Shown here: positions 1 through 64,000 of the stretch, piece by piece
How positions within the stretch are numbered: position 1 is the first letter of the stretch
Layout of the letters: the number at the start of each line of letters is the position of its first letter
NCBI GenBank assembly: GCA_965249725.1
Contig: OZ252251.1
Span: 224,001 to 288,000, forward strand
Origin: Longimicrobiales bacterium
GTDB lineage: Bacteria > Gemmatimonadota > Gemmatimonadetes > Longimicrobiales > Gaopeijiaceae
Length of the DNA: 64,000 nucleotides
Direction of reading: 5' to 3'
Program-made: the position numbers and the translations under genes
The notes under the pieces: model-generated
Seen by the model: only the letters and a program-made list of their open reading frames with translations
Database searches by the model: none
What the model was told of the DNA's origin: nothing

Positions 1-2
1 AG

Positions 3-953
3 GTGGCGTTGGCGGCAGCCGTCCCGGCCGCCCTCTACTACGTGGCCCTCCTAATGGCCATCCACTTCCGCGCCGGCAAGATGGGGCTCGAACCGTCCGG
101 GGGCGTCGGAGCGGAGCCGGTGTTGTCGCGCATCCACCTTCTGACGCCGCTCGTGGTCATCATCGCGGTACTGGTGCTTGGACGCTCTCCCATGCGGGCT
201 GCGTTCTGGGGTGTCGTGTCGGCCTGGGCGGTGACGTGGCTCCGAAGAGACACCCGCCTCGGAACGGAGCCGTTGAAGAGAGCGCTGGAGTCGGGTGCGA
301 GAGGGTCCGTGCAGGTGGCTGTGGCCTGCGCCGCCGCGGGCATCGTGGTCGGCGTGGCTTCGCTCACGGGCATCGGCCTGCGTATGTCGGAGCTGATCGT
401 CACCCTCTCGAGGGGGAACCTACTCGGTGCCTTGGGACTCACTGCCGTCGGCTCGATCGTGCTGGGCATGGGTCTTCCGACGACCGCGGCATATGTCGTC
501 CTGGCCGCGCTCGGGGCACCGGCTCTGACTCAACTCGGCGTCCCGCTCTTGTCGGCCCACCTCTTCATCTTCTACTTCGGCTGTATCTCGAACGTCACGC
601 CGCCCGTTTTCCTCGCGGCATACGCCGCAGCGGGCATCGCCGATGCACCCGCCATGAAGACGGCGGTCACGGCCATGCTCCTCGCGGGGGCGGGGTTCAT
701 CGTGCCGTTCATGTTCGTGTACGTGCCGGAGCTCCTTCTCGAAGGCACGTGGTGGGCGATCGCCCAGGCGTTCGTCACGGCCACAGCCGGAGTGACGGCT
801 CTCGCCGCGGCGGGAGTGGGTTTCGGACGCCGAGATCTGGTCCTCTGGGAGAGGATCGTTCTCGGCGTAGCCGCGTTTGCCCTCATGATGCCGGGGCTGG
901 CCAGCGACGGGGTTGGGGTGCTGGCTCTGGCCGTTATCCTCTCGAGGAAGTAG
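3..953 (+). CDS. TRAP transporter fused permease (TAXI-associated), 5' partial
   Basis: Hydrophobic multi-TM ORF with LGMGLPTTAAY and SNVTPPV motifs of DctM-like fused permeases; next to a TAXI binding protein; runs off the window start. Confidence 0.9.
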   Translation: MALAAAVPAALYYVALLMAIHFRAGKMGLEPSGGVGAEPVLSRIHLLTPLVVIIAVLVLGRSPMRAAFWGVVSAWAVTWLRRDTRLGTEPLKRALESGARGSVQVAVACAAAGIVVGVASLTGIGLRMSELIVTLSRGNLLGALGLTAVGSIVLGMGLPTTAAYVVLAALGAPALTQLGVPLLSAHLFIFYFGCISNVTPPVFLAAYAAAGIADAPAMKTAVTAMLLAGAGFIVPFMFVYVPELLLEGTWWAIAQAFVTATAGVTALAAAGVGFGRRDLVLWERIVLGVAAFALMMPGLASDGVGVLALAVILSRK

Positions 954-1013
954 CTATTGTCCCGTTACCATGGGGACAACGGGACTACAGATCTGGGGGA
1001 CAGTATCGAGTCG

Positions 1014-1976
1014 ATGAAGCGCATTATGAGCGGAAGCCCGGCCCGTGGCATGCTGTTCGGCACTCTGGTCCTGCTCGGGGTGGCGTGCGGAGGCGAGGGC
1101 GCCGGCGCACGCCGGTTCTTGAGCATCGGAACGGCAGGAACGGGGGGCATCTACTATCCGCTCGGGGGGGCCATGGCCAGCCTCATGTCGCTCGCGGACT
1201 CGACCCGGACGTACACCGCCGAGGTCACCGGCGGAGCGGTGGAGAATATCAACCGGATCCGGGCGGGACAGATCGATCTCGCGTTCTCAACCGCCAATTC
1301 GATCTACGAAGCGTACTTCGGCAGCCCGGACTTCGGCGACCCCATGGAGGACCTGCGGATCGTTGCGCCGCTCTACCCGAACTTCACGCACATTCTCGTC
1401 TCCGCCGATTCCGAGGCACGATCGGTCGAGGACTTCAGGGGCCTCAAGGTCTCGGTGGGTGCGCCGGGAAGCGGAACGGAGCAGATGTCGCGGCGGGTCC
1501 TCGAGGTACACGGCCTGACCTACGACGACGTGGACGTACGGTACCTGACCTTCAACGAGTCCGCCGGGGCGCTGAAGGACCGCGCGATCGATGCCGCGAT
1601 CATCAGCGTGGGGTATCCCGCCGCGGCCATTCTCGAGGCGACCACCACAGGTGGGGTACGCCTGCTTCCGATGGCCGGCGACCGCATTCAGGAGCTCATG
1701 GATCTCTATCCGTACTTCGCTGCGGGCGAGATTCCCGCTGGTGTATATCCCGGTGTGGACGAGACCCTCCAGACGGCGGTGCTGCTCAATTGGGTCGTCG
1801 CACCCGAGAGGCTGGCGAACGACGTCGTGATGAGCGTGCTGCACGTTCTGACCGAGGAGCGCGACGCCATCGAGCGAGTCCATAACATGGCCCGCCAGAT
1901 CGATCTCGACTTCCTGCAGAATCCCCCCATTCCCCTACATCGGGGCACGGAGCAATGGTGGATCGAGGGGCGCTGA
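1014..1976 (+). CDS. TAXI family TRAP solute-binding lipoprotein
   Basis: SIGTAGTGGIYYPLG, TGGAVEN, GAPGSGTE and C-terminal PLHRG motifs; lipobox-like LGVAC. Start uncertain (957/1014/later). Confidence 0.9.
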   Translation: MKRIMSGSPARGMLFGTLVLLGVACGGEGAGARRFLSIGTAGTGGIYYPLGGAMASLMSLADSTRTYTAEVTGGAVENINRIRAGQIDLAFSTANSIYEAYFGSPDFGDPMEDLRIVAPLYPNFTHILVSADSEARSVEDFRGLKVSVGAPGSGTEQMSRRVLEVHGLTYDDVDVRYLTFNESAGALKDRAIDAAIISVGYPAAAILEATTTGGVRLLPMAGDRIQELMDLYPYFAAGEIPAGVYPGVDETLQTAVLLNWVVAPERLANDVVMSVLHVLTEERDAIERVHNMARQIDLDFLQNPPIPLHRGTEQWWIEGR

Positions 1977-3124
1977 GCTGTCAGAGGGAGGCCTTCAGCC
2001 TTCCCGACGGGTCCCACTACCTCAACTGCGCTTACTTCGGCCCGCTGCCGAAGGTCACGGAAGAGGCCGGGATCACCGGAGTCCGTCAGAAGCGGGCCCC
2101 CATGCTGGTGCATCCTCCCGACTTCTTCACGAACAGTGATCGAGTGCGCGAACTCTTCGCTCGTTTGGTCCACGCGTCCGATCCAAACTCGATCGCGATC
2201 ATCCCCTCGGCCTCGTACGGCGTTGCGGTAGCGGCTCGCAACATCCCTGTGGAGCGGGGGCAGAACATCGTCCTGCTGGATGAGGCATTCCCCGGCAACG
2301 TCTATGCTTGGCGGCGGAAAGCCGAGGAGGCGGGGGCCCACATCCGGACCATCGCTCCACCCGACACGGCATGTCGCGGGGCCGCGTGGAACGAGCGCCT
2401 GCTCGATGCGATCGACGCGGACACCGCCGTGGTCACGGCGCCTCACGTGCACTGGACCGACGGCACCGTCTTCGATCTCGTGGCGATCGGTGCCCGTGCG
2501 AGGGAGGTGGGCGCCGCCCTCATCGTAGACGGCACGCAGTCGGTGGGGGCCATGCCCTTCGATGTGCAGGAGGTTCAACCGGACGCCCTCATCGTCGCCG
2601 CGTATAAGTGGCTTCTCGGACCCTATTCGACCGGGGCGGCCTACTTCGGCCCACGCTTCGAGGGCGGAGTCCCCCTCGAAGAGACCTGGATCGGTCGCGA
2701 ACGGAGTGACGACTTCCAACACCTGGTGGAGTACGAGTCGACGTATCAGCCGGGTGCCATCCGCTACGACGTCGGGGAGAGATCTAACTTCATTCTCGTC
2801 CCCATGCTGGTCGCGTCCCTGGGCCTGGTCCTGGAGTGGACCCCGGCCGGGGTGCAGGACTACTGCCGGCGTCTCAGCGAACCACTCATCCGCGAATCGA
2901 TGGCCCTCGGGTTCTCGCTTGAGGAAGACGCGTGGCGGGGGGAGCACCTCTTCGGCATGCGCATGCCCGAGGGACTCGAGCTGGCCGCCCTCGAGGCGGA
3001 GCTGGAGGCTCGCAACATCTTCGTATCGCTGAGGGGGAGCGCACTGAGGGTGTCGCCTCACCTGTACAACGACGAGGACGACGTGGGGGCTCTCATCGAC
3101 GCACTGAAGGCGGCGGTCGCCTAA
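1955..3124 (+). CDS. PLP-dependent class V aminotransferase (cysteine desulfurase-like fold)
   Basis: YLNCAYFGP, VDGTQSVG, AAYKWLLGP (PLP lysine) and LRVSPHLYN motifs. Confidence 0.85.
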   Translation: MVDRGALSCQREAFSLPDGSHYLNCAYFGPLPKVTEEAGITGVRQKRAPMLVHPPDFFTNSDRVRELFARLVHASDPNSIAIIPSASYGVAVAARNIPVERGQNIVLLDEAFPGNVYAWRRKAEEAGAHIRTIAPPDTACRGAAWNERLLDAIDADTAVVTAPHVHWTDGTVFDLVAIGARAREVGAALIVDGTQSVGAMPFDVQEVQPDALIVAAYKWLLGPYSTGAAYFGPRFEGGVPLEETWIGRERSDDFQHLVEYESTYQPGAIRYDVGERSNFILVPMLVASLGLVLEWTPAGVQDYCRRLSEPLIRESMALGFSLEEDAWRGEHLFGMRMPEGLELAALEAELEARNIFVSLRGSALRVSPHLYNDEDDVGALIDALKAAVA

Positions 3125-3164
3125 AGGCCCTGTCGCTTGGACGAGGCGGCAGCCTAGCGGCCGC

Positions 3165-3634
3165 TTAGTTGACCCTCACGCCGGGCGGATCGAAGACCAC
3201 TTTCGCCTGGGCTCCCACACCGATGCCCTTCTCGGCGAACCAACCCTTCCGCACCTCGAGAGCGAACATCGCGGGGGCGGCGCTGCCGTGGAGATCCTCG
3301 GCCTGGGCCTCCATCTGCTGGATATCGACGATGCGGAAGTTCACGTCCAGGTAGGCGATGTCCAGCGCGATGTAGGTGTCCTTCATCCAGAATGAGCGAG
3401 GCGCCTCGCTCTCGAAGACGAAGAGCATGCCGGTGCCGTCCGGGACGGCGTCTCGGAACTGCAGTCCTCCGGCGCGCTCGGAGGGTGTGTCCATCACCTC
3501 GGCCAGAACCGTGTCGGCTCCGAAGACGATGACGGCCACGTCCGGCCGTGCCTCGAAGGCTCCGGGTGACAGGGTCGGCGATGTCGGGAGGATCCCCCAA
3601 GCCGCCGCCCCGCAGATGATCGCGAATGCCCTCA
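3165..3634 (-). CDS. DUF192 domain protein
   Basis: GLQFR..GMLFVF..FWMKDTYIALDIAY..ALEV signature; start placed at MRAFAII (signal-like N-terminus). Confidence 0.85.
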
Positions 3635-3749
3635 TTTCACTCCAATGAATGAGACTCCCCAAGCAAGGCCAATAATGGTAGGTTTTCGGACTGCATACCA
3701 ACCCGCTGAGCGGTCGCATTCAATACCGGTGCTCAACAAAGGCGTTCCA

Positions 3750-4007
3750 ATGGTCGATCCTGCGCTGCTGGAGATTCTGGTCTGCCCGGAAACGCGCCAA
3801 CCAGTGCGCCCCGCGGAGGCCGGCCTTCTGGAACGGCTCAACGAGGCCATTGGGGCCGGTGATGTGACCAACCGGGGCGGAGATGCAGTCGAAGATCCGG
3901 TAAACGAGGGCTTGATCCGAGAGGACGGGAAAGTGCTGTATCCGGTCCGTGAAGACATTCCGATCATGCTCATCGACGAAGCGATCGAGGTCGATCACTT
4001 GGGTTGA
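3750..4007 (+). CDS. Trm112-like protein
   Basis: LLEILVCPET...YPVREDIPIML..EA pattern. Confidence 0.85.
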   Translation: MVDPALLEILVCPETRQPVRPAEAGLLERLNEAIGAGDVTNRGGDAVEDPVNEGLIREDGKVLYPVREDIPIMLIDEAIEVDHLG

Positions 4008-4057
4008 CGCTCTACCGCACGACGAAAACTGAGTACGAGCTAGCTAAGACTATACAT

Positions 4058-5209
4058 ATGAAGGTCCAAACATCGGCGCTGCGGGGGCTGCGGGCTACCT
4101 TGTTCAGCCCTAGGGCCGGGTATGCGCTCGGCCTGATCGCACTGGTTCTGGTTGCCGCCTGCCAAGGCGAGTACCCCCAGAACAGCCTCGACCCGAAGAC
4201 GGACTTCGCGGAGACGATCCACTCGCTTTATGTGAACGTCTTCTGGTGGACCATGGTCATTCTGGCGGTGGTCTGGTCGGTGCTCGCGTACATCGTGATC
4301 CGGTTCCGCGAGAACCCCGACCGGCCTGCTCCCAGGCAGATCCACGGCCATCTCGGCATGGAGATCGCCTGGACCATCGGCCCGGCCATTATCGTCGTGG
4401 CCATCGCGATCCCCACCATTCAGGCTGTCTTCCGGACCCAGACGCCGCCGCCCGCCGAAGACAACGCCCTAGTGGTGGAGGTGGTAGGGCATCAGTACTG
4501 GTGGGAGTACCGATATCCGGACCTCGGCGTATCGACCGCGAACGAGCTGCACCTCCCGGTGGGAAGGCCCATTACCCTGAAGATGTGGTCGGTGGACGTC
4601 ATCCACTCCTTCTGGGTGCCACAGCTGGGCGGCAAGCGGGACGTGAACCCGCTCCGCCGGGTCCCCGAGGGGCAGGAAGCCCGATACACCTGGTTGTACT
4701 TCACCATCAACGAAGAGGGCACGTTCCTGGGGCAGTGCGCCGAGTTCTGTGGTGAGGCGCATTCACTCATGCGTACTCGAGTCGTGGCGGAGTCCGAGGC
4801 CGAGTTCGACGATTGGGTCGATACGTGGCAGACGCCCGGACCCACTGCGGCCGCACCCGCGTTGGACCCTGAGACCGGGCAGCCGGCTCCCGCCGAAGAC
4901 CCGCAGATTGCGTTGGGCCGGACCGCTTTCTTCTCCACGACGTGCATCGCTTGTCACGCGGTCCAAGGCACGCCGGCCCAGGGCGTGATCGGGCCGAACC
5001 TGACGCGCCTCGGCGGCCGGAGCACCATCGGTGCGGGGCTTCTCGAGAACACCCGGGCCAATCTCGTGCGCTGGATCGCGACGCCACACGAGGTGAAGCC
5101 CGGGGTCCGTATGCCGGGTGCCCAGGTCGGCGGAGGAGGATTTCCTCCGACCAATCTGTCGGACGAGCAGGTCCAGGCGATCGCCACTTACTTGGGGAGC
5201 CTCCGATGA
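4058..5209 (+). CDS. coxB: Cytochrome c oxidase subunit II with C-terminal cytochrome c (caa3 type)
   Basis: Lipobox LVAAC, two TMs, GHQYWWEY, CuA ligands HSFW...CAEFCGEAHSLM, heme c motif CIACH and distal Met (VRMP). Start 4004 or 4058. Confidence 0.95.
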   Translation: MKVQTSALRGLRATLFSPRAGYALGLIALVLVAACQGEYPQNSLDPKTDFAETIHSLYVNVFWWTMVILAVVWSVLAYIVIRFRENPDRPAPRQIHGHLGMEIAWTIGPAIIVVAIAIPTIQAVFRTQTPPPAEDNALVVEVVGHQYWWEYRYPDLGVSTANELHLPVGRPITLKMWSVDVIHSFWVPQLGGKRDVNPLRRVPEGQEARYTWLYFTINEEGTFLGQCAEFCGEAHSLMRTRVVAESEAEFDDWVDTWQTPGPTAAAPALDPETGQPAPAEDPQIALGRTAFFSTTCIACHAVQGTPAQGVIGPNLTRLGGRSTIGAGLLENTRANLVRWIATPHEVKPGVRMPGAQVGGGGFPPTNLSDEQVQAIATYLGSLR

Positions 5210-7041
5210 GCGGCCACGGCTCGCACGACACGGGTCTGTGGAGTTGGATCACCACCGTCGATCACAAGCGGATCGGCGTCATGTACTTCATAGCCTCTCT
5301 GGTCTTCCTGGTCATCGGCGGCATCGAAGCGTTGATCATCCGGATCCAGCTGTGGGCTCCGGACGGCGACTTCGTCACCGCGGAGACATACAACCAGCTG
5401 TTCACCATGCACGGAACCACCATGATCTTCCTGGTGGCCATGCCCCTCGCTGTGGCGTTCTTCAACTATGTGGTGCCGCTGCAGATCGGAGCCCGGGACG
5501 TCGCTTTTCCACGAATGAACGCTTTGTCGTTCTGGATCTTCCTGCTCGGCGGGATCTTCCTGAACTCGAGCTGGTTGTTCGGGATGGCTCCGAACACCAG
5601 TTGGGTCGGGTATGCCAACCTCACGTCCAGTCAGTTCTCCCCGGGTAACAACGTCGACTTCTGGGTGCTCGGCCTCTCGATTCTGGGTGTGAGCTCGATC
5701 ATGGGTGGTGTGAATTTCATCACCACCATCGTCAACCTCAGGGCGCCGGGCATGAAGCTGATGCGCATGCCGCTCCTGACGTGGATGACGCTGGTCACCA
5801 GCTTCATCATCGTGACGGCCCTGCCGGTCATCGCGGTGGCGCTGATTCTCCTGCTCTTCGATCGGTTCTTCGGGGCGAACTTCTACGTGCCCACCGCGGG
5901 CGGTGATCCGGTTCTCTGGCAGCACCTGTTCTGGCTGTTCGGGCACCCCGAGGTCTACCTGCTGATCCTTCCGTCGTTCGGGATCATCTCCGACGTCATT
6001 CCGACCTTCTCGCGCAAACCGCTGTTCGGCTATCCCGTGGTCGTGTACGCCGGAATCCTGATCGGATTCATCGGCTGGGGCGTGTGGAGCCATCACATGT
6101 TCACGACGGGTCTCGGCCCCATCGCCGACGCCTTCTTCGTCGCCTCCACCATGATCATCGCAATCCCCACCGGCGTGAAGATCTTCAATTGGCTCGCGAC
6201 CATGTGGGGCGGTCAGATCCGATTTACGACCCCGATGCTCTATTGCATCGGTCTCATCGCCATATTCACGTTGGGTGGGTTGAGCGGGATCATGCACGCC
6301 TCGGCCCCTGTCGACCTGCAGCAGCACGATACCTACTTCGTGGTCGCGCACTTCCACTACGTGGTGGCCGGTGGAGTGCTGGCGGGCATGTTCGCGGGGA
6401 TCCACTACTGGTTCCCCAAGGTGACCGGACGGATGATGAGCGTCGCCTTGGGCAGGTTGAGCTTCTGGACCTACTTCATCGGGTTCAACCTCACGTTCTT
6501 CCCGATGCACATGAGCGGCATGTACGGCATGCCTCGCCGCACCTGGACCTACGCGGCCGAGCTCAACATTCAGGGGTTCAATCAGCTCTCCACCATCGGA
6601 GCGTTCGTGTTCGCGTTCAGCGCCCTGGTCATGGTCTGGAACATCGTCTGGAGCGCCCTCAGGGGAGCCGAGGCTGGGCCGAACCCGTGGGGGGCCTCGA
6701 CGCTGGAGTGGGCCATTCCGTCGCCGCCGCACCACTACAACTTCCCGGTGCTCCCGACCATCCGGAGCAGGGAGCCGCTGTGGCACGACGGGGAGAGGGA
6801 AGAGCTAGAGGCAGCCGTCAATGTGATCCCCGATGTCGAACCGCTCATGCCGAACGGGTCCTACTGGCCCATCCTGACGGCTCTGGGCGTGGCGGGTACT
6901 TGGGGATTGCTGCTGACCGATATCTGGTGGACCCCGTTGCTCGGGTTGGCCTACACCATGTTCTGTGTTTTCAAATGGGCGTTCGAAGATCCGTTCGCAT
7001 CGCCGGACGCGCCAACAAGGGATGATTCGATAGATGGCTGA
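5206..7041 (+). CDS. coxA: Cytochrome c oxidase subunit I (family A1)
   Basis: TVDHKRIG, FTMHG, WLFGHPEVY, WSHHMF, HDTYFVVAHFHY; ATGA overlap with coxB places the start at 5206. Confidence 0.97.
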   Translation: MSGHGSHDTGLWSWITTVDHKRIGVMYFIASLVFLVIGGIEALIIRIQLWAPDGDFVTAETYNQLFTMHGTTMIFLVAMPLAVAFFNYVVPLQIGARDVAFPRMNALSFWIFLLGGIFLNSSWLFGMAPNTSWVGYANLTSSQFSPGNNVDFWVLGLSILGVSSIMGGVNFITTIVNLRAPGMKLMRMPLLTWMTLVTSFIIVTALPVIAVALILLLFDRFFGANFYVPTAGGDPVLWQHLFWLFGHPEVYLLILPSFGIISDVIPTFSRKPLFGYPVVVYAGILIGFIGWGVWSHHMFTTGLGPIADAFFVASTMIIAIPTGVKIFNWLATMWGGQIRFTTPMLYCIGLIAIFTLGGLSGIMHASAPVDLQQHDTYFVVAHFHYVVAGGVLAGMFAGIHYWFPKVTGRMMSVALGRLSFWTYFIGFNLTFFPMHMSGMYGMPRRTWTYAAELNIQGFNQLSTIGAFVFAFSALVMVWNIVWSALRGAEAGPNPWGASTLEWAIPSPPHHYNFPVLPTIRSREPLWHDGEREELEAAVNVIPDVEPLMPNGSYWPILTALGVAGTWGLLLTDIWWTPLLGLAYTMFCVFKWAFEDPFASPDAPTRDDSIDG

Positions 7042-7627
7042 GGCGGTTGCCGCACAGGAGCACCACTACACCTCCACCGGCTTGGACAGCTGGAAGGTCG
7101 GCTTCTGGGCGTTCATGGGGTCGGAGTGTCTGTTCTTCGGAACGCTGATCACGACCTACATGGTGTACAAGGGAGCCAGCGTGACCGGCCCCTACCCGGA
7201 AGAGATCCTCAACATCCCGCTCACGAGTATCAGCACATTCGTGCTGCTCATGAGCTCGACGTCCATGGTGTTGGCATTGGACGCCGTGCGGCGGGGCAAC
7301 AAGAGGGCCACCCTCGGCTGGCTCGCCGGTGTGATCGTCCTGGGCTCCATCTTCCTGGGCTTCCAGGTCTACGAGTTCAACCACTTCGTACACGAGGGGC
7401 TTACGATCCAGCAGAACGTGTTCGGGTCGTCGTTCTTCGTGCTGACGGGTTTTCACGGGGCGCACGTCACGGTCGGCGTCATCTGGATGGCGACCCTGTT
7501 CGTACGAGGGCTTCAGGACAAGCTGCCGCCGGCCAAGGCACTCCAGGTCGAAATCGCGGGGCTGTACTGGCACTTCGTCGACATCGTCTGGATCGTGATC
7601 TTCACCCTCATCTACCTCATTCAGTAG
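7034..7627 (+). CDS. coxC: Cytochrome c oxidase subunit III
   Basis: FMGSECLFF, TGFHGAHV, GLYWHFVDIVW motifs. Confidence 0.95.
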   Translation: MAEAVAAQEHHYTSTGLDSWKVGFWAFMGSECLFFGTLITTYMVYKGASVTGPYPEEILNIPLTSISTFVLLMSSTSMVLALDAVRRGNKRATLGWLAGVIVLGSIFLGFQVYEFNHFVHEGLTIQQNVFGSSFFVLTGFHGAHVTVGVIWMATLFVRGLQDKLPPAKALQVEIAGLYWHFVDIVWIVIFTLIYLIQ

Positions 7628-7674
7628 AATGAGCTCAGTAGAATCAGCGGTCTGTTGTGAGCAGAGAGAGAGAC

Positions 7675-8010
7675 ATGAGTAGCGCTGAAGCCACGGCAAA
7701 CACAGAGCACGAAGGCGGACACGCCTCCGCCGGCTTCTACTGGATGATCGCAGGGATCCTCACGGTCATCACGGGAGTCGAGGTGGCCATCTTCTACATC
7801 GAGGCTCTCGCACCCGTTCTGGTTCCGGTCCTACTGGTCCTGTCCACGGTCAAGTTCGCGATGGTCGTCATGTTCTTCATGCACCTGAAGTCAGACAGCA
7901 AGGTCTTCACGGTGCTCTTCCTGGCGGGACTCTCCTTGGCGGTGTTCGTGGTAGTGATGATGATCATCCTCTACCAGTTCCTGCCGCAGTTCGACCTGAT
8001 CGGGGCTTAG
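7675..8010 (+). CDS. Cytochrome c oxidase subunit IV family protein
   Basis: Three TMs with KFAMVVMFFMHLK motif; last gene of the cox operon. Confidence 0.85.
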   Translation: MSSAEATANTEHEGGHASAGFYWMIAGILTVITGVEVAIFYIEALAPVLVPVLLVLSTVKFAMVVMFFMHLKSDSKVFTVLFLAGLSLAVFVVVMMIILYQFLPQFDLIGA

Positions 8011-8017
8011 ACCGCGC

Positions 8018-9295
8018 CTATCTCCCGGTTCCTTGGACGAGGAATCGGTTGGCGAAGAAGAGAACGTAGCCGCCGAGCAACGCGATGAGTGACCACATCA
8101 GGTGACTTCCTTCCGCGGAGACGAGAAGCCAAACGCAGATGAGCAATGCCGTCGCCGCCATGAGGTGGCCGGCCGGCGCACGGTACTGAATCTCTTCCGG
8201 CCTCTTCCGGTGTCGCAGGATCAGCAGCGCGATGCAGCTCATGATGTACTGGCCGATCCTCGCGATCGATGAGAGCACGGCCAGGACGACATACGTATTT
8301 CCGATCGTTAGGGCGTACGTCAGCGCGAAGCTCACCAGAACGGCGACGTGGGGAATATGCGCCTTGGACGACACACGCTTGAATACGGGCGGCAGATGTC
8401 CTTCCAGGGACATCGCATAGAGGTAACGCGGCGTGGCCAATGCGCAGCTCATGTTGACGCCGATGACGGAGAGCAGGATGCCGATGGCGATGAAGCGGCC
8501 GGCAGGGCCCATGAACGACAGAGCCGCGTCGGAAACAGGGCTCTCGGAGAGCGCGGCGTTCGGATAAACCCCGATCAGGACGACGAACACCGACAGAAGT
8601 AGAGCTCCACTCGTCAGGACGACGATGAACAGTGCTCGGGGGATGTTCTGTTTCGGATCCCGAGCCTCCCCGGCGACGACCGTCATCATCTCGAAGCCGA
8701 CCACGGCGAAGAAGATCACGAGCGTGGTTTCGCCGAGCCTCCCGACTCCTTGGGGCGCGAACGGGGTGAACTCCCCTGGGTCGATGTGAAACGCTCCCCA
8801 CCCGAGGAACACGAGCAAGGGGATGACCTTGAGCACCAGTACGACGTCCATCACCCTCGAGTTGGATGCCACATTCCCCAGGTTGAGCGCGAGAAGAAAC
8901 GCCAGGAATCCCGCGATCAGCACGGGTTCGGAGCCGCCCAGGGCCGGGAAGGCGGAGACCGCCGAGGTCGCGAAGATCACGACGAGCGCCGCGTTGGACG
9001 ACACTCTCGCCAGGTAGCCCAGCCACCCAACACCGAACGCGGCTGCGGGACCGAGGGTGGCGTGGGTGTAGAGAATCGGACCACCGGTCTCACTGAACTG
9101 GCTGCTCAACTCCGCGAAGCAGAACACGAGCAGCGCTGCGACCAAGAGGGCGGCCAGCACAGCGAGTACGGAGGCTGGCCCCATGATGGCCATGGCCTCG
9201 CCCGGGAGGAAGAAGATCCCCGAGCCGATCATGATATTGAAGCCGAAGCCAAGAAGTCCGATGAACGTCAGACTTCGTGACAGTCTCTCGCTCAC
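8018..9295 (-). CDS. APC family amino acid permease
   Basis: MIGSGIFFLPG, AELSS...GG, GEARDPK..IPRA motifs; ~12 TMs. Confidence 0.9.
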   Translation of the reverse strand: MSERLSRSLTFIGLLGFGFNIMIGSGIFFLPGEAMAIMGPASVLAVLAALLVAALLVFCFAELSSQFSETGGPILYTHATLGPAAAFGVGWLGYLARVSSNAALVVIFATSAVSAFPALGGSEPVLIAGFLAFLLALNLGNVASNSRVMDVVLVLKVIPLLVFLGWGAFHIDPGEFTPFAPQGVGRLGETTLVIFFAVVGFEMMTVVAGEARDPKQNIPRALFIVVLTSGALLLSVFVVLIGVYPNAALSESPVSDAALSFMGPAGRFIAIGILLSVIGVNMSCALATPRYLYAMSLEGHLPPVFKRVSSKAHIPHVAVLVSFALTYALTIGNTYVVLAVLSSIARIGQYIMSCIALLILRHRKRPEEIQYRAPAGHLMAATALLICVWLLVSAEGSHLMWSLIALLGGYVLFFANRFLVQGTGR

Positions 9296-9380
9296 AGCAC
9301 GCCTCAGCCTCTAGACGTCATGCCAAGATCTGACGGCTCGAGTCCGGTAGAAACAAGCCCCACGCGTGCCTCACTGAGGC

Positions 9381-12032
9381 TCAGTTGGGCACCCGCTCCT
9401 TCAACTCCTCGAACCAATTCACGACTAGGATCGCATCAGGAGGTGCGTTGTCCGTCGGGTCGTCGCGCTGAAACGCCCTCGCCATGAGGAATTGGCGCTC
9501 ACCGGAACCGACGTCGTACGGGACCGCGATGTCCGAGGTGACCATGGTCACGCCTAGCTCGAAGAGTACCGTCCGGGCACCGACTCTGAACGCGGAGCTG
9601 GTCTCGACCGCGGCCGCCAGCATCTCCCGACTGCTGTTCATGAAGAAGATCTCGGCGCCGTCCTTGGACCAGCGAGGACTGAAGCCGCCATCCGTGGAGA
9701 CCTGCCAACGTCCCGACTCGACATCCGCGAAGGGACGAACGAAGACCTCGTGTGTGCCTGTCTCGTTGGACGTATAAGCGAGCCAACGACCATCGGGCGA
9801 CAGGGCCGGCGCTCTCTCGTCATAGTCCCCAACCAGCAGCGGGGTCGTCTCGCTGTCCGCGCCGGGGCGGATGGCGAAGATATCTCGACCGCCCAACTGA
9901 CCCCCAATGCCCGCCGTGCGAACGACGAGCCACTGCCCATCGGCGCTCCACTCCACCTCCGCAATCGTACGCTCAAGATCGAGCAGGAGCTCGACGTTAC
10001 CCGTACCGTCCGCCCGTTTTTGGTACACGTCCAGGTTCTCGCCTCGGCTCGAGATGAACGTCACGGTCTCCGGGTTCGGTCCCCAAACGGGCTTGCGGTC
10101 CCCCGCCTCGTCGAAGGTGAGTCGCGACCGCGGGCCTCCATCGAGCTCCTTCACCCAGATGTCGGTGCCTGCCTCGGTGCGCTCGCGCAGCGCGACGCGT
10201 GATTCGTCGGGGGATAGCCGCCAACCGGAATTGGCGCCCCCGTGGTCGAAGGACCAGCCCGCCTGGACCGGCGTCGCCACTCCGGATCGAGTCAGCCACA
10301 CCAACTCCTGTTGCCCTCCGCTGCCGGTACCTGTCGTGTAAAAGAGTTTACCGGTATCGGAGATGTCGTAGCCCAACACGTTGTCGACCATCGCCACGAC
10401 AGGCCCGGTCAGCTCCATGGCCTCCGGGTCGAAAGGAGCTGCCATCAAGGTCCCGTCGAGAACGAAGACAAGGTGGCCGGTCGGAGTGTACCACGGCTGC
10501 TCTCCGGCTGTGACCAGCGTCGATTCTCCGGTGGAGAGGTCCAGGTTGTGCACGAAGTCGGATCCGTCGGCCAAGACCCAGTCAATCGCATGTTCCCCAT
10601 CCGGCATCACCTGGATCACCCCGTGGACTTCGTCCGACGGGACCGTGGCCACCGCCTCCCACTCTCCACCCCCGGGAGGAACCCGCACCAATGTGCTGTC
10701 CACACCGGCGTACACATACCCGTCCGTTGTCCATCGTGGGAAGTTGGCGCGTCCAAGTGTCCGCATTGGGCCGCCACCGAGGGGGGCCACCTTGATCTCG
10801 CCCCCCTGTGAGAAGACGATCTCGGTCCCGTCGGGTGAGAATGACGGGTCGTTGTGCAGGTCGGCATTGCGCACCGCTTGGGCCACGACGTCGTCCCAAC
10901 GTCGAATCAAGAGTTGAGGAACGGTTCCATCTCCGGGTGGTCCTCGATACGCCAACATCGAGCCGTCACGAGAGAGCTTGAACGAGCGGTAGCCGGTGTT
11001 GACCATTTCCTGGCTGGGGCGGAACGGCGACTCGTATCGCGCCACGTGTAGTAGCGGTCGCTCTGGAGCGCGCTGGAGTGTCCATCCGAGTCCGAGCGTG
11101 GCTAGTGCCGCCGCCGCCGTCATTGCGACCGAAAGCGGATTCCAAAGGCCTCCCGAGCCCCCCCCGTGCATCGCCCCGACCCCATGACGGAAGCCGGCGT
11201 CCGCCAGCGCACGGGCGAACGACTGTGCATCGGTGAAGCGATCCGCCGGAAGCTTCTCAAGCGCCTTTTGCAGCGCAGCGTCTACGTTGGCGGGTATCGA
11301 CTTGCGCAGCGACGTCGCGGAGACGGGAGCGCCCTGGATGATCTTACCGAGCACCGCCTGGGCCGTGTTGCCGACGTAGGGCGGTTCCCCGACCAGCATC
11401 TCGTAGAGCACCGCCGCAAGCCCGTAGATATCGCTCGCCGCACCGATCGACTGGTCGCCGGTAGCCTGCTCGGGACTCATGTAGTAGGGCGTGCCCACCG
11501 AGAGGCCGGTCTCGGTCAAACGGCTCCCACCGGCCGCACCGACCGCCAACGCGATCCCGAAGTCCGCGACCAGTGGCTCACCCCTGCTCAGGAGAATGTT
11601 GGCCGGCTTGATGTCGCGGTGGACGATCCCCGCATCGTGCGCCGTCTGAAGCGCGTTGGCCACCGCCGCGGCGATCCTGACCGCCTCGTCGACCGGGAGC
11701 TGCTTGTCTCGGTCGATTCTCTCCTGGAGCGTCTCGCCTTCTACGTACGGCATTACATAGAAGAGAAAGCGGTCCGCCTCTCCTGAATCGAAGAGCGGCA
11801 GGATATGCGGATGCTGCAGATTCGCGGTCGTCTTGATCTCGGCGAGGAAGCGCTCCGCTCCGACGACGGCCGCCAGCTCGGGCTTGAGGACCTTCAGCGC
11901 GACCTTCCGCTCGTGCCTGAGGTCGTCCGCCAGGTAGACGTTCGCCATCCCGCCTTCGCCGAGCTCACGCTCGATGGAATATCGGCCCTCCAGGGCGGCA
12001 TTGAGACGAACGACGGGATCAGACAAGGGCAC
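9381..12032 (-). CDS. Ser/Thr protein kinase with TM helix and TolB/PD40-like beta-propeller
   Basis: LGEGGMA, VALK, HRDIKPANILL, DFG, YMSPEQ; C-terminal SPDG repeats. Confidence 0.92.
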   Translation of the reverse strand: MPLSDPVVRLNAALEGRYSIERELGEGGMANVYLADDLRHERKVALKVLKPELAAVVGAERFLAEIKTTANLQHPHILPLFDSGEADRFLFYVMPYVEGETLQERIDRDKQLPVDEAVRIAAAVANALQTAHDAGIVHRDIKPANILLSRGEPLVADFGIALAVGAAGGSRLTETGLSVGTPYYMSPEQATGDQSIGAASDIYGLAAVLYEMLVGEPPYVGNTAQAVLGKIIQGAPVSATSLRKSIPANVDAALQKALEKLPADRFTDAQSFARALADAGFRHGVGAMHGGGSGGLWNPLSVAMTAAAALATLGLGWTLQRAPERPLLHVARYESPFRPSQEMVNTGYRSFKLSRDGSMLAYRGPPGDGTVPQLLIRRWDDVVAQAVRNADLHNDPSFSPDGTEIVFSQGGEIKVAPLGGGPMRTLGRANFPRWTTDGYVYAGVDSTLVRVPPGGGEWEAVATVPSDEVHGVIQVMPDGEHAIDWVLADGSDFVHNLDLSTGESTLVTAGEQPWYTPTGHLVFVLDGTLMAAPFDPEAMELTGPVVAMVDNVLGYDISDTGKLFYTTGTGSGGQQELVWLTRSGVATPVQAGWSFDHGGANSGWRLSPDESRVALRERTEAGTDIWVKELDGGPRSRLTFDEAGDRKPVWGPNPETVTFISSRGENLDVYQKRADGTGNVELLLDLERTIAEVEWSADGQWLVVRTAGIGGQLGGRDIFAIRPGADSETTPLLVGDYDERAPALSPDGRWLAYTSNETGTHEVFVRPFADVESGRWQVSTDGGFSPRWSKDGAEIFFMNSSREMLAAAVETSSAFRVGARTVLFELGVTMVTSDIAVPYDVGSGERQFLMARAFQRDDPTDNAPPDAILVVNWFEELKERVPN

Positions 12033-12153
12033 CTCGCGACCAAATGAAGCAACGGATCATGATACGGCGTGGGAGGTTTTCGCACAGCCCGTCACCTTCC
12101 CTCCACTTCCGTTCCCATTGACGGAGACCCAAGCCGCGTATATCGTCGTGGCC

Positions 12154-12270
12154 ATCATCAAGACCGGCTGAGGGGCAGGCCCTTTGAAGCCGGGGCAACC
12201 TTCGGGGAACTACGCAGTCTCCGAAACAGGTGCCAAGTCCTGCGGGAACTTCGGTTCTCCGACAGATGAA
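12154..12270 (+). ncRNA. SAM-I (S-box) riboswitch
   Basis: Matches the SAM-I consensus: ATCAAGA..GG.TGAGGG.CAGGCCC..TGAA.CC..GGCAACC...GGTGCCAA.TCC.GC...AGATGA; P1 TCATC/GATGA; directly upstream of met genes. Confidence 0.93.
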
Positions 12271-12372
12271 CTCGCGTCCGTTTCCGACCTTCCTGGTCGA
12301 GCTTTCGGGTCCGTCAGAATCATCCGCCGGCGCTCCTCGTTCCCCGCCGCCATGGAACTGGAGCGAACAGCG

Positions 12373-13431
12373 ATGACTGAGCAGATCGGAATCGGCGTCT
12401 CGGGGGACCGCGTGTCTACGCCCGCCCTGGACGCATACCGGACGACGGGCTCGTCGCCCACGGTACACCTTCTCGGACCTGGACGTGTGGGTCGAGCCTT
12501 CTTGGACCTGCTCCGCCGGACGGGCCACACGGTGGCCGGTGTGACGGACAGCAGCGGGACCGTCACGGCGTCGGACAGCGTGGACTGTGAGCGGGTCATC
12601 GCTGCCAAGGAAGCCGGGGAAACACTCGCTTCCGCCCTGGGTGCCAGCCCCCTGTCCCTCGCCGATGCGCTCGCGGAGGTCGACGCGGATGTAGTAGTCG
12701 ACACCACCGCCACCGACTTCGGTCGGCCCGAGTGGGCCGAGACTCTCGACGAGAGCGTTGTACGGCGCGGAAGGGGACTGCTTCTGGCGGCCAAGGACGC
12801 TGCGGCCTCCCACGTGGATCGTTGGAGCGATCCCGCCCTGGACGGACGGGTGGGCATCAACGCGGTCCTGGGCGGCGCGGGACGACAGTTGCTCGATTCC
12901 GTCAGCGAACTCCGAGGTGACTGGGTCGAGGCCGCCTTCGTCGGCAGTGCCTCCACCACGGCCATTATCGAGGTCCTGGAGGCTGGAGGTTCCTTCGAGG
13001 AGGGCCTGGCGGCGGCGGATAGGCAGGGCTTTCTGGAGTCCGACCCGGAGTTGGACCTGAAGGGCGTGGACGCCGCGGTGAAGCTCTCGGTGGTCGAGGC
13101 CGCGTTGACCGGCCGGCCGGCCGTCTTGGTCGTGGCTCAGGACCTGCGCGACGTGGATCCGGTGATCGTCCGGGAGCGGGTCGGTGAGGGCCTGACCACT
13201 CGCCTCGTGGGAGAGGTCAGGCGTGACGGTGCCAGCACGCTGAGCTACAAAGCCGTGCCCAAGGGGAGCACGCTCGACGTCGGCTGTGACGAGGTGGCGT
13301 ACACGTATCGCCTGACCAGTGGCGAGGTCTGTACACATCGGGGCAAGGGACTGGGTCCGGGACCCACGGCCGAGGCCGTCGTCGTCGATCTCGAAGCGCG
13401 GTTCCCCGTGAGTGTGGGGAGGCCGTCATGA
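12373..13431 (+). CDS. hom: Homoserine dehydrogenase (short, divergent)
   Basis: GPGRVG nucleotide-binding motif, ESDPELDLKGVDAAVK, GKGLGPGPTA; first gene behind the SAM riboswitch; GGAG RBS before ATG 12373. Confidence 0.75.
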   Translation: MTEQIGIGVSGDRVSTPALDAYRTTGSSPTVHLLGPGRVGRAFLDLLRRTGHTVAGVTDSSGTVTASDSVDCERVIAAKEAGETLASALGASPLSLADALAEVDADVVVDTTATDFGRPEWAETLDESVVRRGRGLLLAAKDAAASHVDRWSDPALDGRVGINAVLGGAGRQLLDSVSELRGDWVEAAFVGSASTTAIIEVLEAGGSFEEGLAAADRQGFLESDPELDLKGVDAAVKLSVVEAALTGRPAVLVVAQDLRDVDPVIVRERVGEGLTTRLVGEVRRDGASTLSYKAVPKGSTLDVGCDEVAYTYRLTSGEVCTHRGKGLGPGPTAEAVVVDLEARFPVSVGRPS

Positions 13432-14420
13432 AGACCGTGACCGCTCAGCCGTTCGGCACCGTGACCCTGGAGGACGCTTCCGCCGGCGACACGGTGGCCT
13501 ACGCCTCCTATGGTGCGGAGGACGCTCCTGCCGTCTTCGTGCTCGGGGGCATTTCGGCGCACCGCTTTGTGTGCGGAAACCCCGACGGGCACCCCGACGG
13601 AGGCGACGGATGGTGGCCGGGCGTGGTGGGTCCGGGCGTCGGCCTCGATCCCGAGCGTTACCGCATCTTGAGCATCGACTGGCTCGGGGGTGCCGGAGAT
13701 TCGACCGGGCCCGGGACCAACGGTTCGGGCCCGCCCGTCGTGACTACGCAGGACCAGGCCCACGCGATCGCCCGTGTTCTCGATCACCTCGAGATCGAGC
13801 AGCTCCACGGATTCGTGGGGGCCTCCTACGGCGGAATGGTGGGGTTGGCCCTGGGTGTGCTCTACCCGGAGCGAGTCCGACGGCTTCTCGTGCTCTGCGC
13901 GGCGCACCGAGCGCACCCCATGGCCGTGGGGCTTCGGGTGCTGCAGCGCCGTATCGTGGGGTTGGCAGCCGCATCCGGCCGGGAGACCGAAGGGCTCGCG
14001 CTTGCCAGGGCCCTCGCGATGACGACCTACAGGACCCCGGAGGAGTTCGAGCAGCGATTCGCGTCGTCACCCAACTGGGTTGAAGGATCCCCGCGCTTCG
14101 CTGTGGAGGACTATCTCGAGTACCAGGGCGAACGCTTCAGCCAACGCTTCGACGCAACCGCCTTCAGAGTGCTCACGCAGTCCCTCGACATCCACCGGGT
14201 GGAGCCCGAGGACGTTCTGGTCCCCACGACCGCGATGTCGGTCGACTCCGATACGCTCGTGCCACCGTGGTTGGTGGCCGAGCTGGTGCGCAGGCTGCCC
14301 AGTTCGGGCAGGGCCGTGCGGATCGCATCGAACTTCGGGCACGACGCATTCCTCAAGGAGCACCAGGCCGTGAGCCGGCTGATCCTCAATGTTCTGGAAG
14401 GGGAGGCCCAGCATGGCTGA
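13428..14420 (+). CDS. metX: Homoserine O-acyltransferase (MetX family)
   Basis: LGGISAHR, GWW..VVG, GASYGG nucleophile elbow, GHDAFLKE; ATGA-coupled to hom. Confidence 0.9.
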   Translation: MKTVTAQPFGTVTLEDASAGDTVAYASYGAEDAPAVFVLGGISAHRFVCGNPDGHPDGGDGWWPGVVGPGVGLDPERYRILSIDWLGGAGDSTGPGTNGSGPPVVTTQDQAHAIARVLDHLEIEQLHGFVGASYGGMVGLALGVLYPERVRRLLVLCAAHRAHPMAVGLRVLQRRIVGLAAASGRETEGLALARALAMTTYRTPEEFEQRFASSPNWVEGSPRFAVEDYLEYQGERFSQRFDATAFRVLTQSLDIHRVEPEDVLVPTTAMSVDSDTLVPPWLVAELVRRLPSSGRAVRIASNFGHDAFLKEHQAVSRLILNVLEGEAQHG

Positions 14421-15717
14421 CCGTCGAGCCGAGACCCGTGCGGTACGAGCCGGAGTGGCGGTCAACCGCGAGCACGGGTCCGTGATCCCACCCATCCACC
14501 TCTCCTCGACGTTCGCGTTCGAGGGCCTGGGCGTGCAGCGGCAGTATGACTACACCCGCTCGGGGAATCCGACGAGGGACATCCTGGGGCAGGCGCTGGC
14601 CGATCTGGAGGGTGGCCAAGACGCTGTGGTCACCGCGTCGGGTATGGCGGCGGTCACGTCCGTCCTGCAGCTGCTCGGACCGGACGACCTGATCGTCGCG
14701 CCTCATGATTGTTACGGCGGGACCCACCGTCTCCTGACCAGCTTCGCTCGCAAGGGCCAGTTCCGCCTGCAGCTCGTGGATCAGACGGACTCCGGCGCTC
14801 TGGACGAAGCCCTCGCGGCCGAACCACGCATGATCTGGGTGGAGACCCCCAGCAACCCGCTGCTGCGTGTGGTGGACATTGCCGACATCGCGGAGCGTGC
14901 ACGCGCAGTGGACGCCCTGGTGGTCGTCGACAACACCTTCCTCTCACCGGTCTTCCAACGTCCCATCGAATGGGGCGCGGATCTGGTCGTGCACTCCACG
15001 ACCAAGTACCTGAACGGGCACTCCGACGTGGTTGGCGGGGCGGTCGTCGCGCGGACACCGGAGTTGGCGGAGGAGGTCGCGTGGTGGGCCAACGCACTGG
15101 GTGTGACCGGCTCGCCGTTCGACTCGTTCCTGACCATGCGGGGCATCCGGACCCTGCACGCCCGCATGCAGATGCACGAATCAAACGCAGCTGCGGTCGT
15201 CGATGCCCTGAAGCAGCACCCCTCGGTGAAGCGCGTGTACCACCCCAGCCTCGAGGACCATTCGGGACACCACATCGCGCTGTCCCAGCAGTCCGGGTTC
15301 GGGGGCATGGTCAGCTTCGAGCTGGAAGGAGGAGAGGACCAGGTGAGGGCCTTCCTCGACGGCTTGGAGCTGTTCACGCTGGCGGAGTCCCTGGGTGGCG
15401 TCGAGAGCTTGGTGTGCCACCCGGCGACCATGACGCATGCGGCCATGGATGATGAGGCGCGCCTTGTTGCCGGAATCGGTGCCAGCTTGCTGCGTCTTTC
15501 GGTCGGAATCGAGGCAGGAGAGGATCTCGTACGCGATCTGACCCAGGCGCTCGACCGAACGATAGAGGCCCAGCCCGTGGTGTTTGCCGCTTCGGCGGCG
15601 GCCTCGGCGGCGCTCCGGACTGCGGTGGCGAAGGACCCCCGTGACACGCACTGGGTACGGAGGCGCGAACCGAGCCCCGTCCCGAGCCCTGTGCATATCC
15701 TACCCGATCGTGCGTGA
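14413..15717 (+). CDS. metB: Cystathionine gamma-synthase
   Basis: YDYTRSGNPTR, SGMAA, ETPSNP, VDNTF, HSTTKYLNGHSD, AESLGGVESL; ~50-aa C-terminal extension. Confidence 0.92.
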   Translation: MADRRAETRAVRAGVAVNREHGSVIPPIHLSSTFAFEGLGVQRQYDYTRSGNPTRDILGQALADLEGGQDAVVTASGMAAVTSVLQLLGPDDLIVAPHDCYGGTHRLLTSFARKGQFRLQLVDQTDSGALDEALAAEPRMIWVETPSNPLLRVVDIADIAERARAVDALVVVDNTFLSPVFQRPIEWGADLVVHSTTKYLNGHSDVVGGAVVARTPELAEEVAWWANALGVTGSPFDSFLTMRGIRTLHARMQMHESNAAAVVDALKQHPSVKRVYHPSLEDHSGHHIALSQQSGFGGMVSFELEGGEDQVRAFLDGLELFTLAESLGGVESLVCHPATMTHAAMDDEARLVAGIGASLLRLSVGIEAGEDLVRDLTQALDRTIEAQPVVFAASAAASAALRTAVAKDPRDTHWVRRREPSPVPSPVHILPDRA

Positions 15718-16604
15718 CGCTTTCTTCGACACCGAGCCCAGCCACACTTAGCGCGCCATTCGACGACTTCTCGATCTTCGGATTCGAGGTGCACGTCAGT
15801 GTGCTGGCCGGCTGTGTGTTCCTGGCGGCCGTCTACCTGGCGGCCGTGGGCCCGGCCCGGAGGCGCTTCGGGTGGTCTGACACGGGGGCGGGACCGTGGA
15901 GAGTGGCGGCCTTCTTGGGCGGCGTAGGCATCGTGTTCTTCTCGCTGAACGGGCCGCTCCACCACCTGAGTGACGAGTACCTGTTTGCTGCCCACATGGT
16001 GCAGCACATGCTGCTCATGCTCATCATGCCGCCGCTGCTCATCATGGGGGTTCCACCGTGGTTGATCAGCAAGGCACTAGAGCGATCGGCGGTCCTGAAG
16101 GTGGCCCGCCTGTTGACGCATCCCGTGCTCGCGTTCGCCGCGTACAATGTGGTCTTCATCGGGTGGCATCTGCCTCCTATGTACAACGCCGCCCTGGCCA
16201 ACCACGACATCCACATCGTCCAGCACCTCATGTTCATCTCCGTAGCCACGATGATGTGGTGGCCCGTGATCAACCCGGTCGAGGAGTTGGAGAGGATTCC
16301 CACCGGGCCGTTGCTGATGATGTACGTGTTCGCGTTCGGCATTCCGTCGACGGCAGTGTCTGCGTTCATCACGATGTCGGACGAGCTGCTCTATCCTCTC
16401 TATGAGCTGGCTCCTCGCGTCACGGCGCTCACGGCCATGGAGGATCAGCGTCTCGGAGGCCTGATCATGTGGATTCCGGGAATGCTGATTTTCTGGGTCG
16501 CCATCTCGGTCGTCTTCTTTCGCTGGACCAAGGACGAGTACCGAGGCTGGAAGACAGAGGCCGCGGAGGGTCCCGGCTCGGAAGAGCCAGAGTGGCGACC
16601 CTGA
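15714..16604 (+). CDS. ctaG: caa3-type cytochrome c oxidase assembly factor CtaG
   Basis: YLFAAHMVQHMLL, WHLP..Y, DQRLGGLIMWIPG motifs of the Caa3_CtaG family. Confidence 0.88.
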   Translation: MTLSSTPSPATLSAPFDDFSIFGFEVHVSVLAGCVFLAAVYLAAVGPARRRFGWSDTGAGPWRVAAFLGGVGIVFFSLNGPLHHLSDEYLFAAHMVQHMLLMLIMPPLLIMGVPPWLISKALERSAVLKVARLLTHPVLAFAAYNVVFIGWHLPPMYNAALANHDIHIVQHLMFISVATMMWWPVINPVEELERIPTGPLLMMYVFAFGIPSTAVSAFITMSDELLYPLYELAPRVTALTAMEDQRLGGLIMWIPGMLIFWVAISVVFFRWTKDEYRGWKTEAAEGPGSEEPEWRP

Positions 16605-16611
16605 TCGCGGC

Positions 16612-17032
16612 TCAGCCCGAAGTGTCGAAGCTCACGATCTGAGGTACGTGATCCTCGGCCTCGAGGAAGCGCAGCAATCCCTCCGGAGCGATCGACGTGG
16701 TCATGCTGTTGTCGAGAGGGTGGACGTTCAGGGCCTCGCTCGTCCTCAGTTCCGAGTCAATGGCCACCTGCACGGCCTGCGATGTGTCGTTGATGACGGC
16801 CAGCGGCGTGACGGCGCCGGGAATGACACCGAGGTAGCCCATCAGCCGCTCGCTGCTGCCGAACGACAGTCGTCCGGAGCCGATGAGGGAGCCTACCTCT
16901 CCCTTGAGGTCCAAACGGCGGCTTTCGGGTGTCACCAGGAGCCACATCTTCCCCTTCTTGTTACGCAGGAAGAGGTTCTTGACGTGGGCTCCGACGATGG
17001 GACCGCGGTGAGTTTTGGCTTCTTCGACGGTG
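16612..17032 (-). pseudogene. ProX/PrdX (YbaK-like) aminoacyl-tRNA deacylase, 3' fragment
   Basis: Translates TVEEAKTHRG..HVKNLFLRNKKG...LGVIPGAVTPLA...HPLDN; cut at the left end of the IS. Confidence 0.88.
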
Positions 17033-17053
17033 GGTAGTGGGTCATTTTGAATT
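17033..17053 (+). repeat. Left terminal inverted repeat
   Basis: Exact reverse complement of 20056-20076. Confidence 0.95.
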
Positions 17054-17097
17054 GTTTAGGCCCTGCGCGGCGAGCTTGGCCCCGTTAGGTTTCAAGT

Positions 17098-17364
17098 ATG
17101 CCGAAAAAGAAGTCCATCGCGAAGACCAAGCTCCGACCCGACATGAACGAGACGGCGCACCGCGTTATGCTGGAGGCGACTGGGCAGGCCTCGAAGACAA
17201 AGCCACCGGACGAGCGGGTTGACGAAGAGAAGAACCCGGAAGCCGTGAAGCGCGGGTCTAAGGGCGGGCTGCAGGGAGGGCACCGGCGCGCAGAAGAACT
17301 CTCACCGGAGGAACGAAGCGAAATAGCAAAGGGAGCTGCGATCAGTCGCTGGCAGGAGCATTAG
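17098..17364 (+). CDS. Small basic IS-associated protein (KGG-like motif)
   Basis: KNPEAVKRGSKGG..GG..RAEELSPEERSEIAK.AA..RW pattern, which I recognise from small proteins found beside IS1-like transposases. Confidence 0.75.
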   Translation: MPKKKSIAKTKLRPDMNETAHRVMLEATGQASKTKPPDERVDEEKNPEAVKRGSKGGLQGGHRRAEELSPEERSEIAKGAAISRWQEH

Positions 17365-17367
17365 CCC

Positions 17368-17553
17368 CTAGGCAAGGGCCTCTCTAATGGCCCGCATCTG
17401 CTCAATAGCCTTCTCAACACGTTCGATCTGCTGGCGCTTCACGTCATAGCTCGGATGTTCGGCAGACTCGTAAGCAAGCTTCGTATACTGGAGCGATTCG
17501 AGAATTAGTGGCATATCGAGGCCTCCCAGCGCATCCTGAATAGTGTCACTCAT
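17368..17553 (-). CDS. Small hypothetical protein (61 aa, IS cargo)
   Basis: MSDTIQDALGG...REALA; start overlaps the upstream stop (ATGAGTGA); C-terminal amphipathic helix. Confidence 0.6.
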   Translation of the reverse strand: MSDTIQDALGGLDMPLILESLQYTKLAYESAEHPSYDVKRQQIERVEKAIEQMRAIREALA

Positions 17554-18112
17554 CGTCCTCTCCCCGAGCGAGCCGAAGGTACTCTGCCTCATTCTCACGC
17601 TTGATGCTCGCGACCAGGGCGCGGCGCTGCTTAGTCCGGCGGATGAAGTAGTCACACGAAGCTCGAAGGTCTTTTGGCACCTGGCCCTTCGCAATCGCCC
17701 ACATGACTTCGCTAGTGTTCGCCATCGAGTGCGCCCGCTCAAGCTCAATCTCTTCCTTCCAACGCAGCCCCAAGAGGGGGTTTGCCGTGAACTTGAGACC
17801 GTAACCATACACACTGGCAAAATACAGAATGAACTCATCGGCGATCTCAACTCGCTTCTCGTAGAATAAGCGGCGGTGACTGCCAGGGTCAGAGGAGAAA
17901 TCGAGTCCTCTGGGGAAGCTCTCGCATATGGTCCGCTTGGACAGCTCTTGGAACGACAACTCAATGACCTCGCCGTCCTCCAGTCCCGTCATTCCGGCCA
18001 CCGAGGGCCGCAACTGCACCGCGATGGGTTGAAGAAGTTCCTCCCTCATCACTTCCCACGCGGTGCGATTCCGCTTGGTGCCATCTCCGCTCATAACATC
18101 CCCGCTGTGCAC
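17546..18112 (-). CDS. Hypothetical protein (IS cargo)
   Basis: 188-aa ORF starting 11 nt after the ParB-like gene; no family recognised. Confidence 0.65.
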   Translation of the reverse strand: MHSGDVMSGDGTKRNRTAWEVMREELLQPIAVQLRPSVAGMTGLEDGEVIELSFQELSKRTICESFPRGLDFSSDPGSHRRLFYEKRVEIADEFILYFASVYGYGLKFTANPLLGLRWKEEIELERAHSMANTSEVMWAIAKGQVPKDLRASCDYFIRRTKQRRALVASIKRENEAEYLRLARGEDDE

Positions 18113-18123
18113 AGGCCAACGTC

Positions 18124-19050
18124 TTAGTCAGGCGACTTCGCGGACTCCTCAAGCTCTGCAGGCTTCGTGGGCAGCGTGAGCTTTGCTTTTCTCGCCAATG
18201 CCTGTAAGGCCTGGCCTGCTTCGTACACGATGCCTGCAAGCTGGAACGCAACTCGTGGCCCCAGGTGGCGAGCGTGCTGTGCGTGCCCTAGTCTGGAGAT
18301 CGAATCGATGAATACCCGCCCCTTTCGAATCGTCTCCATTGCAGCCTCATCGGCCGCTCGTTTTGCACGCTCCTGGGCGTCATATCCGTAATCCACCTTG
18401 GCTTGGCGGACATCCTTACGGATCTCTGACGCGGCACGGTCCGCGCTGATTCGATCCGTCCTAAACTCACTACGCACACGCTTGAGCTTTCTGGTCAGCT
18501 CTAAGGCCTGATCGGAAGAGATCAGCCCTTTCTCTTCGGCCTGGTTAATTTCCGCTTCACCACGTGCAGGATCGGTCACAAACGCAGCTCGCTGATAGGT
18601 CGTTGCGCTCATCCCGGCTGCTGCTGCTGCCAACCTCCTCGGCTTTAGGTCTTCTGGAGTGGTGGGCGCCTTTCCATGTTGCGTCGCTAGACCAACCAGG
18701 TCATCCTGCGTGACTTCCCCTCGGTCCAGAAGATCGTGGTAAGCGTCGGCCTCCTTCTGGCGGACAAACATTGACTTCACCGAGCGATAGGCGTTGGCGA
18801 GCAAGATGTGGCGCCTTATATCCTCTTTGTCTGTTTCACCAACTACCCGCACCTCGATGTCTGTCCAACCAAGTCTCTTCGCAGCAGTCCATCGCCTCGC
18901 ACCTGAAAGGATTTGGTCATGCTGGTCGATCTCAATTGGGTATTTCAACCCGAACTGCTCTAGGCTCTCAGCCAGTCCATTATCAGGCTGACCGTAAACC
19001 TCGGTGTTGAAAGGGTGAACGCGCAGTTGTTTCACGGACCGAACTGGCAT
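18124..19050 (-). CDS. ParB/Srx N-terminal domain protein (IS cargo)
   Basis: LRVHPFN, LAESLEQFGLKYPI, ILSGARRWTAAKRLG (ParB arginine patch), then a probable HTH (AAAAGMSATTYQRA). Confidence 0.85.
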   Translation of the reverse strand: MPVRSVKQLRVHPFNTEVYGQPDNGLAESLEQFGLKYPIEIDQHDQILSGARRWTAAKRLGWTDIEVRVVGETDKEDIRRHILLANAYRSVKSMFVRQKEADAYHDLLDRGEVTQDDLVGLATQHGKAPTTPEDLKPRRLAAAAAGMSATTYQRAAFVTDPARGEAEINQAEEKGLISSDQALELTRKLKRVRSEFRTDRISADRAASEIRKDVRQAKVDYGYDAQERAKRAADEAAMETIRKGRVFIDSISRLGHAQHARHLGPRVAFQLAGIVYEAGQALQALARKAKLTLPTKPAELEESAKSPD

Positions 19051-19167
19051 CAGTGATTTCCGTCATGTTGAGGGGAATCATTGGAGTGTGGAACATAAAT
19101 CTAAAAACGATGCGGGGGGACCGCAACGGTCCCCCCCAAGTCGTTGTACCATATAGCATTCCCCCCC

Positions 19168-19196
19168 TTGACAATGCTTGAGCACTTGACTAGTTT
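19168..19196 (+). promoter_or_regulatory. Sigma70-like promoter of the transposase
   Basis: TTGACA-N17-TAGTTT ending 5 nt before ATG 19202; near-palindrome TGCTTGAGCA in the spacer. Confidence 0.6.
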
Positions 19197-19201
19197 CCAT
19201 C

Positions 19202-20067
19202 ATGAACAGACTCTCAGACGCCAAGCGCGCAGCAATCCTCCGGTGCCTAACCGAAGGCAATTCCATCCGGTCCACGGCCCGCATTACGGGCACCGTGAAA
19301 GCCACCGTCCTAAAGCTGTTGGTCGAGGCAGGCGAGTTCTGCTCGAACTATCAGGACCAGGTTTTGCGGGATCTGGACTGCAAGCGCATCGAAGCCGACG
19401 AAATTTGGGCCTTCATTGGAGCCAAGCAGAGGAACGCGAAGAAGGCCGGGGACGGCGACATTTGGACGTTCACCGCCATTGATCCCGATTCCAAGTTGAT
19501 GGTCGCGTGGTTCGTTGGTGACAGAAGCCCCGAGAGCGCCACCATGTTCATGGGGGATCTGGCGTCACGGGTCTCAGGGAAGATCCAGCTAACGACGGAC
19601 GGCCACGGGATGTACCTGACCGCCGTTCGTGCGGCCTTCGACTTCCGCAACATCGACTACGCTCAGGTGGTGAAGCAATTCGGCCAGCCGGGCTCCACCG
19701 AGGAACAACGGCGCTACTCACCAGCGACACGCACTGGAGCCAAGAAAATCAGGAAGATCGGAAACCCCAACCCGGACCTGATCTCAACATCCATATCGTG
19801 GAGCGCAGCAACCTCCAGCTTCGGATGTCTTCGCGACGCTTCACCCGTTTGACGAGCGGATTCAGCCGGAAGGCCGAGAATCATGCGCACGCGGTCAGCC
19901 TCACCTTCATGGCGTACAATTTCTGCACGCCTCACGGAACGCTCACAAAGGGGCGTGGTGGCCTCAAGACCACTCCAGCGATGGCCGCTGGCATTACTAA
20001 TCGTCCGTGGCATATCGAGGACATCCTGGCCCTTATGGAATCCTACCGCGTTGGAAATTCAAAATGA
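19202..20067 (+). pseudogene. IS1-family DDE transposase, frameshifted at ~19792-19797
   Basis: N-terminal HTH (EGNSIRSTARITG), ADEIWAF, TTDG, then ISTS / VERSNLQLRM..RRFTRLT.GFS in another frame; stop lies inside the right TIR. Confidence 0.85.
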
Positions 20068-20076
20068 CCCACTACC
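20056..20076 (-). repeat. Right terminal inverted repeat
   Basis: AATTCAAAATGACCCACTACC followed by the TSD CGACGGTG. Confidence 0.95.
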
Positions 20077-20197
20077 CGACGGTGAAGACGGGGCGGTGGT
20101 GTTGTGTCTGTACAGGGATGCCCAGCTCGGCGAGCCGCCGAAAGACGTCGTCCGGTGTCGCCGGTGGCGATCCGTCGATGAGTCGGCCGGGTTCCAT
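20077..20197 (-). pseudogene. ProX/PrdX deacylase, 5' fragment
   Basis: MEPGRL...FRRLAELGIPVQTQHHRPVFTV; joins the 3' fragment in frame when the IS and one TSD copy are removed (177 aa). Confidence 0.88.
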
Positions 20198-20283
20198 CAG
20201 TTGCTCGCCCCTCTCATGGCACTGCCCCGGTACCCGGTGGATCACTAGATTGATGCCTCATCGATTCACCCGCGGAGAAGCAC

Positions 20284-20484
20284 GTGTCCATCGTATCCTT
20301 CCATCGAATCCTCATCGCGGTGGCGATCCTCTTTTGTGCCGGCTACGGCGGGTATGAACTCGTGGGCTTCTCCAGAGAAGGCGGCACTGGAGCCCTGGTG
20401 CTCGGGGGCGTCTTTCTGATTCTCGCCGTAGCTCTCTCATACTACCTCTGGCGCCTCAACCGCTTTCTTGGCTACGAGGAATAG
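20284..20484 (+). CDS. Small two-TM membrane protein
   Basis: GTG start with GGAG RBS; two hydrophobic helices. Confidence 0.7.
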   Translation: MSIVSFHRILIAVAILFCAGYGGYELVGFSREGGTGALVLGGVFLILAVALSYYLWRLNRFLGYEE

Positions 20485-20487
20485 GCG

Positions 20488-23400
20488 TCACTCGTCATTT
20501 CCGCCGGGCGGCGGAGGTGGCGTCGACTCCTCGGGCTTAGGCGCCCCGGCCGGCGTCCGCTCCCAGTAGAATGGCATCCGCTCTCGGGGACGGTTCCCGA
20601 TCTCATTCATGTCCTCGTCAAAGAGTCGCCCGTTGACCATGACCATGTTCACGGATTCGGAGTTTCGGATCGAATCCACCGGGTTCTCGTTCAAGACGAC
20701 CAGATCGGCCAACTTGCCGACCTCGAGCGAGCCGACGTCGCCGTCCAGGCCGAGATAGCGGGCCCCGTTCAGCGTACCCACTCGTAGCGCCTCCACCTCG
20801 GTCATTCCGCCCTGCACGAACATCCAGAGCTCCCAATGTGCCCCAAGACCCTGCATCTGCCCGTGGGCGCCCAACGTGACCAATCCACCCGCGTCTTGGA
20901 TGGCCTTGGCCCCTCGGGCGATGGCGACATGGTTGAAGTCGTCGTCTCCGGCCGCCATGACCCGCCGACGCGAGCGTGGGTCGACCACGTCGCGGGGGAC
21001 GAAGCGGAGCAGCCGCTCATTCGCCCAGACGTTGGTGCGCTCGTACCAGTAGTTCTCTCCTGTGAGCCCCCCGTAGCCGACGACCAGGGTGGGCGTGTAC
21101 CCGGTGGAGCTCTGTCCGAAGAGTTGGGCCAGATCGTCGTAGACCACCGGCACCGGTAGGGAATGCTCCACTCCGGTGTGGCCGTCGAGGACCATGGTCA
21201 TGTTGTTATAGACCAGCGATCCGCCTTCGGGCACGACCATCATCTCGAGCTGGCGGCCCGCCTTGATGATCCGCTGCCGAGCGTCGCGTCGCCGCTGGTT
21301 GTAGCTCTTCACGCTGAATGCGCCGACAGCCTTCATGCGAGCCACATGCCGCGAGGCGTCCTCGCCACTGGTGACCAACGCTCTGCCCGCCGTCTCCGCC
21401 CCGTACAGGATGGCGCCCGTCGAGAAGAGGCGCGGCCCGACCTTCTCGCCGGCCCTGATCATCTCCGAATTGGTGAACACGGTGGCGGTGTTGCTCGAGG
21501 GGTCGTGCGACGTCGTGACCCCGTAAGCGAGGTTCGCCAGGAAGGACCAGTTGGTCTCCGCGGTTATCCCGCCTGAGGCCCCCCGCACGTGGGCGTGCAC
21601 GTCGACGATTCCCGGTATGATCGTCTTGCCCGTGACGTCCACCCGGAGGGCGTCCGTGGGCACGGCGACTCTGTTGGTGGGGCCCAGGGCCGTGATCCGA
21701 TTACCGGTCACGACGATGGTGCCCCTCTCGATCACTCCGCCATCCTCTCCCGAATCGGCTCCGAGTGGGATGATGCGTGCGTCGACCAGGGCGACCACAC
21801 CCGACGGGACATCACTGGCGAGGGAGAACCCGATTTCGAGGCCGCCGCCCTCGGGATCGGCCGGCCCACCGGAGCCGCCGCGCACGAAGGTGAACGTCTC
21901 CCTGAGGTCCCGTGTGAAGTACTCGGGCCCCAGGCTCCAGTGGAGAGATCGTCCATCCCCCGACCAGTGCAGGTAGTCCCCCGTGTTCTCGGACACCTGG
22001 GCTACGGGAAAACCCTCTTGGCCGGGGCCGAGCGTGACCGTTCGTCCGGAGCGGGGGAAGGTCGCAAGGTAGGTGCGGAACCGCTCCGTGAACGCGACCC
22101 AGTTCCCGTCGGGCGACGGGATGATCTGCGTGGCGTTGTCCGACCTGAAGTGGACCACCTCGTCCCCGCCGTGAACGTCGACACTGAGGAGTACCCGGTC
22201 TCCATTCGCCGTGTCGTTGAGGAAGATTCGCTCCCCCGTGGGATCGAACATGGGCCTGGTTCCGCTCCGACGGACTCGGCGGGGTTCCTCCGACCCATCG
22301 ACCGGGACGATGAAAATGCCCGGATTCTCGCCATGCGTCGGGCCGCGGACCTGGTCTCCTCCGGTGGACCGGTACACCAGCCAGAGGCCGTCGGGCGAGA
22401 AGGAGGGCTCGGTGTAGTGGCCGGGGGTCGTCACGGCGTCTCGCCCCCCACTCCCGTCCGAACGCACGACCCTGACGCGGCCCTTGTCTGCATCGGTCCA
22501 GGTGGCGTAGGCGATCCACTCGTCGTCGGGTGAGAACGAAGGAGCGAATTCGATCGCGTCGGCTCGTGTCAGCCGCCGGGGAGTCTCCAGGGGCAGCTCC
22601 TTGAGGTATAACTTGCCGATCGCCGAATAGGCCACGGACCGACCGCCCGGAGAGGTGGTGACGTCGCGCAGCATGCGCACGTCGAAGTTCTCGGGAGCGA
22701 CCTCTTGCTGGAATCGAAGTCCCTGGTGGACGGTCTGATCCACCTGGGCGGTGAACGGAATGATGTTGGCCTCGCCGGTGGACGTATCCACCCGCCAGAT
22801 CTTGCCCTGCCCCCAGATGACGATCGCGCTTCCGTCGGGCGTCCAGTCGTACTGGGTGTAGACGCCATGGATCGCCCAGGCCTCCTGCATGTCGCGGTCG
22901 AGCCCGTCGAAGAGTGGCCACTCCTCTCCTGTCTCGAGGTCGTGCAGGAACAACACGGACTGGAGGCGGACCCGTTTGATGAAGGCCAGCTTGGTGCCGT
23001 CGGGCGAGGGCCTCGGGGTGATGGACCCTCCGGGCCGGCGCGCCACGGCCCTCTCCTCGCCCGTGGTGAGGTCACGGCGGTAGATGGAGTAGATGTTCTG
23101 GTAGACGTTCTTGTCGTACTGGAAGAGCTGGCCCGGGTAGACATTGCGGCTGTAGTAGAGGAAGCGCCCATCCGCCGAGGCGACCGGCTCTCCCTGGTCC
23201 TTCTGCCACCCGTCCCGCTCGGTCACCTGCAGGCCCGCTCCTCCGCTCACGTGGTACATCCACACTTCACCGGCTCCGAGTGACCGCGTGTCGACGAAGT
23301 GTTTTCGGACGTAGACGTACTGACCGTCCGCGCTCCACGCGGGGCTGTTCACCTCCCGATCCCCCTCTTCGGACACCTGGCGGGGGTTCGATCCGTCCGG

Positions 23401-23796
23401 ATCAATGAGCCACATGTTGAAGTTGCCGTCCCGATCGCTGATGAACGCGATGCTCGATCCATCGGGACTGAAGCGGGGCTGCATATCGAACGCCTGTCCC
23501 GACGAAATGCGCGTAGACAGGCCGCCCGTAATCGGCATGACGTAGAGATCGCCGAGCAGGTCGAACACCAGCGACCGGCCATCCGGGCTGACGTCGACGT
23601 TCATCCAGGTCCCCTCGTCCGTCTCGAACGAGACCTGGGTCGCGGGGCCCAGGGACTGGTCGACGTTCCAGGGGACCTGCTCGGCAGGGGCTGCAGTCGC
23701 GGCGCCTGCCACTGTGGCGTCTTGGGCCGAGATCGACCCTGCCGCCGGGAGGGCCACAAGCGTGGTGGCGATCAAGATCGACATCGACTGGGTCAT
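20488..23796 (-). CDS. Secreted amidohydrolase with PD40/TolB-like propeller
   Basis: Signal peptide, EGTWMNVDVSPDG, multiple SPDG repeats, PGIVDVHAH, GAHGQ..GLG.HWE, GSLEVGKLADLVVL. Confidence 0.9.
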   Translation of the reverse strand: MTQSMSILIATTLVALPAAGSISAQDATVAGAATAAPAEQVPWNVDQSLGPATQVSFETDEGTWMNVDVSPDGRSLVFDLLGDLYVMPITGGLSTRISSGQAFDMQPRFSPDGSSIAFISDRDGNFNMWLIDPDGSNPRQVSEEGDREVNSPAWSADGQYVYVRKHFVDTRSLGAGEVWMYHVSGGAGLQVTERDGWQKDQGEPVASADGRFLYYSRNVYPGQLFQYDKNVYQNIYSIYRRDLTTGEERAVARRPGGSITPRPSPDGTKLAFIKRVRLQSVLFLHDLETGEEWPLFDGLDRDMQEAWAIHGVYTQYDWTPDGSAIVIWGQGKIWRVDTSTGEANIIPFTAQVDQTVHQGLRFQQEVAPENFDVRMLRDVTTSPGGRSVAYSAIGKLYLKELPLETPRRLTRADAIEFAPSFSPDDEWIAYATWTDADKGRVRVVRSDGSGGRDAVTTPGHYTEPSFSPDGLWLVYRSTGGDQVRGPTHGENPGIFIVPVDGSEEPRRVRRSGTRPMFDPTGERIFLNDTANGDRVLLSVDVHGGDEVVHFRSDNATQIIPSPDGNWVAFTERFRTYLATFPRSGRTVTLGPGQEGFPVAQVSENTGDYLHWSGDGRSLHWSLGPEYFTRDLRETFTFVRGGSGGPADPEGGGLEIGFSLASDVPSGVVALVDARIIPLGADSGEDGGVIERGTIVVTGNRITALGPTNRVAVPTDALRVDVTGKTIIPGIVDVHAHVRGASGGITAETNWSFLANLAYGVTTSHDPSSNTATVFTNSEMIRAGEKVGPRLFSTGAILYGAETAGRALVTSGEDASRHVARMKAVGAFSVKSYNQRRRDARQRIIKAGRQLEMMVVPEGGSLVYNNMTMVLDGHTGVEHSLPVPVVYDDLAQLFGQSSTGYTPTLVVGYGGLTGENYWYERTNVWANERLLRFVPRDVVDPRSRRRVMAAGDDDFNHVAIARGAKAIQDAGGLVTLGAHGQMQGLGAHWELWMFVQGGMTEVEALRVGTLNGARYLGLDGDVGSLEVGKLADLVVLNENPVDSIRNSESVNMVMVNGRLFDEDMNEIGNRPRERMPFYWERTPAGAPKPEESTPPPPPGGNDE

Positions 23797-23868
23797 GATA
23801 TCCTCTGCAAGCCCACAGGGAGCACTTTCATTGACGTTCGCGCAATTGTAACCCACTCCGAAGGTACC

Positions 23869-23898
23869 AAAAACGCCCCGGGCGAGTGCCCGGGGCGT
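23869..23898 (-). terminator. Rho-independent terminator closing the respiratory operon
   Basis: CGCCCCGGGC-GAGT-GCCCGGGGCG hairpin followed by T5 on the minus strand. Confidence 0.85.
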
Positions 23899-23925
23899 AG
23901 GAGTCTCTCGGCACGCTCGATCGTG

Positions 23926-24888
23926 CTAGTCCGTCTTGTCCAACGGTCTCTCCGAAAGGACTTTCCGGAGCTTCGGGTGCTTGATCCACAGGTACCATCC
24001 CATGGAGACCGACGCCAACAGATTCCCGACTGCGATCGCCCACCATGCGAGGGGTCCGAGTAGGAACTCGGCTGCCAGCGCCATAAGCCCCATGAAGAAC
24101 GCCTCGAAGGCCACGAAGAGCATCACCCCGGCCAGGATCAGAGGCGGTGTGTCCTCGGCGTAGCAGGCGATGACGGCCGCCACGAAGCCCGTTCCGATAA
24201 AGGCGCCGAAATGAACGATGCTGTAGCCCAGCACGGTGGCGCTCGACACGTTCACGGCACTCAGGTCGGTGGACCCTAGGAAGAGCGCGGAGCCCAAGGC
24301 TCCCGGTGTGAAGAACGGCTGCCCTCGCCCCATATCGATGATCAGGAACCAAATGGCGACGACCCCGGCTCCGATGAGCCCCGAGACCAACCCCTCCTTG
24401 ATGATCCGGTGCTGTCCCAGAACGGACCACCAGGACACCGGCGGCGTCGCTCCGGTCAGGTGGAGGAAGCCCATCAGGACGACCCCTGCGATGAGATTGC
24501 CGGCCAGTACCGCGGGCCAGCCGAGCTCTCCGACCACATCCACCCCAGTGATCGACACGCTCGTGTAGAAGACCATGTCGAACAGGGCGAATCCGAGAAC
24601 CAGCCCGAGAAAGACGTTGGGGGCCGTGTAGATCTTCGACAGTGTCCACGACACCAGAAGCCCTACCCCGATGAACGCCGCGTAGTGGATGAACGTGTAG
24701 AGAAGGACCGGCCCCAGGCTGCTGCCGATGTCACCGGTACCGAGGAGGGCGCCGGCCAGGAACGCGGGCGTCCGGAACGGCTCCCCCTGCGAGCCGTCGA
24801 TGACCAAGAACCAGAAGGCGAGGGCCGTGGCGCCGAGGAGTCCGGCCACGACCCCCCGGGGGATCACACCCTTGAATCGCGGCGTCAT
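23926..24888 (-). CDS. Membrane protein with internal duplication
   Basis: Two homologous halves (AGLLGATALAFWFLVID..GEPFRTP..L and SGLIGAGVVAIWFLIID..GQPFFTP..LG), ~8 TMs. Confidence 0.8.
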   Translation of the reverse strand: MTPRFKGVIPRGVVAGLLGATALAFWFLVIDGSQGEPFRTPAFLAGALLGTGDIGSSLGPVLLYTFIHYAAFIGVGLLVSWTLSKIYTAPNVFLGLVLGFALFDMVFYTSVSITGVDVVGELGWPAVLAGNLIAGVVLMGFLHLTGATPPVSWWSVLGQHRIIKEGLVSGLIGAGVVAIWFLIIDMGRGQPFFTPGALGSALFLGSTDLSAVNVSSATVLGYSIVHFGAFIGTGFVAAVIACYAEDTPPLILAGVMLFVAFEAFFMGLMALAAEFLLGPLAWWAIAVGNLLASVSMGWYLWIKHPKLRKVLSERPLDKTD

Positions 24889-25040
24889 GGCGTCTTGCTC
24901 GGCGGAGACGATTCGGCCAGCAGGCGGTCCTTCTTGAACTCCTTGTAGAAGAAGACGAAGAACGCCACGCCCACGGAGACGGGCACGACGGCCATCAGCA
25001 AGCCGCCTAGGAACATCCCGAGTCGCAGTCCCTCGTTCAA
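24885..25040 (-). CDS. Small single-TM protein (51 aa), missing from the ORF track
   Basis: TTG start with GGAG RBS; MNEGLRLGMFLGGLLMAVVPVSVGVAFFVFFYKEFKKDR...; ATGA overlap with the next gene; fills the gap exactly. Confidence 0.75.
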   Translation of the reverse strand: MNEGLRLGMFLGGLLMAVVPVSVGVAFFVFFYKEFKKDRLLAESSPPSKTP

Positions 25041-25041
25041 T

Positions 25042-25308
25042 CTAGAACTCCGTTATGACGGCCAGGACCAGGATTGCGGCCAGCGGAAGCGGTGAAACCG
25101 CCAACACCCAAAGGCGCCGAGGCTCGTAGCGGAGATGCATGTAGTACATGGCCACCAGCACGGCCTTCCAAAGGGCCATGATGATCAATCCCGAGGCCAA
25201 CCAGAGCTTGGGCAGGTCCATGAAGGCGTACCCGACCTCGCCCAAGGTCAGCACGAGGAGGACGAACCAGATCAGGACATAACGCGGCGGTTCAGCATGC
25301 TCTGACAT
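25042..25308 (-). CDS. Cytochrome c oxidase subunit IV family protein
   Basis: KAVLVAMYYMHLRYE motif; three TMs. Confidence 0.85.
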   Translation of the reverse strand: MSEHAEPPRYVLIWFVLLVLTLGEVGYAFMDLPKLWLASGLIIMALWKAVLVAMYYMHLRYEPRRLWVLAVSPLPLAAILVLAVITEF

Positions 25309-25317
25309 TATTCCTCC

Positions 25318-25974
25318 TCAGATCAGGTAGACGATGGTGAAGAGAATGATCCACACCAAGTCCACGAAGTGCCAATAGAGACCTATCACCTCGACGCCCT
25401 GATGATCCTCCTTGGTATATCCTCCACGGAGCGCTTTTACATATACGAAAATCAGGGCGAGTACGCCAAGGGTGACGTGTGCGCCGTGAAAGCCCGTCAT
25501 GGCGTAGAAGGTCGCCCCGTACAGGGGCCCACCGAGCGACGGACCCTCGTGCGGGTTACCGCGGCCCACGGCGTGGTAGGCGTCCACCGCGGGAAGGAAT
25601 CCCTCGCCGGATAGCGCGAGGTACTCGATGGCCTGGATCCCTACGAAAGACGCCCCGATGATGATCGTCGCCAATAGCCAGAGCTTGAGACCCTTCTGGT
25701 CTCCGTGCTCAACGGCCGCGAACGCCTTCACCATCGTCACCGAGGAACAGATCAGGAAGAAGGTGTTCAAGGCGGTGAGGGGCACGTTAAGCACGACTCC
25801 CGGGTCCGCCCAATGCTCGGGATGTGCGAAGCGCAGGATGATGTACGACCCGATCAGCGAAGTGAAGAACATCACCTCGCTGAGCAGGAACACCCACATG
25901 CCCAGTTTCTTGTTGTAGACCTTCATGCCGGGCATGGGCCTACGGTCCATCGTCGCGGTTGCAGCGTGGCTCAC
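25318..25974 (-). CDS. coxC: Cytochrome c oxidase subunit III (second copy)
   Basis: FLLSEVMFF, TGFHGAHV, GLYWHFVDLVW. Confidence 0.95.
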   Translation of the reverse strand: MSHAATATMDRRPMPGMKVYNKKLGMWVFLLSEVMFFTSLIGSYIILRFAHPEHWADPGVVLNVPLTALNTFFLICSSVTMVKAFAAVEHGDQKGLKLWLLATIIIGASFVGIQAIEYLALSGEGFLPAVDAYHAVGRGNPHEGPSLGGPLYGATFYAMTGFHGAHVTLGVLALIFVYVKALRGGYTKEDHQGVEVIGLYWHFVDLVWIILFTIVYLI

Positions 25975-25977
25975 AGG

Positions 25978-27768
25978 TCAGTCTCCTGGCACGGGTTCAA
26001 GCGTGGGCGCTTCGACGCTCTGTCCACCTGAATCACTCGTGGGTGGCGGTTCGTCTTGCGGATAGAAGTCCGACTCCCGACTGGGATCGCTGTACTCGTA
26101 GGGCCCACGGTAGACGATCGGCATCTGCGGGAAATTTCCGTGGGGTGGCGGCGACGGAACGGTCCACTCGAGCGTGGTGCTCTTCCACGGATTATTGCCG
26201 GCCTCCCTGCCCTTCTTCAGGCTCCACAGGAAGTTGAAGGCGAAGATGGCCTGGGCGCCGGCGAAGATGAACATGTTGATGGTGATGAACGTGTTGGTCG
26301 GCTGCAGAGCCTGCAGGAACTCGTACTGGTTGGGGTCGTAGATCCGGCGCATCATCCCTTGGACCCCCAGGTTGTGCATGGGGAAGAACGTCAGGTTGTA
26401 GAAGATGAACGAAAGAACCCAGTGTACCTTGCCCCACCCCTCGTGCATCAGTCGGCCGAACATCTTCGGATACCAGAAGGTGATGCCGGCGAAGAGCCCG
26501 AAAAGGGAGCCGCCCACCAGTACGTAGTGGAGGTGTGCCACGATGAAGTACGTGTCGTGGATGTAGATGTCGACTGGCGCGACGGCCATGAAGATGCCCG
26601 ACAACCCGCCGATGATGAACAACGACACGAAGGAAATGGCGTGAAGGAGAGGCGTATCGATGTGGATGTTCCCTCGCCACAGGGTGCCGAGCCAGTTGAA
26701 CGTCTTGATGGCCGACGGCACGGCGATCACCACCGTGGTCGCCATGAACGTCATTCCCAGCATGGGGTTCATGCCGCTCTGGAACATGTGATGGCCCCAG
26801 ACGATCCACCCCAGGAAGGCGATCGACGCCAGGGCGAGTACCATGGCGTGGTATCCGAAAATAGGCTTCCGTGACCTGCAGGCGATGACGTCGGACACGA
26901 TGCCCATGGCCGGGAGAATCAGGATGTAGACCTCGGGGTGGCCGAAGAACCAGAAAATGTGCTGCCAAAGGAGCGGCTCTCCGCTGCCCTCCAGGCGGAA
27001 GAAGGCCGTGCCGATGGTCTGGTCGAACAGCAGAAGGATCAGTCCGCCGGTCAGGATCGGTACCGCCAGCAGGAGCAACCAGGCCGTGACGAAGAGAGAC
27101 CAGGTCGCCAGGGGAATCCGGAACCAGGTCATCCCCGGAGCCCGCATGTTGATCACGGTGGAGACGTAGTTGATGGCGCCCGTAATGGACGAGAACCCCA
27201 CGATGATGAGGCTGACGAGCCAGAGGATCTGGCCCATGTAGACGCCGGTCCACTCACCCGACGTGCTCAACGGCGCGTAGGACGTCCAACCGGCTCCAGC
27301 CGCTCCGCCTTCAACGAAGAAGCTGGCCAGCATGATCACACCGGCAACCGGGGTGATCCAGAACGACAACATGTTGAGGCGTGGGAACGCCATGTCCTCC
27401 GCGCCGATCTGAAGTGGAATCAGCAAGTTGCCGAAGACGCCCGCCAACATCGGCATGAGCGCGAAGAACACCATGAACGTGGCGTGCATCGTCACCAGCG
27501 AGTTGTAGAACTCGGGGAGAATGATGCCGCCGGGCGCCATGGCTTCGGGTAGGAGGTTGCCCAAGGGCATCGGCTGGCTCGGGAACCCGAGCTGCCAGCG
27601 CACCATTCCCGCCAGAATGCCACCCACCAGCAGGAAGAACAGTGAAAGGAACAGGAACTGCCGCGCGATCATCTTGTGATCGGTAGAGAACACGTAGGTC
27701 TTGATGAATCCGAGGTCGTGGTGCTCCTCGTGACCAGTGTGCGTTTCGGCCGTCGCAGTCGTGCTCAT
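25978..27768 (-). CDS. coxA: Cytochrome c oxidase subunit I, family A1 (second copy)
   Basis: FSTDHK, TMHA, WFFGHPEVY, WGHHMF, HDTYFIVAHLHY; ATGA overlap gives a start at 27768. Confidence 0.96.
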   Translation of the reverse strand: MSTTATAETHTGHEEHHDLGFIKTYVFSTDHKMIARQFLFLSLFFLLVGGILAGMVRWQLGFPSQPMPLGNLLPEAMAPGGIILPEFYNSLVTMHATFMVFFALMPMLAGVFGNLLIPLQIGAEDMAFPRLNMLSFWITPVAGVIMLASFFVEGGAAGAGWTSYAPLSTSGEWTGVYMGQILWLVSLIIVGFSSITGAINYVSTVINMRAPGMTWFRIPLATWSLFVTAWLLLLAVPILTGGLILLLFDQTIGTAFFRLEGSGEPLLWQHIFWFFGHPEVYILILPAMGIVSDVIACRSRKPIFGYHAMVLALASIAFLGWIVWGHHMFQSGMNPMLGMTFMATTVVIAVPSAIKTFNWLGTLWRGNIHIDTPLLHAISFVSLFIIGGLSGIFMAVAPVDIYIHDTYFIVAHLHYVLVGGSLFGLFAGITFWYPKMFGRLMHEGWGKVHWVLSFIFYNLTFFPMHNLGVQGMMRRIYDPNQYEFLQALQPTNTFITINMFIFAGAQAIFAFNFLWSLKKGREAGNNPWKSTTLEWTVPSPPPHGNFPQMPIVYRGPYEYSDPSRESDFYPQDEPPPTSDSGGQSVEAPTLEPVPGD

Positions 27769-28457
27769 CGGTCGTCCTCCCCGGTGGCTTGCTGGCCAGC
27801 GAGCCAGGCTTGGAAGTCGGCCTGCGAATGGACCGTGATCGACCCCTTCATGCGGTAGTGCCCCAGCCCACACAACTCCGCGCAGGCGAGTGTGAACTCA
27901 CCCGTCCGGGTGGCTTCGAACCAGACCGGGGTGTTCATGCCGGGAACGGCGTCCTGCTTTACGCGGAACTCGGGAAGGAAGAAGGAGTGGATCACGTCTT
28001 CCGCTTGGAGATTCACTCGGACCGCTCGATCTACCGGAATGTGAAGTGCGTTCCGGGAGACGAAATCGTCTCCGGTGCCGAGTCGGCCGTCGGCCCCGGG
28101 GTACGTGGCGTTCCACTCGAACTGCTTCGCGAAGACATCGATCTCATAGGCGTCGGCGGGAATGCTCGCCGGATCCCGGATCTCGTCCCAGAGCCCCTTG
28201 GAGTAGATGGCCAGCCCCATCACGATGACGAATGGGGTAATGGTCCAAATGACCTCGGCCTTGTTGCTCCCGTGGATGTAAGCGGCCTTTCGGCCCTCTT
28301 TGTGGCGGTATTTCACCAGAAACACCACCAACGTGATCTCCGTTATGAAGAACACGATGCCCGTAATCCACAGGATCACGTAGTAGAGGTTGTCCAGGGC
28401 CGGTCCGAAAGTGGACACGGTCTCTGGCATGAGCCACGAAAAGTTCATCCGATTCAC
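27765..28457 (-). CDS. coxB: Cytochrome c oxidase subunit II without cytochrome c domain (second copy)
   Basis: Two TMs, KQFEW, CuA ligands HSFF...CAELCGLGHYRM; no CxxCH. Confidence 0.94.
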   Translation of the reverse strand: MNRMNFSWLMPETVSTFGPALDNLYYVILWITGIVFFITEITLVVFLVKYRHKEGRKAAYIHGSNKAEVIWTITPFVIVMGLAIYSKGLWDEIRDPASIPADAYEIDVFAKQFEWNATYPGADGRLGTGDDFVSRNALHIPVDRAVRVNLQAEDVIHSFFLPEFRVKQDAVPGMNTPVWFEATRTGEFTLACAELCGLGHYRMKGSITVHSQADFQAWLAGQQATGEDDR

Positions 28458-28540
28458 TCTCCCGAGCGGGGATCGATCATACCAACACGACGAACTGGGT
28501 CCGCCGACCGCGAGCGAGCGACGGACCCAGCATGTTCGTT

Positions 28541-29389
28541 CTAGTCTTTATCGCCGGCTACCGTGTGATCATGTAGATCCACGGGCTCACCGAGCGGCAC
28601 GACGGCTCCGGCCATCGACGCGCTGAAAGTGAACGTGACCTCGGCGGTCTCGCCGGTGGCCACGGTTACGTTTTGAGTCTGCGTGCCGTAGCGCTCGTGC
28701 CAGGCCTCGACCACGTAGTCACCCGGGGGCAGCGTGGACAGGTCGAAGCTGCCATCCGAGCCGGAAACCGAGTGGTAGGGGTGGGGCAGCACTCCGATGT
28801 AGGCGGTCATCCAGCCGTGAACGTCGCAACGCACCGGAACCATGACCTCGGCCGTACCGAAGCTCCTGGTGCTCTCCATGGTCGTGGGCTGGCTGGTGTT
28901 GAAGCCCCGCTGCTCGGTGGGCGACGCGTTGATGTTGTGCAGCAAGCCATCGCTGTTCCGGATGGTGATGTCCTGGTCGGTCATGACGCCCAATACGTGG
29001 GGCAGATACGTGCAGCCATCCTGGTCGAGCAGGGCCGGGCCGGGCGTCGGAAACTGCAGGCTCTCCAGACCCTCCTTCACATAGACGAACACATTCGCGA
29101 GCATACCGCCGCTCACGGACACTTCCTCGGCCATGGGCGTCGAGGAGTGTTTGTCCGCACACACCTGCTCGGCACCCATGTCGATGGCGTCCATGGCGGG
29201 CGCGTCCCCCTCGAAGACGATAGATCCGGCGATGTTACCGGCCGTAGCTGCGTCCACCGGGTTCTCGACCGAAGCGGCTGCGCCACCCCCTGAGCTGCTA
29301 CCGCCACCGTCACCACCACCACATCCCATGGCCAATAAGGCCACCAGCGCGGGCGTGAACACCCGACGCAGTTCAATTCGATCCGTCAT
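28541..29389 (-). CDS. Lipoprotein with cupredoxin-like and carboxypeptidase-regulatory-like domains
   Basis: Lipobox LAMGC; DQDGC..PHV, LHNIN...CDVHGWM (H/C/H/M copper-type pattern); LPPGDYVVEAWHE. Confidence 0.75.
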   Translation of the reverse strand: MTDRIELRRVFTPALVALLAMGCGGGDGGGSSSGGGAAASVENPVDAATAGNIAGSIVFEGDAPAMDAIDMGAEQVCADKHSSTPMAEEVSVSGGMLANVFVYVKEGLESLQFPTPGPALLDQDGCTYLPHVLGVMTDQDITIRNSDGLLHNINASPTEQRGFNTSQPTTMESTRSFGTAEVMVPVRCDVHGWMTAYIGVLPHPYHSVSGSDGSFDLSTLPPGDYVVEAWHERYGTQTQNVTVATGETAEVTFTFSASMAGAVVPLGEPVDLHDHTVAGDKD

Positions 29390-29430
29390 ACTGCCTCCAT
29401 ACCTGTGATTGGTTCAGTTCAAGCCTTAGT

Positions 29431-31005
29431 TCAGTCTTCTACGATCTCGCCCTCTTCTTCGCGCTTCTGTGCTCTGCCCACCACGAGGATGCCGAGTCCG
29501 GCCGTGAGCACCATGGCCACGGCCGGGGCGATGTACACCGTGTTGGGTAGAGCGTCTTGGAGGAACAGGAAGTACCAGGAGCTCACGGAACCCTGCGTGC
29601 CTGATTCACCGTTGTCCCCATCCCACGCGAAGAACGCCACGGGTATGGGCTGCCCCGTGACGAAGTCCAGGTCGCCCTCGTCCTCGGTAATCAAAGAGCG
29701 GGTGAACATAACCTGCCACTGGCCGTTCACGTGAGAGGCGTGTAAGCCGAGGTCCTGTCCGTCGGACGGATAGCTCTCCGTACCGAGGCCTCTGGCTTCA
29801 CCCTCCATGGCCGTTCCACGGTCGCTCTGCCATTGCCAGAGATAGACGGGGCGACGGTTGTCACCTCTCATGAAGTACGGTCGGTCCATGCCCTGAGGCA
29901 TCTGCATGGGGAATTGGACGAGGAGCTGATCCGGCGTGGGGCCGGGCTCGCGTGGATCGCCCTCGACGGGGGCCATGAACGAGACGACCTGCGATTTCCA
30001 GTCGGCCCACTCGGGATCCGGGCTCAGGTTGGGGTCGCTCCATCGTACCCGTACTGCGACTTCCTGGCCGTCGTGGATGGCTTGCACCCACACGCCGTCG
30101 ACCCGGGGATCGAACCACCGGGGCTTCACAATGATCTGACCTGCCAGCGGGATGTACGCTGGATCGGCGGAGTCCCACAACGGATCGTCCACGGTGATGG
30201 GGAGCGCCGCGTCCTCCAGGAGCTCGGCCCTCACCACCTCCTCGATCCCCGGGGCTTCTTCGGGAGAGAGGCTGCGCACGTAGTGCGCGAGTGCCCAGAG
30301 CTGGTCGTCCGTGATGACCTCGGCGTCGATCAGGTCCGAGAAGTTGGGCATGGGCGTTCCATCGAGACCCGTCCGGAGGCGGGCATAGATGTCCTCGACG
30401 TCGCCTCCGCCGTTGAACAACCAGTTCTCGGTGAGGTCGGCCGCCCGGACCGGAAAGTCGTTGTCGTCGGCGAGCGTCGGTGAAGACTGTCCCTCGCCTC
30501 GCCCCTGGTCGCCATGACACTTCCAGCACTCGATGGCGTCGTATTGGGCTCTACCTTCCACGAGCACTTCCTCGGACACTTTGGTCGGTTTCCCGAACGC
30601 CAACGCCTCCGGAACCTCGTCCGGCGAAAAGAACCGGGAGAAGGTCTTCAGGTACTGCACCAACGCCTCTCGCTCGTTCTGTGATAGCAGGTCTTCCCAC
30701 CCCGGCATCGTCGTCCCGGGCATCCCCCGATTGATCACTTTCAGCATGTCGTCGTCCGTCGGAAGCTCTCCACTCGCTGTGGTCCGGATCTGGTATAACG
30801 CCTGGCTGAAGTCCCGAGGCCGCGGCAACATGATCGCCGCCCCATCCCCAGCCCCCAGACCGTCCACCCCATGACACCCCGCGCACCACTTCTCATAGGT
30901 GACCTGCCCGAGATCTTCCTGCCCCTCCAACCGCCCCGCCCCCAGCCAGAAAAAAAGGATGAGCACCGATGTGACCGCCACCACCTTGGTGAACCGCCTG
31001 ATCAA
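29431..31005 (-). CDS. Diheme cytochrome c fused to an EB_dh (EbdC/NxrC-like heme b) domain, C-terminal TM anchor
   Basis: CAGCH and CWKCH with PRPRDF and GMPGTTMPGW; C-terminal VRWSDP, NGQWQVMFTRSL, PVAFFAWDG. Start probably TTG 31005; the frame is open to 31176. Confidence 0.8.
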   Translation of the reverse strand: MIRRFTKVVAVTSVLILFFWLGAGRLEGQEDLGQVTYEKWCAGCHGVDGLGAGDGAAIMLPRPRDFSQALYQIRTTASGELPTDDDMLKVINRGMPGTTMPGWEDLLSQNEREALVQYLKTFSRFFSPDEVPEALAFGKPTKVSEEVLVEGRAQYDAIECWKCHGDQGRGEGQSSPTLADDNDFPVRAADLTENWLFNGGGDVEDIYARLRTGLDGTPMPNFSDLIDAEVITDDQLWALAHYVRSLSPEEAPGIEEVVRAELLEDAALPITVDDPLWDSADPAYIPLAGQIIVKPRWFDPRVDGVWVQAIHDGQEVAVRVRWSDPNLSPDPEWADWKSQVVSFMAPVEGDPREPGPTPDQLLVQFPMQMPQGMDRPYFMRGDNRRPVYLWQWQSDRGTAMEGEARGLGTESYPSDGQDLGLHASHVNGQWQVMFTRSLITEDEGDLDFVTGQPIPVAFFAWDGDNGESGTQGSVSSWYFLFLQDALPNTVYIAPAVAMVLTAGLGILVVGRAQKREEEGEIVED

Positions 31006-31175
31006 CGGATCCGTCCCCCGATGTGCTCCAGGGACCGCTGCGGCGTTTCCCTCGGAACGAAGTTCAATCGAAGATTGCTTGAGTGCAGAGGAAAACCCGC
31101 AAAAGGTCCCGACTTCGCGGGACGAGGATCCGACCCACCCGCGCCGCTGCACCAAGTACTCCGCGAAGCGCCCCA

Positions 31176-31973
31176 TCAGTGCTCCTCCCCCCCTTCAGCC
31201 TCTTCCCACGTACGAGGCTCATGCCCAGTCTGCTCATACAAGAACATGATCACCGACCATATCTCGTCCGCGGTGAGAAAGTCCTCCCACGCGGGCATGG
31301 CCGAATTCCAGGGGGCGCCTTCGTTGGGAAGGCCGGGGCCGCCCTTCGCGATCCGCCAGAAGACGAAGCTCTCGGTGAGCTGGGCGATGGTACCGATGTC
31401 CTCGAAGTTCGCCGGGGCCGGGGTGAACGCGGCGGCGTAATGACCCTGCCCGTTCAGCCCGTCGCCATGACAACCGAGGCAGTTCTGATAGTAGACACGC
31501 TTGCCTTCCTCGTAGTGGTCCTCGAGCGAGCCCAAGGAACGCAGAGGGTTCTCCAGCCCTGAAAGCACCATGGTCTCGCCCTGAAAGTCGATCTGTCCGG
31601 GAGGAGCCGGATGGACGGACCGGAGGCCGATCGGGGCCCCCACCGACGGACGAACCCGGTTGTATGTGCCGAAAGCCACCACGAGCGGGATGGCCACCAT
31701 GAACAGCCCGCGAACCGTTTTCCTCCGTGGATCCACCAGGGTCCGGTGGATAGGTGCCTTGAACTCCGTCCAACGCTCTTCGTTGTCGCTGACCCACAGC
31801 AGGATGCCGACCGCGGCGGTCAGCATGTACTGAAATATGACGGAACTGGGGACCGGGGCGCTCGCAATCCCGACCAGGGGCGGGAAGTACACGATGCCGT
31901 AGTTCAAGACCAGATACGACAGGATCATGACCACGGCCGCCTGGCCGAACGGATGCTTGAAATGCTTGCCCAT
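31176..31973 (-). CDS. Membrane-anchored monoheme cytochrome c
   Basis: Three N-terminal TMs; CLGCH; FWRIAKGGPGLP...SAMPAWE. Confidence 0.88.
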   Translation of the reverse strand: MGKHFKHPFGQAAVVMILSYLVLNYGIVYFPPLVGIASAPVPSSVIFQYMLTAAVGILLWVSDNEERWTEFKAPIHRTLVDPRRKTVRGLFMVAIPLVVAFGTYNRVRPSVGAPIGLRSVHPAPPGQIDFQGETMVLSGLENPLRSLGSLEDHYEEGKRVYYQNCLGCHGDGLNGQGHYAAAFTPAPANFEDIGTIAQLTESFVFWRIAKGGPGLPNEGAPWNSAMPAWEDFLTADEIWSVIMFLYEQTGHEPRTWEEAEGGEEH

Positions 31974-31990
31974 GCGCGTTCCGCCTCCCC

Positions 31991-32788
31991 TTACTGTTGG
32001 CTGGCCAGGAACTGAACGACTGATTCGAGCTGCGCGGCCGTGAGCTGGGTACCGAAGATCTGGGGCATGACCCCGATGAACGCCTCGAAACCGGGAGACG
32101 CGCCGGCCGACGGATTAAGGATCGACTCGCGGATGTAGTCCGCTTGTACACGCCCTCCCATCCCGTCGAAGGGCGGTCCCATCGGTGTGCCCTCACCGTT
32201 GAAGTGATGACATACCAGGCAGGTGTTGGCCCGCATGATCTCGACCGGATCCAAGGACGCTGTCGCCGGAGTGGCGGCGGCGGGAGCCGTGGTCGCAGCA
32301 GGAGTGGCTCCCCCAGCCTCCTCGGTGACGTCCGCACCGGAAACCGTTACCTCACCGCCCTGGGACTGGAGGAACGCTACAAGCGACCAGATCTGCGCAT
32401 TGGACAGGGAGCGTCGCATGTCGGGCATGATGGGGTTGTAACCTTCTACTAGGAACGAGGCCGGGTCTGTCATGGACATGTACAGGTAGGTCTTACAATC
32501 CTCCCCACTCACCCGACCGGCGCAGCGCACGCCGATGGTGCCCGTGCCGCCGTCATCCGTGAGGAGATTCGGGGCTCGCGTGCCCAGCCCATGGCAGGCC
32601 ACACATCCGCCGGCGCCGTTGTAGAGGTTCTCGCCCGAGGAGACCAATTCGGCCTCGGAGACGTTGGCACCGAAAGACAGCTCCTGGGGCACTTCGGACT
32701 GCACCTGTGGGATCGAATTGGCCACGAGGGTGAAGAGCGCAAGAGTCCCGATAACGACTGAGAAGATCCTCAGATTCTCTGCAAGCAT
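31991..32788 (-). CDS. Diheme cytochrome c with N-terminal anchor
   Basis: CVACH and CLVCH, each followed by a distal MP; Ala/Pro/Thr linker. Confidence 0.88.
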   Translation of the reverse strand: MLAENLRIFSVVIGTLALFTLVANSIPQVQSEVPQELSFGANVSEAELVSSGENLYNGAGGCVACHGLGTRAPNLLTDDGGTGTIGVRCAGRVSGEDCKTYLYMSMTDPASFLVEGYNPIMPDMRRSLSNAQIWSLVAFLQSQGGEVTVSGADVTEEAGGATPAATTAPAAATPATASLDPVEIMRANTCLVCHHFNGEGTPMGPPFDGMGGRVQADYIRESILNPSAGASPGFEAFIGVMPQIFGTQLTAAQLESVVQFLASQQ

Positions 32789-32849
32789 CGTGCGTCTCAG
32801 TCTCCCGAGTCAGAAGTTTCTTGGCACGTGTCGAAGGGCGAAACTGTCA

Positions 32850-34658
32850 TCAATCACCCGCTGCCGGCGCGAGTTCGGCACCACCGGGAGCCCCAGCCCC
32901 GACGTTCGACACGATGGGCTTTTCGGCGAGTCCTCCGAGCCAGAAGATAAAGGCCACGAGCGTCAGGAAGATCAGCACACACGCCGAGATTACCACTGAA
33001 GCGTATCCCAGCGCCGGAGTCGCGGCCCACTCGCTGGTGTCCCTCATGACCTCCCAGACGTGCCAGTGCTGCCGGATTCCGCTGCGGGCAAAGCCCATGA
33101 GGCCCATCAGCCAGGTAAAGGTGACGGCGAGAATGAAGAGGGCGTACTGAGACCGAGGCGGCATCTGCCCCCAACGGATCTCGCCCCGGGACTCGGCACC
33201 TCGGGCCAGGAGCACGTCGATAATGACGACACCGAAGATCGTTACCAGAACCGCCAGCACCTGATAAACGGAGAATCCGATCCGCACGATGGCGCTGACG
33301 AAGTATCCGTAGATTCCGTAGAAGATCACGATCCCGGCCGAGATCACGAACAACGCCGCCTGAATCATGGTGCCTGTCTTGGCCCAACTCACCGTCGGCC
33401 GGATGTTCGCGCGCCGATACAGGAGGAAGGACAGGAACGTGGTCAGGATCATGATGTTCACAGCCGTATTCTTGGCGCTCATGACTCCCAGGACACCCAA
33501 GAACGGGTGGTTGGTACCGCCCATGGCGGCGATCTCTTCTCGGTTGGCGATCATGGTGTGCGGCGTCGCCCATACCATCACGCCGATCACAAGTACCACC
33601 AGCATGTACTTGGTATACGGCGTGAAGCGCTCTGCCCCTGGAATCCGGCCCATTCCCACCCACAGGTAGTAGTTACCGGTCAGGAAGAGCACGCCGATGA
33701 GGAAGGCCTGGATGATCCAAAGCCAACTCATGAAGCCGCCCATCATGGTGATGCCCATCTGCTGGTTGAACTCGTAGATCTCGCGTCCCAGGTAGTAACC
33801 GGCGAACGGTAGGACGATGAGCGCTCCGATGGCGATCAGGTTGCCGACGTAGCCCATCCAGTCGTAGTGGGCGCGTTCCTCGTCGGTCGTGGCCAAAAGG
33901 AAGCGGTACGCGGCGTAAGCGCCCACGATCGCCCCGCCGAAGACCACGTTGGCGATGATCCGGTGGATATTGATCGGCATCCAGGTGGCGTTGGCGAAAG
34001 CACTCCAGAACTGAACCATAGCAGGCGCCGTGTCGGGGCCGACGTCGGCGGGTGGGCTCATCATGTACGTCAGCCAAGAGTTGGCGATCAACATGACGAT
34101 CGTGCCCCAGACGTTGAGCAGGATACCCAGGGTCCAGTGGCCGAGCTTGGCCCGTCCCTTCTTCCAGCGATCCCAGCCGTAGTAGTAGAGGTAGAGCGTA
34201 AAGGACTCGAGGAAAAAGAGCCCGACGTAGACCCACATCGAGTACTCGAAAACCTCAGCCAAATAGATCCAGAGTCTCGGATAGAGCGTGACGAGCAGGA
34301 ACGACAGGATCGCTCCCCAAATTGCCGTCGCGGAGTACGCAACCAGGAGGAGCCGCGTGAATTCCTTGGCCAGCTTGTCGTACTTCTCGTGTCCGCCGAA
34401 GATTCCGATGGCCTCCGCGACCACCGCGAACATCGGGACTCCCAGCACGAATGCGGCGAAGAGAAGGTGCACCTGCGCCGCGACCCAAACCGCGACGCGA
34501 CTCCCGACCAGGGGGAAGTCACCGTACTCCCGCATCGCAACGTCCTGTGCCCATGCGACGTCCGGGAAGATCTGGAAGGCCAGGGTCACCAGGCCGAAGG
34601 CTCCCAGGAGCTTCAAAGTCGTTCCACCGCGCCGAGCCGTCGGCTCCCGTCGACTCAT
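32850..34658 (-). CDS. Cytochrome bd oxidase subunit I-like (CydA-like) membrane protein
   Basis: AQVHLLFAAFVLG, FFLESFTLYLYYYGW, ANSWLTYMMSP, NIHRIIAN, ARSGIRQHWHV; no cydB adjacent. Confidence 0.85.
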   Translation of the reverse strand: MSRREPTARRGGTTLKLLGAFGLVTLAFQIFPDVAWAQDVAMREYGDFPLVGSRVAVWVAAQVHLLFAAFVLGVPMFAVVAEAIGIFGGHEKYDKLAKEFTRLLLVAYSATAIWGAILSFLLVTLYPRLWIYLAEVFEYSMWVYVGLFFLESFTLYLYYYGWDRWKKGRAKLGHWTLGILLNVWGTIVMLIANSWLTYMMSPPADVGPDTAPAMVQFWSAFANATWMPINIHRIIANVVFGGAIVGAYAAYRFLLATTDEERAHYDWMGYVGNLIAIGALIVLPFAGYYLGREIYEFNQQMGITMMGGFMSWLWIIQAFLIGVLFLTGNYYLWVGMGRIPGAERFTPYTKYMLVVLVIGVMVWATPHTMIANREEIAAMGGTNHPFLGVLGVMSAKNTAVNIMILTTFLSFLLYRRANIRPTVSWAKTGTMIQAALFVISAGIVIFYGIYGYFVSAIVRIGFSVYQVLAVLVTIFGVVIIDVLLARGAESRGEIRWGQMPPRSQYALFILAVTFTWLMGLMGFARSGIRQHWHVWEVMRDTSEWAATPALGYASVVISACVLIFLTLVAFIFWLGGLAEKPIVSNVGAGAPGGAELAPAAGD

Positions 34659-34696
34659 CACGGTTCCTTTCTCGTCCACCGGTTTGGGGCGCGGAA

Positions 34697-36034
34697 TCAA
34701 GCCGACCCTCCTCGTCCGAGGAAGAACGGCAATTTCTTCGAGAAGTCCACGGGGAGGCTGTTACGCACCTCTTCCATGACTTCGATATCTACGCTGGAGT
34801 AGCCCCTCTCGAGGGCGAATTTCTCGACGCGGGCCGTGACCACTCCCCGCACGAAGCTCGGGACCTTGTCCAACCGAGCACGGGCCTCTGGGGACCACGA
34901 CAGCCCTGACGTGGCCGCCTGACCGTATGCCACGGTCTTTCGCGGGGCCACCAGCGGCACATCACCCGTGGGGTCGTACAGGCAGGAGTCGTCCGGGCCC
35001 AGGAAGTCTCCCCCGTCGGCGTAAGCCCGCGCGCGGCAGCCACCGCACACCTCTCGGTACTCGCACCGACCACAACGCCCGGAGAGCTGGCCCGACCGAA
35101 GGTCGGTGAAGACCTCGGAAGTCTGCCAGGTCGTGCGGAAACTGTCGGTCATCAGGTCTCCGGCCACCACGGGCATGTAGGGGCAAGGCGTCACCTTGCC
35201 CTCCGGCGTTATACGCACGTAGTGAACGCCACACGGGCAGCGGGTCTCGTAGTTCAGCAACGGAGAGTCCGGATCGCCCTGGAGGACGTGGCGCATGAGC
35301 TGCGGCTGACACTTGGAGCGGATCATCATCCGGCCCCGGTAGGTCTGTTCGAGCTCGACCAACTCCTTGAGGACCTCGTCATTCTCCGCCGGGGTCATGC
35401 CCTTCATCAACTCAGCCCGACCCGTCGGGACGACGAAATAGACGTTGAACGAAACGGCGCCGGCGGTGGCGGACCATTCCGCCAAATCGGCGATTTCCTG
35501 CCGATTTCCCGTGGTCACTGTCGTCTGAATGACGAAATCGAGTTTGCGGTCCGCACATCGTGCGACGGCTGCCATGGTATCGGTCAGCGCGCCGCCGCCG
35601 TGGCGGAAGCGATCGTGGTATTCGGACCTGAGCGAGTCGATGCTGACTGCGACACCCTTGACTCCGGCGGTCATCAGCGAGTCGATGCGTTCCTCCGTCA
35701 ACCCGGTGCCATTGGTTCCGACGACCACGGTGGCGCCCCTCGAGGACGCTCGCTCGGCGATCGCCTCGAGATCGTCGCGCACCAGAGGCTCCCCACCCGT
35801 CAGGATGAGCATCGGGTTGGGGTTCACGTCGAGAATCTCGTCCAGGACGCGGAAGCACTCTTCGGTCGAGAGCTCTTCGGAGGCCAGGTGCCACGACCCG
35901 GCGGAGATGTAGCAGTGGGCGCACTCGAGGTTGCACCGCTTGGTCAGATTCCACGCAACGACGTGCGGCACATAACTCTCGCCGGAGCGCTCACTTCGAG
36001 TCTCTCCCCGCTCGGTGGGAACCGGAGGCGTCAT
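34697..36034 (-). CDS. Radical SAM/SPASM protein (AhbD/NirJ-like) with C-terminal PCP_red-like domain
   Basis: WNLTKRCNLECAHCY, LTGGEPL, CPCG...TPCPY, CGRCEYREVCGGCRARA; tail WSPEARARLDKVPSFVRG. Confidence 0.88.
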   Translation of the reverse strand: MTPPVPTERGETRSERSGESYVPHVVAWNLTKRCNLECAHCYISAGSWHLASEELSTEECFRVLDEILDVNPNPMLILTGGEPLVRDDLEAIAERASSRGATVVVGTNGTGLTEERIDSLMTAGVKGVAVSIDSLRSEYHDRFRHGGGALTDTMAAVARCADRKLDFVIQTTVTTGNRQEIADLAEWSATAGAVSFNVYFVVPTGRAELMKGMTPAENDEVLKELVELEQTYRGRMMIRSKCQPQLMRHVLQGDPDSPLLNYETRCPCGVHYVRITPEGKVTPCPYMPVVAGDLMTDSFRTTWQTSEVFTDLRSGQLSGRCGRCEYREVCGGCRARAYADGGDFLGPDDSCLYDPTGDVPLVAPRKTVAYGQAATSGLSWSPEARARLDKVPSFVRGVVTARVEKFALERGYSSVDIEVMEEVRNSLPVDFSKKLPFFLGRGGSA

Positions 36035-36069
36035 GGTCGCCGCTGAGGGGGTCTGGTCGAGACTTCGGA

Positions 36070-38202
36070 TCACGCTTTGCCGGTCTCTTTGTTCATGAAC
36101 TGCTCGACCGCGGCCTTGGCGTCCTCGGGAGAGACGGTCTTGAAGTCCACGGGACACTCGTCGGCCGCCTCCGCCACATCACGGATGGGGCAGCGCGTCA
36201 CGCCGCTGGCCTTGGCCTCTTCGATGAACTTCCGCATTTCAGGCGTGATGCCGTCCACTCCCTCCGCCTCGGCCCTGATCTGTTTGGTCTGTAGCTCGCG
36301 GAACATCACCAGCATGGTGTCCATGTCGAACTCGTCCGCCTCGATCATGGCCTGCTTGTTCTCGTCCATAACGGGGGTCGTCACTCGCCAGATGTCATGC
36401 TCACGAGCGAAGCGCTCCACTGTGTTCCGGGCCAAGGGCCGCGCGATGAGTGGAACGGCCTTGAGTCGCTCGAAGGCTTCCTGGGTCCACTGGACGGGGT
36501 CCTTGGCTTCGCGCTCGCGGTTCTCGATGTGGCCGGTGTACGGGCATTTCACCGATACCATGGGCGCCTCCGGCACCGGATCGGCGTCCAAGCCCTCTAT
36601 CACCGTGCGCTTCATCGCCTCATCGGCCTTCACCTCGGCCAGGGCGAGCTCCTCGGCAGTGCCGATCCCCATGATCAACTGCATATGTGTGGGGAGCAGC
36701 TTCTGAATGGCCTCGTCCAGCCGGGAGCTGGTCACCATCGGGAGGCCGTCGGCTCCGAGAGGCGGCACCGCTGTGCCGCTCACCCCGTTCGTGACACCCG
36801 CCTCGTTCGCGTCGGCTCCGTCGGATCCGGCGCCGTTCGGGGTGATGCCATTCGCCGGGCGGATCGAATCCTCGCGGTAGGTTCCGTTGGCGCCCGGTCC
36901 GTAGTTGTCCAGCACGTACTCTTCGACTGCCTTGCGTGCTATGCCGAGCGCGAAGCTCGGTACCCGCAGAATCCGGACTTCGGCGTCGGGGGACCACTCC
37001 AGTCCGGTCTCACCGTCCTCTTCGATCCACGGGATGTCGTCGGGGCGCACGTCCTGGGTCCCCACCAAGAGGATGTTGCTGGGAGCCAGGCGGCAGAGAT
37101 TGTCCGACTGCGAGCCCATGTCGGTGCCCTCGACCCGGTGCCCGCCGTGGCGCGCCAACACCACCAGGCTCGGCTCGAGCTCCTCTATCCACTGGAGAAT
37201 GCACTGGAATGGCTTCCCGATGAGGATCTGGGTCTCGACCTCGACATCGGGGAACTCGTCCGCCATCACCTGCGCTCGCTTGAGGTTCGCCTGAGCGAGC
37301 TTCAAAAGACCCTTGTCGATGATGTTGTTATGGAGCTCTTCCTGCTCCTCGAACTTGAACACCTTCGAGGCCTGGACCGAGAGGATGTCCTTGATGTTTC
37401 CGAACACGGCGTGGTGGTATTCCACGTCGAAGGCCGAACACACGTGGAGCTTGGCTCCGAACTCCCTCGCCATCTCGAGAGCCAGACGCATGGCCTTATA
37501 GGCATACGAGGATCCATCGACGCAGATGATCCAGTTCCCGTTGGCCAAGGCCTTGTCGTCGCGCACGATCAGGGTGTCCTTCTCGACCCCGCGGATCACG
37601 CGGGAGATCATGCCACCGAGCTGGGAATAGGGCTGCTTACCGATGCCATGAGCACCGATGACCAACAGGTCGTACTTGCGGCCGCTCGAGCCGGCGAGCT
37701 TCTCGTCGTGCTCTTCGTCCTCCGCGATGATTCGTCCGTCTTCATCGATGGCCACGTCGCTCCGAACCTTGTCACCGCCGTCATACTTGTCGGCGATATT
37801 CGGATCGAAGCCGATCAGGCTCGGTAGCTGCCCGTGGCCGGCGTTGGCCTCGCGGATGATCTCCTCGTAGTGAATTCCCTCAAGGAGCTGCCTGGTGAGG
37901 GTGACTCCGGCGGCGTCACATGCCTTCGACGTTTGGTCGAGGAACGAGTCGGAGATGAGCTGAAGCCCCTTCTCGATCAGCTTGTCGTGGATCTTGCGTT
38001 GCCGCTTGATCTCTTCGGCGCTCTGGAATTGAGCTGGAAGGCCGGTTTCGAGTTGCCGAAAGCGCACGTCGTGCAGACGAGCTGCATAGACATGGTTGCC
38101 GGTAATCTGTCCGTCTGAGTGGGAACAGAATTCGATGGCCCGGTCCACGGCCCAATGCGAATGCTCGGAATTGTCTACAGGTACGAAGATTTCACGGTAC
38201 AT
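36070..38202 (-). CDS. Double universal-stress-protein (USP) domain protein with two PCP_red-like domains
   Basis: IFVPVDNSEHS..A, LLVIGAHG, CVDGSSYA..A, LVVLARHG; then WSPDAEVRILRVPSFA and WTQEAFERLKAVPLIAR; GAGG RBS before ATG 38202. Confidence 0.85.
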   Translation of the reverse strand: MYREIFVPVDNSEHSHWAVDRAIEFCSHSDGQITGNHVYAARLHDVRFRQLETGLPAQFQSAEEIKRQRKIHDKLIEKGLQLISDSFLDQTSKACDAAGVTLTRQLLEGIHYEEIIREANAGHGQLPSLIGFDPNIADKYDGGDKVRSDVAIDEDGRIIAEDEEHDEKLAGSSGRKYDLLVIGAHGIGKQPYSQLGGMISRVIRGVEKDTLIVRDDKALANGNWIICVDGSSYAYKAMRLALEMAREFGAKLHVCSAFDVEYHHAVFGNIKDILSVQASKVFKFEEQEELHNNIIDKGLLKLAQANLKRAQVMADEFPDVEVETQILIGKPFQCILQWIEELEPSLVVLARHGGHRVEGTDMGSQSDNLCRLAPSNILLVGTQDVRPDDIPWIEEDGETGLEWSPDAEVRILRVPSFALGIARKAVEEYVLDNYGPGANGTYREDSIRPANGITPNGAGSDGADANEAGVTNGVSGTAVPPLGADGLPMVTSSRLDEAIQKLLPTHMQLIMGIGTAEELALAEVKADEAMKRTVIEGLDADPVPEAPMVSVKCPYTGHIENREREAKDPVQWTQEAFERLKAVPLIARPLARNTVERFAREHDIWRVTTPVMDENKQAMIEADEFDMDTMLVMFRELQTKQIRAEAEGVDGITPEMRKFIEEAKASGVTRCPIRDVAEAADECPVDFKTVSPEDAKAAVEQFMNKETGKA

Positions 38203-38597
38203 AAACACCTCGGGCACAGCCCATTAGCCAAACGCCTTCGCTCTGGTGGCGGCACCACGCCTTCCTCTCGAAGACATCTGGAGAATCCACTCTTCCCCCC
38301 CAAATGGGAGAGCGGATCATCGATCCAGGCCGAACTTCACCAGCTAGACCTCAGGCGCTCGGCGACGATTATCGTTGCCACAGCCTATAGGTATAAGGGG
38401 CCGGCGGCGCCGAACCCCGTAAACGAGGATTCAAGTCCTCGTAGACCTCGTATTATGCCCTTGTACCGTGTGTCCCGCGAGCCTCTGTCCTTCCCCTCCG
38501 AGGCCCGAGAGATGGTCCTACCGCCACTTGTCCGCGACGGGATCAATCGGGGCGTGCTATCCCGCCCCGGAGAAAATCACGGATCCTGCCGGGGGCC

Positions 38598-38627
38598 AGT
38601 ATACCCGGTCCTTCTGAGAACTGTCAA
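38598..38627 (-). promoter_or_regulatory. Near-consensus sigma70 promoter for the USP-to-oxidase operon
   Basis: TTGACA-N18-TATACT on the minus strand. Confidence 0.65.
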
Positions 38628-38682
38628 TAAACCCAAAGGGCCGTCTGGGCTGCGTCGGAAACGCCCATATTAAAGACGGAAA

Positions 38683-39396
38683 TCAGGTCCGTGCACGGAC
38701 CGTCAAATATCGTCCTAGAGCCCCGGTCAAGAGCAGCCCTGCCAGCAGCACCAGGGTCGGAAGGAGGAGGTCCGACGAGGGCCCGGCCCCTCCTGTGCTC
38801 CCGTCTACGTCGAGTAGGCTCTCGTGCAGCGGACGAAACGGAATCCACCGCTCCGCGGCGGCCCCCAGGCTTCCAGGGATCGGTGAACGGAACGTGCCGC
38901 CGACGTGCAGGAGGAGCAGCGCCGAGACTGCCGAAAACAGGGCTCCCTCCGCCACGGATCGCGCTACCGCCGCCGCCCAGGCTCCGAGGAGGTTGGCCGT
39001 GAGGATCGCAGCAGCAAAGGAGAGCAAGAGGACTCCCACCTGCGACGGCGACGCGCCCCGGGCGCCGACGATCAGCACGATGGATGGGATCAACTCCAAT
39101 ACGTCGAGTGCGGCGGATGCGAACACGCGCTGGAGAATGAGCCCACCAGGGTGAGCTCCCGCCAGCGCATATCGTGCGAGCAGGCCTGATTCACCGTCGC
39201 GGATGAGCGGGATGCTCGACCCGAAGGTGCCGAAGAGCGCGAACAGCACCGTAAAGACCGCTGCGGCGTGCGCCGCCGGGGCTGCGCTCAAGGCGATAGG
39301 CGCCACGAGTACCAGTGGAATCATCGTGTTGAGGGCCAGGAGCCGCCTTCGTCGCCCGGCTACGATCCATTCGCTCTTCCAGATGGGAAGGGTCAC
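38683..39396 (-). CDS. ABC-2 type permease
   Basis: ~6 TMs; GTGA-coupled to the ABC ATPase. Confidence 0.75.
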   Translation of the reverse strand: MTLPIWKSEWIVAGRRRRLLALNTMIPLVLVAPIALSAAPAAHAAAVFTVLFALFGTFGSSIPLIRDGESGLLARYALAGAHPGGLILQRVFASAALDVLELIPSIVLIVGARGASPSQVGVLLLSFAAAILTANLLGAWAAAVARSVAEGALFSAVSALLLLHVGGTFRSPIPGSLGAAAERWIPFRPLHESLLDVDGSTGGAGPSSDLLLPTLVLLAGLLLTGALGRYLTVRART

Positions 39397-40343
39397 GCCT
39401 CTGGCCCCCCGTCCCCGGCTCCCCTCATGTCGAGTCCGGTGAGTCGAGTGAAGACATCGGCAAGATCCGGTTCACGCACCTCGACACTCTTGATCTGGCA
39501 GCCTGTGCCCAGGATCGCCTCGGTGAGGCGCGGTAGGACCCCTACGCCGGAGTGGCTCTCAGCCACGATGCGGCCTGGAAGCACGGTCACCTCCACCTGA
39601 CCCGTCCCGTCCAGCTTGATCTCGGAGGGGGTCTCTCCCGACAACTGAAACTCGATCCGGGTCGCGCCGCGCAGCTCCTCGAGGAGTTCGGCCGTGGAGC
39701 CCTGCGCCACGATCTCACCCTCCGATAGAAATACCACGCGCGTGGCGAGGCGTTGGGCCAGAGCGGGCTCGTTGGTTGCCACGAGCGTGCAGGCACCGGC
39801 CCGAGAGCGCTCCTCCAGGATCGACACCAGGGCGGACTGGGACGGCGGGTCGAGTGCGAGGGCCGGCTCGTCCAGAACCAGCAACTCGGGCTGGTGGGCG
39901 AGGGCTTCGACCAACAACAGCTTCCTTCTCATCCCGTAGGAGTACTCGGCCACCGGAACGTCGCGTACGTGCTCCAGGCCGAATGCCGTGAACAGCGGTG
40001 CCAGAGCGGCGTTGGCCTCGTCCTGCCCGAGCCCGTAGAGCTCTCCAAACAGGGCAGCGTTCTCCAGCCCGGTGAGCGCGTCCACATGTACGGGCTCGTC
40101 CTGCATGACGCCGAGTCGCCGTCGGACTTCCCGTGGAACTGCACGGTGACTCTCGCCGAAGAGGAGTAGTTGGCCGGGGCGCGAGGGAAGTGCGGTGGAT
40201 ATCAGACTCAGAAGGGTGCTCTTACCCGAGCCGTTCGGGCCCATGGCCACCAGGCGCTCGCCCGGGTCGCCCGCCAGCGAAACGTTCCGGAGGCCGAGCC
40301 GCCCCGAGGGATACGTGTATCCGAGTTCCCTGGCCTCGAACAA
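39393..40343 (-). CDS. ABC transporter ATP-binding protein
   Basis: GPNGSGKST, YSYGMRRK, LLVLDEP; TTG start 40343 behind GAGGAG. Confidence 0.9.
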   Translation of the reverse strand: MFEARELGYTYPSGRLGLRNVSLAGDPGERLVAMGPNGSGKSTLLSLISTALPSRPGQLLLFGESHRAVPREVRRRLGVMQDEPVHVDALTGLENAALFGELYGLGQDEANAALAPLFTAFGLEHVRDVPVAEYSYGMRRKLLLVEALAHQPELLVLDEPALALDPPSQSALVSILEERSRAGACTLVATNEPALAQRLATRVVFLSEGEIVAQGSTAELLEELRGATRIEFQLSGETPSEIKLDGTGQVEVTVLPGRIVAESHSGVGVLPRLTEAILGTGCQIKSVEVREPDLADVFTRLTGLDMRGAGDGGPEA

Positions 40344-40345
40344 GC

Positions 40346-40855
40346 CTACATCTCCTCCAAGCCCAGCTCGGTCCGGGCCCGGTTCATGGTGTCGGGCGTC
40401 ATCTCGGCCACCCCGTTCTCCTTGGCCCAGTCGATGTAGATCCGCTTCACCATGCCCCGTACGAAGCTCGGGACCTTCTCCAGGCGCTCCTTCGCTTCTG
40501 GGCTCCACCCGACCGATTGGCCGGGTTGCAGGGTCGGCTCGACTTCCGGGGATTGCTCGCCTCCCGCGGATTGCTCGGACGGCTGCCTGGGGATGTCTCC
40601 CGAGATATCGAAAGCCTCTTCTCTTCCACCCTCCAGAGACGTGCGCACCATTTCCATGGGCTGCGTGGGAACCCCCCGACCGCCGATCTTCACACCCAAG
40701 CTCGATACGAGCTGCGTCTCCATCGGGTTCGTGAGCATCGCCACTTCCCGACCGCAGGAGCCGCAGCTGAAAACCGCGGTGAGCGTGCCGTCGCCGGGAA
40801 GCTGTCGCTCGGCGAAATCCATTACGTCGTCACATTCGAGACAGAGGAACTTCAT
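40346..40855 (-). CDS. Zn-ribbon (CxxC...CxxC) plus PCP_red-like domain protein
   Basis: MKFLCLEC...FSCGSC..MLTNPMETQLVSSLGVKIGG; C-terminal WSPEAKERLEKVPSFVRGMV. Confidence 0.8.
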   Translation of the reverse strand: MKFLCLECDDVMDFAERQLPGDGTLTAVFSCGSCGREVAMLTNPMETQLVSSLGVKIGGRGVPTQPMEMVRTSLEGGREEAFDISGDIPRQPSEQSAGGEQSPEVEPTLQPGQSVGWSPEAKERLEKVPSFVRGMVKRIYIDWAKENGVAEMTPDTMNRARTELGLEEM

Positions 40856-41751
40856 CGCGCACTTCCCTCCGCTGCGGCGACGACTCTGTCTGCGAGGGCG
40901 AACAGTGCGCGGCTGGAGGCCGCCTCGGGATCGTCCTTCATCAGGGACGACCCGAGGTCCGTGGCGGCTCCGAGTCGAGCGTCGAACGGGATGTCCGCCC
41001 AGAGCGGCACATCAGACTCTTCGGCCAGGCGCCGCGCACCGTCACCGAGGAACAGCTGGGACGTGTGACCACAGGACGGGCAGACGTGCTCCGTCATGTT
41101 CGCCACCAGGGCCACCGTCGGGACTTCCGCCTCTCGCGCCATCCGCACGGACTTCGACACGACGAAGCGTGCGGTCTCCGACGGGATCGTCACGAGGAGC
41201 ATCTGGTGGAGGCCCGGGACCAGCTCCAGAAGCCGCGCGATCTTGTCTGTTCCAGGCGGTACGTCCACCAGGAGAACGTCCAGGTCACCCCAGGCCACGT
41301 CGCCCAGAAACTCCCTGAGGACGCCGGTCTCCATCGCGCTCTGCCAGATGAACCGGCCGGTCGACGGCTCACGCCAGCGAAGCGGCGCGTCCTCGTCTTG
41401 CTGGAGCAGCTCCATGGACATGACCCGGACGCCGCTGGGGCTCAGGGCCGGCTCCACGCCCTCCGATCCATCGACGAGGTGCGCGCCGGACACCCCGAGC
41501 ATCCTTCCCAACGAGGGGCCGTTCAGGTCCGCGTCCGCCGCTCCGACCTCCAGTCCCCGCCCGGCGAGCGCCACGGCCAGGTTCGCGGTGACGGCGCTCT
41601 TGCCCACGCCGCCCTTGCCGCTGGCTACGGCCACCACAGACCCTACGCCGGCGAGCCGGGCCGCGAGACGTTGTTGTTGCTCGACTACCTGCTCGAGGAG
41701 CTGGGAGCCCGTCTCGTGGGTGACCTCTCGGTAGGTTCGAATCTTCCGCAT
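40852..41751 (-). CDS. Mrp/NBP35 (ApbC) family Fe-S carrier ATPase
   Basis: SGKGGVGKS, DADLNGPS, WGDLDVLLVDVPPGT, NM..VCPSCG. Confidence 0.9.
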   Translation of the reverse strand: MRKIRTYREVTHETGSQLLEQVVEQQQRLAARLAGVGSVVAVASGKGGVGKSAVTANLAVALAGRGLEVGAADADLNGPSLGRMLGVSGAHLVDGSEGVEPALSPSGVRVMSMELLQQDEDAPLRWREPSTGRFIWQSAMETGVLREFLGDVAWGDLDVLLVDVPPGTDKIARLLELVPGLHQMLLVTIPSETARFVVSKSVRMAREAEVPTVALVANMTEHVCPSCGHTSQLFLGDGARRLAEESDVPLWADIPFDARLGAATDLGSSLMKDDPEAASSRALFALADRVVAAAEGSAR

Positions 41752-41773
41752 CGGATCGGTAGCAATCGTCGGA

Positions 41774-42019
41774 CTAGGGGACGAGCTGGGTGCCCTCCCC
41801 ATCAAGGGCCACGAGCGCGTCGACCGGACAGGATGAGCAGGCATCCAGCAGCGCCTCTTTGTCCACGTCCGGATTGCCCTCCTTGAAGACGGCGATGCCC
41901 TCGTCATCGAACTCGAACACATCAGGGGTCACGTCAATACAGTCGCCGAATCCTACGCAGAGATCTCGCTCGATCTTGATCGTGAGACCGGACAGAGGGC
42001 GCTCGGAAATATTGCTCAA
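41774..42019 (-). CDS. Ferredoxin (probably [3Fe-4S])
   Basis: CVGFGDC...PDVF...CPVDAL; second Cys position is F. Start uncertain. Confidence 0.85.
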   Translation of the reverse strand: MSNISERPLSGLTIKIERDLCVGFGDCIDVTPDVFEFDDEGIAVFKEGNPDVDKEALLDACSSCPVDALVALDGEGTQLVP

Positions 42020-42194
42020 TGCAGCTTCAGCCGGAGATGGGGGCGAGGGGTCTGCCCTTGCGGGTGCCAAGGGGACGTAAACGTGTTCGGGGCGCGCGAG
42101 GTGGGCAAGGGGGCGATGCGTGATCGATTCGGAGAACACACCTAGGGTGTCGGGGGCCCCTCAGATCGTGGGGCAGGCCCCGGCCTCCGGCGAA

Positions 42195-43055
42195 TCATGC
42201 CTCCCCGGGTGGTAGCACGAGGCTGCCTTCCCCGACCGTTACCGCATGTCCGATCAGGTTGACCCGGTCGCCGTCGACTCGCACACGCAGTTGGCCCCGG
42301 CGACTTCCGCCCTGTCGAGCCGTGAATTCGGATCGTCCGAGCACTCCTGTCCAGTAGGGTCCGAGGGCCGTGTGGGCCACTCCGGTCACGGGATCCTCGT
42401 CGATGCCGGCCCACACGGCGAAGACCCGCGAGGCGACGTCAGGGGCGGTAGAGCCTTCGGCTTCTGCGTCCGAACCGGCTGCATCCGGTGCCGTGACCGA
42501 CAACACCATCACGTCGTTTCCCAGGTGGATGTCCCGCAACGTCGAGAAGTTTGGCGTGATCGCATCTACGATGTCGGGGCTGGTTACGTGGACGATGTAG
42601 TTGAAAGCACCCGACAGTGACGAGACCGCGTCCGTCAGCCCGAGCGCTGCCAATACGGCATCGTCGTGCTCGACCTCCGTGCACTCGTCCGAAGGGAAGT
42701 CGAGGCGGAGGGCTCCGTCGGGCTCACCGTGCACGAACAGGGAGCCACTCGCGGACCCGAAATGGTACGAAGGGGTGTGGCCCAGCGACCGGAGCACGTG
42801 GGAGGTAGCCAGTGTGGCATGGCCGCACAGAGGCACTTCGGTCATCGGCGTGAACCAACGCAGCCGGCGGACACCGGAGGCATCGGGAGCCTCGACGAAG
42901 GCGGTCTCCGACAGGTTCATCTCACGGGCCACGGTCTGCATGGCCTGGGCACTCAACGGCTGCTCGACCACGCAGACGGCCGCGGGGTTCCCCTGAAAGG
43001 GCACCTCCGTGAAGGCGTCGACGACGTGGTAGGAGATTCTCTCTTCGCTAGTCAT
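42195..43055 (-). CDS. PhzF family isomerase
   Basis: VDAFT..F.GNPAAV, NLSETAF, EVPLCGHATLA, EDPVTG. Confidence 0.92.
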   Translation of the reverse strand: MTSEERISYHVVDAFTEVPFQGNPAAVCVVEQPLSAQAMQTVAREMNLSETAFVEAPDASGVRRLRWFTPMTEVPLCGHATLATSHVLRSLGHTPSYHFGSASGSLFVHGEPDGALRLDFPSDECTEVEHDDAVLAALGLTDAVSSLSGAFNYIVHVTSPDIVDAITPNFSTLRDIHLGNDVMVLSVTAPDAAGSDAEAEGSTAPDVASRVFAVWAGIDEDPVTGVAHTALGPYWTGVLGRSEFTARQGGSRRGQLRVRVDGDRVNLIGHAVTVGEGSLVLPPGEA

Positions 43056-43124
43056 ACCGGCTCTCGGGAAGTTACTGGTGGGGCCACACTCTTTACGGGG
43101 AATCGCCTGCGGCCGCTCGTCGAC

Positions 43125-44423
43125 CTAGGCGATATTGCGCCGCTTCCGCCGCATGAAGTCCATCATGATGTACTGCCCGAGCGTCTGGGTTGACGTGAAG
43201 TAGGCCTTTCCCCGGGCGATCTCCGACACCTTCTGAACGAACTGCACGAGGTAGGGGTCCTGGGCCAGCATGAACGTGTTGATCAGGATCCCTGATCGAC
43301 GGCACGCCGAAACTTCCTTGAACGTCTCTTTCAGGATGTGCTGGTCCATGCCGCCCGAGTTCATGTAGATCTGCCCGTCGGGCATGGTGATGGCGCTCGG
43401 CTTTCCGTCGGTGATCATGATGATCTGCCGCATGTCCTTCTTCTGCGCCTTCAAGATGTTGCGGGCCAACAGGAGCCCGCCGGCGGTGTTGGTGTGGAAT
43501 GGACCGACCTGCGCTTTGCCCAACTGGCTGAGCGGGATCTCCTCGGCCGTGTCACCGAACGTCACGACGTTCAACGAATCGCCGGGGAACTGCGTGCGGA
43601 TGAGATGAGATAGGGCCAGCGCCACCCGCTTGGCGGGCGTGAAGCGGTCCTCCCCGTACAGGATCATGGAGTGGGAGATGTCGAGCATGAGAACCGTGGC
43701 GCATGACGAGCGATACTCGGTCTGGTGCACCATCAGGTCCTCGTAGTCCAAGTCGAGCGGGACGCCGATTCCCTCGCGCTCGATGGCGTTCTTGAGTGTC
43801 GCCGGGACGTCGAGGTTGAGAGTGTCGCCGAACTCGTAAGGCTTGCTCGAGGCGTCCGCTTCGACGCCCGTCGCCAGGAGGGGCGTCTCGTGTGAACCGA
43901 GGCTGGACTGACCCACCGCGGAGAGGAGGTTTCGGAGAGCCTTGTACCCGAGAAAGTCCACGCCCTTCTGGGTGAGGTTGAACTGCACCGACTGGGCCGC
44001 TTCCTTCGCCTCGTCGATGTCTCCCATCCCCGTAACGTCCTGCACAGCCCCCGGCATGGACGGGGTGCCGTCCTGCAACGTGATGTACCCCTCGTCGACC
44101 ATGCGCTGAACGAGGTCGTCCAGGAGATCGGCGATCTGCTGCTGTACGGCCTCGTCGCCTTGGCCCTCTCCGCGGAGCTCGTCGATCATCTCCGGCGTGA
44201 GTTCTCCGCTCTCGATGAGCGCCTTCAAGAGGGCGTTCTTGAGCGAGTCGGTGGAGTCGGTGTCCTCCAGGCCGGACCATCCCCAATACGGGTGATAGTT
44301 GGGTCCACCCGCGAATCCCCCGTCCATCAGGAAGTCCGAGAGGAACTCCATGAGGTTCTCGAGATTGAGGGCGTCGAGCCAACGGCCCCGATACTTGGCG
44401 TAGGTCGTGAAACGCATGATCAC
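43125..44423 (-). CDS. VWA domain protein (partner of the chelatase-like ATPase)
   Basis: PYEFGD, MIDAS motif LDISHSM, TNT, ITDGKPS. Confidence 0.9.
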
Positions 44424-44446
44424 ATCAGGCGAGAGAGAGGTTGCTT

Positions 44447-44524
44447 CACTACAAGTGCTCCACTACAAGGGCTCCACTACAAGTGCTCCACGACAAGTGC
44501 TCCACGACAAGTGCTCCACGACAA
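44447..44524. repeat. 14-bp tandem repeat, ~5.6 copies
   Basis: Unit CAC(T/G)ACAAG(T/G)GCTC, head to tail without spacers, in the intergenic region. Confidence 0.92.
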
Positions 44525-44616
44525 CAAGAGTAGTGGAGGCCGGAAGCGGCGGCCAATGACTTCATACACGGGTCGCCGTGTGGCTGGTCCCCAGGGCCTC
44601 GCCTACGTTGACGGCT

Positions 44617-45765
44617 ATGAGCAAGACACCCGACCTCGCTTCCATGCGCCGAGAACTCCTCACGCACTTCGACGCGCACCGGCGGGATCTTCCGTGGCGG
44701 GACAGTGCAGACCCTTATGGCGTTTGGGTCTCGGAGATCATGCTTCAACAGACCCGCGTGGAGACGGCCGCTCCCTATTTCATCCGGTGGATGGAGCGCT
44801 TTCCGTCGGTAGCCGCCTTGGCCGATGCGGACGAGGAAGAGGTGCTCAAGGTTTGGGAAGGCCTGGGGTACTACACCCGCGCCCGCAACATCCATCGCTC
44901 CGCACGTATCGTGCGGGAACGCCTCAACGGTGTAATCCCGAAGGACTCGGGGAGCCTGAGGGAATTGCCGGGCATCGGTGAGTATAGCGCTGGAGCGATC
45001 GCGAGCATCTCCTACGGAGAGGCGGTGCCGGCGGTGGACGGCAACGCCCGGCGGGTGATCTCCCGACTCTTCGATCTGGCCGACCCGTCGGCGGCCGAGC
45101 TTCAGGCAACAGCTACCGCGATCCTCGAGCCGCATCGCCCCGGCGACTGGAACCAGGCGATCATGGAGTTGGGGGCGACCCTATGCTTGCCCCGGTCTCC
45201 GCGTTGTGGGGAGTGCCCGATCTCTCGGCATTGCGGGGCACGTGCGTGTGGGATGCAGGAGTCCAGGCCGATCGCCAAACGCCGGGCTCGTGTGCGGCAG
45301 GCCTCGTTCGCGGTGCTCGTAGCGGCTCGGGACACCGAGCTTCTTCTACGGCGGAGGCCGTCGAAGGGGCTTCTGGGTGGGCTTTGGGAATTTCCATCGG
45401 TGGAGATGGCTACCGGGGAGGGGTGGGAGGAAGCATGCTTCGGGGTGGCCGAAACTCTCGGAATGAAGCTGCCGGAGAAGGGAATAGCGCCGAGGCGCTT
45501 GGGAGCCGTGAAGCACGTCTTCAGCCACTTGAAGGCAGTCTACCGCCCATTGCTCGTGACCGTGGTGGCCCCGGATTCGCCGGCAGCCGAAGCGGAACCC
45601 GAGCCGGAACCCAAGCCGGAACCCGAGCCGAAGCCCGAGCCGACGGACGGCGCTGAGCGTTGGATGCGCCCCGACCAGCTGTCTTCTCTACCCCTTCCGG
45701 TGGCTCAGCAGAAGATCCTCGCCTTGGCGCGAGCGGAGATGAGCGACGCCCCGGTGCCGGGCTAG
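44617..45765 (+). CDS. mutY: A/G-specific adenine glycosylase
   Basis: RDLPWR, WVSEIMLQQTRV, WEGLGYY.RARN, LPGIG.Y, VDGN, C-x6-C-x2-C-x5-C Fe-S motif, GLWEFP. Confidence 0.95.
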   Translation: MSKTPDLASMRRELLTHFDAHRRDLPWRDSADPYGVWVSEIMLQQTRVETAAPYFIRWMERFPSVAALADADEEEVLKVWEGLGYYTRARNIHRSARIVRERLNGVIPKDSGSLRELPGIGEYSAGAIASISYGEAVPAVDGNARRVISRLFDLADPSAAELQATATAILEPHRPGDWNQAIMELGATLCLPRSPRCGECPISRHCGARACGMQESRPIAKRRARVRQASFAVLVAARDTELLLRRRPSKGLLGGLWEFPSVEMATGEGWEEACFGVAETLGMKLPEKGIAPRRLGAVKHVFSHLKAVYRPLLVTVVAPDSPAAEAEPEPEPKPEPEPKPEPTDGAERWMRPDQLSSLPLPVAQQKILALARAEMSDAPVPG

Positions 45766-47231
45766 AGGTCGACGCCTCCGAAGGGATCGAATCCCTTGTA
45801 GCCCTTTCCGGGCGAGGGTTCCTGACGAGCCCGAGAGTATCCGCCGCCGCTGGAGCGGCTGATCCGCTTCTCCGCTACCAAGGCTTCAAGGACCAGCTCA
45901 CAGGCTCCGACCCGGCATCCGTCCGACGACGACTTGGGTGCCAACCCGACGTGCTCTACGAGGTTCAAGAGTCCAGGCACCACCTCGAAGCCCTTTACGC
46001 ACGCATCGGCCGAGCTGTCCGCACCCACCTGCAGGGCCCCGCCCATCTCGAAGTACTCGACGATCTCCTCGACGTCCGCTCCACCGGCACGGGTCTGGAA
46101 CACCTCGTTGGCCGCAGCGCTGATCAACTCTTTGGCGATGCGGTCCGAGCCGTGCAGTTCGCCCTCGTACTCGAGCTCGATCTTGCCGGTGATGGCCGGA
46201 AGGGATCCGTAGATGTCGCTGAGACGCGGAACCGCCCGCTCCTCCTTCAGCGTGAGGGCCCGCCGCTCCGCCGAGGAGACCACGCTCTCCAGGACGGTGA
46301 TTGGCATGCGTTGGCTGACGCCCGAGCGCTGGTCGATGCGCTTGTCGTTCCGTCCCAGGAAGGCAATGCGCTCCACGACCTCGGCGAGAAACTCCGGAAC
46401 CTCGATATCGATGCAGCCGCGATCGACCCATGCCTCCTGCCCGGTGATATCCATGCCGGTGGACACCTCGACCGGGTAGTGTGTGCGGATCTCCGCCCCG
46501 ATGCGGTCCTTCAGCGGCGTGATGATCTTTCCCCGGGCCGTGTAGTCCTCCGGGTTGGCGGTGAAGACAAGGAATACGTCCAGGGGCAGCCGGATCGGAT
46601 AGCCCTTCACCTGCACGTCCCCCTCCTGGAGGATGTTGAAGAGTCCGACCTGGATCTTGCCCGCCAGATCCGGGAGCTCGTTCACTGCGAATATGCCACG
46701 ATTGGCTCTGGGGAGGAGGCCGTAGTGAATGGTCAGTTCGTCGGCCAGGATGTGACCGCCCCGGGCGGCCTTGATGGGATCCACATCGCCCACGATGTCC
46801 GCGATCGTCACGTCGGGCGTAGCGAGCTTCTCGACGAATCGGTAGTCGCGGGTGATCCACGCGATGGGCGCATCGTCTCCCTCGGCTTCTAGCACGCCGC
46901 GGGCGTACTTGGAAATGGGCCGTAGGGGGTCGTCGTTGATTTCGCTCCCCGCCAAAATGGGCATCTCGTCATCGAGTAGTTCCACGAGCTGTCGGAGGAT
47001 CCGGCTCTTCGCCTGACCCCGGAGCCCGAGAAGAATGAAGTCGTGCCGGGCCAGAATCGCGTTCACGATCTGGGGAACCACGCTGTCGTCGAACCCGACG
47101 ATGCCCGGGAAGAGTGTCTCTCCCCCCTGGAGCTTCGCGATCAGGTTGCTTCTCAGCTCGTCCTTGACGCTGCGGGGCTTGTAGCCTGCCGCCTTCAACT
47201 CTCGGACGGTGCGGGGTCGGCTCGATGTCAT
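45762..47231 (-). CDS. Mg-chelatase-like AAA+ ATPase
   Basis: GLRGQAKSR, EKLATPD, NELPDL, TANPEDYT.RG.IITPLKDR. Confidence 0.88.
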   Translation of the reverse strand: MTSSRPRTVRELKAAGYKPRSVKDELRSNLIAKLQGGETLFPGIVGFDDSVVPQIVNAILARHDFILLGLRGQAKSRILRQLVELLDDEMPILAGSEINDDPLRPISKYARGVLEAEGDDAPIAWITRDYRFVEKLATPDVTIADIVGDVDPIKAARGGHILADELTIHYGLLPRANRGIFAVNELPDLAGKIQVGLFNILQEGDVQVKGYPIRLPLDVFLVFTANPEDYTARGKIITPLKDRIGAEIRTHYPVEVSTGMDITGQEAWVDRGCIDIEVPEFLAEVVERIAFLGRNDKRIDQRSGVSQRMPITVLESVVSSAERRALTLKEERAVPRLSDIYGSLPAITGKIELEYEGELHGSDRIAKELISAAANEVFQTRAGGADVEEIVEYFEMGGALQVGADSSADACVKGFEVVPGLLNLVEHVGLAPKSSSDGCRVGACELVLEALVAEKRISRSSGGGYSRARQEPSPGKGYKGFDPFGGVDL

Positions 47232-47434
47232 GCCAGATTCTCGTCCTGGGTCAGGTGTGCGACTGCCAGTGCCGTAGTGATCACGGTGAGGCGCCGAGGT
47301 GAGGCGCCAATGGTCGACGCGCCGAGGGTTGAGGGCCCGACGCGAGCGGTTAGGATACACTGGGCCGATCCAACGGATCCAGAGCCAATGATGGCCGTCC
47401 TCGTCAGGGGGCCAGACCGATAGAAGGAGCCAGC

Positions 47435-49117
47435 ATGTCCGATCAGAGCCAGCTCGCGGGGCCGGTGCAGCCGGCGAAGTACCAACCGCCACTTCCCGTA
47501 GACGAGATGATCCTGCGGGAGGTGCCTGACGATGAAGCGGTGCCGATGGACGTCATCTTCGTCGGCGGGGGCCCGGCGGGACTCGCGGGGGCCATCGAGT
47601 TGGCCAGGCTCGTGGCGAAGGACAAGGAAGAGGGTGGAGGGCTCGGCGAAGTAGAGATCGGAGTGCTGGAGAAGGCCGGGCAGCTTGGAGAGCATTCTCT
47701 TTCCGGCGCGGTCGTCAATCCAAGTGCCTTCCTGGAGCTCTTCCCGGAGCTCGACATGAGCGACTTCCCGCTCCGAGGGCCGGTCACCAAGGAAGCCGTC
47801 TACTTCCTGACCGAGAGCAAGGCCGTACGGATGCCGATCCCGCCGACGATGAAGAACCACGGCAATCACATGGCGTCGATCTGCGAGATCGTCCGCTGGC
47901 TAGGAGAGAAGGCGGAGGGGCTGGGGGTCAACGTCTTTCCCGGCTTCGCTGTGGGCGGGATGCTCGTTGAGGGCGATCTGGTCATCGGCGTGCGCACCAC
48001 TGCGACAGGGCTGGACCGGGACGGGCAGCCCGGAGGCGGAGACTACATGCCTCCCATGGATCTGACGGCCCAGGTCACCGTTCTCGCAGAGGGTACCCGG
48101 GGACCCCTCACACAGGCGTTCCTGCAGTGGCAGGAGATCCGGTCCGAGAACCCACAGATCTATGCTCTCGGGGTGAAGGAGCTATGGGAGACCGAGAAAC
48201 CCCTCGACCGGGTCATCCACACCATGGGATGGCCGCTTCCGGGTGACGCGTTCGGAGGTAGTTGGATGTACCCACTCGAGGACAACTTGGTCTCGCTGGG
48301 ACTGGTCGTGGGTCTCGACTATCGCGACGCGCGCTTCGACGTGCACGACGTCCTTCAGCGCATGAAGCTCCACCCGCTCTTCAAGCCCTACTTGGAAGGT
48401 GGGGAGATGGTGGAGTGGGGAGCGAAGACTATTCCCGAAGGCGGATACTACTCCGTGCCCTCTCAACGCCATGGGGCGGGCGTGTGCATCGTGGGCGATT
48501 CGGCCGGTTTCGTCGACGTCCCGTCCCTGAAGGGCATCCACTACGCTATGCACTCGGGCATGCTCGCCGCGCGAGCCATCTTCAAGGCGCTCAAGGAGGG
48601 GGATGTGTCCGAGCAGGGCCTCCGTTCCTATACGGATTCGATCGACTCGAGCCGAATCATGAAGGATCTGCTCAAGACGAGGAACGTCCGCCTCGCGTTC
48701 AAGAAGGGTTTCGTGGGCGGCTCCATCCGGGCCGGTCTCATGACCGTGTCGGGTGGCGCGCTGTTGGGTGGCAAGGTCCAGGTTCCGGAGGACGTCGGCG
48801 AAGCCAGGATTCTCGGGGACGGGGGCCCGTCGGTACAGCCCGACGGCAAGCTGACCTTCAGCAAGGTGGACGCGGTCTACAAGGCGGGAAACCAGACCCG
48901 CGACGACGTTCCCAGCCACCTGATCGTCGGACCCGACGTCAGCCCGGAAGCGGCCGAGATGTACACGCACATGTGTCCCGCAGGGGTCTACGAGCGGGAC
49001 GGATCAGAGCTTCGCGTGAACGCCCCGAACTGCATCGACTGCAAGGCGACCGACGTGCTCGGTCCCCGTTGGATGCCCCGCGAGGGAGGGAGTGGGCCGG
49101 CCTACCGACGGATGTAG
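47435..49117 (+). CDS. Electron transfer flavoprotein-ubiquinone oxidoreductase
   Basis: VGGGPAGL, SGAV, GVKELW, HTMGWPL, GAKTIPEGG, KGIHYAM.SG, CPAGVY...NCIDCK, GGSGP.Y..M. Confidence 0.92.
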   Translation: MSDQSQLAGPVQPAKYQPPLPVDEMILREVPDDEAVPMDVIFVGGGPAGLAGAIELARLVAKDKEEGGGLGEVEIGVLEKAGQLGEHSLSGAVVNPSAFLELFPELDMSDFPLRGPVTKEAVYFLTESKAVRMPIPPTMKNHGNHMASICEIVRWLGEKAEGLGVNVFPGFAVGGMLVEGDLVIGVRTTATGLDRDGQPGGGDYMPPMDLTAQVTVLAEGTRGPLTQAFLQWQEIRSENPQIYALGVKELWETEKPLDRVIHTMGWPLPGDAFGGSWMYPLEDNLVSLGLVVGLDYRDARFDVHDVLQRMKLHPLFKPYLEGGEMVEWGAKTIPEGGYYSVPSQRHGAGVCIVGDSAGFVDVPSLKGIHYAMHSGMLAARAIFKALKEGDVSEQGLRSYTDSIDSSRIMKDLLKTRNVRLAFKKGFVGGSIRAGLMTVSGGALLGGKVQVPEDVGEARILGDGGPSVQPDGKLTFSKVDAVYKAGNQTRDDVPSHLIVGPDVSPEAAEMYTHMCPAGVYERDGSELRVNAPNCIDCKATDVLGPRWMPREGGSGPAYRRM

Positions 49118-49144
49118 CGCCGGCTCGGGTGACCCACAGGGCGG

Positions 49145-50005
49145 TCAGTCCGAGATGATCTCCGGGATTCTCATTCCGATCCCGTCGGAGGTGCGGATCA
49201 AACGGGGAAGCACGCTGGGTATCCGACGCCCACGAAAGTCGTCCAGGATGTCGGCGGTCGTAGCGAAGTCCACCATGGCCTCCAGCGTCTTGATGGTGGG
49301 AAAAACCATGGGCAACGAGCCCTCACGGGTTCGCTGCAGCGCCGCGGCCGGAGTGATCCAAATCGCCTCGAGCATCTCCGCGGCGTGGATGGCGGCCTCG
49401 GAGTCGGGTGCGACCGTCGCCGCGAAGAAGCGCGCGTCGTAGCGACGAGGCTCGGCGATTGGTGTGATCCAGTGACCGATGTACTCCACGGCCGTGTCGT
49501 CGATTCGCGCGCCGAGGTCGTCCAAGGCCTCGGCGAAGGAGCAGGCCTCGTCCAGCAGCCGGTCCCGGACCTCGAGGACGTCCGCAGCGGCGGCGCCCGT
49601 GGGCACGGCCTGTCCGTCGGTCCTCCTGCCGACCAAGATGCACGTCTCCTCGAACGCCTCCCTCACGGCAGCCAGGTAGTAGGCGACCGCAGGCGGGTCG
49701 GCGTCGTGGAGGCGCATTCGCTCGGCCGCCCCGTCGGCGGTGAGACCAACGGTCCGGTCCAAGACGGCCGGGTCAGCATCGCCCCCGTCCACCCGGCCCC
49801 CCGGGAACACGTAGGCCCCGGGTACGAAGCCTGCGCTATGGACCCTCTTGAGGAGCAGGATCTGCACACCCTCCGATGCGTCCCGCATGAGCACGACGGT
49901 GGCCGCGGGACGAGGGGTAGCCGGGTTCTCGGGAGGATCGTCGATTCTTTCGGCGATTCCTTCGGGGAGGTGGTCCTCCGAGACGATGAATTCAGAGTCG
50001 TCCAT
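49145..50005 (-). CDS. NUDIX hydrolase
   Basis: PRPAATVVL.R, VFPGG.VD, AAVREAFEE, HWITP..RRYD.RFF. Confidence 0.88.
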   Translation of the reverse strand: MDDSEFIVSEDHLPEGIAERIDDPPENPATPRPAATVVLMRDASEGVQILLLKRVHSAGFVPGAYVFPGGRVDGGDADPAVLDRTVGLTADGAAERMRLHDADPPAVAYYLAAVREAFEETCILVGRRTDGQAVPTGAAAADVLEVRDRLLDEACSFAEALDDLGARIDDTAVEYIGHWITPIAEPRRYDARFFAATVAPDSEAAIHAAEMLEAIWITPAAALQRTREGSLPMVFPTIKTLEAMVDFATTADILDDFRGRRIPSVLPRLIRTSDGIGMRIPEIISD

Positions 50006-50016
50006 CAGAAGGCTGC

Positions 50017-51705
50017 CTAACGACCGACGGCCATCCCGTCCTTTCTGGGATCGGAGCCTGCCGCCCACCCCCGCTCGAGTTTGATGATGGCCTGGGATCC
50101 GCCGAACGACCCGCCACCCTGAACGGAGAGCTCGTGACCCAGTGCCTCTAGCCCGGCTCGAGTGTCCTCCGTGATCGGACTCTCGATCGCGACGCTATAT
50201 CCCGACAGGTGACGGAAGCGTGGAGCATCGATCGCGTCCTGGAGGTCCATGCCAAAGACCAGGAGGTTCAGCAGCAGTTGCGTGTGACCCTGGGGCTGCA
50301 TCGCTCCGCCCATGAGACCGAACGTCATCCAGGGAGCGCCTGCCTTCGTGACGAAGCCGGGAATCAGCGTATGGAAGGGCCGTTTACTTGGCCCGGCCTG
50401 GTTTGGATGTCCGTCCTCCAGCGTGAAGCCGCCTCCGCGGTTCTGGAGCGCGAACCCGGTGCCGGGAACCACCACCCCCGAGCCGAAGGCCGAGTAGTTG
50501 CTGTTGATGAATGAGATCATGTTCCCGTCGGAATCGGTGGCCGACAGGTAGATGGTCTCCGTATCCGTAACAGCGGGCCCCGGCTGGACCCTCTCAGTCG
50601 CCCGGTCCGGGTCGATGAGGGCCCGACGGGCCGTCAGGTAGTCGTCATCCAGGAGCTTCTCCACCGGCACGTCCATGTGGTCCCGGTCTGCCACGTACCG
50701 CGCCAGATCCGCGAACGCGAGTTTCTTGGCTTCGATCAGGTGATGCAGGTAGGGGGCGGAGTTGTGGCCCATGCCCTCGAGGTCCAGCGGCTCCATCATC
50801 TTCATCATCTGTAGCACCGCCACACCCTGCCCCGCCGGGGGGAGCTCCCAGATCGTGTAGCCACGGAAGTCGATCGAGATGGGATCGACCCAGACCGCCT
50901 CATGGTTGCGAAGATCCTCGAGTGTCAGGTAGCCCCCGAGGTCGGCGAGACCATCGACGACGGTCCGGCCCAACTCGCCTCCGTAGAACGCATCGGGGCC
51001 CTGATCCGCGAGTATGCGGAAACTGTTGGCGAGGTCGGGATTCCTGAACCAATCACCGGCCTGAGGTCCCTTTCCTGCGTCATTGAGGTATGTGGCCCGG
51101 GCGCCCTCGTTCCGGGCGAGCTTCTCCTCCTCGGCGCGCCACTGTGCGGCGATGATTGATGTGACCGGAAAGCCCTCTTCTGCGATCCGAATCGCGGGAG
51201 CCAGCACTTCGGCCAGGGACATGGTGCCGTACCGCTCCAGGAGCGCGACCCATCCGGAGATGGCTCCCGGTACGGTCACCGCTTCGGCCCCGCTCCCGGG
51301 CATCCGTTCGTGCCCTTTGGCGCGAAGCGCCTCGGGGGTGAGGAGCGAGCCGGATCGTCCGCTCGCGTCCAAGCCCACGAGTTCCTGATCTCTCGCCGAC
51401 CACAAGATGGCGAACATGTCGCCGCCGATTCCGGTCATGTGGGGCTCGGTCAGGTTGAGGACCGCCGCTGCCGCCACGGCCGCGTCGACCGCGTTCCCAC
51501 CCTGCTGCAGGATCTCCAGCCCCGCACCACTCGCCAGCGGCTGACTGGTGGCGATGGCCGCTGTTGGTGCGTAGACGGTGGATCTGCCAGCCATGCTGTT
51601 CGGGCTCACCTGGGCGTACGCCGAACCCGCGAGCACGAGGGCCGCGAGGCACCCGGCGCCGAGCGCGACGGACCCCCCGCCGAGCACTTGTCGGACACGG
51701 GACAT
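50017..51705 (-). CDS. ggt: Gamma-glutamyltransferase
   Basis: GGNAVDAAVA, GIGGD.F, TVPG, ETIYL (nucleophile Thr), LQNRG, KRPFHT, MGG.MQPQGH, DPRKDG. Confidence 0.93.
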   Translation of the reverse strand: MSRVRQVLGGGSVALGAGCLAALVLAGSAYAQVSPNSMAGRSTVYAPTAAIATSQPLASGAGLEILQQGGNAVDAAVAAAAVLNLTEPHMTGIGGDMFAILWSARDQELVGLDASGRSGSLLTPEALRAKGHERMPGSGAEAVTVPGAISGWVALLERYGTMSLAEVLAPAIRIAEEGFPVTSIIAAQWRAEEEKLARNEGARATYLNDAGKGPQAGDWFRNPDLANSFRILADQGPDAFYGGELGRTVVDGLADLGGYLTLEDLRNHEAVWVDPISIDFRGYTIWELPPAGQGVAVLQMMKMMEPLDLEGMGHNSAPYLHHLIEAKKLAFADLARYVADRDHMDVPVEKLLDDDYLTARRALIDPDRATERVQPGPAVTDTETIYLSATDSDGNMISFINSNYSAFGSGVVVPGTGFALQNRGGGFTLEDGHPNQAGPSKRPFHTLIPGFVTKAGAPWMTFGLMGGAMQPQGHTQLLLNLLVFGMDLQDAIDAPRFRHLSGYSVAIESPITEDTRAGLEALGHELSVQGGGSFGGSQAIIKLERGWAAGSDPRKDGMAVGR

Positions 51706-51750
51706 ATGCTTGACTCCTTGATCATGGCGTGGGATGGCAAGGTCTGACCC

Positions 51751-52371
51751 TCAGCTCGGCAGACCCGGCTCGAGGATCTCGACTTCTCCACTGAACAGCT
51801 CCTTGAGCCGCTCCGCGTCCTCTCTCGTACCGACCGGTCCACCCCAGTGGACCGGGATCACGAGCTGAGCCTTGCAGGCCTCGGCTGCCCGGGCCGCGTC
51901 CTCCGGACCCATCGTGTAGTGGCCCTCACACGGAAGGAAGGCCACGTCGCACCGGATCTGGTTCATGGCGTCGAGATAGTCGGTGTCTCCGGAGTGGTAG
52001 TACGTAATGCCCTCGACGGTGAACACGTATCCAAGCCAGGCGCTCTCAGCGGGGTGGAACTTCTTGCCACGGTTATACGCCGGTACGGCCAGGATCTCGA
52101 TGCCGTCCAGGTGAATCATGTCGCCGGGGCGCATGAGATGGTCCACATCCGCGAGCTGCTTTCGCATGGATGCCGGTGCAACGACGATGGTGTCGGGCCC
52201 TCGCACACGTGCGATATCGTCTTCGGAGAAATTGTCGAAGTGGGGATGGGTGACGAGGATGTAGTCCGCACTACTCTCTTCAGAAATCCCCCAGGGATCG
52301 ACGTGCAACTCGATCCCGCCCCGGCGAATCCGAACCGACGATTGCCTGAACCAGGTGATGCCTTCGAGCAT
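51751..52371 (-). CDS. MBL-fold metallo-hydrolase
   Basis: VDP, THPHFDN, VPAYN, YHSGDT, IPVHW. Confidence 0.85.
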   Translation of the reverse strand: MLEGITWFRQSSVRIRRGGIELHVDPWGISEESSADYILVTHPHFDNFSEDDIARVRGPDTIVVAPASMRKQLADVDHLMRPGDMIHLDGIEILAVPAYNRGKKFHPAESAWLGYVFTVEGITYYHSGDTDYLDAMNQIRCDVAFLPCEGHYTMGPEDAARAAEACKAQLVIPVHWGGPVGTREDAERLKELFSGEVEILEPGLPS

Positions 52372-52563
52372 TGCTGAGACCCGGAAGAAGAGCGTGACTT
52401 GGCGGGTGGGAGAAGCTAAGCGCTCAAATGGTGCCAAAAAAGGCCGTCATTATGACAGGTAGACTGCAACTCCGGCATGTTTTCGAGCGCAGGGTCTGGC
52501 AGGATTCATGCAAGGGCGGTCAATTCCGGAGTTGGTTCGGGTTTCAAGTCGAAATGAGGAATC

Positions 52564-55257
52564 ATGGGTGAGCGATACACACTTCCGGTCCTGCCGCTGC
52601 GCGACACGGTGGTCTATCCCGGAGTAGCGGTTCCGATCTCCGCAGGACGCGCCGGTACGGTGGAGGCGGTGCAAGATGCTCTCGACGGCGACCGCCGACT
52701 GTTCGCGGTAGCTCAGCGTGAGAACGTGGACGACCCCGTCCCCGATGTGCTCTATACCGTCGGAACGGTTGTGCGGATCATCCAGACCCACAGGGTGCGC
52801 GGCGGCGTGCAGCTGCTCGTGCAGGGTGAGGGTCGAGCGCAGGCCATCTCCTACCAGTCCGATGGTGAGGAGATGCTTCGGGCCGTTCTTCTGGAGATGG
52901 ACCGGCAAGAGGCCACCGACGCCGAGGACCCGGCCTTCTTGGCGCTCAACCAAGAACTGCGGGAGCGTGCGGCCGAGCTCGGGACCCGGCGTGGAGTGCC
53001 GGCCGAGGCGCTCAATCAGCTCATCCAAGGAGTCGACGAGCCGGGTGCCTTTGCCGATCTGGTGGCCTTCTATCTAGAGCTGCCGACCGAGGACAAGCAG
53101 GCCCTGCTCGAGACGCTGGACGACGAGGAGCGCATGCGTGCCGCCCTGGTTGCGGTGGAGCGAGAGTTGGCGCGACTGGACGCTCAGGAGGAGATCCAGG
53201 CGAAAGTCCAGGAGGAACTGGGCGAGCGGCAGCGCGAGATGTTGCTGAGAGAGCAGCTCAAGCAGATCCAAAGGGAGCTCGGGGACGAGGATGAGCGGGA
53301 CGATGTCGAGGAGCTTCGGGAGCGCGTCGAGGCCCTCGAGCTGAATGAGGAGCAGCTCGCCGAGGTGGAGCGCGAGCTGAGAAGGCTGGAGCGGACGAGT
53401 CCCCAGTCGGCCGAGTATCAGGTCATCCGGACCTTCTTGGAGTGGGTGACGGAGCTGCCGTGGAACGTCCGATCGGAAGACAAGATCGACCTTACGCTGT
53501 CCGAGGAGATTCTCGAGGAGGACCACTACGGACTCGAAGACGTAAAGGACCGGGTCCTGGAGTTCCTGGCCGTTCGCAAGCTGCAGCTCGAGCGCTTCGA
53601 AGAGGATGCGGCCGAGGAGGCAGCGGTGACGGCGGAGGCCGAGGCGGCCAAGGCCGAAGCGGTTGAAACCGATGTCGGCGAGAACGATGTCGCCGTTCCC
53701 GACAGCGATGTCGAGGCTGCGGACGGGTCCAACGGCGCTGCTGAGCCGGTCGAGGAAGACGCGGAGCCCGTCACCGACACGGGCCCTGTGGGGGGTCGAG
53801 GACCGATTCTCCTGTTCGTAGGTCCTCCCGGTGTCGGTAAGACCAGCATCGCCCAGTCGATCGCTCGTTCCTTGGGACGGGAGTACGTACGGATATCGCT
53901 GGGTGGCGCTCGGGACGAGGCGGATATCCGTGGTCACCGGCGGACCTACGTCGGTGCCATGCCCGGCCGGATTATCCAGGGCATGCGACAGGCGAAGTCG
54001 AAGAACCCCGTCTTCCTCCTGGATGAGGTGGACAAGCTGGGGGTGTCGTTTCAGGGAGACCCCAGCTCCGCCCTCCTCGAGGTGCTGGATCCGGCTCAGA
54101 ACTCGAGCTTCACCGACCATTACTTAGGGATTCCGTTCGATCTCTCCGAGGTGCTGTTCGTCGCCACCGCCAACTACGCGGACCGGATTCCGGCTCCTCT
54201 CTATGATCGCATGGAGAAAGTCGACTTCTCCGGGTACACCGAGGCCGAGAAGCTCGAGATTGCCAAGCGCTATCTGCTGCCTCGTCAGGAAACGGAGAAC
54301 GGCCTGAGGGAAGGTGAGCTGCTGCTGGACGACACTGTCGTCTTGGCGGTCATTCAGGAGTACACTCGCGAGGCGGGTGTGCGGCAGTTGGAAAGGGTGC
54401 TGGGCAAGCTCGGTCGCAAGGTGGCCCGGAAGATCGCCGCCGGTGAGGTGGAGAGCCTTGACGTGACGCGAGACGTCATTCGCGAACTGATCGGGCGACC
54501 CCGGGTGCATCCCGAGCAGATGGCCGCCGACGACGCGGTGGGGGTGGCAACCGGCATGTTCTATACGCCCATGGGCGGGGACATCATGTTCGTGGAGGCC
54601 AGCGTGATGCCCGGCGAGGGTGGGTTAGTCCTCACCGGTCAACTCGGCGATGTGATGAAGGAGTCCGGCCGGGCTGCCTGGAGCTTCGCCAGGAGCAACT
54701 TCGAGCGCCTCGGCATCGCGGAGGACAGGCTCAAGGGCCGTGAGGTGCACATCCATGTGCCGGCCGGGGCGGTTCCCAAAGACGGGCCGTCCGCCGGGAT
54801 CACGATGGCGTGCGCGCTGGTGTCCGCGCTCTCGGGCGAGAAGGCCCGCAGCGACGTCGCCATGACCGGCGAGTTGACCCTCACTGGGCGTGTTCTGCCG
54901 ATCGGAGGGGTCAAGGAGAAACTGCTCGGCGCCATCCGGGCGGGGATCAGCGAGATCATTCTGCCGGCTGACAACGAGGCCGATCTGGACGACCTGCGAA
55001 CGGAGGTGAGGGAGAAGCTGACGATTCATCTGGTGGAGGATCTCGATGAGGTGATCGCCATCGCTCTGACCGATGCCGACAGCCCCTCGGCCAAGAAAGC
55101 CGCGAAGTCGGCTGGCAAGACGCCCGTGGCCAAGAAGCCGGCCGCAAGGAAGTCGACTGCCAAGGCGCCGACCACGAGGAAGCCGGTCGCCAAGAAGTCA
55201 GGTGCCAAGAAGCCGGCGGCGAAGAGGCGCCAGCCTAAGCCTCAGGCCAATACGTAG
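52564..55257 (+). CDS. lon: ATP-dependent Lon protease
   Basis: LPVLPLRD, DHYGL, GPPGVGKT, RGHRRTYVGAMPG, KDGPSAG (catalytic Ser), GGVKEK (Lys). Confidence 0.96.
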   Translation: MGERYTLPVLPLRDTVVYPGVAVPISAGRAGTVEAVQDALDGDRRLFAVAQRENVDDPVPDVLYTVGTVVRIIQTHRVRGGVQLLVQGEGRAQAISYQSDGEEMLRAVLLEMDRQEATDAEDPAFLALNQELRERAAELGTRRGVPAEALNQLIQGVDEPGAFADLVAFYLELPTEDKQALLETLDDEERMRAALVAVERELARLDAQEEIQAKVQEELGERQREMLLREQLKQIQRELGDEDERDDVEELRERVEALELNEEQLAEVERELRRLERTSPQSAEYQVIRTFLEWVTELPWNVRSEDKIDLTLSEEILEEDHYGLEDVKDRVLEFLAVRKLQLERFEEDAAEEAAVTAEAEAAKAEAVETDVGENDVAVPDSDVEAADGSNGAAEPVEEDAEPVTDTGPVGGRGPILLFVGPPGVGKTSIAQSIARSLGREYVRISLGGARDEADIRGHRRTYVGAMPGRIIQGMRQAKSKNPVFLLDEVDKLGVSFQGDPSSALLEVLDPAQNSSFTDHYLGIPFDLSEVLFVATANYADRIPAPLYDRMEKVDFSGYTEAEKLEIAKRYLLPRQETENGLREGELLLDDTVVLAVIQEYTREAGVRQLERVLGKLGRKVARKIAAGEVESLDVTRDVIRELIGRPRVHPEQMAADDAVGVATGMFYTPMGGDIMFVEASVMPGEGGLVLTGQLGDVMKESGRAAWSFARSNFERLGIAEDRLKGREVHIHVPAGAVPKDGPSAGITMACALVSALSGEKARSDVAMTGELTLTGRVLPIGGVKEKLLGAIRAGISEIILPADNEADLDDLRTEVREKLTIHLVEDLDEVIAIALTDADSPSAKKAAKSAGKTPVAKKPAARKSTAKAPTTRKPVAKKSGAKKPAAKRRQPKPQANT

Positions 55258-55275
55258 GGACTCTCGCTAGGAAGG

Positions 55276-56334
55276 CTAGAGGATCTTGATCGTTCCGGGT
55301 GCCCCTGCCGTGACACGGCCGATGACCGTGGCGGCGGGGGCATTTTTCGACAGGTCGTCTAGTAGCCTCTGAGCGCGATCCTGCGGTACCGAAATGAGCA
55401 TGCCACCCGACGTCTGGGCGTCGCTTAGCGTGAGGCGAAGCGCCTCGTCATGGCCCCCGAAATCGACGCGATCTCCCAGATCCTCCAGGTTGCGCCTCGT
55501 CCCGCTCGGAACGTGCCCGTCGGCGATGAGTCGCTCGACCCCCGGAAGGACCGGAACCGACGACGCGTCGATCTCGGCCGCTGCGCCGGACTGCGTGAGC
55601 ATGTTGGCGAGGTGCCCCAGCAGGCCGTAGCCGGACACGTCGGTCGCGGCCACGACACCGGCCTCGGCCATCGCCTCGGCTGCTTCGCGATTGAGAGTGG
55701 TCATGCTGGCCACTGCCGCGTTCACTTCATCGGGAGTGGCCGCCTCGGCCTTGATGGCGGTGGCGACGATGCCGGTACCAATGGGCTTGGTCAGCACGAT
55801 CGAGTCTCCGACTCGCGCCTTGGCGTTGGTCACCACGGCCTCCTCCCGGGCCTCACCCACCACGACCATGCCGTACTTCGGCTCGGGGTCGTCGACCGAG
55901 TGACCCCCCATTACGGGGATGCCCGCCTCGCGGGCGATGTCCGACCCTCCCCGGATGATCTCGTCCACGATGCCCTCGTTCAGGAGGTCCCGGGGGAAGG
56001 CGAGTAGGTTCAGCGCGAAGAGAGGACGGGCACCCATCGCGTAGATGTCCGACAGCGCGTTGGTCGCGGCGATCCTCCCGAAATCGTACGGGTCGTCGAC
56101 CAGGGGCGTGAAAAAGTCCAGTGTCACCACGAGGGCACGACCGTCGCCGAGTGAATACACGGCGGCGTCGTCGCTGGTGGAAGCGTCCACCAGCGCTTCA
56201 GCGCTCTCGATGGGGACCAGGTGACGCAGAACCTGCGCCAGCTCGGACATGCCGAGCTTACTGGCTCAGCCGGCTCCGTGAGCCAGTGTGGTCAGCCGGA
56301 TCCTGGGCCTTTCATCCCTGGGTTCGTCGGACAT
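55276..56334 (-). CDS. selD: Selenophosphate synthetase, selenoprotein form (UGA = Sec23)
   Basis: MSDEPRDERPRIRLTTLAHGAG-UGA-ASKLG... in frame with DDAAV, DFFTP, NALSD.YAMG, GGHS, TDVSGYGLLGH, DAQTSGG; UGA at 56266-56268 occupies the catalytic Cys/Sec-x-x-K site. Confidence 0.92.
56222..56240 (-). promoter_or_regulatory. Putative bacterial SECIS hairpin
   Basis: UGGCGCAG-GUU-CUGCGUCA, with its loop ~34 nt downstream of the UGA and starting with G. Confidence 0.65.
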
Positions 56335-56453
56335 ATGCCTCACGACATGGCATCCGCCGCGGCGGAGTCGGGTTTGACGGTGCGATCCACGGATCGATGA
56401 TGCGGCCAATGTAGACGGGGGCGCTTGCGCGGGAAACTCAGTAGATTCCTGCC

Positions 56454-57452
56454 ATGAGCGCTCCGACCCGATCCGCCCGAGGCCTTCTCCGAGAGGCCGT
56501 CCAGAAGTCGGAGCGTGATCTCGAGCTCGGACGGGCCGTCCTCTATATCGCCATGGAGGAGTATCCACAGCTTCCCGTCGAGCGCTACATGACGCGGCTC
56601 GATTCCCTCGCGGAGTCGGCGAAGGACAGACTCGATGACGAGACGGCGGGCCCGGTCGTACTGCGTGAGTTGATCCATACGCTCTATGAGCGTGAGGAAT
56701 TCCGTGGGAACAAGGACGCCTATCATGATCCCAGAAACTCGTATCTCAACGACGTATTGGATCGCCGAGTCGGTATTCCGCTGACTTTGGGAATCGTGCT
56801 TCTGGAGGTGGGATGGCGTCTGGGCCTGCCTCTGGAAGGCGTCAACTTTCCGGGTCGCTTCTTGGTCCGATACCGGGGCACCTCGGAGCACCTCCTCGTG
56901 GATCCGTTCGACAACGGGCGGATCCGGTTCGAGGACGAGGCCCAGGAGCTCCTGGATCAAGTGTACGGAGGCATGGTCCGGATGCAGGAGCAGTTCCTCA
57001 GGTCGGCGACTAAGCGGGACATGATCCAACGCCTTCTGGTCGACCTCAAGGGCCTTTATCTGAACGTACACGACGACGAACGGGCTCTGGCCGTCATCGA
57101 GCGGTTGTTGTTGTTGAGACCGGACTCCCCCGGTGAACGGCGGGACCGGGGCATGCTCCTCGTCAAGCTAGGTCGGGCGAGTGAGGCCAAGGCGCAGCTC
57201 GAGGAATACCTGGAGTACGCTCCCCAGGCCGCCGACGCGGCGCGCATTCGTTCGCTGGTGCGACGGTTGGAGAGAGACGGCGAGGCCGCCTCGCTCGCCG
57301 GGGGTGACGATGTGATCGATGACGTGGTAGGAGACTCGGCGGGAGGCTCGGCGGGAGACTCGGCGGGAGACTCGGCGGGAGGCTCGGCGGGAGGCTTGGC
57401 GGATGACGCGGGGGACGATTCGGTGGGCGACGCGATCGACGGCCAGGATTGA
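56454..57452 (+). CDS. SirB1/transglutaminase-like protein with TPR
   Basis: FRGN..Y.DPRNSYLNDVLDRR.GIP, GVNFPG.F, E.RDRG; low-complexity tail. Confidence 0.88.
   Translation: MSAPTRSARGLLREAVQKSERDLELGRAVLYIAMEEYPQLPVERYMTRLDSLAESAKDRLDDETAGPVVLRELIHTLYEREEFRGNKDAYHDPRNSYLNDVLDRRVGIPLTLGIVLLEVGWRLGLPLEGVNFPGRFLVRYRGTSEHLLVDPFDNGRIRFEDEAQELLDQVYGGMVRMQEQFLRSATKRDMIQRLLVDLKGLYLNVHDDERALAVIERLLLLRPDSPGERRDRGMLLVKLGRASEAKAQLEEYLEYAPQAADAARIRSLVRRLERDGEAASLAGGDDVIDDVVGDSAGGSAGDSAGDSAGGSAGGLADDAGDDSVGDAIDGQD
57330..57401 (+). repeat. 12-bp coding tandem repeat, 6 copies (GDSA/GGSA)
   Basis: GGAG(A/G)CTCGGCG repeated in the SirB1 C-terminus. Confidence 0.9.
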
Positions 57453-57459
57453 ACGGCTG

Positions 57460-58575
57460 ATGGGCGGGCTTACACGTGAAGATCACGAACAGGCGGGTGC
57501 CCTGTTCGGTCGCGTCCGGGAGGCCGAGGTCGCACGTCACTATGGCGACCCCGCGTCCGAGTACTCCGCGGCGGCAAGCGCCGTGGCCGTGCGCGATCGC
57601 GGTCACAGGGCTCGCCTTCTGGTGACGGGACGGGCCCCCGTTGCCACCCTCACCGGGGTCCTCACCGGCCGGATGCCGACTCCACCGAGGCCTTCCGCGC
57701 AGGGGGACGTGAGGGGGAGTGCGGAGTATTCGGCCGTGTTGACGCCGAAGGGGCGAGTCATCGCGGACCTGCGTGCGATGTGGGGGCCGGACCCCGATGA
57801 AGAGAGTCTTTGGCTGGATGTTCCCGCACCGGCTCTGGGTCCACTTCTCGCTCACCTGAAGCGGTATGTGCCGCCGCGGCTGGCGGCGGTTGAAGACGTC
57901 TCCCCCGGCTCGGGGCTTCTCACCGTGATGGGACCGGAGGCGGCCACCGTGATCGTAGAGGTGGTGTTCGTCTCGGACGTCGATGCCGAGACCCTCCAGA
58001 GCCTCGAGGAGGGTGAGTATCTGGTAGGCCCGGAGGGAGAGCGGGTTGTGAGAAGCGGAGACGTGGACACTCCCGCATGGGACCTCGTCACTTCGGCCGA
58101 GGGGGCCATAGCACTGTGGGGGAAGCTCTTGGAGCGGGGGACCAAGCCCGTCGGCGTCGGCGTGTGGGACACGCTACGGGTAGAGGCTGGTCGACCCGCC
58201 TTCGGCCAGGACATGTCGGAATCGACCCTCTTTTCGGAGGTGGGTATCGTCGATCGGGCGGTGGACCACTCGAAGGGCTGCTATACGGGTCAGGAAGTCA
58301 TCGTCCGGATTCGTGACCGCGGTCACGTGAACAAGAGTCTTCGAGGCCTGAAGCTGGGTGACTCACCGGCGCCGGGGGCCGACTGCGAACTCTTTCTCGA
58401 GGGCGACGTTGTGGGACATGTCACCAGCGCCGTCGAATCACCCCGATCCCAAGGAGGCATCGCCCTCGCCTATGTTCGCCGAGAGGTGCCAGCGGGTGGT
58501 GTGGTCGAGGTGGGTGCGTCCGGGGGGACGAAGGCGACCGTGCGAGACCTGATGCCGGGGTGGGCCACGACCTAG
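57460..58575 (+). CDS. ygfZ: YgfZ/GcvT family folate-binding protein
   Basis: LTPKGR, LRVEAG.P, KGCYTGQE signature. Confidence 0.88.
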   Translation: MGGLTREDHEQAGALFGRVREAEVARHYGDPASEYSAAASAVAVRDRGHRARLLVTGRAPVATLTGVLTGRMPTPPRPSAQGDVRGSAEYSAVLTPKGRVIADLRAMWGPDPDEESLWLDVPAPALGPLLAHLKRYVPPRLAAVEDVSPGSGLLTVMGPEAATVIVEVVFVSDVDAETLQSLEEGEYLVGPEGERVVRSGDVDTPAWDLVTSAEGAIALWGKLLERGTKPVGVGVWDTLRVEAGRPAFGQDMSESTLFSEVGIVDRAVDHSKGCYTGQEVIVRIRDRGHVNKSLRGLKLGDSPAPGADCELFLEGDVVGHVTSAVESPRSQGGIALAYVRREVPAGGVVEVGASGGTKATVRDLMPGWATT

Positions 58576-58600
58576 CTGCGGTGGCCTTCCGCTTTCGACC

Positions 58601-58995
58601 CTAGGCCGCCTCGATCCTCTCCAGCAGCGATCGTACGAGGGTTTCGATCTCGTCCCGGACCTGGTTGCAGTCGTCCGGTTCCATGTCCCTCGGGTCCGGA
58701 GGTCCCAGTCGTCGCGTTCGACGGCGGGCAGGAAGGGGCAAGCGTCGCCGCAGCCCATCGTGATCACGAAATCAAAAGGGCCCCTGGGGACTTCCGAGAC
58801 GGACTTGGATCGGTGGGTGGAGAGATCGTAACCCAGCTCGTCCATGGCACGGACGGCGCGCGGGTTTACCGTAGCTGACGGTCGTGACCCGGCCGAATAG
58901 GCCTCGAGAATCCCTCACCCTTGGATCCTGGCGAATCCCTCTGCCATTTGGCTCCGGTTCGAGTTTTCCGTGCACACGAACAGCACACTGGTCAT
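58601..58995 (-). pseudogene. arsC: Arsenate reductase ArsC (LMW-PTP family), disrupted
   Basis: VLFVCTENSNRSQMAEG, SAGS.P, ITMGCGDACP, DW.L.DP; in-frame TGA at 58915-58917 and a 1-bp deletion near 58696-58701. Confidence 0.85.
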
Positions 58996-59222
58996 GCCGT
59001 CATCTCCTGGTCCTTGCCTACGCTGTGAGACTCGGGAACTGTGGGGCAACTCGCCCGATATTTGGTGTATCACAGCCGATCGGGCGAGCAGGGGATACCC
59101 TGAAGGCCCGTGAGGTTGCCGTTCGCGCGGCATTTGTGGGTAGATCCGACCTGCCGTCGCCGCTATTGTTTTCTGCTCTAGACGCAGGTCTTCACATGAT
59201 TTCTGTACTTAAGGAGTTGTCC

Positions 59223-59777
59223 ATGTTGCGCCGTGTGGCTCTTAGAAGAGGCTTTTTGGCCGTCGGTGTTACCGCCGTGGCCCTTATGGCCGGTGGTGGA
59301 TCGCTATCGGCTCAGGAGCCGGCTGCCACGAAGATGGCTGTCTTCAACGCCGACCGTATCATGGCCGAGTCCCTGGCCGGTCAGCAGGCACTCGCGCTGT
59401 TCAATCAGCTTCGCGACCAACGGGTGGGCGAATTGTCGACGCAGCAGGACGAGATCAACACCCTGCGGCAGCAGGGACTCGCGGCGGACCCCAACAGCGT
59501 AGAGGCGGCTCAGCTCGCTCGGCAGCTCGAGGACCGCATGCTCACGATGGATCGCCTCCAGCAGGATGTACAGCAGGAGCTGGGCAATCGGCAGAACGAG
59601 CTGACGGGTGGCATCACGCAACTCGTTGGAGAGATCATCGAGGAGATCGGGCTGGACTCGAGCTACTCCCTGATTTTCAACTCTGTCCAGAGTGGATTGG
59701 TGTTCGTGGATCCAGCCATGGACATCACGGATGAGATCATCCGACGTCTCGATGCGGCTGAGGCGGGCGACCGCTAA
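59223..59777 (+). CDS. skp: OmpH/Skp family chaperone
   Basis: Signal peptide, KMAVFNADRIM, coiled coil, DITDEIIRRLD; AAGGAG RBS. Confidence 0.85.
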   Translation: MLRRVALRRGFLAVGVTAVALMAGGGSLSAQEPAATKMAVFNADRIMAESLAGQQALALFNQLRDQRVGELSTQQDEINTLRQQGLAADPNSVEAAQLARQLEDRMLTMDRLQQDVQQELGNRQNELTGGITQLVGEIIEEIGLDSSYSLIFNSVQSGLVFVDPAMDITDEIIRRLDAAEAGDR

Positions 59778-59804
59778 GGTCGGACCAAGCGGGGCCGAAG
59801 CGAA

Positions 59805-59839
59805 ACGAGGGGGATCGCCGCCAGGCTGATCCCCCTCGT
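59805..59839. terminator. Terminator-like hairpin between convergent genes
   Basis: ACGAGGGGGATC-N11-GATCCCCCTCGT. Confidence 0.7.
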
Positions 59840-59882
59840 CTTATGTGTGTGATTGCAGTTGGAGTCTCGGCTCCAACACAGG

Positions 59883-60626
59883 TCAGAGCGTCATCCCGAG
59901 ACGGAAGCCCCGTGCGAACGCGCGTCGGCGCATCTGCGCCCGGTTCGAAGCTCGCACGGCCCTGGCGAATCTCCGCTGGGACTGCCCTCTTCGGGCCATC
60001 GCCCGGCCGAATCCGGCCCGACCCGCCGGCCCTTGGCTGAACCCACGGCCGGGGACCTGCCCTCGCTTCATCATCCCTCGCCCGCGGCCGCCCTGTCTCT
60101 GGAGCGACTGTAGCTGAGTCTTCTGATCGGCGTCGAGTATCGCGTCGATCCGCTCCTGGAAGCCGCTCCGCTGCTGCATCATCGCGGTCCGATGGGCCAT
60201 CATCAGTTCCCGGAACTGATCCTGAGTGATCTCTCCGTCGCGAAGCTGATCTCTCATGCCTTGCATCTGGAGTTGACCACCGGTGTGGATCTCCCGGGCG
60301 GCTTCACTGATGCCCTTCAAGTCCTCGACCTGTTCGTCTGTGAGGTTGAGTTCCTCACGGAGCATCAGCACGCCATCGGCACCAGCCATGCCCATTCCCA
60401 TGCCGCGCTGACCCTGCATACCTTGCTGACCCTGCATCCCGCGTTGGCCCTGCATACCTTGCTGACCCTGCATCCCGCGTTGGCCCTGCATGCCTTGCTG
60501 GCCGTGCCTACCTTGCTGGCCCTGCATTCCCCGCTGCCCCTGCATACCCCTCGGGCCGACCTGACCCTGTAGGGGCACTGCGAGCAACAGCATCAATGCG
60601 GCCGCTCCTCCTGATAGTGCCCTCAT
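59883..60626 (-). CDS. Spy/CpxP-like periplasmic protein with GMQGQ(R/Q) repeats
   Basis: Signal peptide, LNLTDEQ and ILDADQK (LTxxQ-like) motifs; GGAGG RBS before ATG 60626. Confidence 0.75.
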   Translation of the reverse strand: MRALSGGAAALMLLLAVPLQGQVGPRGMQGQRGMQGQQGRHGQQGMQGQRGMQGQQGMQGQRGMQGQQGMQGQRGMGMGMAGADGVLMLREELNLTDEQVEDLKGISEAAREIHTGGQLQMQGMRDQLRDGEITQDQFRELMMAHRTAMMQQRSGFQERIDAILDADQKTQLQSLQRQGGRGRGMMKRGQVPGRGFSQGPAGRAGFGRAMARRGQSQRRFARAVRASNRAQMRRRAFARGFRLGMTL

Positions 60627-60801
60627 AGTTATACCCTCCAACTGGGTTCGTCTGCGTTCGTGGTCGGGCCGGCGAATGGCCCTTGGTGAGACCTTGATCT
60701 CGGCCTCTGTCTTCTTAGATGACAGGACGTCGGAGGTCGTTAAGTGGTCCGCCGGAAAACGCGGAGGGACTGGTTTCGCAATCGTGGAACGCCCGCAGGC
60801 T

Positions 60802-61056
60802 CTACCCTTCGGGGTCCCCCGGCGGAAGCTCGGGGCGACTTTTGCCCGGCTCGAGGAGGTCCTTGTAGAAGTCCCGCTCCGCCTCCAGGCGCTCGAGGCG
60901 GCCACTGAGGTCGGACATGGTCTCGCGAATCCGGTGGAGCTCCTCGGTGCCGAGCTGAAGGGACTCGTCACGTCGCGGTCTGGAGAATCGCCGCTCCGCG
61001 ACCCTTGCGCCGGCTCCGACGATAGCGAGGGCGAGAATGAACTCGAAGAAGCCCAG
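60802..61056 (-). CDS. Small TM plus coiled-coil protein (84 aa), probable CTG start, missing from the ORF track
   Basis: (M)GFFEFILALAIVGAG...EELHRIRETMSDLSGRLERLEAERDFYKDLL; AAGGA RBS 7 nt before CTG; GC3-rich codons. Confidence 0.65.
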   Translation of the reverse strand: MGFFEFILALAIVGAGARVAERRFSRPRRDESLQLGTEELHRIRETMSDLSGRLERLEAERDFYKDLLEPGKSRPELPPGDPEG

Positions 61057-61270
61057 TTTCCGATCCTTGTCAGTCGTGGGTCAGTCGGTGGAGCCGCTGC
61101 ATCCCGTCTCGCTGATCTGCGGAACGGCCTGCCGACCACATCGTGAATCTACCGGATCCGGCGTTTCAGTCCATCGTTTCCCCGCCCAGATCGACGAGAC
61201 ACCACGCGAGGAAGATCGGCGTGGCCGAGGCCACGAGTGAGTACATTGAGGGGAGTGAACATTCGATAGT

Positions 61271-61771
61271 GTGGCGACTTCAAGGGAGCGCGTCGTGAGG
61301 AAAATGATCGTAGCGTTGTCGTTCTTCGGGATTCTTGCCGTGCCTTGTGAAGGGCGGGCGCAAGTCGTCGGGGGCGTGTTCGGGGCGTACGCCCAAGACG
61401 CATTCGACGGTATGTCTGGGGTGGGAGCCCAGCTCGGGCTGGACATCCCTGTTCTTCCCATTGACGTATTCGGGTCCGGAACGTGGTTTCTACCCAGCTG
61501 CGACGACTGCGAAGTGAAGGGCTGGTCCGTGGGGGCGACGCTGCGGCCCTTCCCGTTTCCCGTAGCTAGGCCCTACATCGTGGCGGGTCTGACGTCCAGA
61601 GATCTCGACGATCCGGCGAATGGCTACACCCTCAGCCCAAGCGGTCCCTTCGCGGGGGTCGGCCTGGACGTGGCGCTCATGGGGCTCCGAGTCTTCGCGG
61701 AGGGGCGTTACGAATTCCTGGACGGCGAATTGGAAGAGGCGGTAGTGAGAGCAGGGCTGCTCTTCTTCTAG
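61271..61771 (+). CDS. Small outer-membrane beta-barrel protein
   Basis: Signal peptide, alternating beta strands, PY..AG, FAEGRY, terminal Phe. Confidence 0.7.
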   Translation: MATSRERVVRKMIVALSFFGILAVPCEGRAQVVGGVFGAYAQDAFDGMSGVGAQLGLDIPVLPIDVFGSGTWFLPSCDDCEVKGWSVGATLRPFPFPVARPYIVAGLTSRDLDDPANGYTLSPSGPFAGVGLDVALMGLRVFAEGRYEFLDGELEEAVVRAGLLFF

Positions 61772-61787
61772 AGGCCGTCGCTGCTAC

Positions 61788-62771
61788 TCAGCGGCCCGCG
61801 AGCGACTGGACGATCTTGGCCCCGTGCAGCTTGCCGTTCTCGATGAAGATCTTGTTGGCGTTGTAACCGGCGGCCAGAACTCCGGCTACGTAGACCCCCG
61901 GCACGTCAGTCTCCATCGTGTCGGGATCATGGGTGGGAATACCCGTTTCGCCGTCGATGGTCACGCCGAGAGTGGCCAGGAATCCCCGATTCGGGCGCCA
62001 TCCGGTCATGGCGAGCACCCAGTCGTTGGGAATCTCCACGGTCTCGTCGGAGCCCTCTCGGCGAAGTACCACCGAGGTCTCGCGGACCTCCGCAAGCCGA
62101 TGTTCCCAGTAGACGGCTATCTCGCCATTGGCCAGGCGGTTTTGGATGTCGGGTACGACCCAGGGCTTAACACCGCGGTCGATCTTGTCGAGGAAGTGCA
62201 CCATGGTCACTCGAGCACCGGCCCGGTACGTCTCCAGAGCCGACTCCACCGAAGAGTTGCCCCCACCCACCACCAGCACGTCCTGGTCGTAGAACGGATA
62301 CGGCTCCTGGTAGTAGTGCTTCACCTTGGGGAGATCCTCGCCGGGCACGCCGAGGTAGTTCGGCTCGTGGAACCCGCCGATGGCGATCACGACGGCTCGC
62401 GAGCGGGTCGCATGCTCCTCGCCGGAACGAGTCAGGCTCCGGACCGTGAAGTCGCCTTGTGCGCCCTCGATGGAGGTGACCTCCTGATACTGGCGGACGT
62501 CCAGGTCGCAGTGCTGCACCACACGGCGGTAGTAGACCAAGGCCTCGCGACGAGTCGGCTTCATCTCTGCGATTGTGAACGGCACGCCGGCGATCTCCAG
62601 CTTCTCGGCGGTGCTGAAGAACGTCATGTAATAGGGGTAGTCCACCAGTGAGTGGGTGATGCACCCCTTGTCGTAGAGGATGGCGTCGAGGCTGCCTTCA
62701 GCGGCCGCCGCGCCGACGGCGATACCACACGGGCCAGCGCCGACCACGACCATGTCTGTATGCTCGCTCAT
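61788..62771 (-). CDS. ypdA: YpdA family (bacillithiol disulfide reductase-like) flavoprotein
   Basis: VGAGPCG, YP..M.FFST.EKLEI, KPTRREALVYYR, VKPWV.PD, IFIENG. Confidence 0.88.
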   Translation of the reverse strand: MSEHTDMVVVGAGPCGIAVGAAAAEGSLDAILYDKGCITHSLVDYPYYMTFFSTAEKLEIAGVPFTIAEMKPTRREALVYYRRVVQHCDLDVRQYQEVTSIEGAQGDFTVRSLTRSGEEHATRSRAVVIAIGGFHEPNYLGVPGEDLPKVKHYYQEPYPFYDQDVLVVGGGNSSVESALETYRAGARVTMVHFLDKIDRGVKPWVVPDIQNRLANGEIAVYWEHRLAEVRETSVVLRREGSDETVEIPNDWVLAMTGWRPNRGFLATLGVTIDGETGIPTHDPDTMETDVPGVYVAGVLAAGYNANKIFIENGKLHGAKIVQSLAGR

Positions 62772-62936
62772 GTCGTCTCATGCGAAGTCGATGGGGAGCG
62801 TCCAACCTACCGAGCATGACCTCTGTTCCCAAGGGCGCCGAGCGAGCATTTTCACCGCGTGCGCTGCGTTGAAGCGCCTCACACGCCGTCGGCACACGCG
62901 CCTGGGCTGTCCCCCGAACAAGGGTTTCTCCTCCCG

Positions 62937-63203
62937 ATGACCACGCCTGAAAGCGAAGGACGCAAGGCGCTGAACCGATTGCGTCGGGCCGTGGAGAAGA
63001 GTCGCAGGGAGGTGGAGGCCCTACAGGGAGCGATCCGTCATGCTGAAGGAGACGATTTTCCGGAAGCCGAGTACGAGGATGCAATGAACAACTTGAGGGA
63101 GATCGAGGGCTTTCTCGACCGGGAGGCCGAGCGTCTGCAGGAGAAGATTCTCTCGTTCCGTGGACTGGAGCCTGGTCGGATTCGTCGAGGATCGTCCACG
63201 TGA
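62937..63203 (+). CDS. Hypothetical coiled-coil protein
   Basis: MTTPESEGRKALNRLRRAVEK...GLEPGRIRR; GTGA-coupled to the next gene. Confidence 0.7.
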   Translation: MTTPESEGRKALNRLRRAVEKSRREVEALQGAIRHAEGDDFPEAEYEDAMNNLREIEGFLDREAERLQEKILSFRGLEPGRIRRGSST

Positions 63204-64000
63204 GGCGCCGGACCTTTCTGCGAACCGGCGGGGCGTTGGGTGCGGCTGGTGCTCTCGGGGCGACTGACGCTCTCGGGGCGATGGAAGCCCTAGGTGGGAC
63301 GCTGCGAACCGGTGGAAACCCTCCCGATCTGATCCTGCGACGCGCCACCGTTTTCGACGGGACGGGCGCCGCGGGATTCGAGGCGGACGTGGCGATCACG
63401 GCCGATCGAATCACGGCGATCGGGAGAATCGCCGAAGCCGGGGCCGAGGAGATCGATCTGGCCGGCATGGCACTCGCGCCGGGGTTCATCGACATCCATT
63501 CGCACGCTGACCTCTCGCTTCTGGTGAATCCCGAGGCGGAAAGCCGCGTGCGACAGGGTGTCACGCTCGAAGTCGTCGGCCAGGACGGCAGCTCGGTGGG
63601 TCCTTGGTCCGAGGGCGGCTTCCAGTCCACGAGGGAGCGATACCGGGAGCGCTACGGCGTCGACATCGACTTCCGCGATGTCGGTGGCTTTCTGGATCGT
63701 CTCGACCGTACGCCCCCCACGGTCAACGTGGCTAGCATGGTCGGGCATGGCACCGTTCGGGGATTGGTCGTCGGCTCCGAAGATCGGCCGGCCACAGAGG
63801 CTGAGGTGAGCCGCATGAGAAGCTTGGTGGAGTCTGCTTTGGGGCAGGGGGCGGTGGGCTTTTCATCCGGGCTCGAGTACACGCCGGGGTCGTTCGCCGA
63901 CACTTCTGAACTCGTGGAACTGGCGGGTGCGCTCAAGGGGACGGGCTATCCGTACGCTTCGCACATGCGCAACGAGGACGACCGGCTGCTCGCGGCCATC
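63200..64000 (+). CDS. N-acyl-D-amino acid deacylase with Tat signal, 3' partial
   Basis: MRRRTFL (Tat), DGTG..ADVAI..DRI, APGFIDIHSHAD, QGVTLEVVGQDG, SGLEY.PG, SHMRNE; runs off the window end, so absent from the ORF track. Confidence 0.9.
   Translation, partial: MRRRTFLRTGGALGAAGALGATDALGAMEALGGTLRTGGNPPDLILRRATVFDGTGAAGFEADVAITADRITAIGRIAEAGAEEIDLAGMALAPGFIDIHSHADLSLLVNPEAESRVRQGVTLEVVGQDGSSVGPWSEGGFQSTRERYRERYGVDIDFRDVGGFLDRLDRTPPTVNVASMVGHGTVRGLVVGSEDRPATEAEVSRMRSLVESALGQGAVGFSSGLEYTPGSFADTSELVELAGALKGTGYPYASHMRNEDDRLLAAI

Follow-up and report, generated by a model that had tools for sequence, protein, structure and literature searches.

The gene at positions 32850..34700 of the window (the whole 64,000-nucleotide stretch of Longimicrobiales DNA analysed here) encodes a 13-helix CydA homologue of the bd-like, or OR-N, type, in which four helices take the place of the quinol loop and onto which a neighbouring cytochrome c, cytc_B, is predicted to dock. 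Judged from sequence and models, there is a somewhat better than even chance (roughly 55%) that it is the haem-bearing catalytic subunit of an O2 reductase fed by cytochrome c and not by quinol. The protein is a new Gemmatimonadota member of a published, biochemically uncharacterised family; no purified or assayed member of that family was found in the literature. Its gene belongs to a four-gene module that is conserved across many phyla, as surveyed in 80 related loci carrying at least 13 phylum labels. The module and its downstream neighbours are as follows.

32850..34700, minus strand: CydA-like (bd-like, OR-N type) subunit gene, identified by Pfam, PDB sequence searches and the structural model
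31991..32788, minus strand: cytc_A, a membrane-anchored dihaem cytochrome c with one TM helix and two CxxCH motifs (75 of 80 loci)
31176..31973, minus strand: cytc_B, a monohaem cytochrome c with N-terminal membrane helices (72 of 80 loci)
29431..31176, minus strand: dihaem cytochrome c with an EB_dh/DMSO-reductase-gamma-like haem b domain and a C-terminal anchor (68 of 80 loci)
28541..29389, minus strand: CarboxypepD_reg-like beta-sandwich protein with a C-x2-H-x2-M motif (26 of 80 loci)
25318..28457, minus strand: aa3-type haem-copper oxidase genes, directly downstream, from profile matches
27765-28457, minus strand: CoxII
25978-27873, minus strand: CoxI
25318-25974, minus strand: CoxIII

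The module contains five CxxCH sites in all, none of them in the CydA-like protein. The product of 29431..31176 (581 aa) is a periplasmic cytochrome b of the 'alternative NxrC'-like kind. Most loci that lacked a module member were at contig ends. A paralogue of the CydA-like protein (50% identity) is encoded 360 kb away in a module of its own, which is also adjoined by a CarboxypepD_reg-like gene; there is no second CydA-like gene in the window operon. A PDB sequence search with the CarboxypepD_reg-like protein returned weak beta-sandwich matches only and did not establish a cupredoxin identity or a copper site.

The CydA-like open reading frame spans 616 aa if read from a TTG at 34700, or 602 aa from an ATG at 34658 (minus strand); residue numbers such as H78, S540 and Y158 refer to the 616-aa form. 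It matched Pfam Cyt_bd_oxida_I (PF01654) at 73.2 bits (cut-off 26.2), with ORF residues 67-588 aligned to profile positions 2-407 of 418. An AlphaFold model (pLDDT 85.5, pTM 0.85) could be superposed end to end on E. coli CydA (6rx4_A) with a Z of 34.0 and an rmsd of 3.9 Å over 354 residues, model residues 42-585 corresponding to 3-515 of the chain. Ten CydA structure entries gave Z values of 30.9-34.0 (339-359 residues aligned, model 40-585), and the top 10 Foldseek matches were all CydA (E 7e-8 to 2.6e-5). By the Pfam score and the superposition, the protein that the first-pass annotation called CydA-like is a real CydA homologue with the CydA fold.

The topology consists of a signal-like N-terminal helix and 13 membrane helices. 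The model contains no long periplasmic loop that could be the Q-loop: no non-helical segment on the periplasmic side exceeds 29 residues (364-392 in the 602-aa form), and four extra membrane helices lie between the equivalents of TM6 and TM7. Neither profile nor structure comparison yielded equivalents of K252 and E257. The by-eye reading that no Q-loop K252/E257 motif is visible was thereby borne out by a model with four helices where the loop would be, and the structure-guided alignment that had been proposed as its check recovered neither the Q-loop nor E445. CydB (PF02322) gave no match in the organism's own genome (95.8% complete), the control search being positive in 9 of 14 genomes. The further proposal that this is not a standard quinol oxidase is supported by the absence of the Q-loop, of K252/E257 and of CydB, and by cytochromes c being conserved and sometimes fused partners.

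The register of the N-terminal half was obtained by phmmer against PDB chains, by the family profile against the PDB and by hhalign, with E. coli CydA residue identities taken from the K-12 gene itself, and all three agreed. In hhalign, a 31-sequence family alignment matched E. coli K-12 CydA with a probability of 96% (E 4.6e-9; query 54-258, CydA 9-212). H78 (QVHLL), E165 (FFLES) and H246 (NIHR) corresponded in each alignment to H19, E107 and H186 of E. coli CydA, the equivalents that had been picked out by eye. The same three alignments placed Tyr158 at the E99 position, a point absent from the first-pass annotation, as are the missing CydB and the conservation of all these states in the family.

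In the C-terminal half, the alignment of SGIRQHW with EYGRQPW was not significant by sequence (domain scores -5 to +1.6 bits). Because the same register repeats with three different CydA chains and the model superposes end to end, the best reading is that S540 would be the equivalent of E445, R543 of R448 and W546 of W451; the serine reported earlier at the E445 position thus survives, on a weak sequence alignment backed by the superposition. A local hhalign of residues 256-602 against E. coli CydA 213-522 (probability 0.4%, E 0.16) was used only as a hint that helices 11-13 are the counterparts of TM7-9. E99 and E445 are located at the high-spin haems of canonical bd, and M393 is a ligand of haem b558. 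The M393 position is Gly in the non-significant local alignment, and M407, M532, M535 and H398 are conserved candidates for its role. In canonical enzymes haem b558 has His and Met ligands and the in-plane haem has His plus Glu (bd review PMC8951039).

Conservation was counted in an alignment of 104 relatives. The S540 position was occupied by Ser in 90, Ala in eight and Glu in two. The conserved core comprised H78 (102), E96 (102), Y158 (101), E165 (96), H188 (103) and H246 (102) in the N-terminal half, and M407 (96), K410 (102), R543 (99), W546 (96) and H547 (98) beyond it. The family thus retains the H19 ligand, E107 and, on the cytoplasmic side of helices 1-4, the polar residues, and His19 on helix 1 is described by Murali et al. 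as retained by every paralogue (bioRxiv 10.1101/2021.01.16.426971). Two carboxylates of the di-haem site are replaced family-wide, E99 by Tyr and E445 by Ser, the latter with the near-invariant His547 adjacent; Supplementary Table 6 of the same preprint, which gives conserved residues per OR-N subfamily, may already record these states. The other proposal of the first-pass annotation, that O2 is not reduced or that the haem set or chemistry differs, may or may not hold: the replaced carboxylates and a co-inherited haem-type radical SAM enzyme would fit it, while the retained H19 ligand, E107 and polar residues would speak against it.

As the odd features are family traits, with Ser540 in 90 of 104 relatives, the protein is not a new kind of enzyme. 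The novelty implied by the first-pass annotation could not be sustained: bd-like oxidases without a Q-loop were already described by Lucker et al. 2013 (PMC3578206), and Murali, Gennis and Hemp 2021 (bioRxiv 10.1101/2021.01.16.426971) gave them the name OR-N. In the 14-helix Nitrospina and Nitrospira proteins, Lucker et al. report an alignable N-terminal part with the haem b ligands kept, membrane helices replacing the Q-loop, and all quinol-binding residues missing. Murali et al. give 14 membrane helices for OR-N1 and OR-N2 and 10 for N3-N5. The window protein shares with OR-N1 and OR-N2 (including Nitrospira NIDE0901-like proteins and Ca. Manganitrophus TO_1) CydA helices 1-4 with the H19 ligand, the lack of a quinol site, about 14 helices, a subunit free of haem c motifs and the absence of CydB, as well as an operon with alternative donors (cytochromes c and a periplasmic cytochrome b), which here comprises three cytochrome c genes. 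It differs from them in its Gemmatimonadota host, its aa3 oxidase operon and the single CydA-like gene of that operon. The OR-N assignment is made by these described traits and, indirectly, by a homologue with the same module in a Nitrospirales MAG (L078; 51% identity), and N1, N2 or a further clade are all possible.

The same four kinds of gene occur in Nitrospira moscoviensis, where bd-like_3 (14 helices) is grouped with alt_NxrC_2, an NxrC/EB_dh-like cytochrome b of ~62 kDa, and two membrane-bound cytochromes c, and where this cluster ranks within the 40 most highly transcribed genes (PMC6606698). A cluster of the bd-like_3 type is also described as conserved in Nitrospina and anammox bacteria (PMC6606698; PMC3578206). 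In contrast to the nitrite-oxidiser and anammox cluster, the window genome contains no NarG/NxrA-type enzyme over cut-off (TIGR01580 best 24 bits against 1084), and none is found in the window; a role as NXR anchor therefore cannot apply here. At least 594 species genomes from many non-nitrifying phyla contain CydA-like relatives, as do 41 of 151 sampled Gemmatimonadota. Among the close relatives are proteins from MAGs labelled anammox (L044) and Thermodesulfobacteriota (L023).

With canonical CydAB(X) (E. coli bd-I 6RKO/6RX4; G. thermodenitrificans 5DOQ) the protein shares the CydA fold end to end (Z 31-34) and equivalents of H19, E107, H186, R448 and W451; it departs from it in lacking the Q-loop with K252 and E257, in the E99 to Tyr and E445 to Ser replacements, With OR-C1, a CydA with C-terminal haem c domains, the family has in common cytochrome c as presumed donor and some relatives fused to cytochrome c (P0122, P0124 and P0135), whereas the window protein itself has no CxxCH; OR-C proteins have eight helices and are paired with a second CydA-like subunit (Murali et al. 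2021, bioRxiv 10.1101/2021.01.16.426971).

Natural gene fusions and complex prediction both support cytochrome c as the partner, putatively docked on the helices that replace the Q-loop. Relative P0122 (889 aa) is a fusion of a CydA-like protein with cytc_A at its C-terminus (residues 619-884 align with cytc_A 2-263, E 2e-38), two further representatives (P0124, P0135) have one C-terminal CxxCH each, and one or two CxxCH motifs were present in 4 of 29 CydA-like representatives. In L021 and L044, cytc_B is fused to the EB_dh subunit. Prediction of the CydA-like protein with cytc_B gave an ipSAE of 0.73 (0.72-0.73 in three runs), the best of three controls giving 0.00; of 157 solved complexes 116 attain this value, as do 2 of 215 mismatched pairs, counts that are only roughly valid here because custom alignments were used and four haems were included. 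At least 63% of contacts agreed between runs, and partner pLDDT was at least 77. The predicted interface pairs the inserted helices and a conserved periplasmic loop (residues 304-387, 602-aa form) with cytc_B residues 27-68 and 115-123, which would seat cytc_B on helices 7-8. The literature view of bd-like proteins is that they are putative cytochrome c-dependent O2 reductases, and OR-N enzymes are stated to 'likely use cytochrome c', with experimental confirmation lacking (PMC10839748).

In such an O2 reductase, electrons would pass from periplasmic donors through the dihaem-c/EB_dh cytochrome b and both membrane cytochromes c to the His246-ligated haem, and from there to a di-haem site on helices 1-4 (His78). 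O2 would be reduced at the di-haem site with cytoplasmic protons conducted past the conserved E96, E113, K185, H188 and E165, and a membrane potential would be built as in canonical bd. Because the carboxylates that are axial or distal in canonical bd are exchanged (E99 for Tyr158, E445 for Ser540, with His547 seven residues on), the high-spin haems would be ligated differently from those of E. coli bd and might also be of another kind. The Gemmatimonadota module may have electron carriers in common with the co-operonic aa3 oxidase. Several observations were counted against an O2 reductase: an aa3 oxidase is already next door, the di-haem carboxylates are replaced, no M393 equivalent was found, and relatives occur in anammox- and Thermodesulfobacteriota-labelled MAGs, where a dedicated O2 reductase is less expected.

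It is also conceivable, though unlikely, that the module is not a terminal oxidase at all and instead transfers electrons across the membrane between the periplasmic cytochrome c pool and the quinone pool, in either direction: like ACIII feeding the adjacent aa3 oxidase, or in reverse electron flow as proposed for nitrite oxidisers. Such a role was put forward for the same cluster by Lucker 2013 (PMC3578206) and Mundinger 2019 (PMC6606698), and relatives in MAGs labelled as anaerobes are consistent with it. The loss of the Q-loop would not strictly exclude quinol use; quinone can bind bd oxidases away from that loop, and in M. tuberculosis bd menaquinone is found near haem b595 instead (review PMC8951039). 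In 15-16 of 16 Gemmatimonadota loci the module is followed directly by coxII-coxI-coxIII, a genomic place adjoining aa3 oxidase that ActC shares. ACIII genes often sit likewise upstream of aa3 oxidase genes. The second-best structural matches of the model were to the NrfD-type proteins of ACIII and polysulfide reductase, the quinol-interacting ActC (Z 18.7-19.8) and PsrC (Z 15.2), at Z 15-20 over 234-317 residues. This likeness is far weaker than that to CydA, is accompanied by no sequence match, and may reflect only a shared layout of two four-helix bundles; NrfD proteins are not known to bind haem. Quinone-site residues could not be identified in the window protein, and the H19 ligand and the cytoplasm-side polar residues of helices 1-4 are conserved, as for a proton-consuming site. 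Elsewhere the genome has two NrfD-type genes and one cytochrome b gene. Enzymes of the complex III type are thus probably present, and the module was not retained as a candidate for the sole quinol:cytochrome c oxidoreductase of the genome.

It is distinctly improbable that another small oxidant, such as NO or H2O2, is reduced at a di-haem site with non-canonical ligands, in detoxification or anaerobic respiration. With the conserved replacements (E99 to Tyr, E445 to Ser/His547), chemistry at the active site could be different; NO and peroxide are handled even by canonical bd; and the relatives in MAGs labelled as anaerobes would fit. However, the sequence points to no particular alternative substrate, the Gemmatimonadota module is tied to an aerobic oxidase operon, and the genome has no NarG/NxrA-type enzyme over cut-off. 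That the by-eye alignment simply missed the Q-loop and E445 of an ordinary, quinol-oxidising CydA, as would suit the labels 'cytochrome bd-type quinol oxidase subunit 1' and 'cytochrome bd ubiquinol oxidase subunit I' that public pipelines give close relatives and other proteins of this kind, is refuted, within what sequence and fold can tell, by the profile and structure comparisons (no Q-loop, Ser at the E445 position), by the genome's lack of CydB and by a score of 30 bits against a cut-off of 968 for the NCBIfam equivalog of ubiquinol oxidase subunit I.

Genes that may bear on the kind of haem lie upstream of the module and are as follows.

34697..36157, minus strand: AhbD/NirJ2-clade radical SAM/SPASM enzyme carrying a PCP_red domain (DPOR subunit B tail) at its C-terminus; the gene ends at the start of the CydA-like ORF
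36070..38217, minus strand: universal-stress-protein domains fused to PCP_red domains, 715 aa (53 of 80 loci)
40346..40855, minus strand: small PCP_red-domain protein, 169 aa
40852..41922, minus strand: NUBPL/Mrp-type P-loop NTPase (Pfam ParA PF10609, 226 bits)

The radical SAM enzyme scored 278 bits for NirJ2 and 269 bits for AhbD, both below cut-offs of 500, and the universal-stress-protein fusion had no match among PDB sequences. In 49 of 49 positive genomes from two phyla, PCP_red-domain proteins and a radical SAM enzyme of the AhbD/NirJ-like kind are inherited together with the bd-like family, and the PCP_red proteins track the bd-like gene and not haem synthesis in general. This co-inheritance hints at a dedicated haem maturation. 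A role for the radical SAM enzyme as the genome's haem b synthase was set aside, given a ChdC gene (184 bits) elsewhere and the tracking of the bd-like gene by PCP_red. In the literature outside subscription journals, no paper linking bd-like oxidases with radical SAM and heme was found, and no relevant literature on PF08369/PCP_red. A speculative extension, which we consider rather unlikely, is that, in place of plain haem b or d, the bd-like complex is supplied with a purpose-made tetrapyrrole such as a reduced haem of the chlorin type. The cofactor would be made or inserted by a co-inherited set resembling a stripped-down protochlorophyllide-reductase system: the radical SAM enzyme with its DPOR subunit B substrate-lid tail, two further PCP_red proteins and an Fe-S-bridging NUBPL-type ATPase. 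The protein would then have adapted to it through the family-wide carboxylate swaps (Tyr for E99; Ser for E445, with His547).

In Nitrospira and Nitrospina, the main terminal oxidase is thought to belong to the bd-like family. Handles on the old question of what bd-like proteins do are offered by the docking site predicted for cytochrome c, by the natural fusions and by the strict radical SAM/PCP_red co-inheritance. A survey of 326 Gemmatimonadota genomes reports a 'cytochrome bd oxidase' in 53%, read as a quinol oxidase (PMC9426454). Some of these calls are probably of the type without CydB and without a quinol loop, and, if they are reassigned, the respiratory chains of those Gemmatimonadota would have to be drawn differently.

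The CydA-like gene is followed on the same strand by a run of closely spaced genes, with intergenic gaps of 61, 17, -1, 41 and 83 bases:

34697-41922, minus strand: accessory gene set, upstream of the CydA-like gene (counterpart at L058:13775-19544, in an Acidobacteriota locus)
32850-34700, minus strand: CydA-like ORF, 616 aa (602 aa from the ATG at 34658)
31991-32788, minus strand: cytc_A, first downstream, membrane-anchored dihaem cytochrome c
31176-31973, minus strand: cytc_B, second downstream, monohaem cytochrome c with N-terminal membrane helices
29431-31176, minus strand: EB_dh subunit, third downstream, dihaem cytochrome c with a fused EB_dh/DMSO-reductase-gamma-type haem b domain and a C-terminal anchor
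28541-29389, minus strand: CarboxypepD_reg-like protein, fourth downstream
after the CarboxypepD_reg-like gene, minus strand: coxII, coxI and coxIII

Alignments used the 602-aa form of the CydA-like protein, on which helix, loop and interface ranges are numbered; lettered residues follow the 616-aa form (602-aa number plus 14). The ORF matched the Pfam family Cyt_bd_oxida_I at 73.2 bits (cut-off 26.2) over residues 67-588. Hydropathy and an AlphaFold model (pLDDT 85.5, pTM 0.85, 31-sequence alignment) gave 13 membrane helices after a signal-like helix at the N-terminus (ending AWA-QD); this N-terminus and the positive-inside loop pattern are both consistent with CydA topology. The ten best Foldseek matches to the model were CydA chains (E 7e-8 to 2.6e-5), and ten CydA entries were superposed on it by VIA-align with Z of 30.9-34.0 over 339-359 residues. 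As model residues 42-585 superposed on residues 3-515 of E. coli chain 6rx4_A in VIA-align, the modelled protein is a whole CydA core with additional internal helices and not a fragment. The next-best structural matches after CydA were the NrfD-type ActC of alternative complex III (Z 18.7-19.8) and PsrC (Z 15.2).

The register of helices 1-5 was determined using phmmer against PDB chains, the family profile against PDB, and hhalign against E. coli K-12 CydA (probability 96%, E 4.6e-9, query 54-258 on CydA 9-212), with E. coli residue identities taken from the K-12 gene itself. All three methods agreed on a single register, which places H78, E165 and H246 at H19, E107 and H186, the three equivalents recognized by eye in the first-pass annotation. 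Tyr158 occupied the E99 position (E101 in G. thermodenitrificans) in all three alignments, and between the two glutamate positions there is one residue fewer, a deletion that Murali et al. (2021) describe for OR-C and OR-N. The C-terminal motif RSGIRQHWH aligned to (A)EYGRQPW with sequence scores that were not significant; however, the same register recurred with three CydA chains and the structural superposition extended to the last helix, covering the motif region, so the best reading is that S540 corresponds to E445, R543 to R448 and W546 to W451. The loss of the E445 glutamate and of the Q-loop, both proposed from the sequence alone, is borne out: neither was recovered in comparisons with CydA profiles and structures. 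No long periplasmic loop is seen in the model, where residues 364-392 form the longest periplasmic stretch, and four helices, at approximately 310-453, occupy the Q-loop site. No match to CydB (PF02322) was obtained in the organism's own genome (95.8% complete); as a control, CydB was found in nine of 14 reference genomes.

These unusual residue states are, from their conservation, family traits. An alignment of 104 relatives was assembled from the window protein, its paralogue, 29 full-length representatives and 73 of 80 genome loci, seven loci being excluded for incomplete coverage or internal stops. The residues kept were H78 (in 102), E96 (102), Y158 (101), E165 (96), H188 (103), H246 (102), E389 (100), H398 (97), M407 (96), K410 (102), M532 (98), M535 (95), R539 (101), R543 (99), W546 (96) and H547 (98), while position 540 was Ser in 90, Ala in eight and Glu in two; in a closer set of 54 sequences most such residues were invariant. 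The aligned sequences therefore give the family a signature of its own, R-S-G-x-R-Q-H-W-H instead of E-x-G-R-Q-P-W. His547, which is near-invariant, is an obvious candidate for a haem ligand substituting for the lost glutamate.

Relatives are widespread. In the representative library 1190 clusters matched at E <= 1e-3, 235 of them at E <= 1e-30, and a relative was encoded in at least 594 of at least 614 pattern matches (one genome per species). The best 80 of these (at least 594) came from MAGs labelled Gemmatimonadota, Acidobacteriota, NC10, Myxococcota, Thermodesulfobacteriota, Rhodothermales, Calditrichia, Latescibacterota, Acidimicrobiia, Nitrospirales and others, including one anammox bacterium. 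In a FastTree phylogeny of 105 rows the window protein fell within a Gemmatimonadota clade (16 rows, support 100) that adjoins NC10 and Thermodesulfobacteriota rows.

Proteins of this kind have been described previously. The bd-like oxidase of Nitrospina, Nitrospira and Kuenenia is reported to have 14 helices, an N-terminal part alignable to CydA, conserved haem b ligands, and membrane helices in place of the Q-loop, with all quinol-binding residues absent (Lucker et al. 2013, PMC3578206). Murali, Gennis and Hemp (2021, bioRxiv) define OR-N by the lack of a quinol site and by operons with alternative donors; they assign 14 helices to OR-N1 and OR-N2, often find no second CydA-like gene with OR-N2, and describe His19 as retained in every paralogue. 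A cluster of bd-like_3, two membrane-bound cytochromes c and alt_NxrC_2 is described as conserved in Nitrospina and anammox bacteria and as among the top 40 transcribed genes of N. moscoviensis (Mundinger et al. 2019, PMC6606698), and TO_1 of Ca. Manganitrophus includes a periplasmic cytochrome b (PMC9040806). OR-N proteins are referred to as putative cytochrome c-oxidising O2 reductases, experimentally unconfirmed (PMC10839748, PMC12342949), and no biochemical or structural study of any member was found in the open-access literature. The published 14-helix, Q-loop-less descriptions make the window gene a further member of an already described, biochemically uncharacterised kind. It differs from the published clusters in its Gemmatimonadota host phylum, its junction with an aa3 oxidase and a genome without a NarG/NxrA-type enzyme (best match 24 bits, cut-off 1084), the last of which rules out a role for the module as an NXR anchor in this organism.

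The downstream genes accompany the CydA-like gene in most relatives. In the best 80 of at least 594 loci, the genes found downstream were cytc_A (75 loci), cytc_B (72) and the EB_dh subunit (68), and the majority of the missing genes are accounted for by contig ends. Cox genes come next in 15-16 of the 16 Gemmatimonadota loci but seldom elsewhere, the total being 23-24 of 80. In the CarboxypepD_reg-like protein, a C-D-V-H-G-W-M motif together with an upstream His resembles a type-1 copper site; a cupredoxin match was not obtained for this protein. A second module lies 360 kb away in the same genome, outside the window (G000:C1:617482-623841; L003:7482-13841). It comprises a preceding CarboxypepD_reg-like homologue, a CydA-like gene (676 aa, 50% identical, motif SGLRENWH), two cytochromes c and a dihaem-c/EB_dh gene, with no accessory or cox genes beside it, and its CydA-like protein falls in a different FastTree clade with an anammox MAG. 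In the Acidobacteriota locus (L058:5017-8788), a 1041-aa 4Fe-4S dicluster protein and a monohaem cytochrome c precede the CydA-like gene, a layout reminiscent of ActB in alternative complex III, the CydA-like gene taking the place expected for an NrfD-type subunit.

Natural fusions provide sequence evidence that the neighbours are subunits. P0122, a library representative of 889 aa, fuses a CydA-like protein to cytc_A (residues 619-884 on cytc_A 2-263, E 2e-38); P0124 and P0135 each carry a single C-terminal CxxCH and P0161 an N-terminal one, i.e., four of 29 representatives bear CxxCH or are fused to cytochrome c. Cytc_B and the EB_dh subunit form a single ORF in an NC10 MAG (L021:11500-13683, 727 aa) and an anammox MAG (L044:5823-8096, 757 aa).

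A complex of CydA-like residues 43-590, cytc_B and four haems was also predicted. Each protein chain was supplied as a 54-row alignment, using 53 of 70 loci with a complete cytc_B ORF; nine were excluded by hand (four near-duplicates, both fusions and three others), another two for want of a full-length CydA-like ORF and six for a stop or over-long ORF. The pair scored 0.73 (runs 0.72, 0.73 and 0.73), and the best of three controls 0.00; this mark is reached by 116 of 157 solved complexes and two of 215 mismatched pairs, a calibration that is rough here given the custom alignments and small molecules. The runs shared at least 63% of contacts, with partner pLDDT of at least 77. We know of no solved CydA-cytochrome c complex, so the score seems unlikely to echo a structure on which the prediction tool was trained. 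The model supports binding of cytc_B, short of demonstrating it. The confident predicted interface comprises CydA-like residues 304-387 (inserted helices 7-8 and a conserved loop with T365, P366, E375, H384 and P385), 500-502 and 530-531, and cytc_B residues 27-68 (membrane helix) and 115-123. The latter segment, predicted to contact the conserved periplasmic loop, contains the invariant R118-x-x-H121-P122 in the linker joining the membrane helices to the haem domain, and H121 could be a haem ligand supplied in trans.

The most likely reading is that the complex is a cytochrome c-fed oxidase (probability roughly 0.55). In this scheme the c haems and the EB_dh haem b would donate electrons to the His246 haem, which would hand them on to a di-haem site on helices 1-4, with cytoplasmic protons delivered via the conserved E96, E113, K185, H188 and E165. 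Against this stand the replacement of two haem-site carboxylates, the failure to find an M393 equivalent in the protein, and the occurrence of relatives in MAGs labelled as anaerobes. The main rival, a quinone-linked electron-transfer module, draws on the location upstream of the cox genes and the weaker likeness of the model to ActC and PsrC (Z 15-20), but such a module is unnecessary in a genome that carries two NrfD-type genes and a cytochrome b gene at other sites, and it is considered unlikely. The first-pass inference that this is not a standard O2-reducing quinol oxidase, with probably different haems or chemistry, is upheld in part: its observations on the residues and Q-loop stand, and oxidation of cytochrome c is the interpretation now favoured.

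Immediately upstream of the CydA-like gene are an AhbD/NirJ2-clade radical SAM/SPASM enzyme and a USP-PCP_red protein, and farther upstream a small PCP_red protein and a NUBPL-type ATPase. The radical SAM enzyme scored 278 bits for NirJ2 and 269 bits for AhbD (each below the cut-off of 500), and its C-terminal tail matches the end of protochlorophyllide reductase subunit B over some 60 residues (2xdq_B, E 7e-7). Between the accessory genes are two ABC-2 transporter genes, for an ATPase and a permease (38683-40508, minus strand); tblastn places the pair here in seven of 16 Gemmatimonadota loci and none of 64 others. As listed, the ATPase ORF shares 163 bases with the small PCP_red ORF; its actual start is therefore probably further downstream.

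Across phyla, the accessory set and the bd-like module are inherited together. In loci from Acidobacteriota and further phyla the set sits downstream of the module with an added GNAT gene, which is found outside Gemmatimonadota. Among 27 non-Gemmatimonadota loci with full 9-kb flanks, USP-PCP_red was present in 21, the PCP_red tail in 22, GNAT in 16, NUBPL in 13 and the radical SAM core in 11, many of the last being cut by the flank limit under the 50% query coverage rule. In three non-phototroph genomes, every PCP_red domain lies within the accessory clusters (four of four matches in the own genome, four of four in an Acidobacteriota genome and five of five in an NC10 genome). The bd-like subfamily occurred in eight of 151 sampled Acidobacteriota genomes and PCP_red in the same eight plus one (Fisher p 1.6e-12, overstated because kin are not independent); PCP_red was absent from the two with canonical CydA alone (88 bits). 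All 41 subfamily-bearing genomes among 151 Gemmatimonadota had PCP_red, as did five that lack the subfamily; four of these five had strong matches (one or two each), with frames of 569-656 aa for three of them and of 143 aa for the other, which we infer to be BchB of phototrophs. Since ChdC is present elsewhere in the own genome, ordinary haem b can be made without the radical SAM enzyme. The radical SAM/PCP_red genes are read as a dedicated maturation set, which may supply or insert a special tetrapyrrole; this would correspond to the first-pass suggestion of a different haem set.

Nothing was found in the open-access literature on an association between bd-like proteins and radical SAM/PCP_red genes. 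The predicted cytochrome c docking site and the co-inherited, haem-type radical SAM/PCP_red set add some interest to the finding. If the predicted interface is right, the helices that replace the Q-loop would be the docking site of the electron donor.
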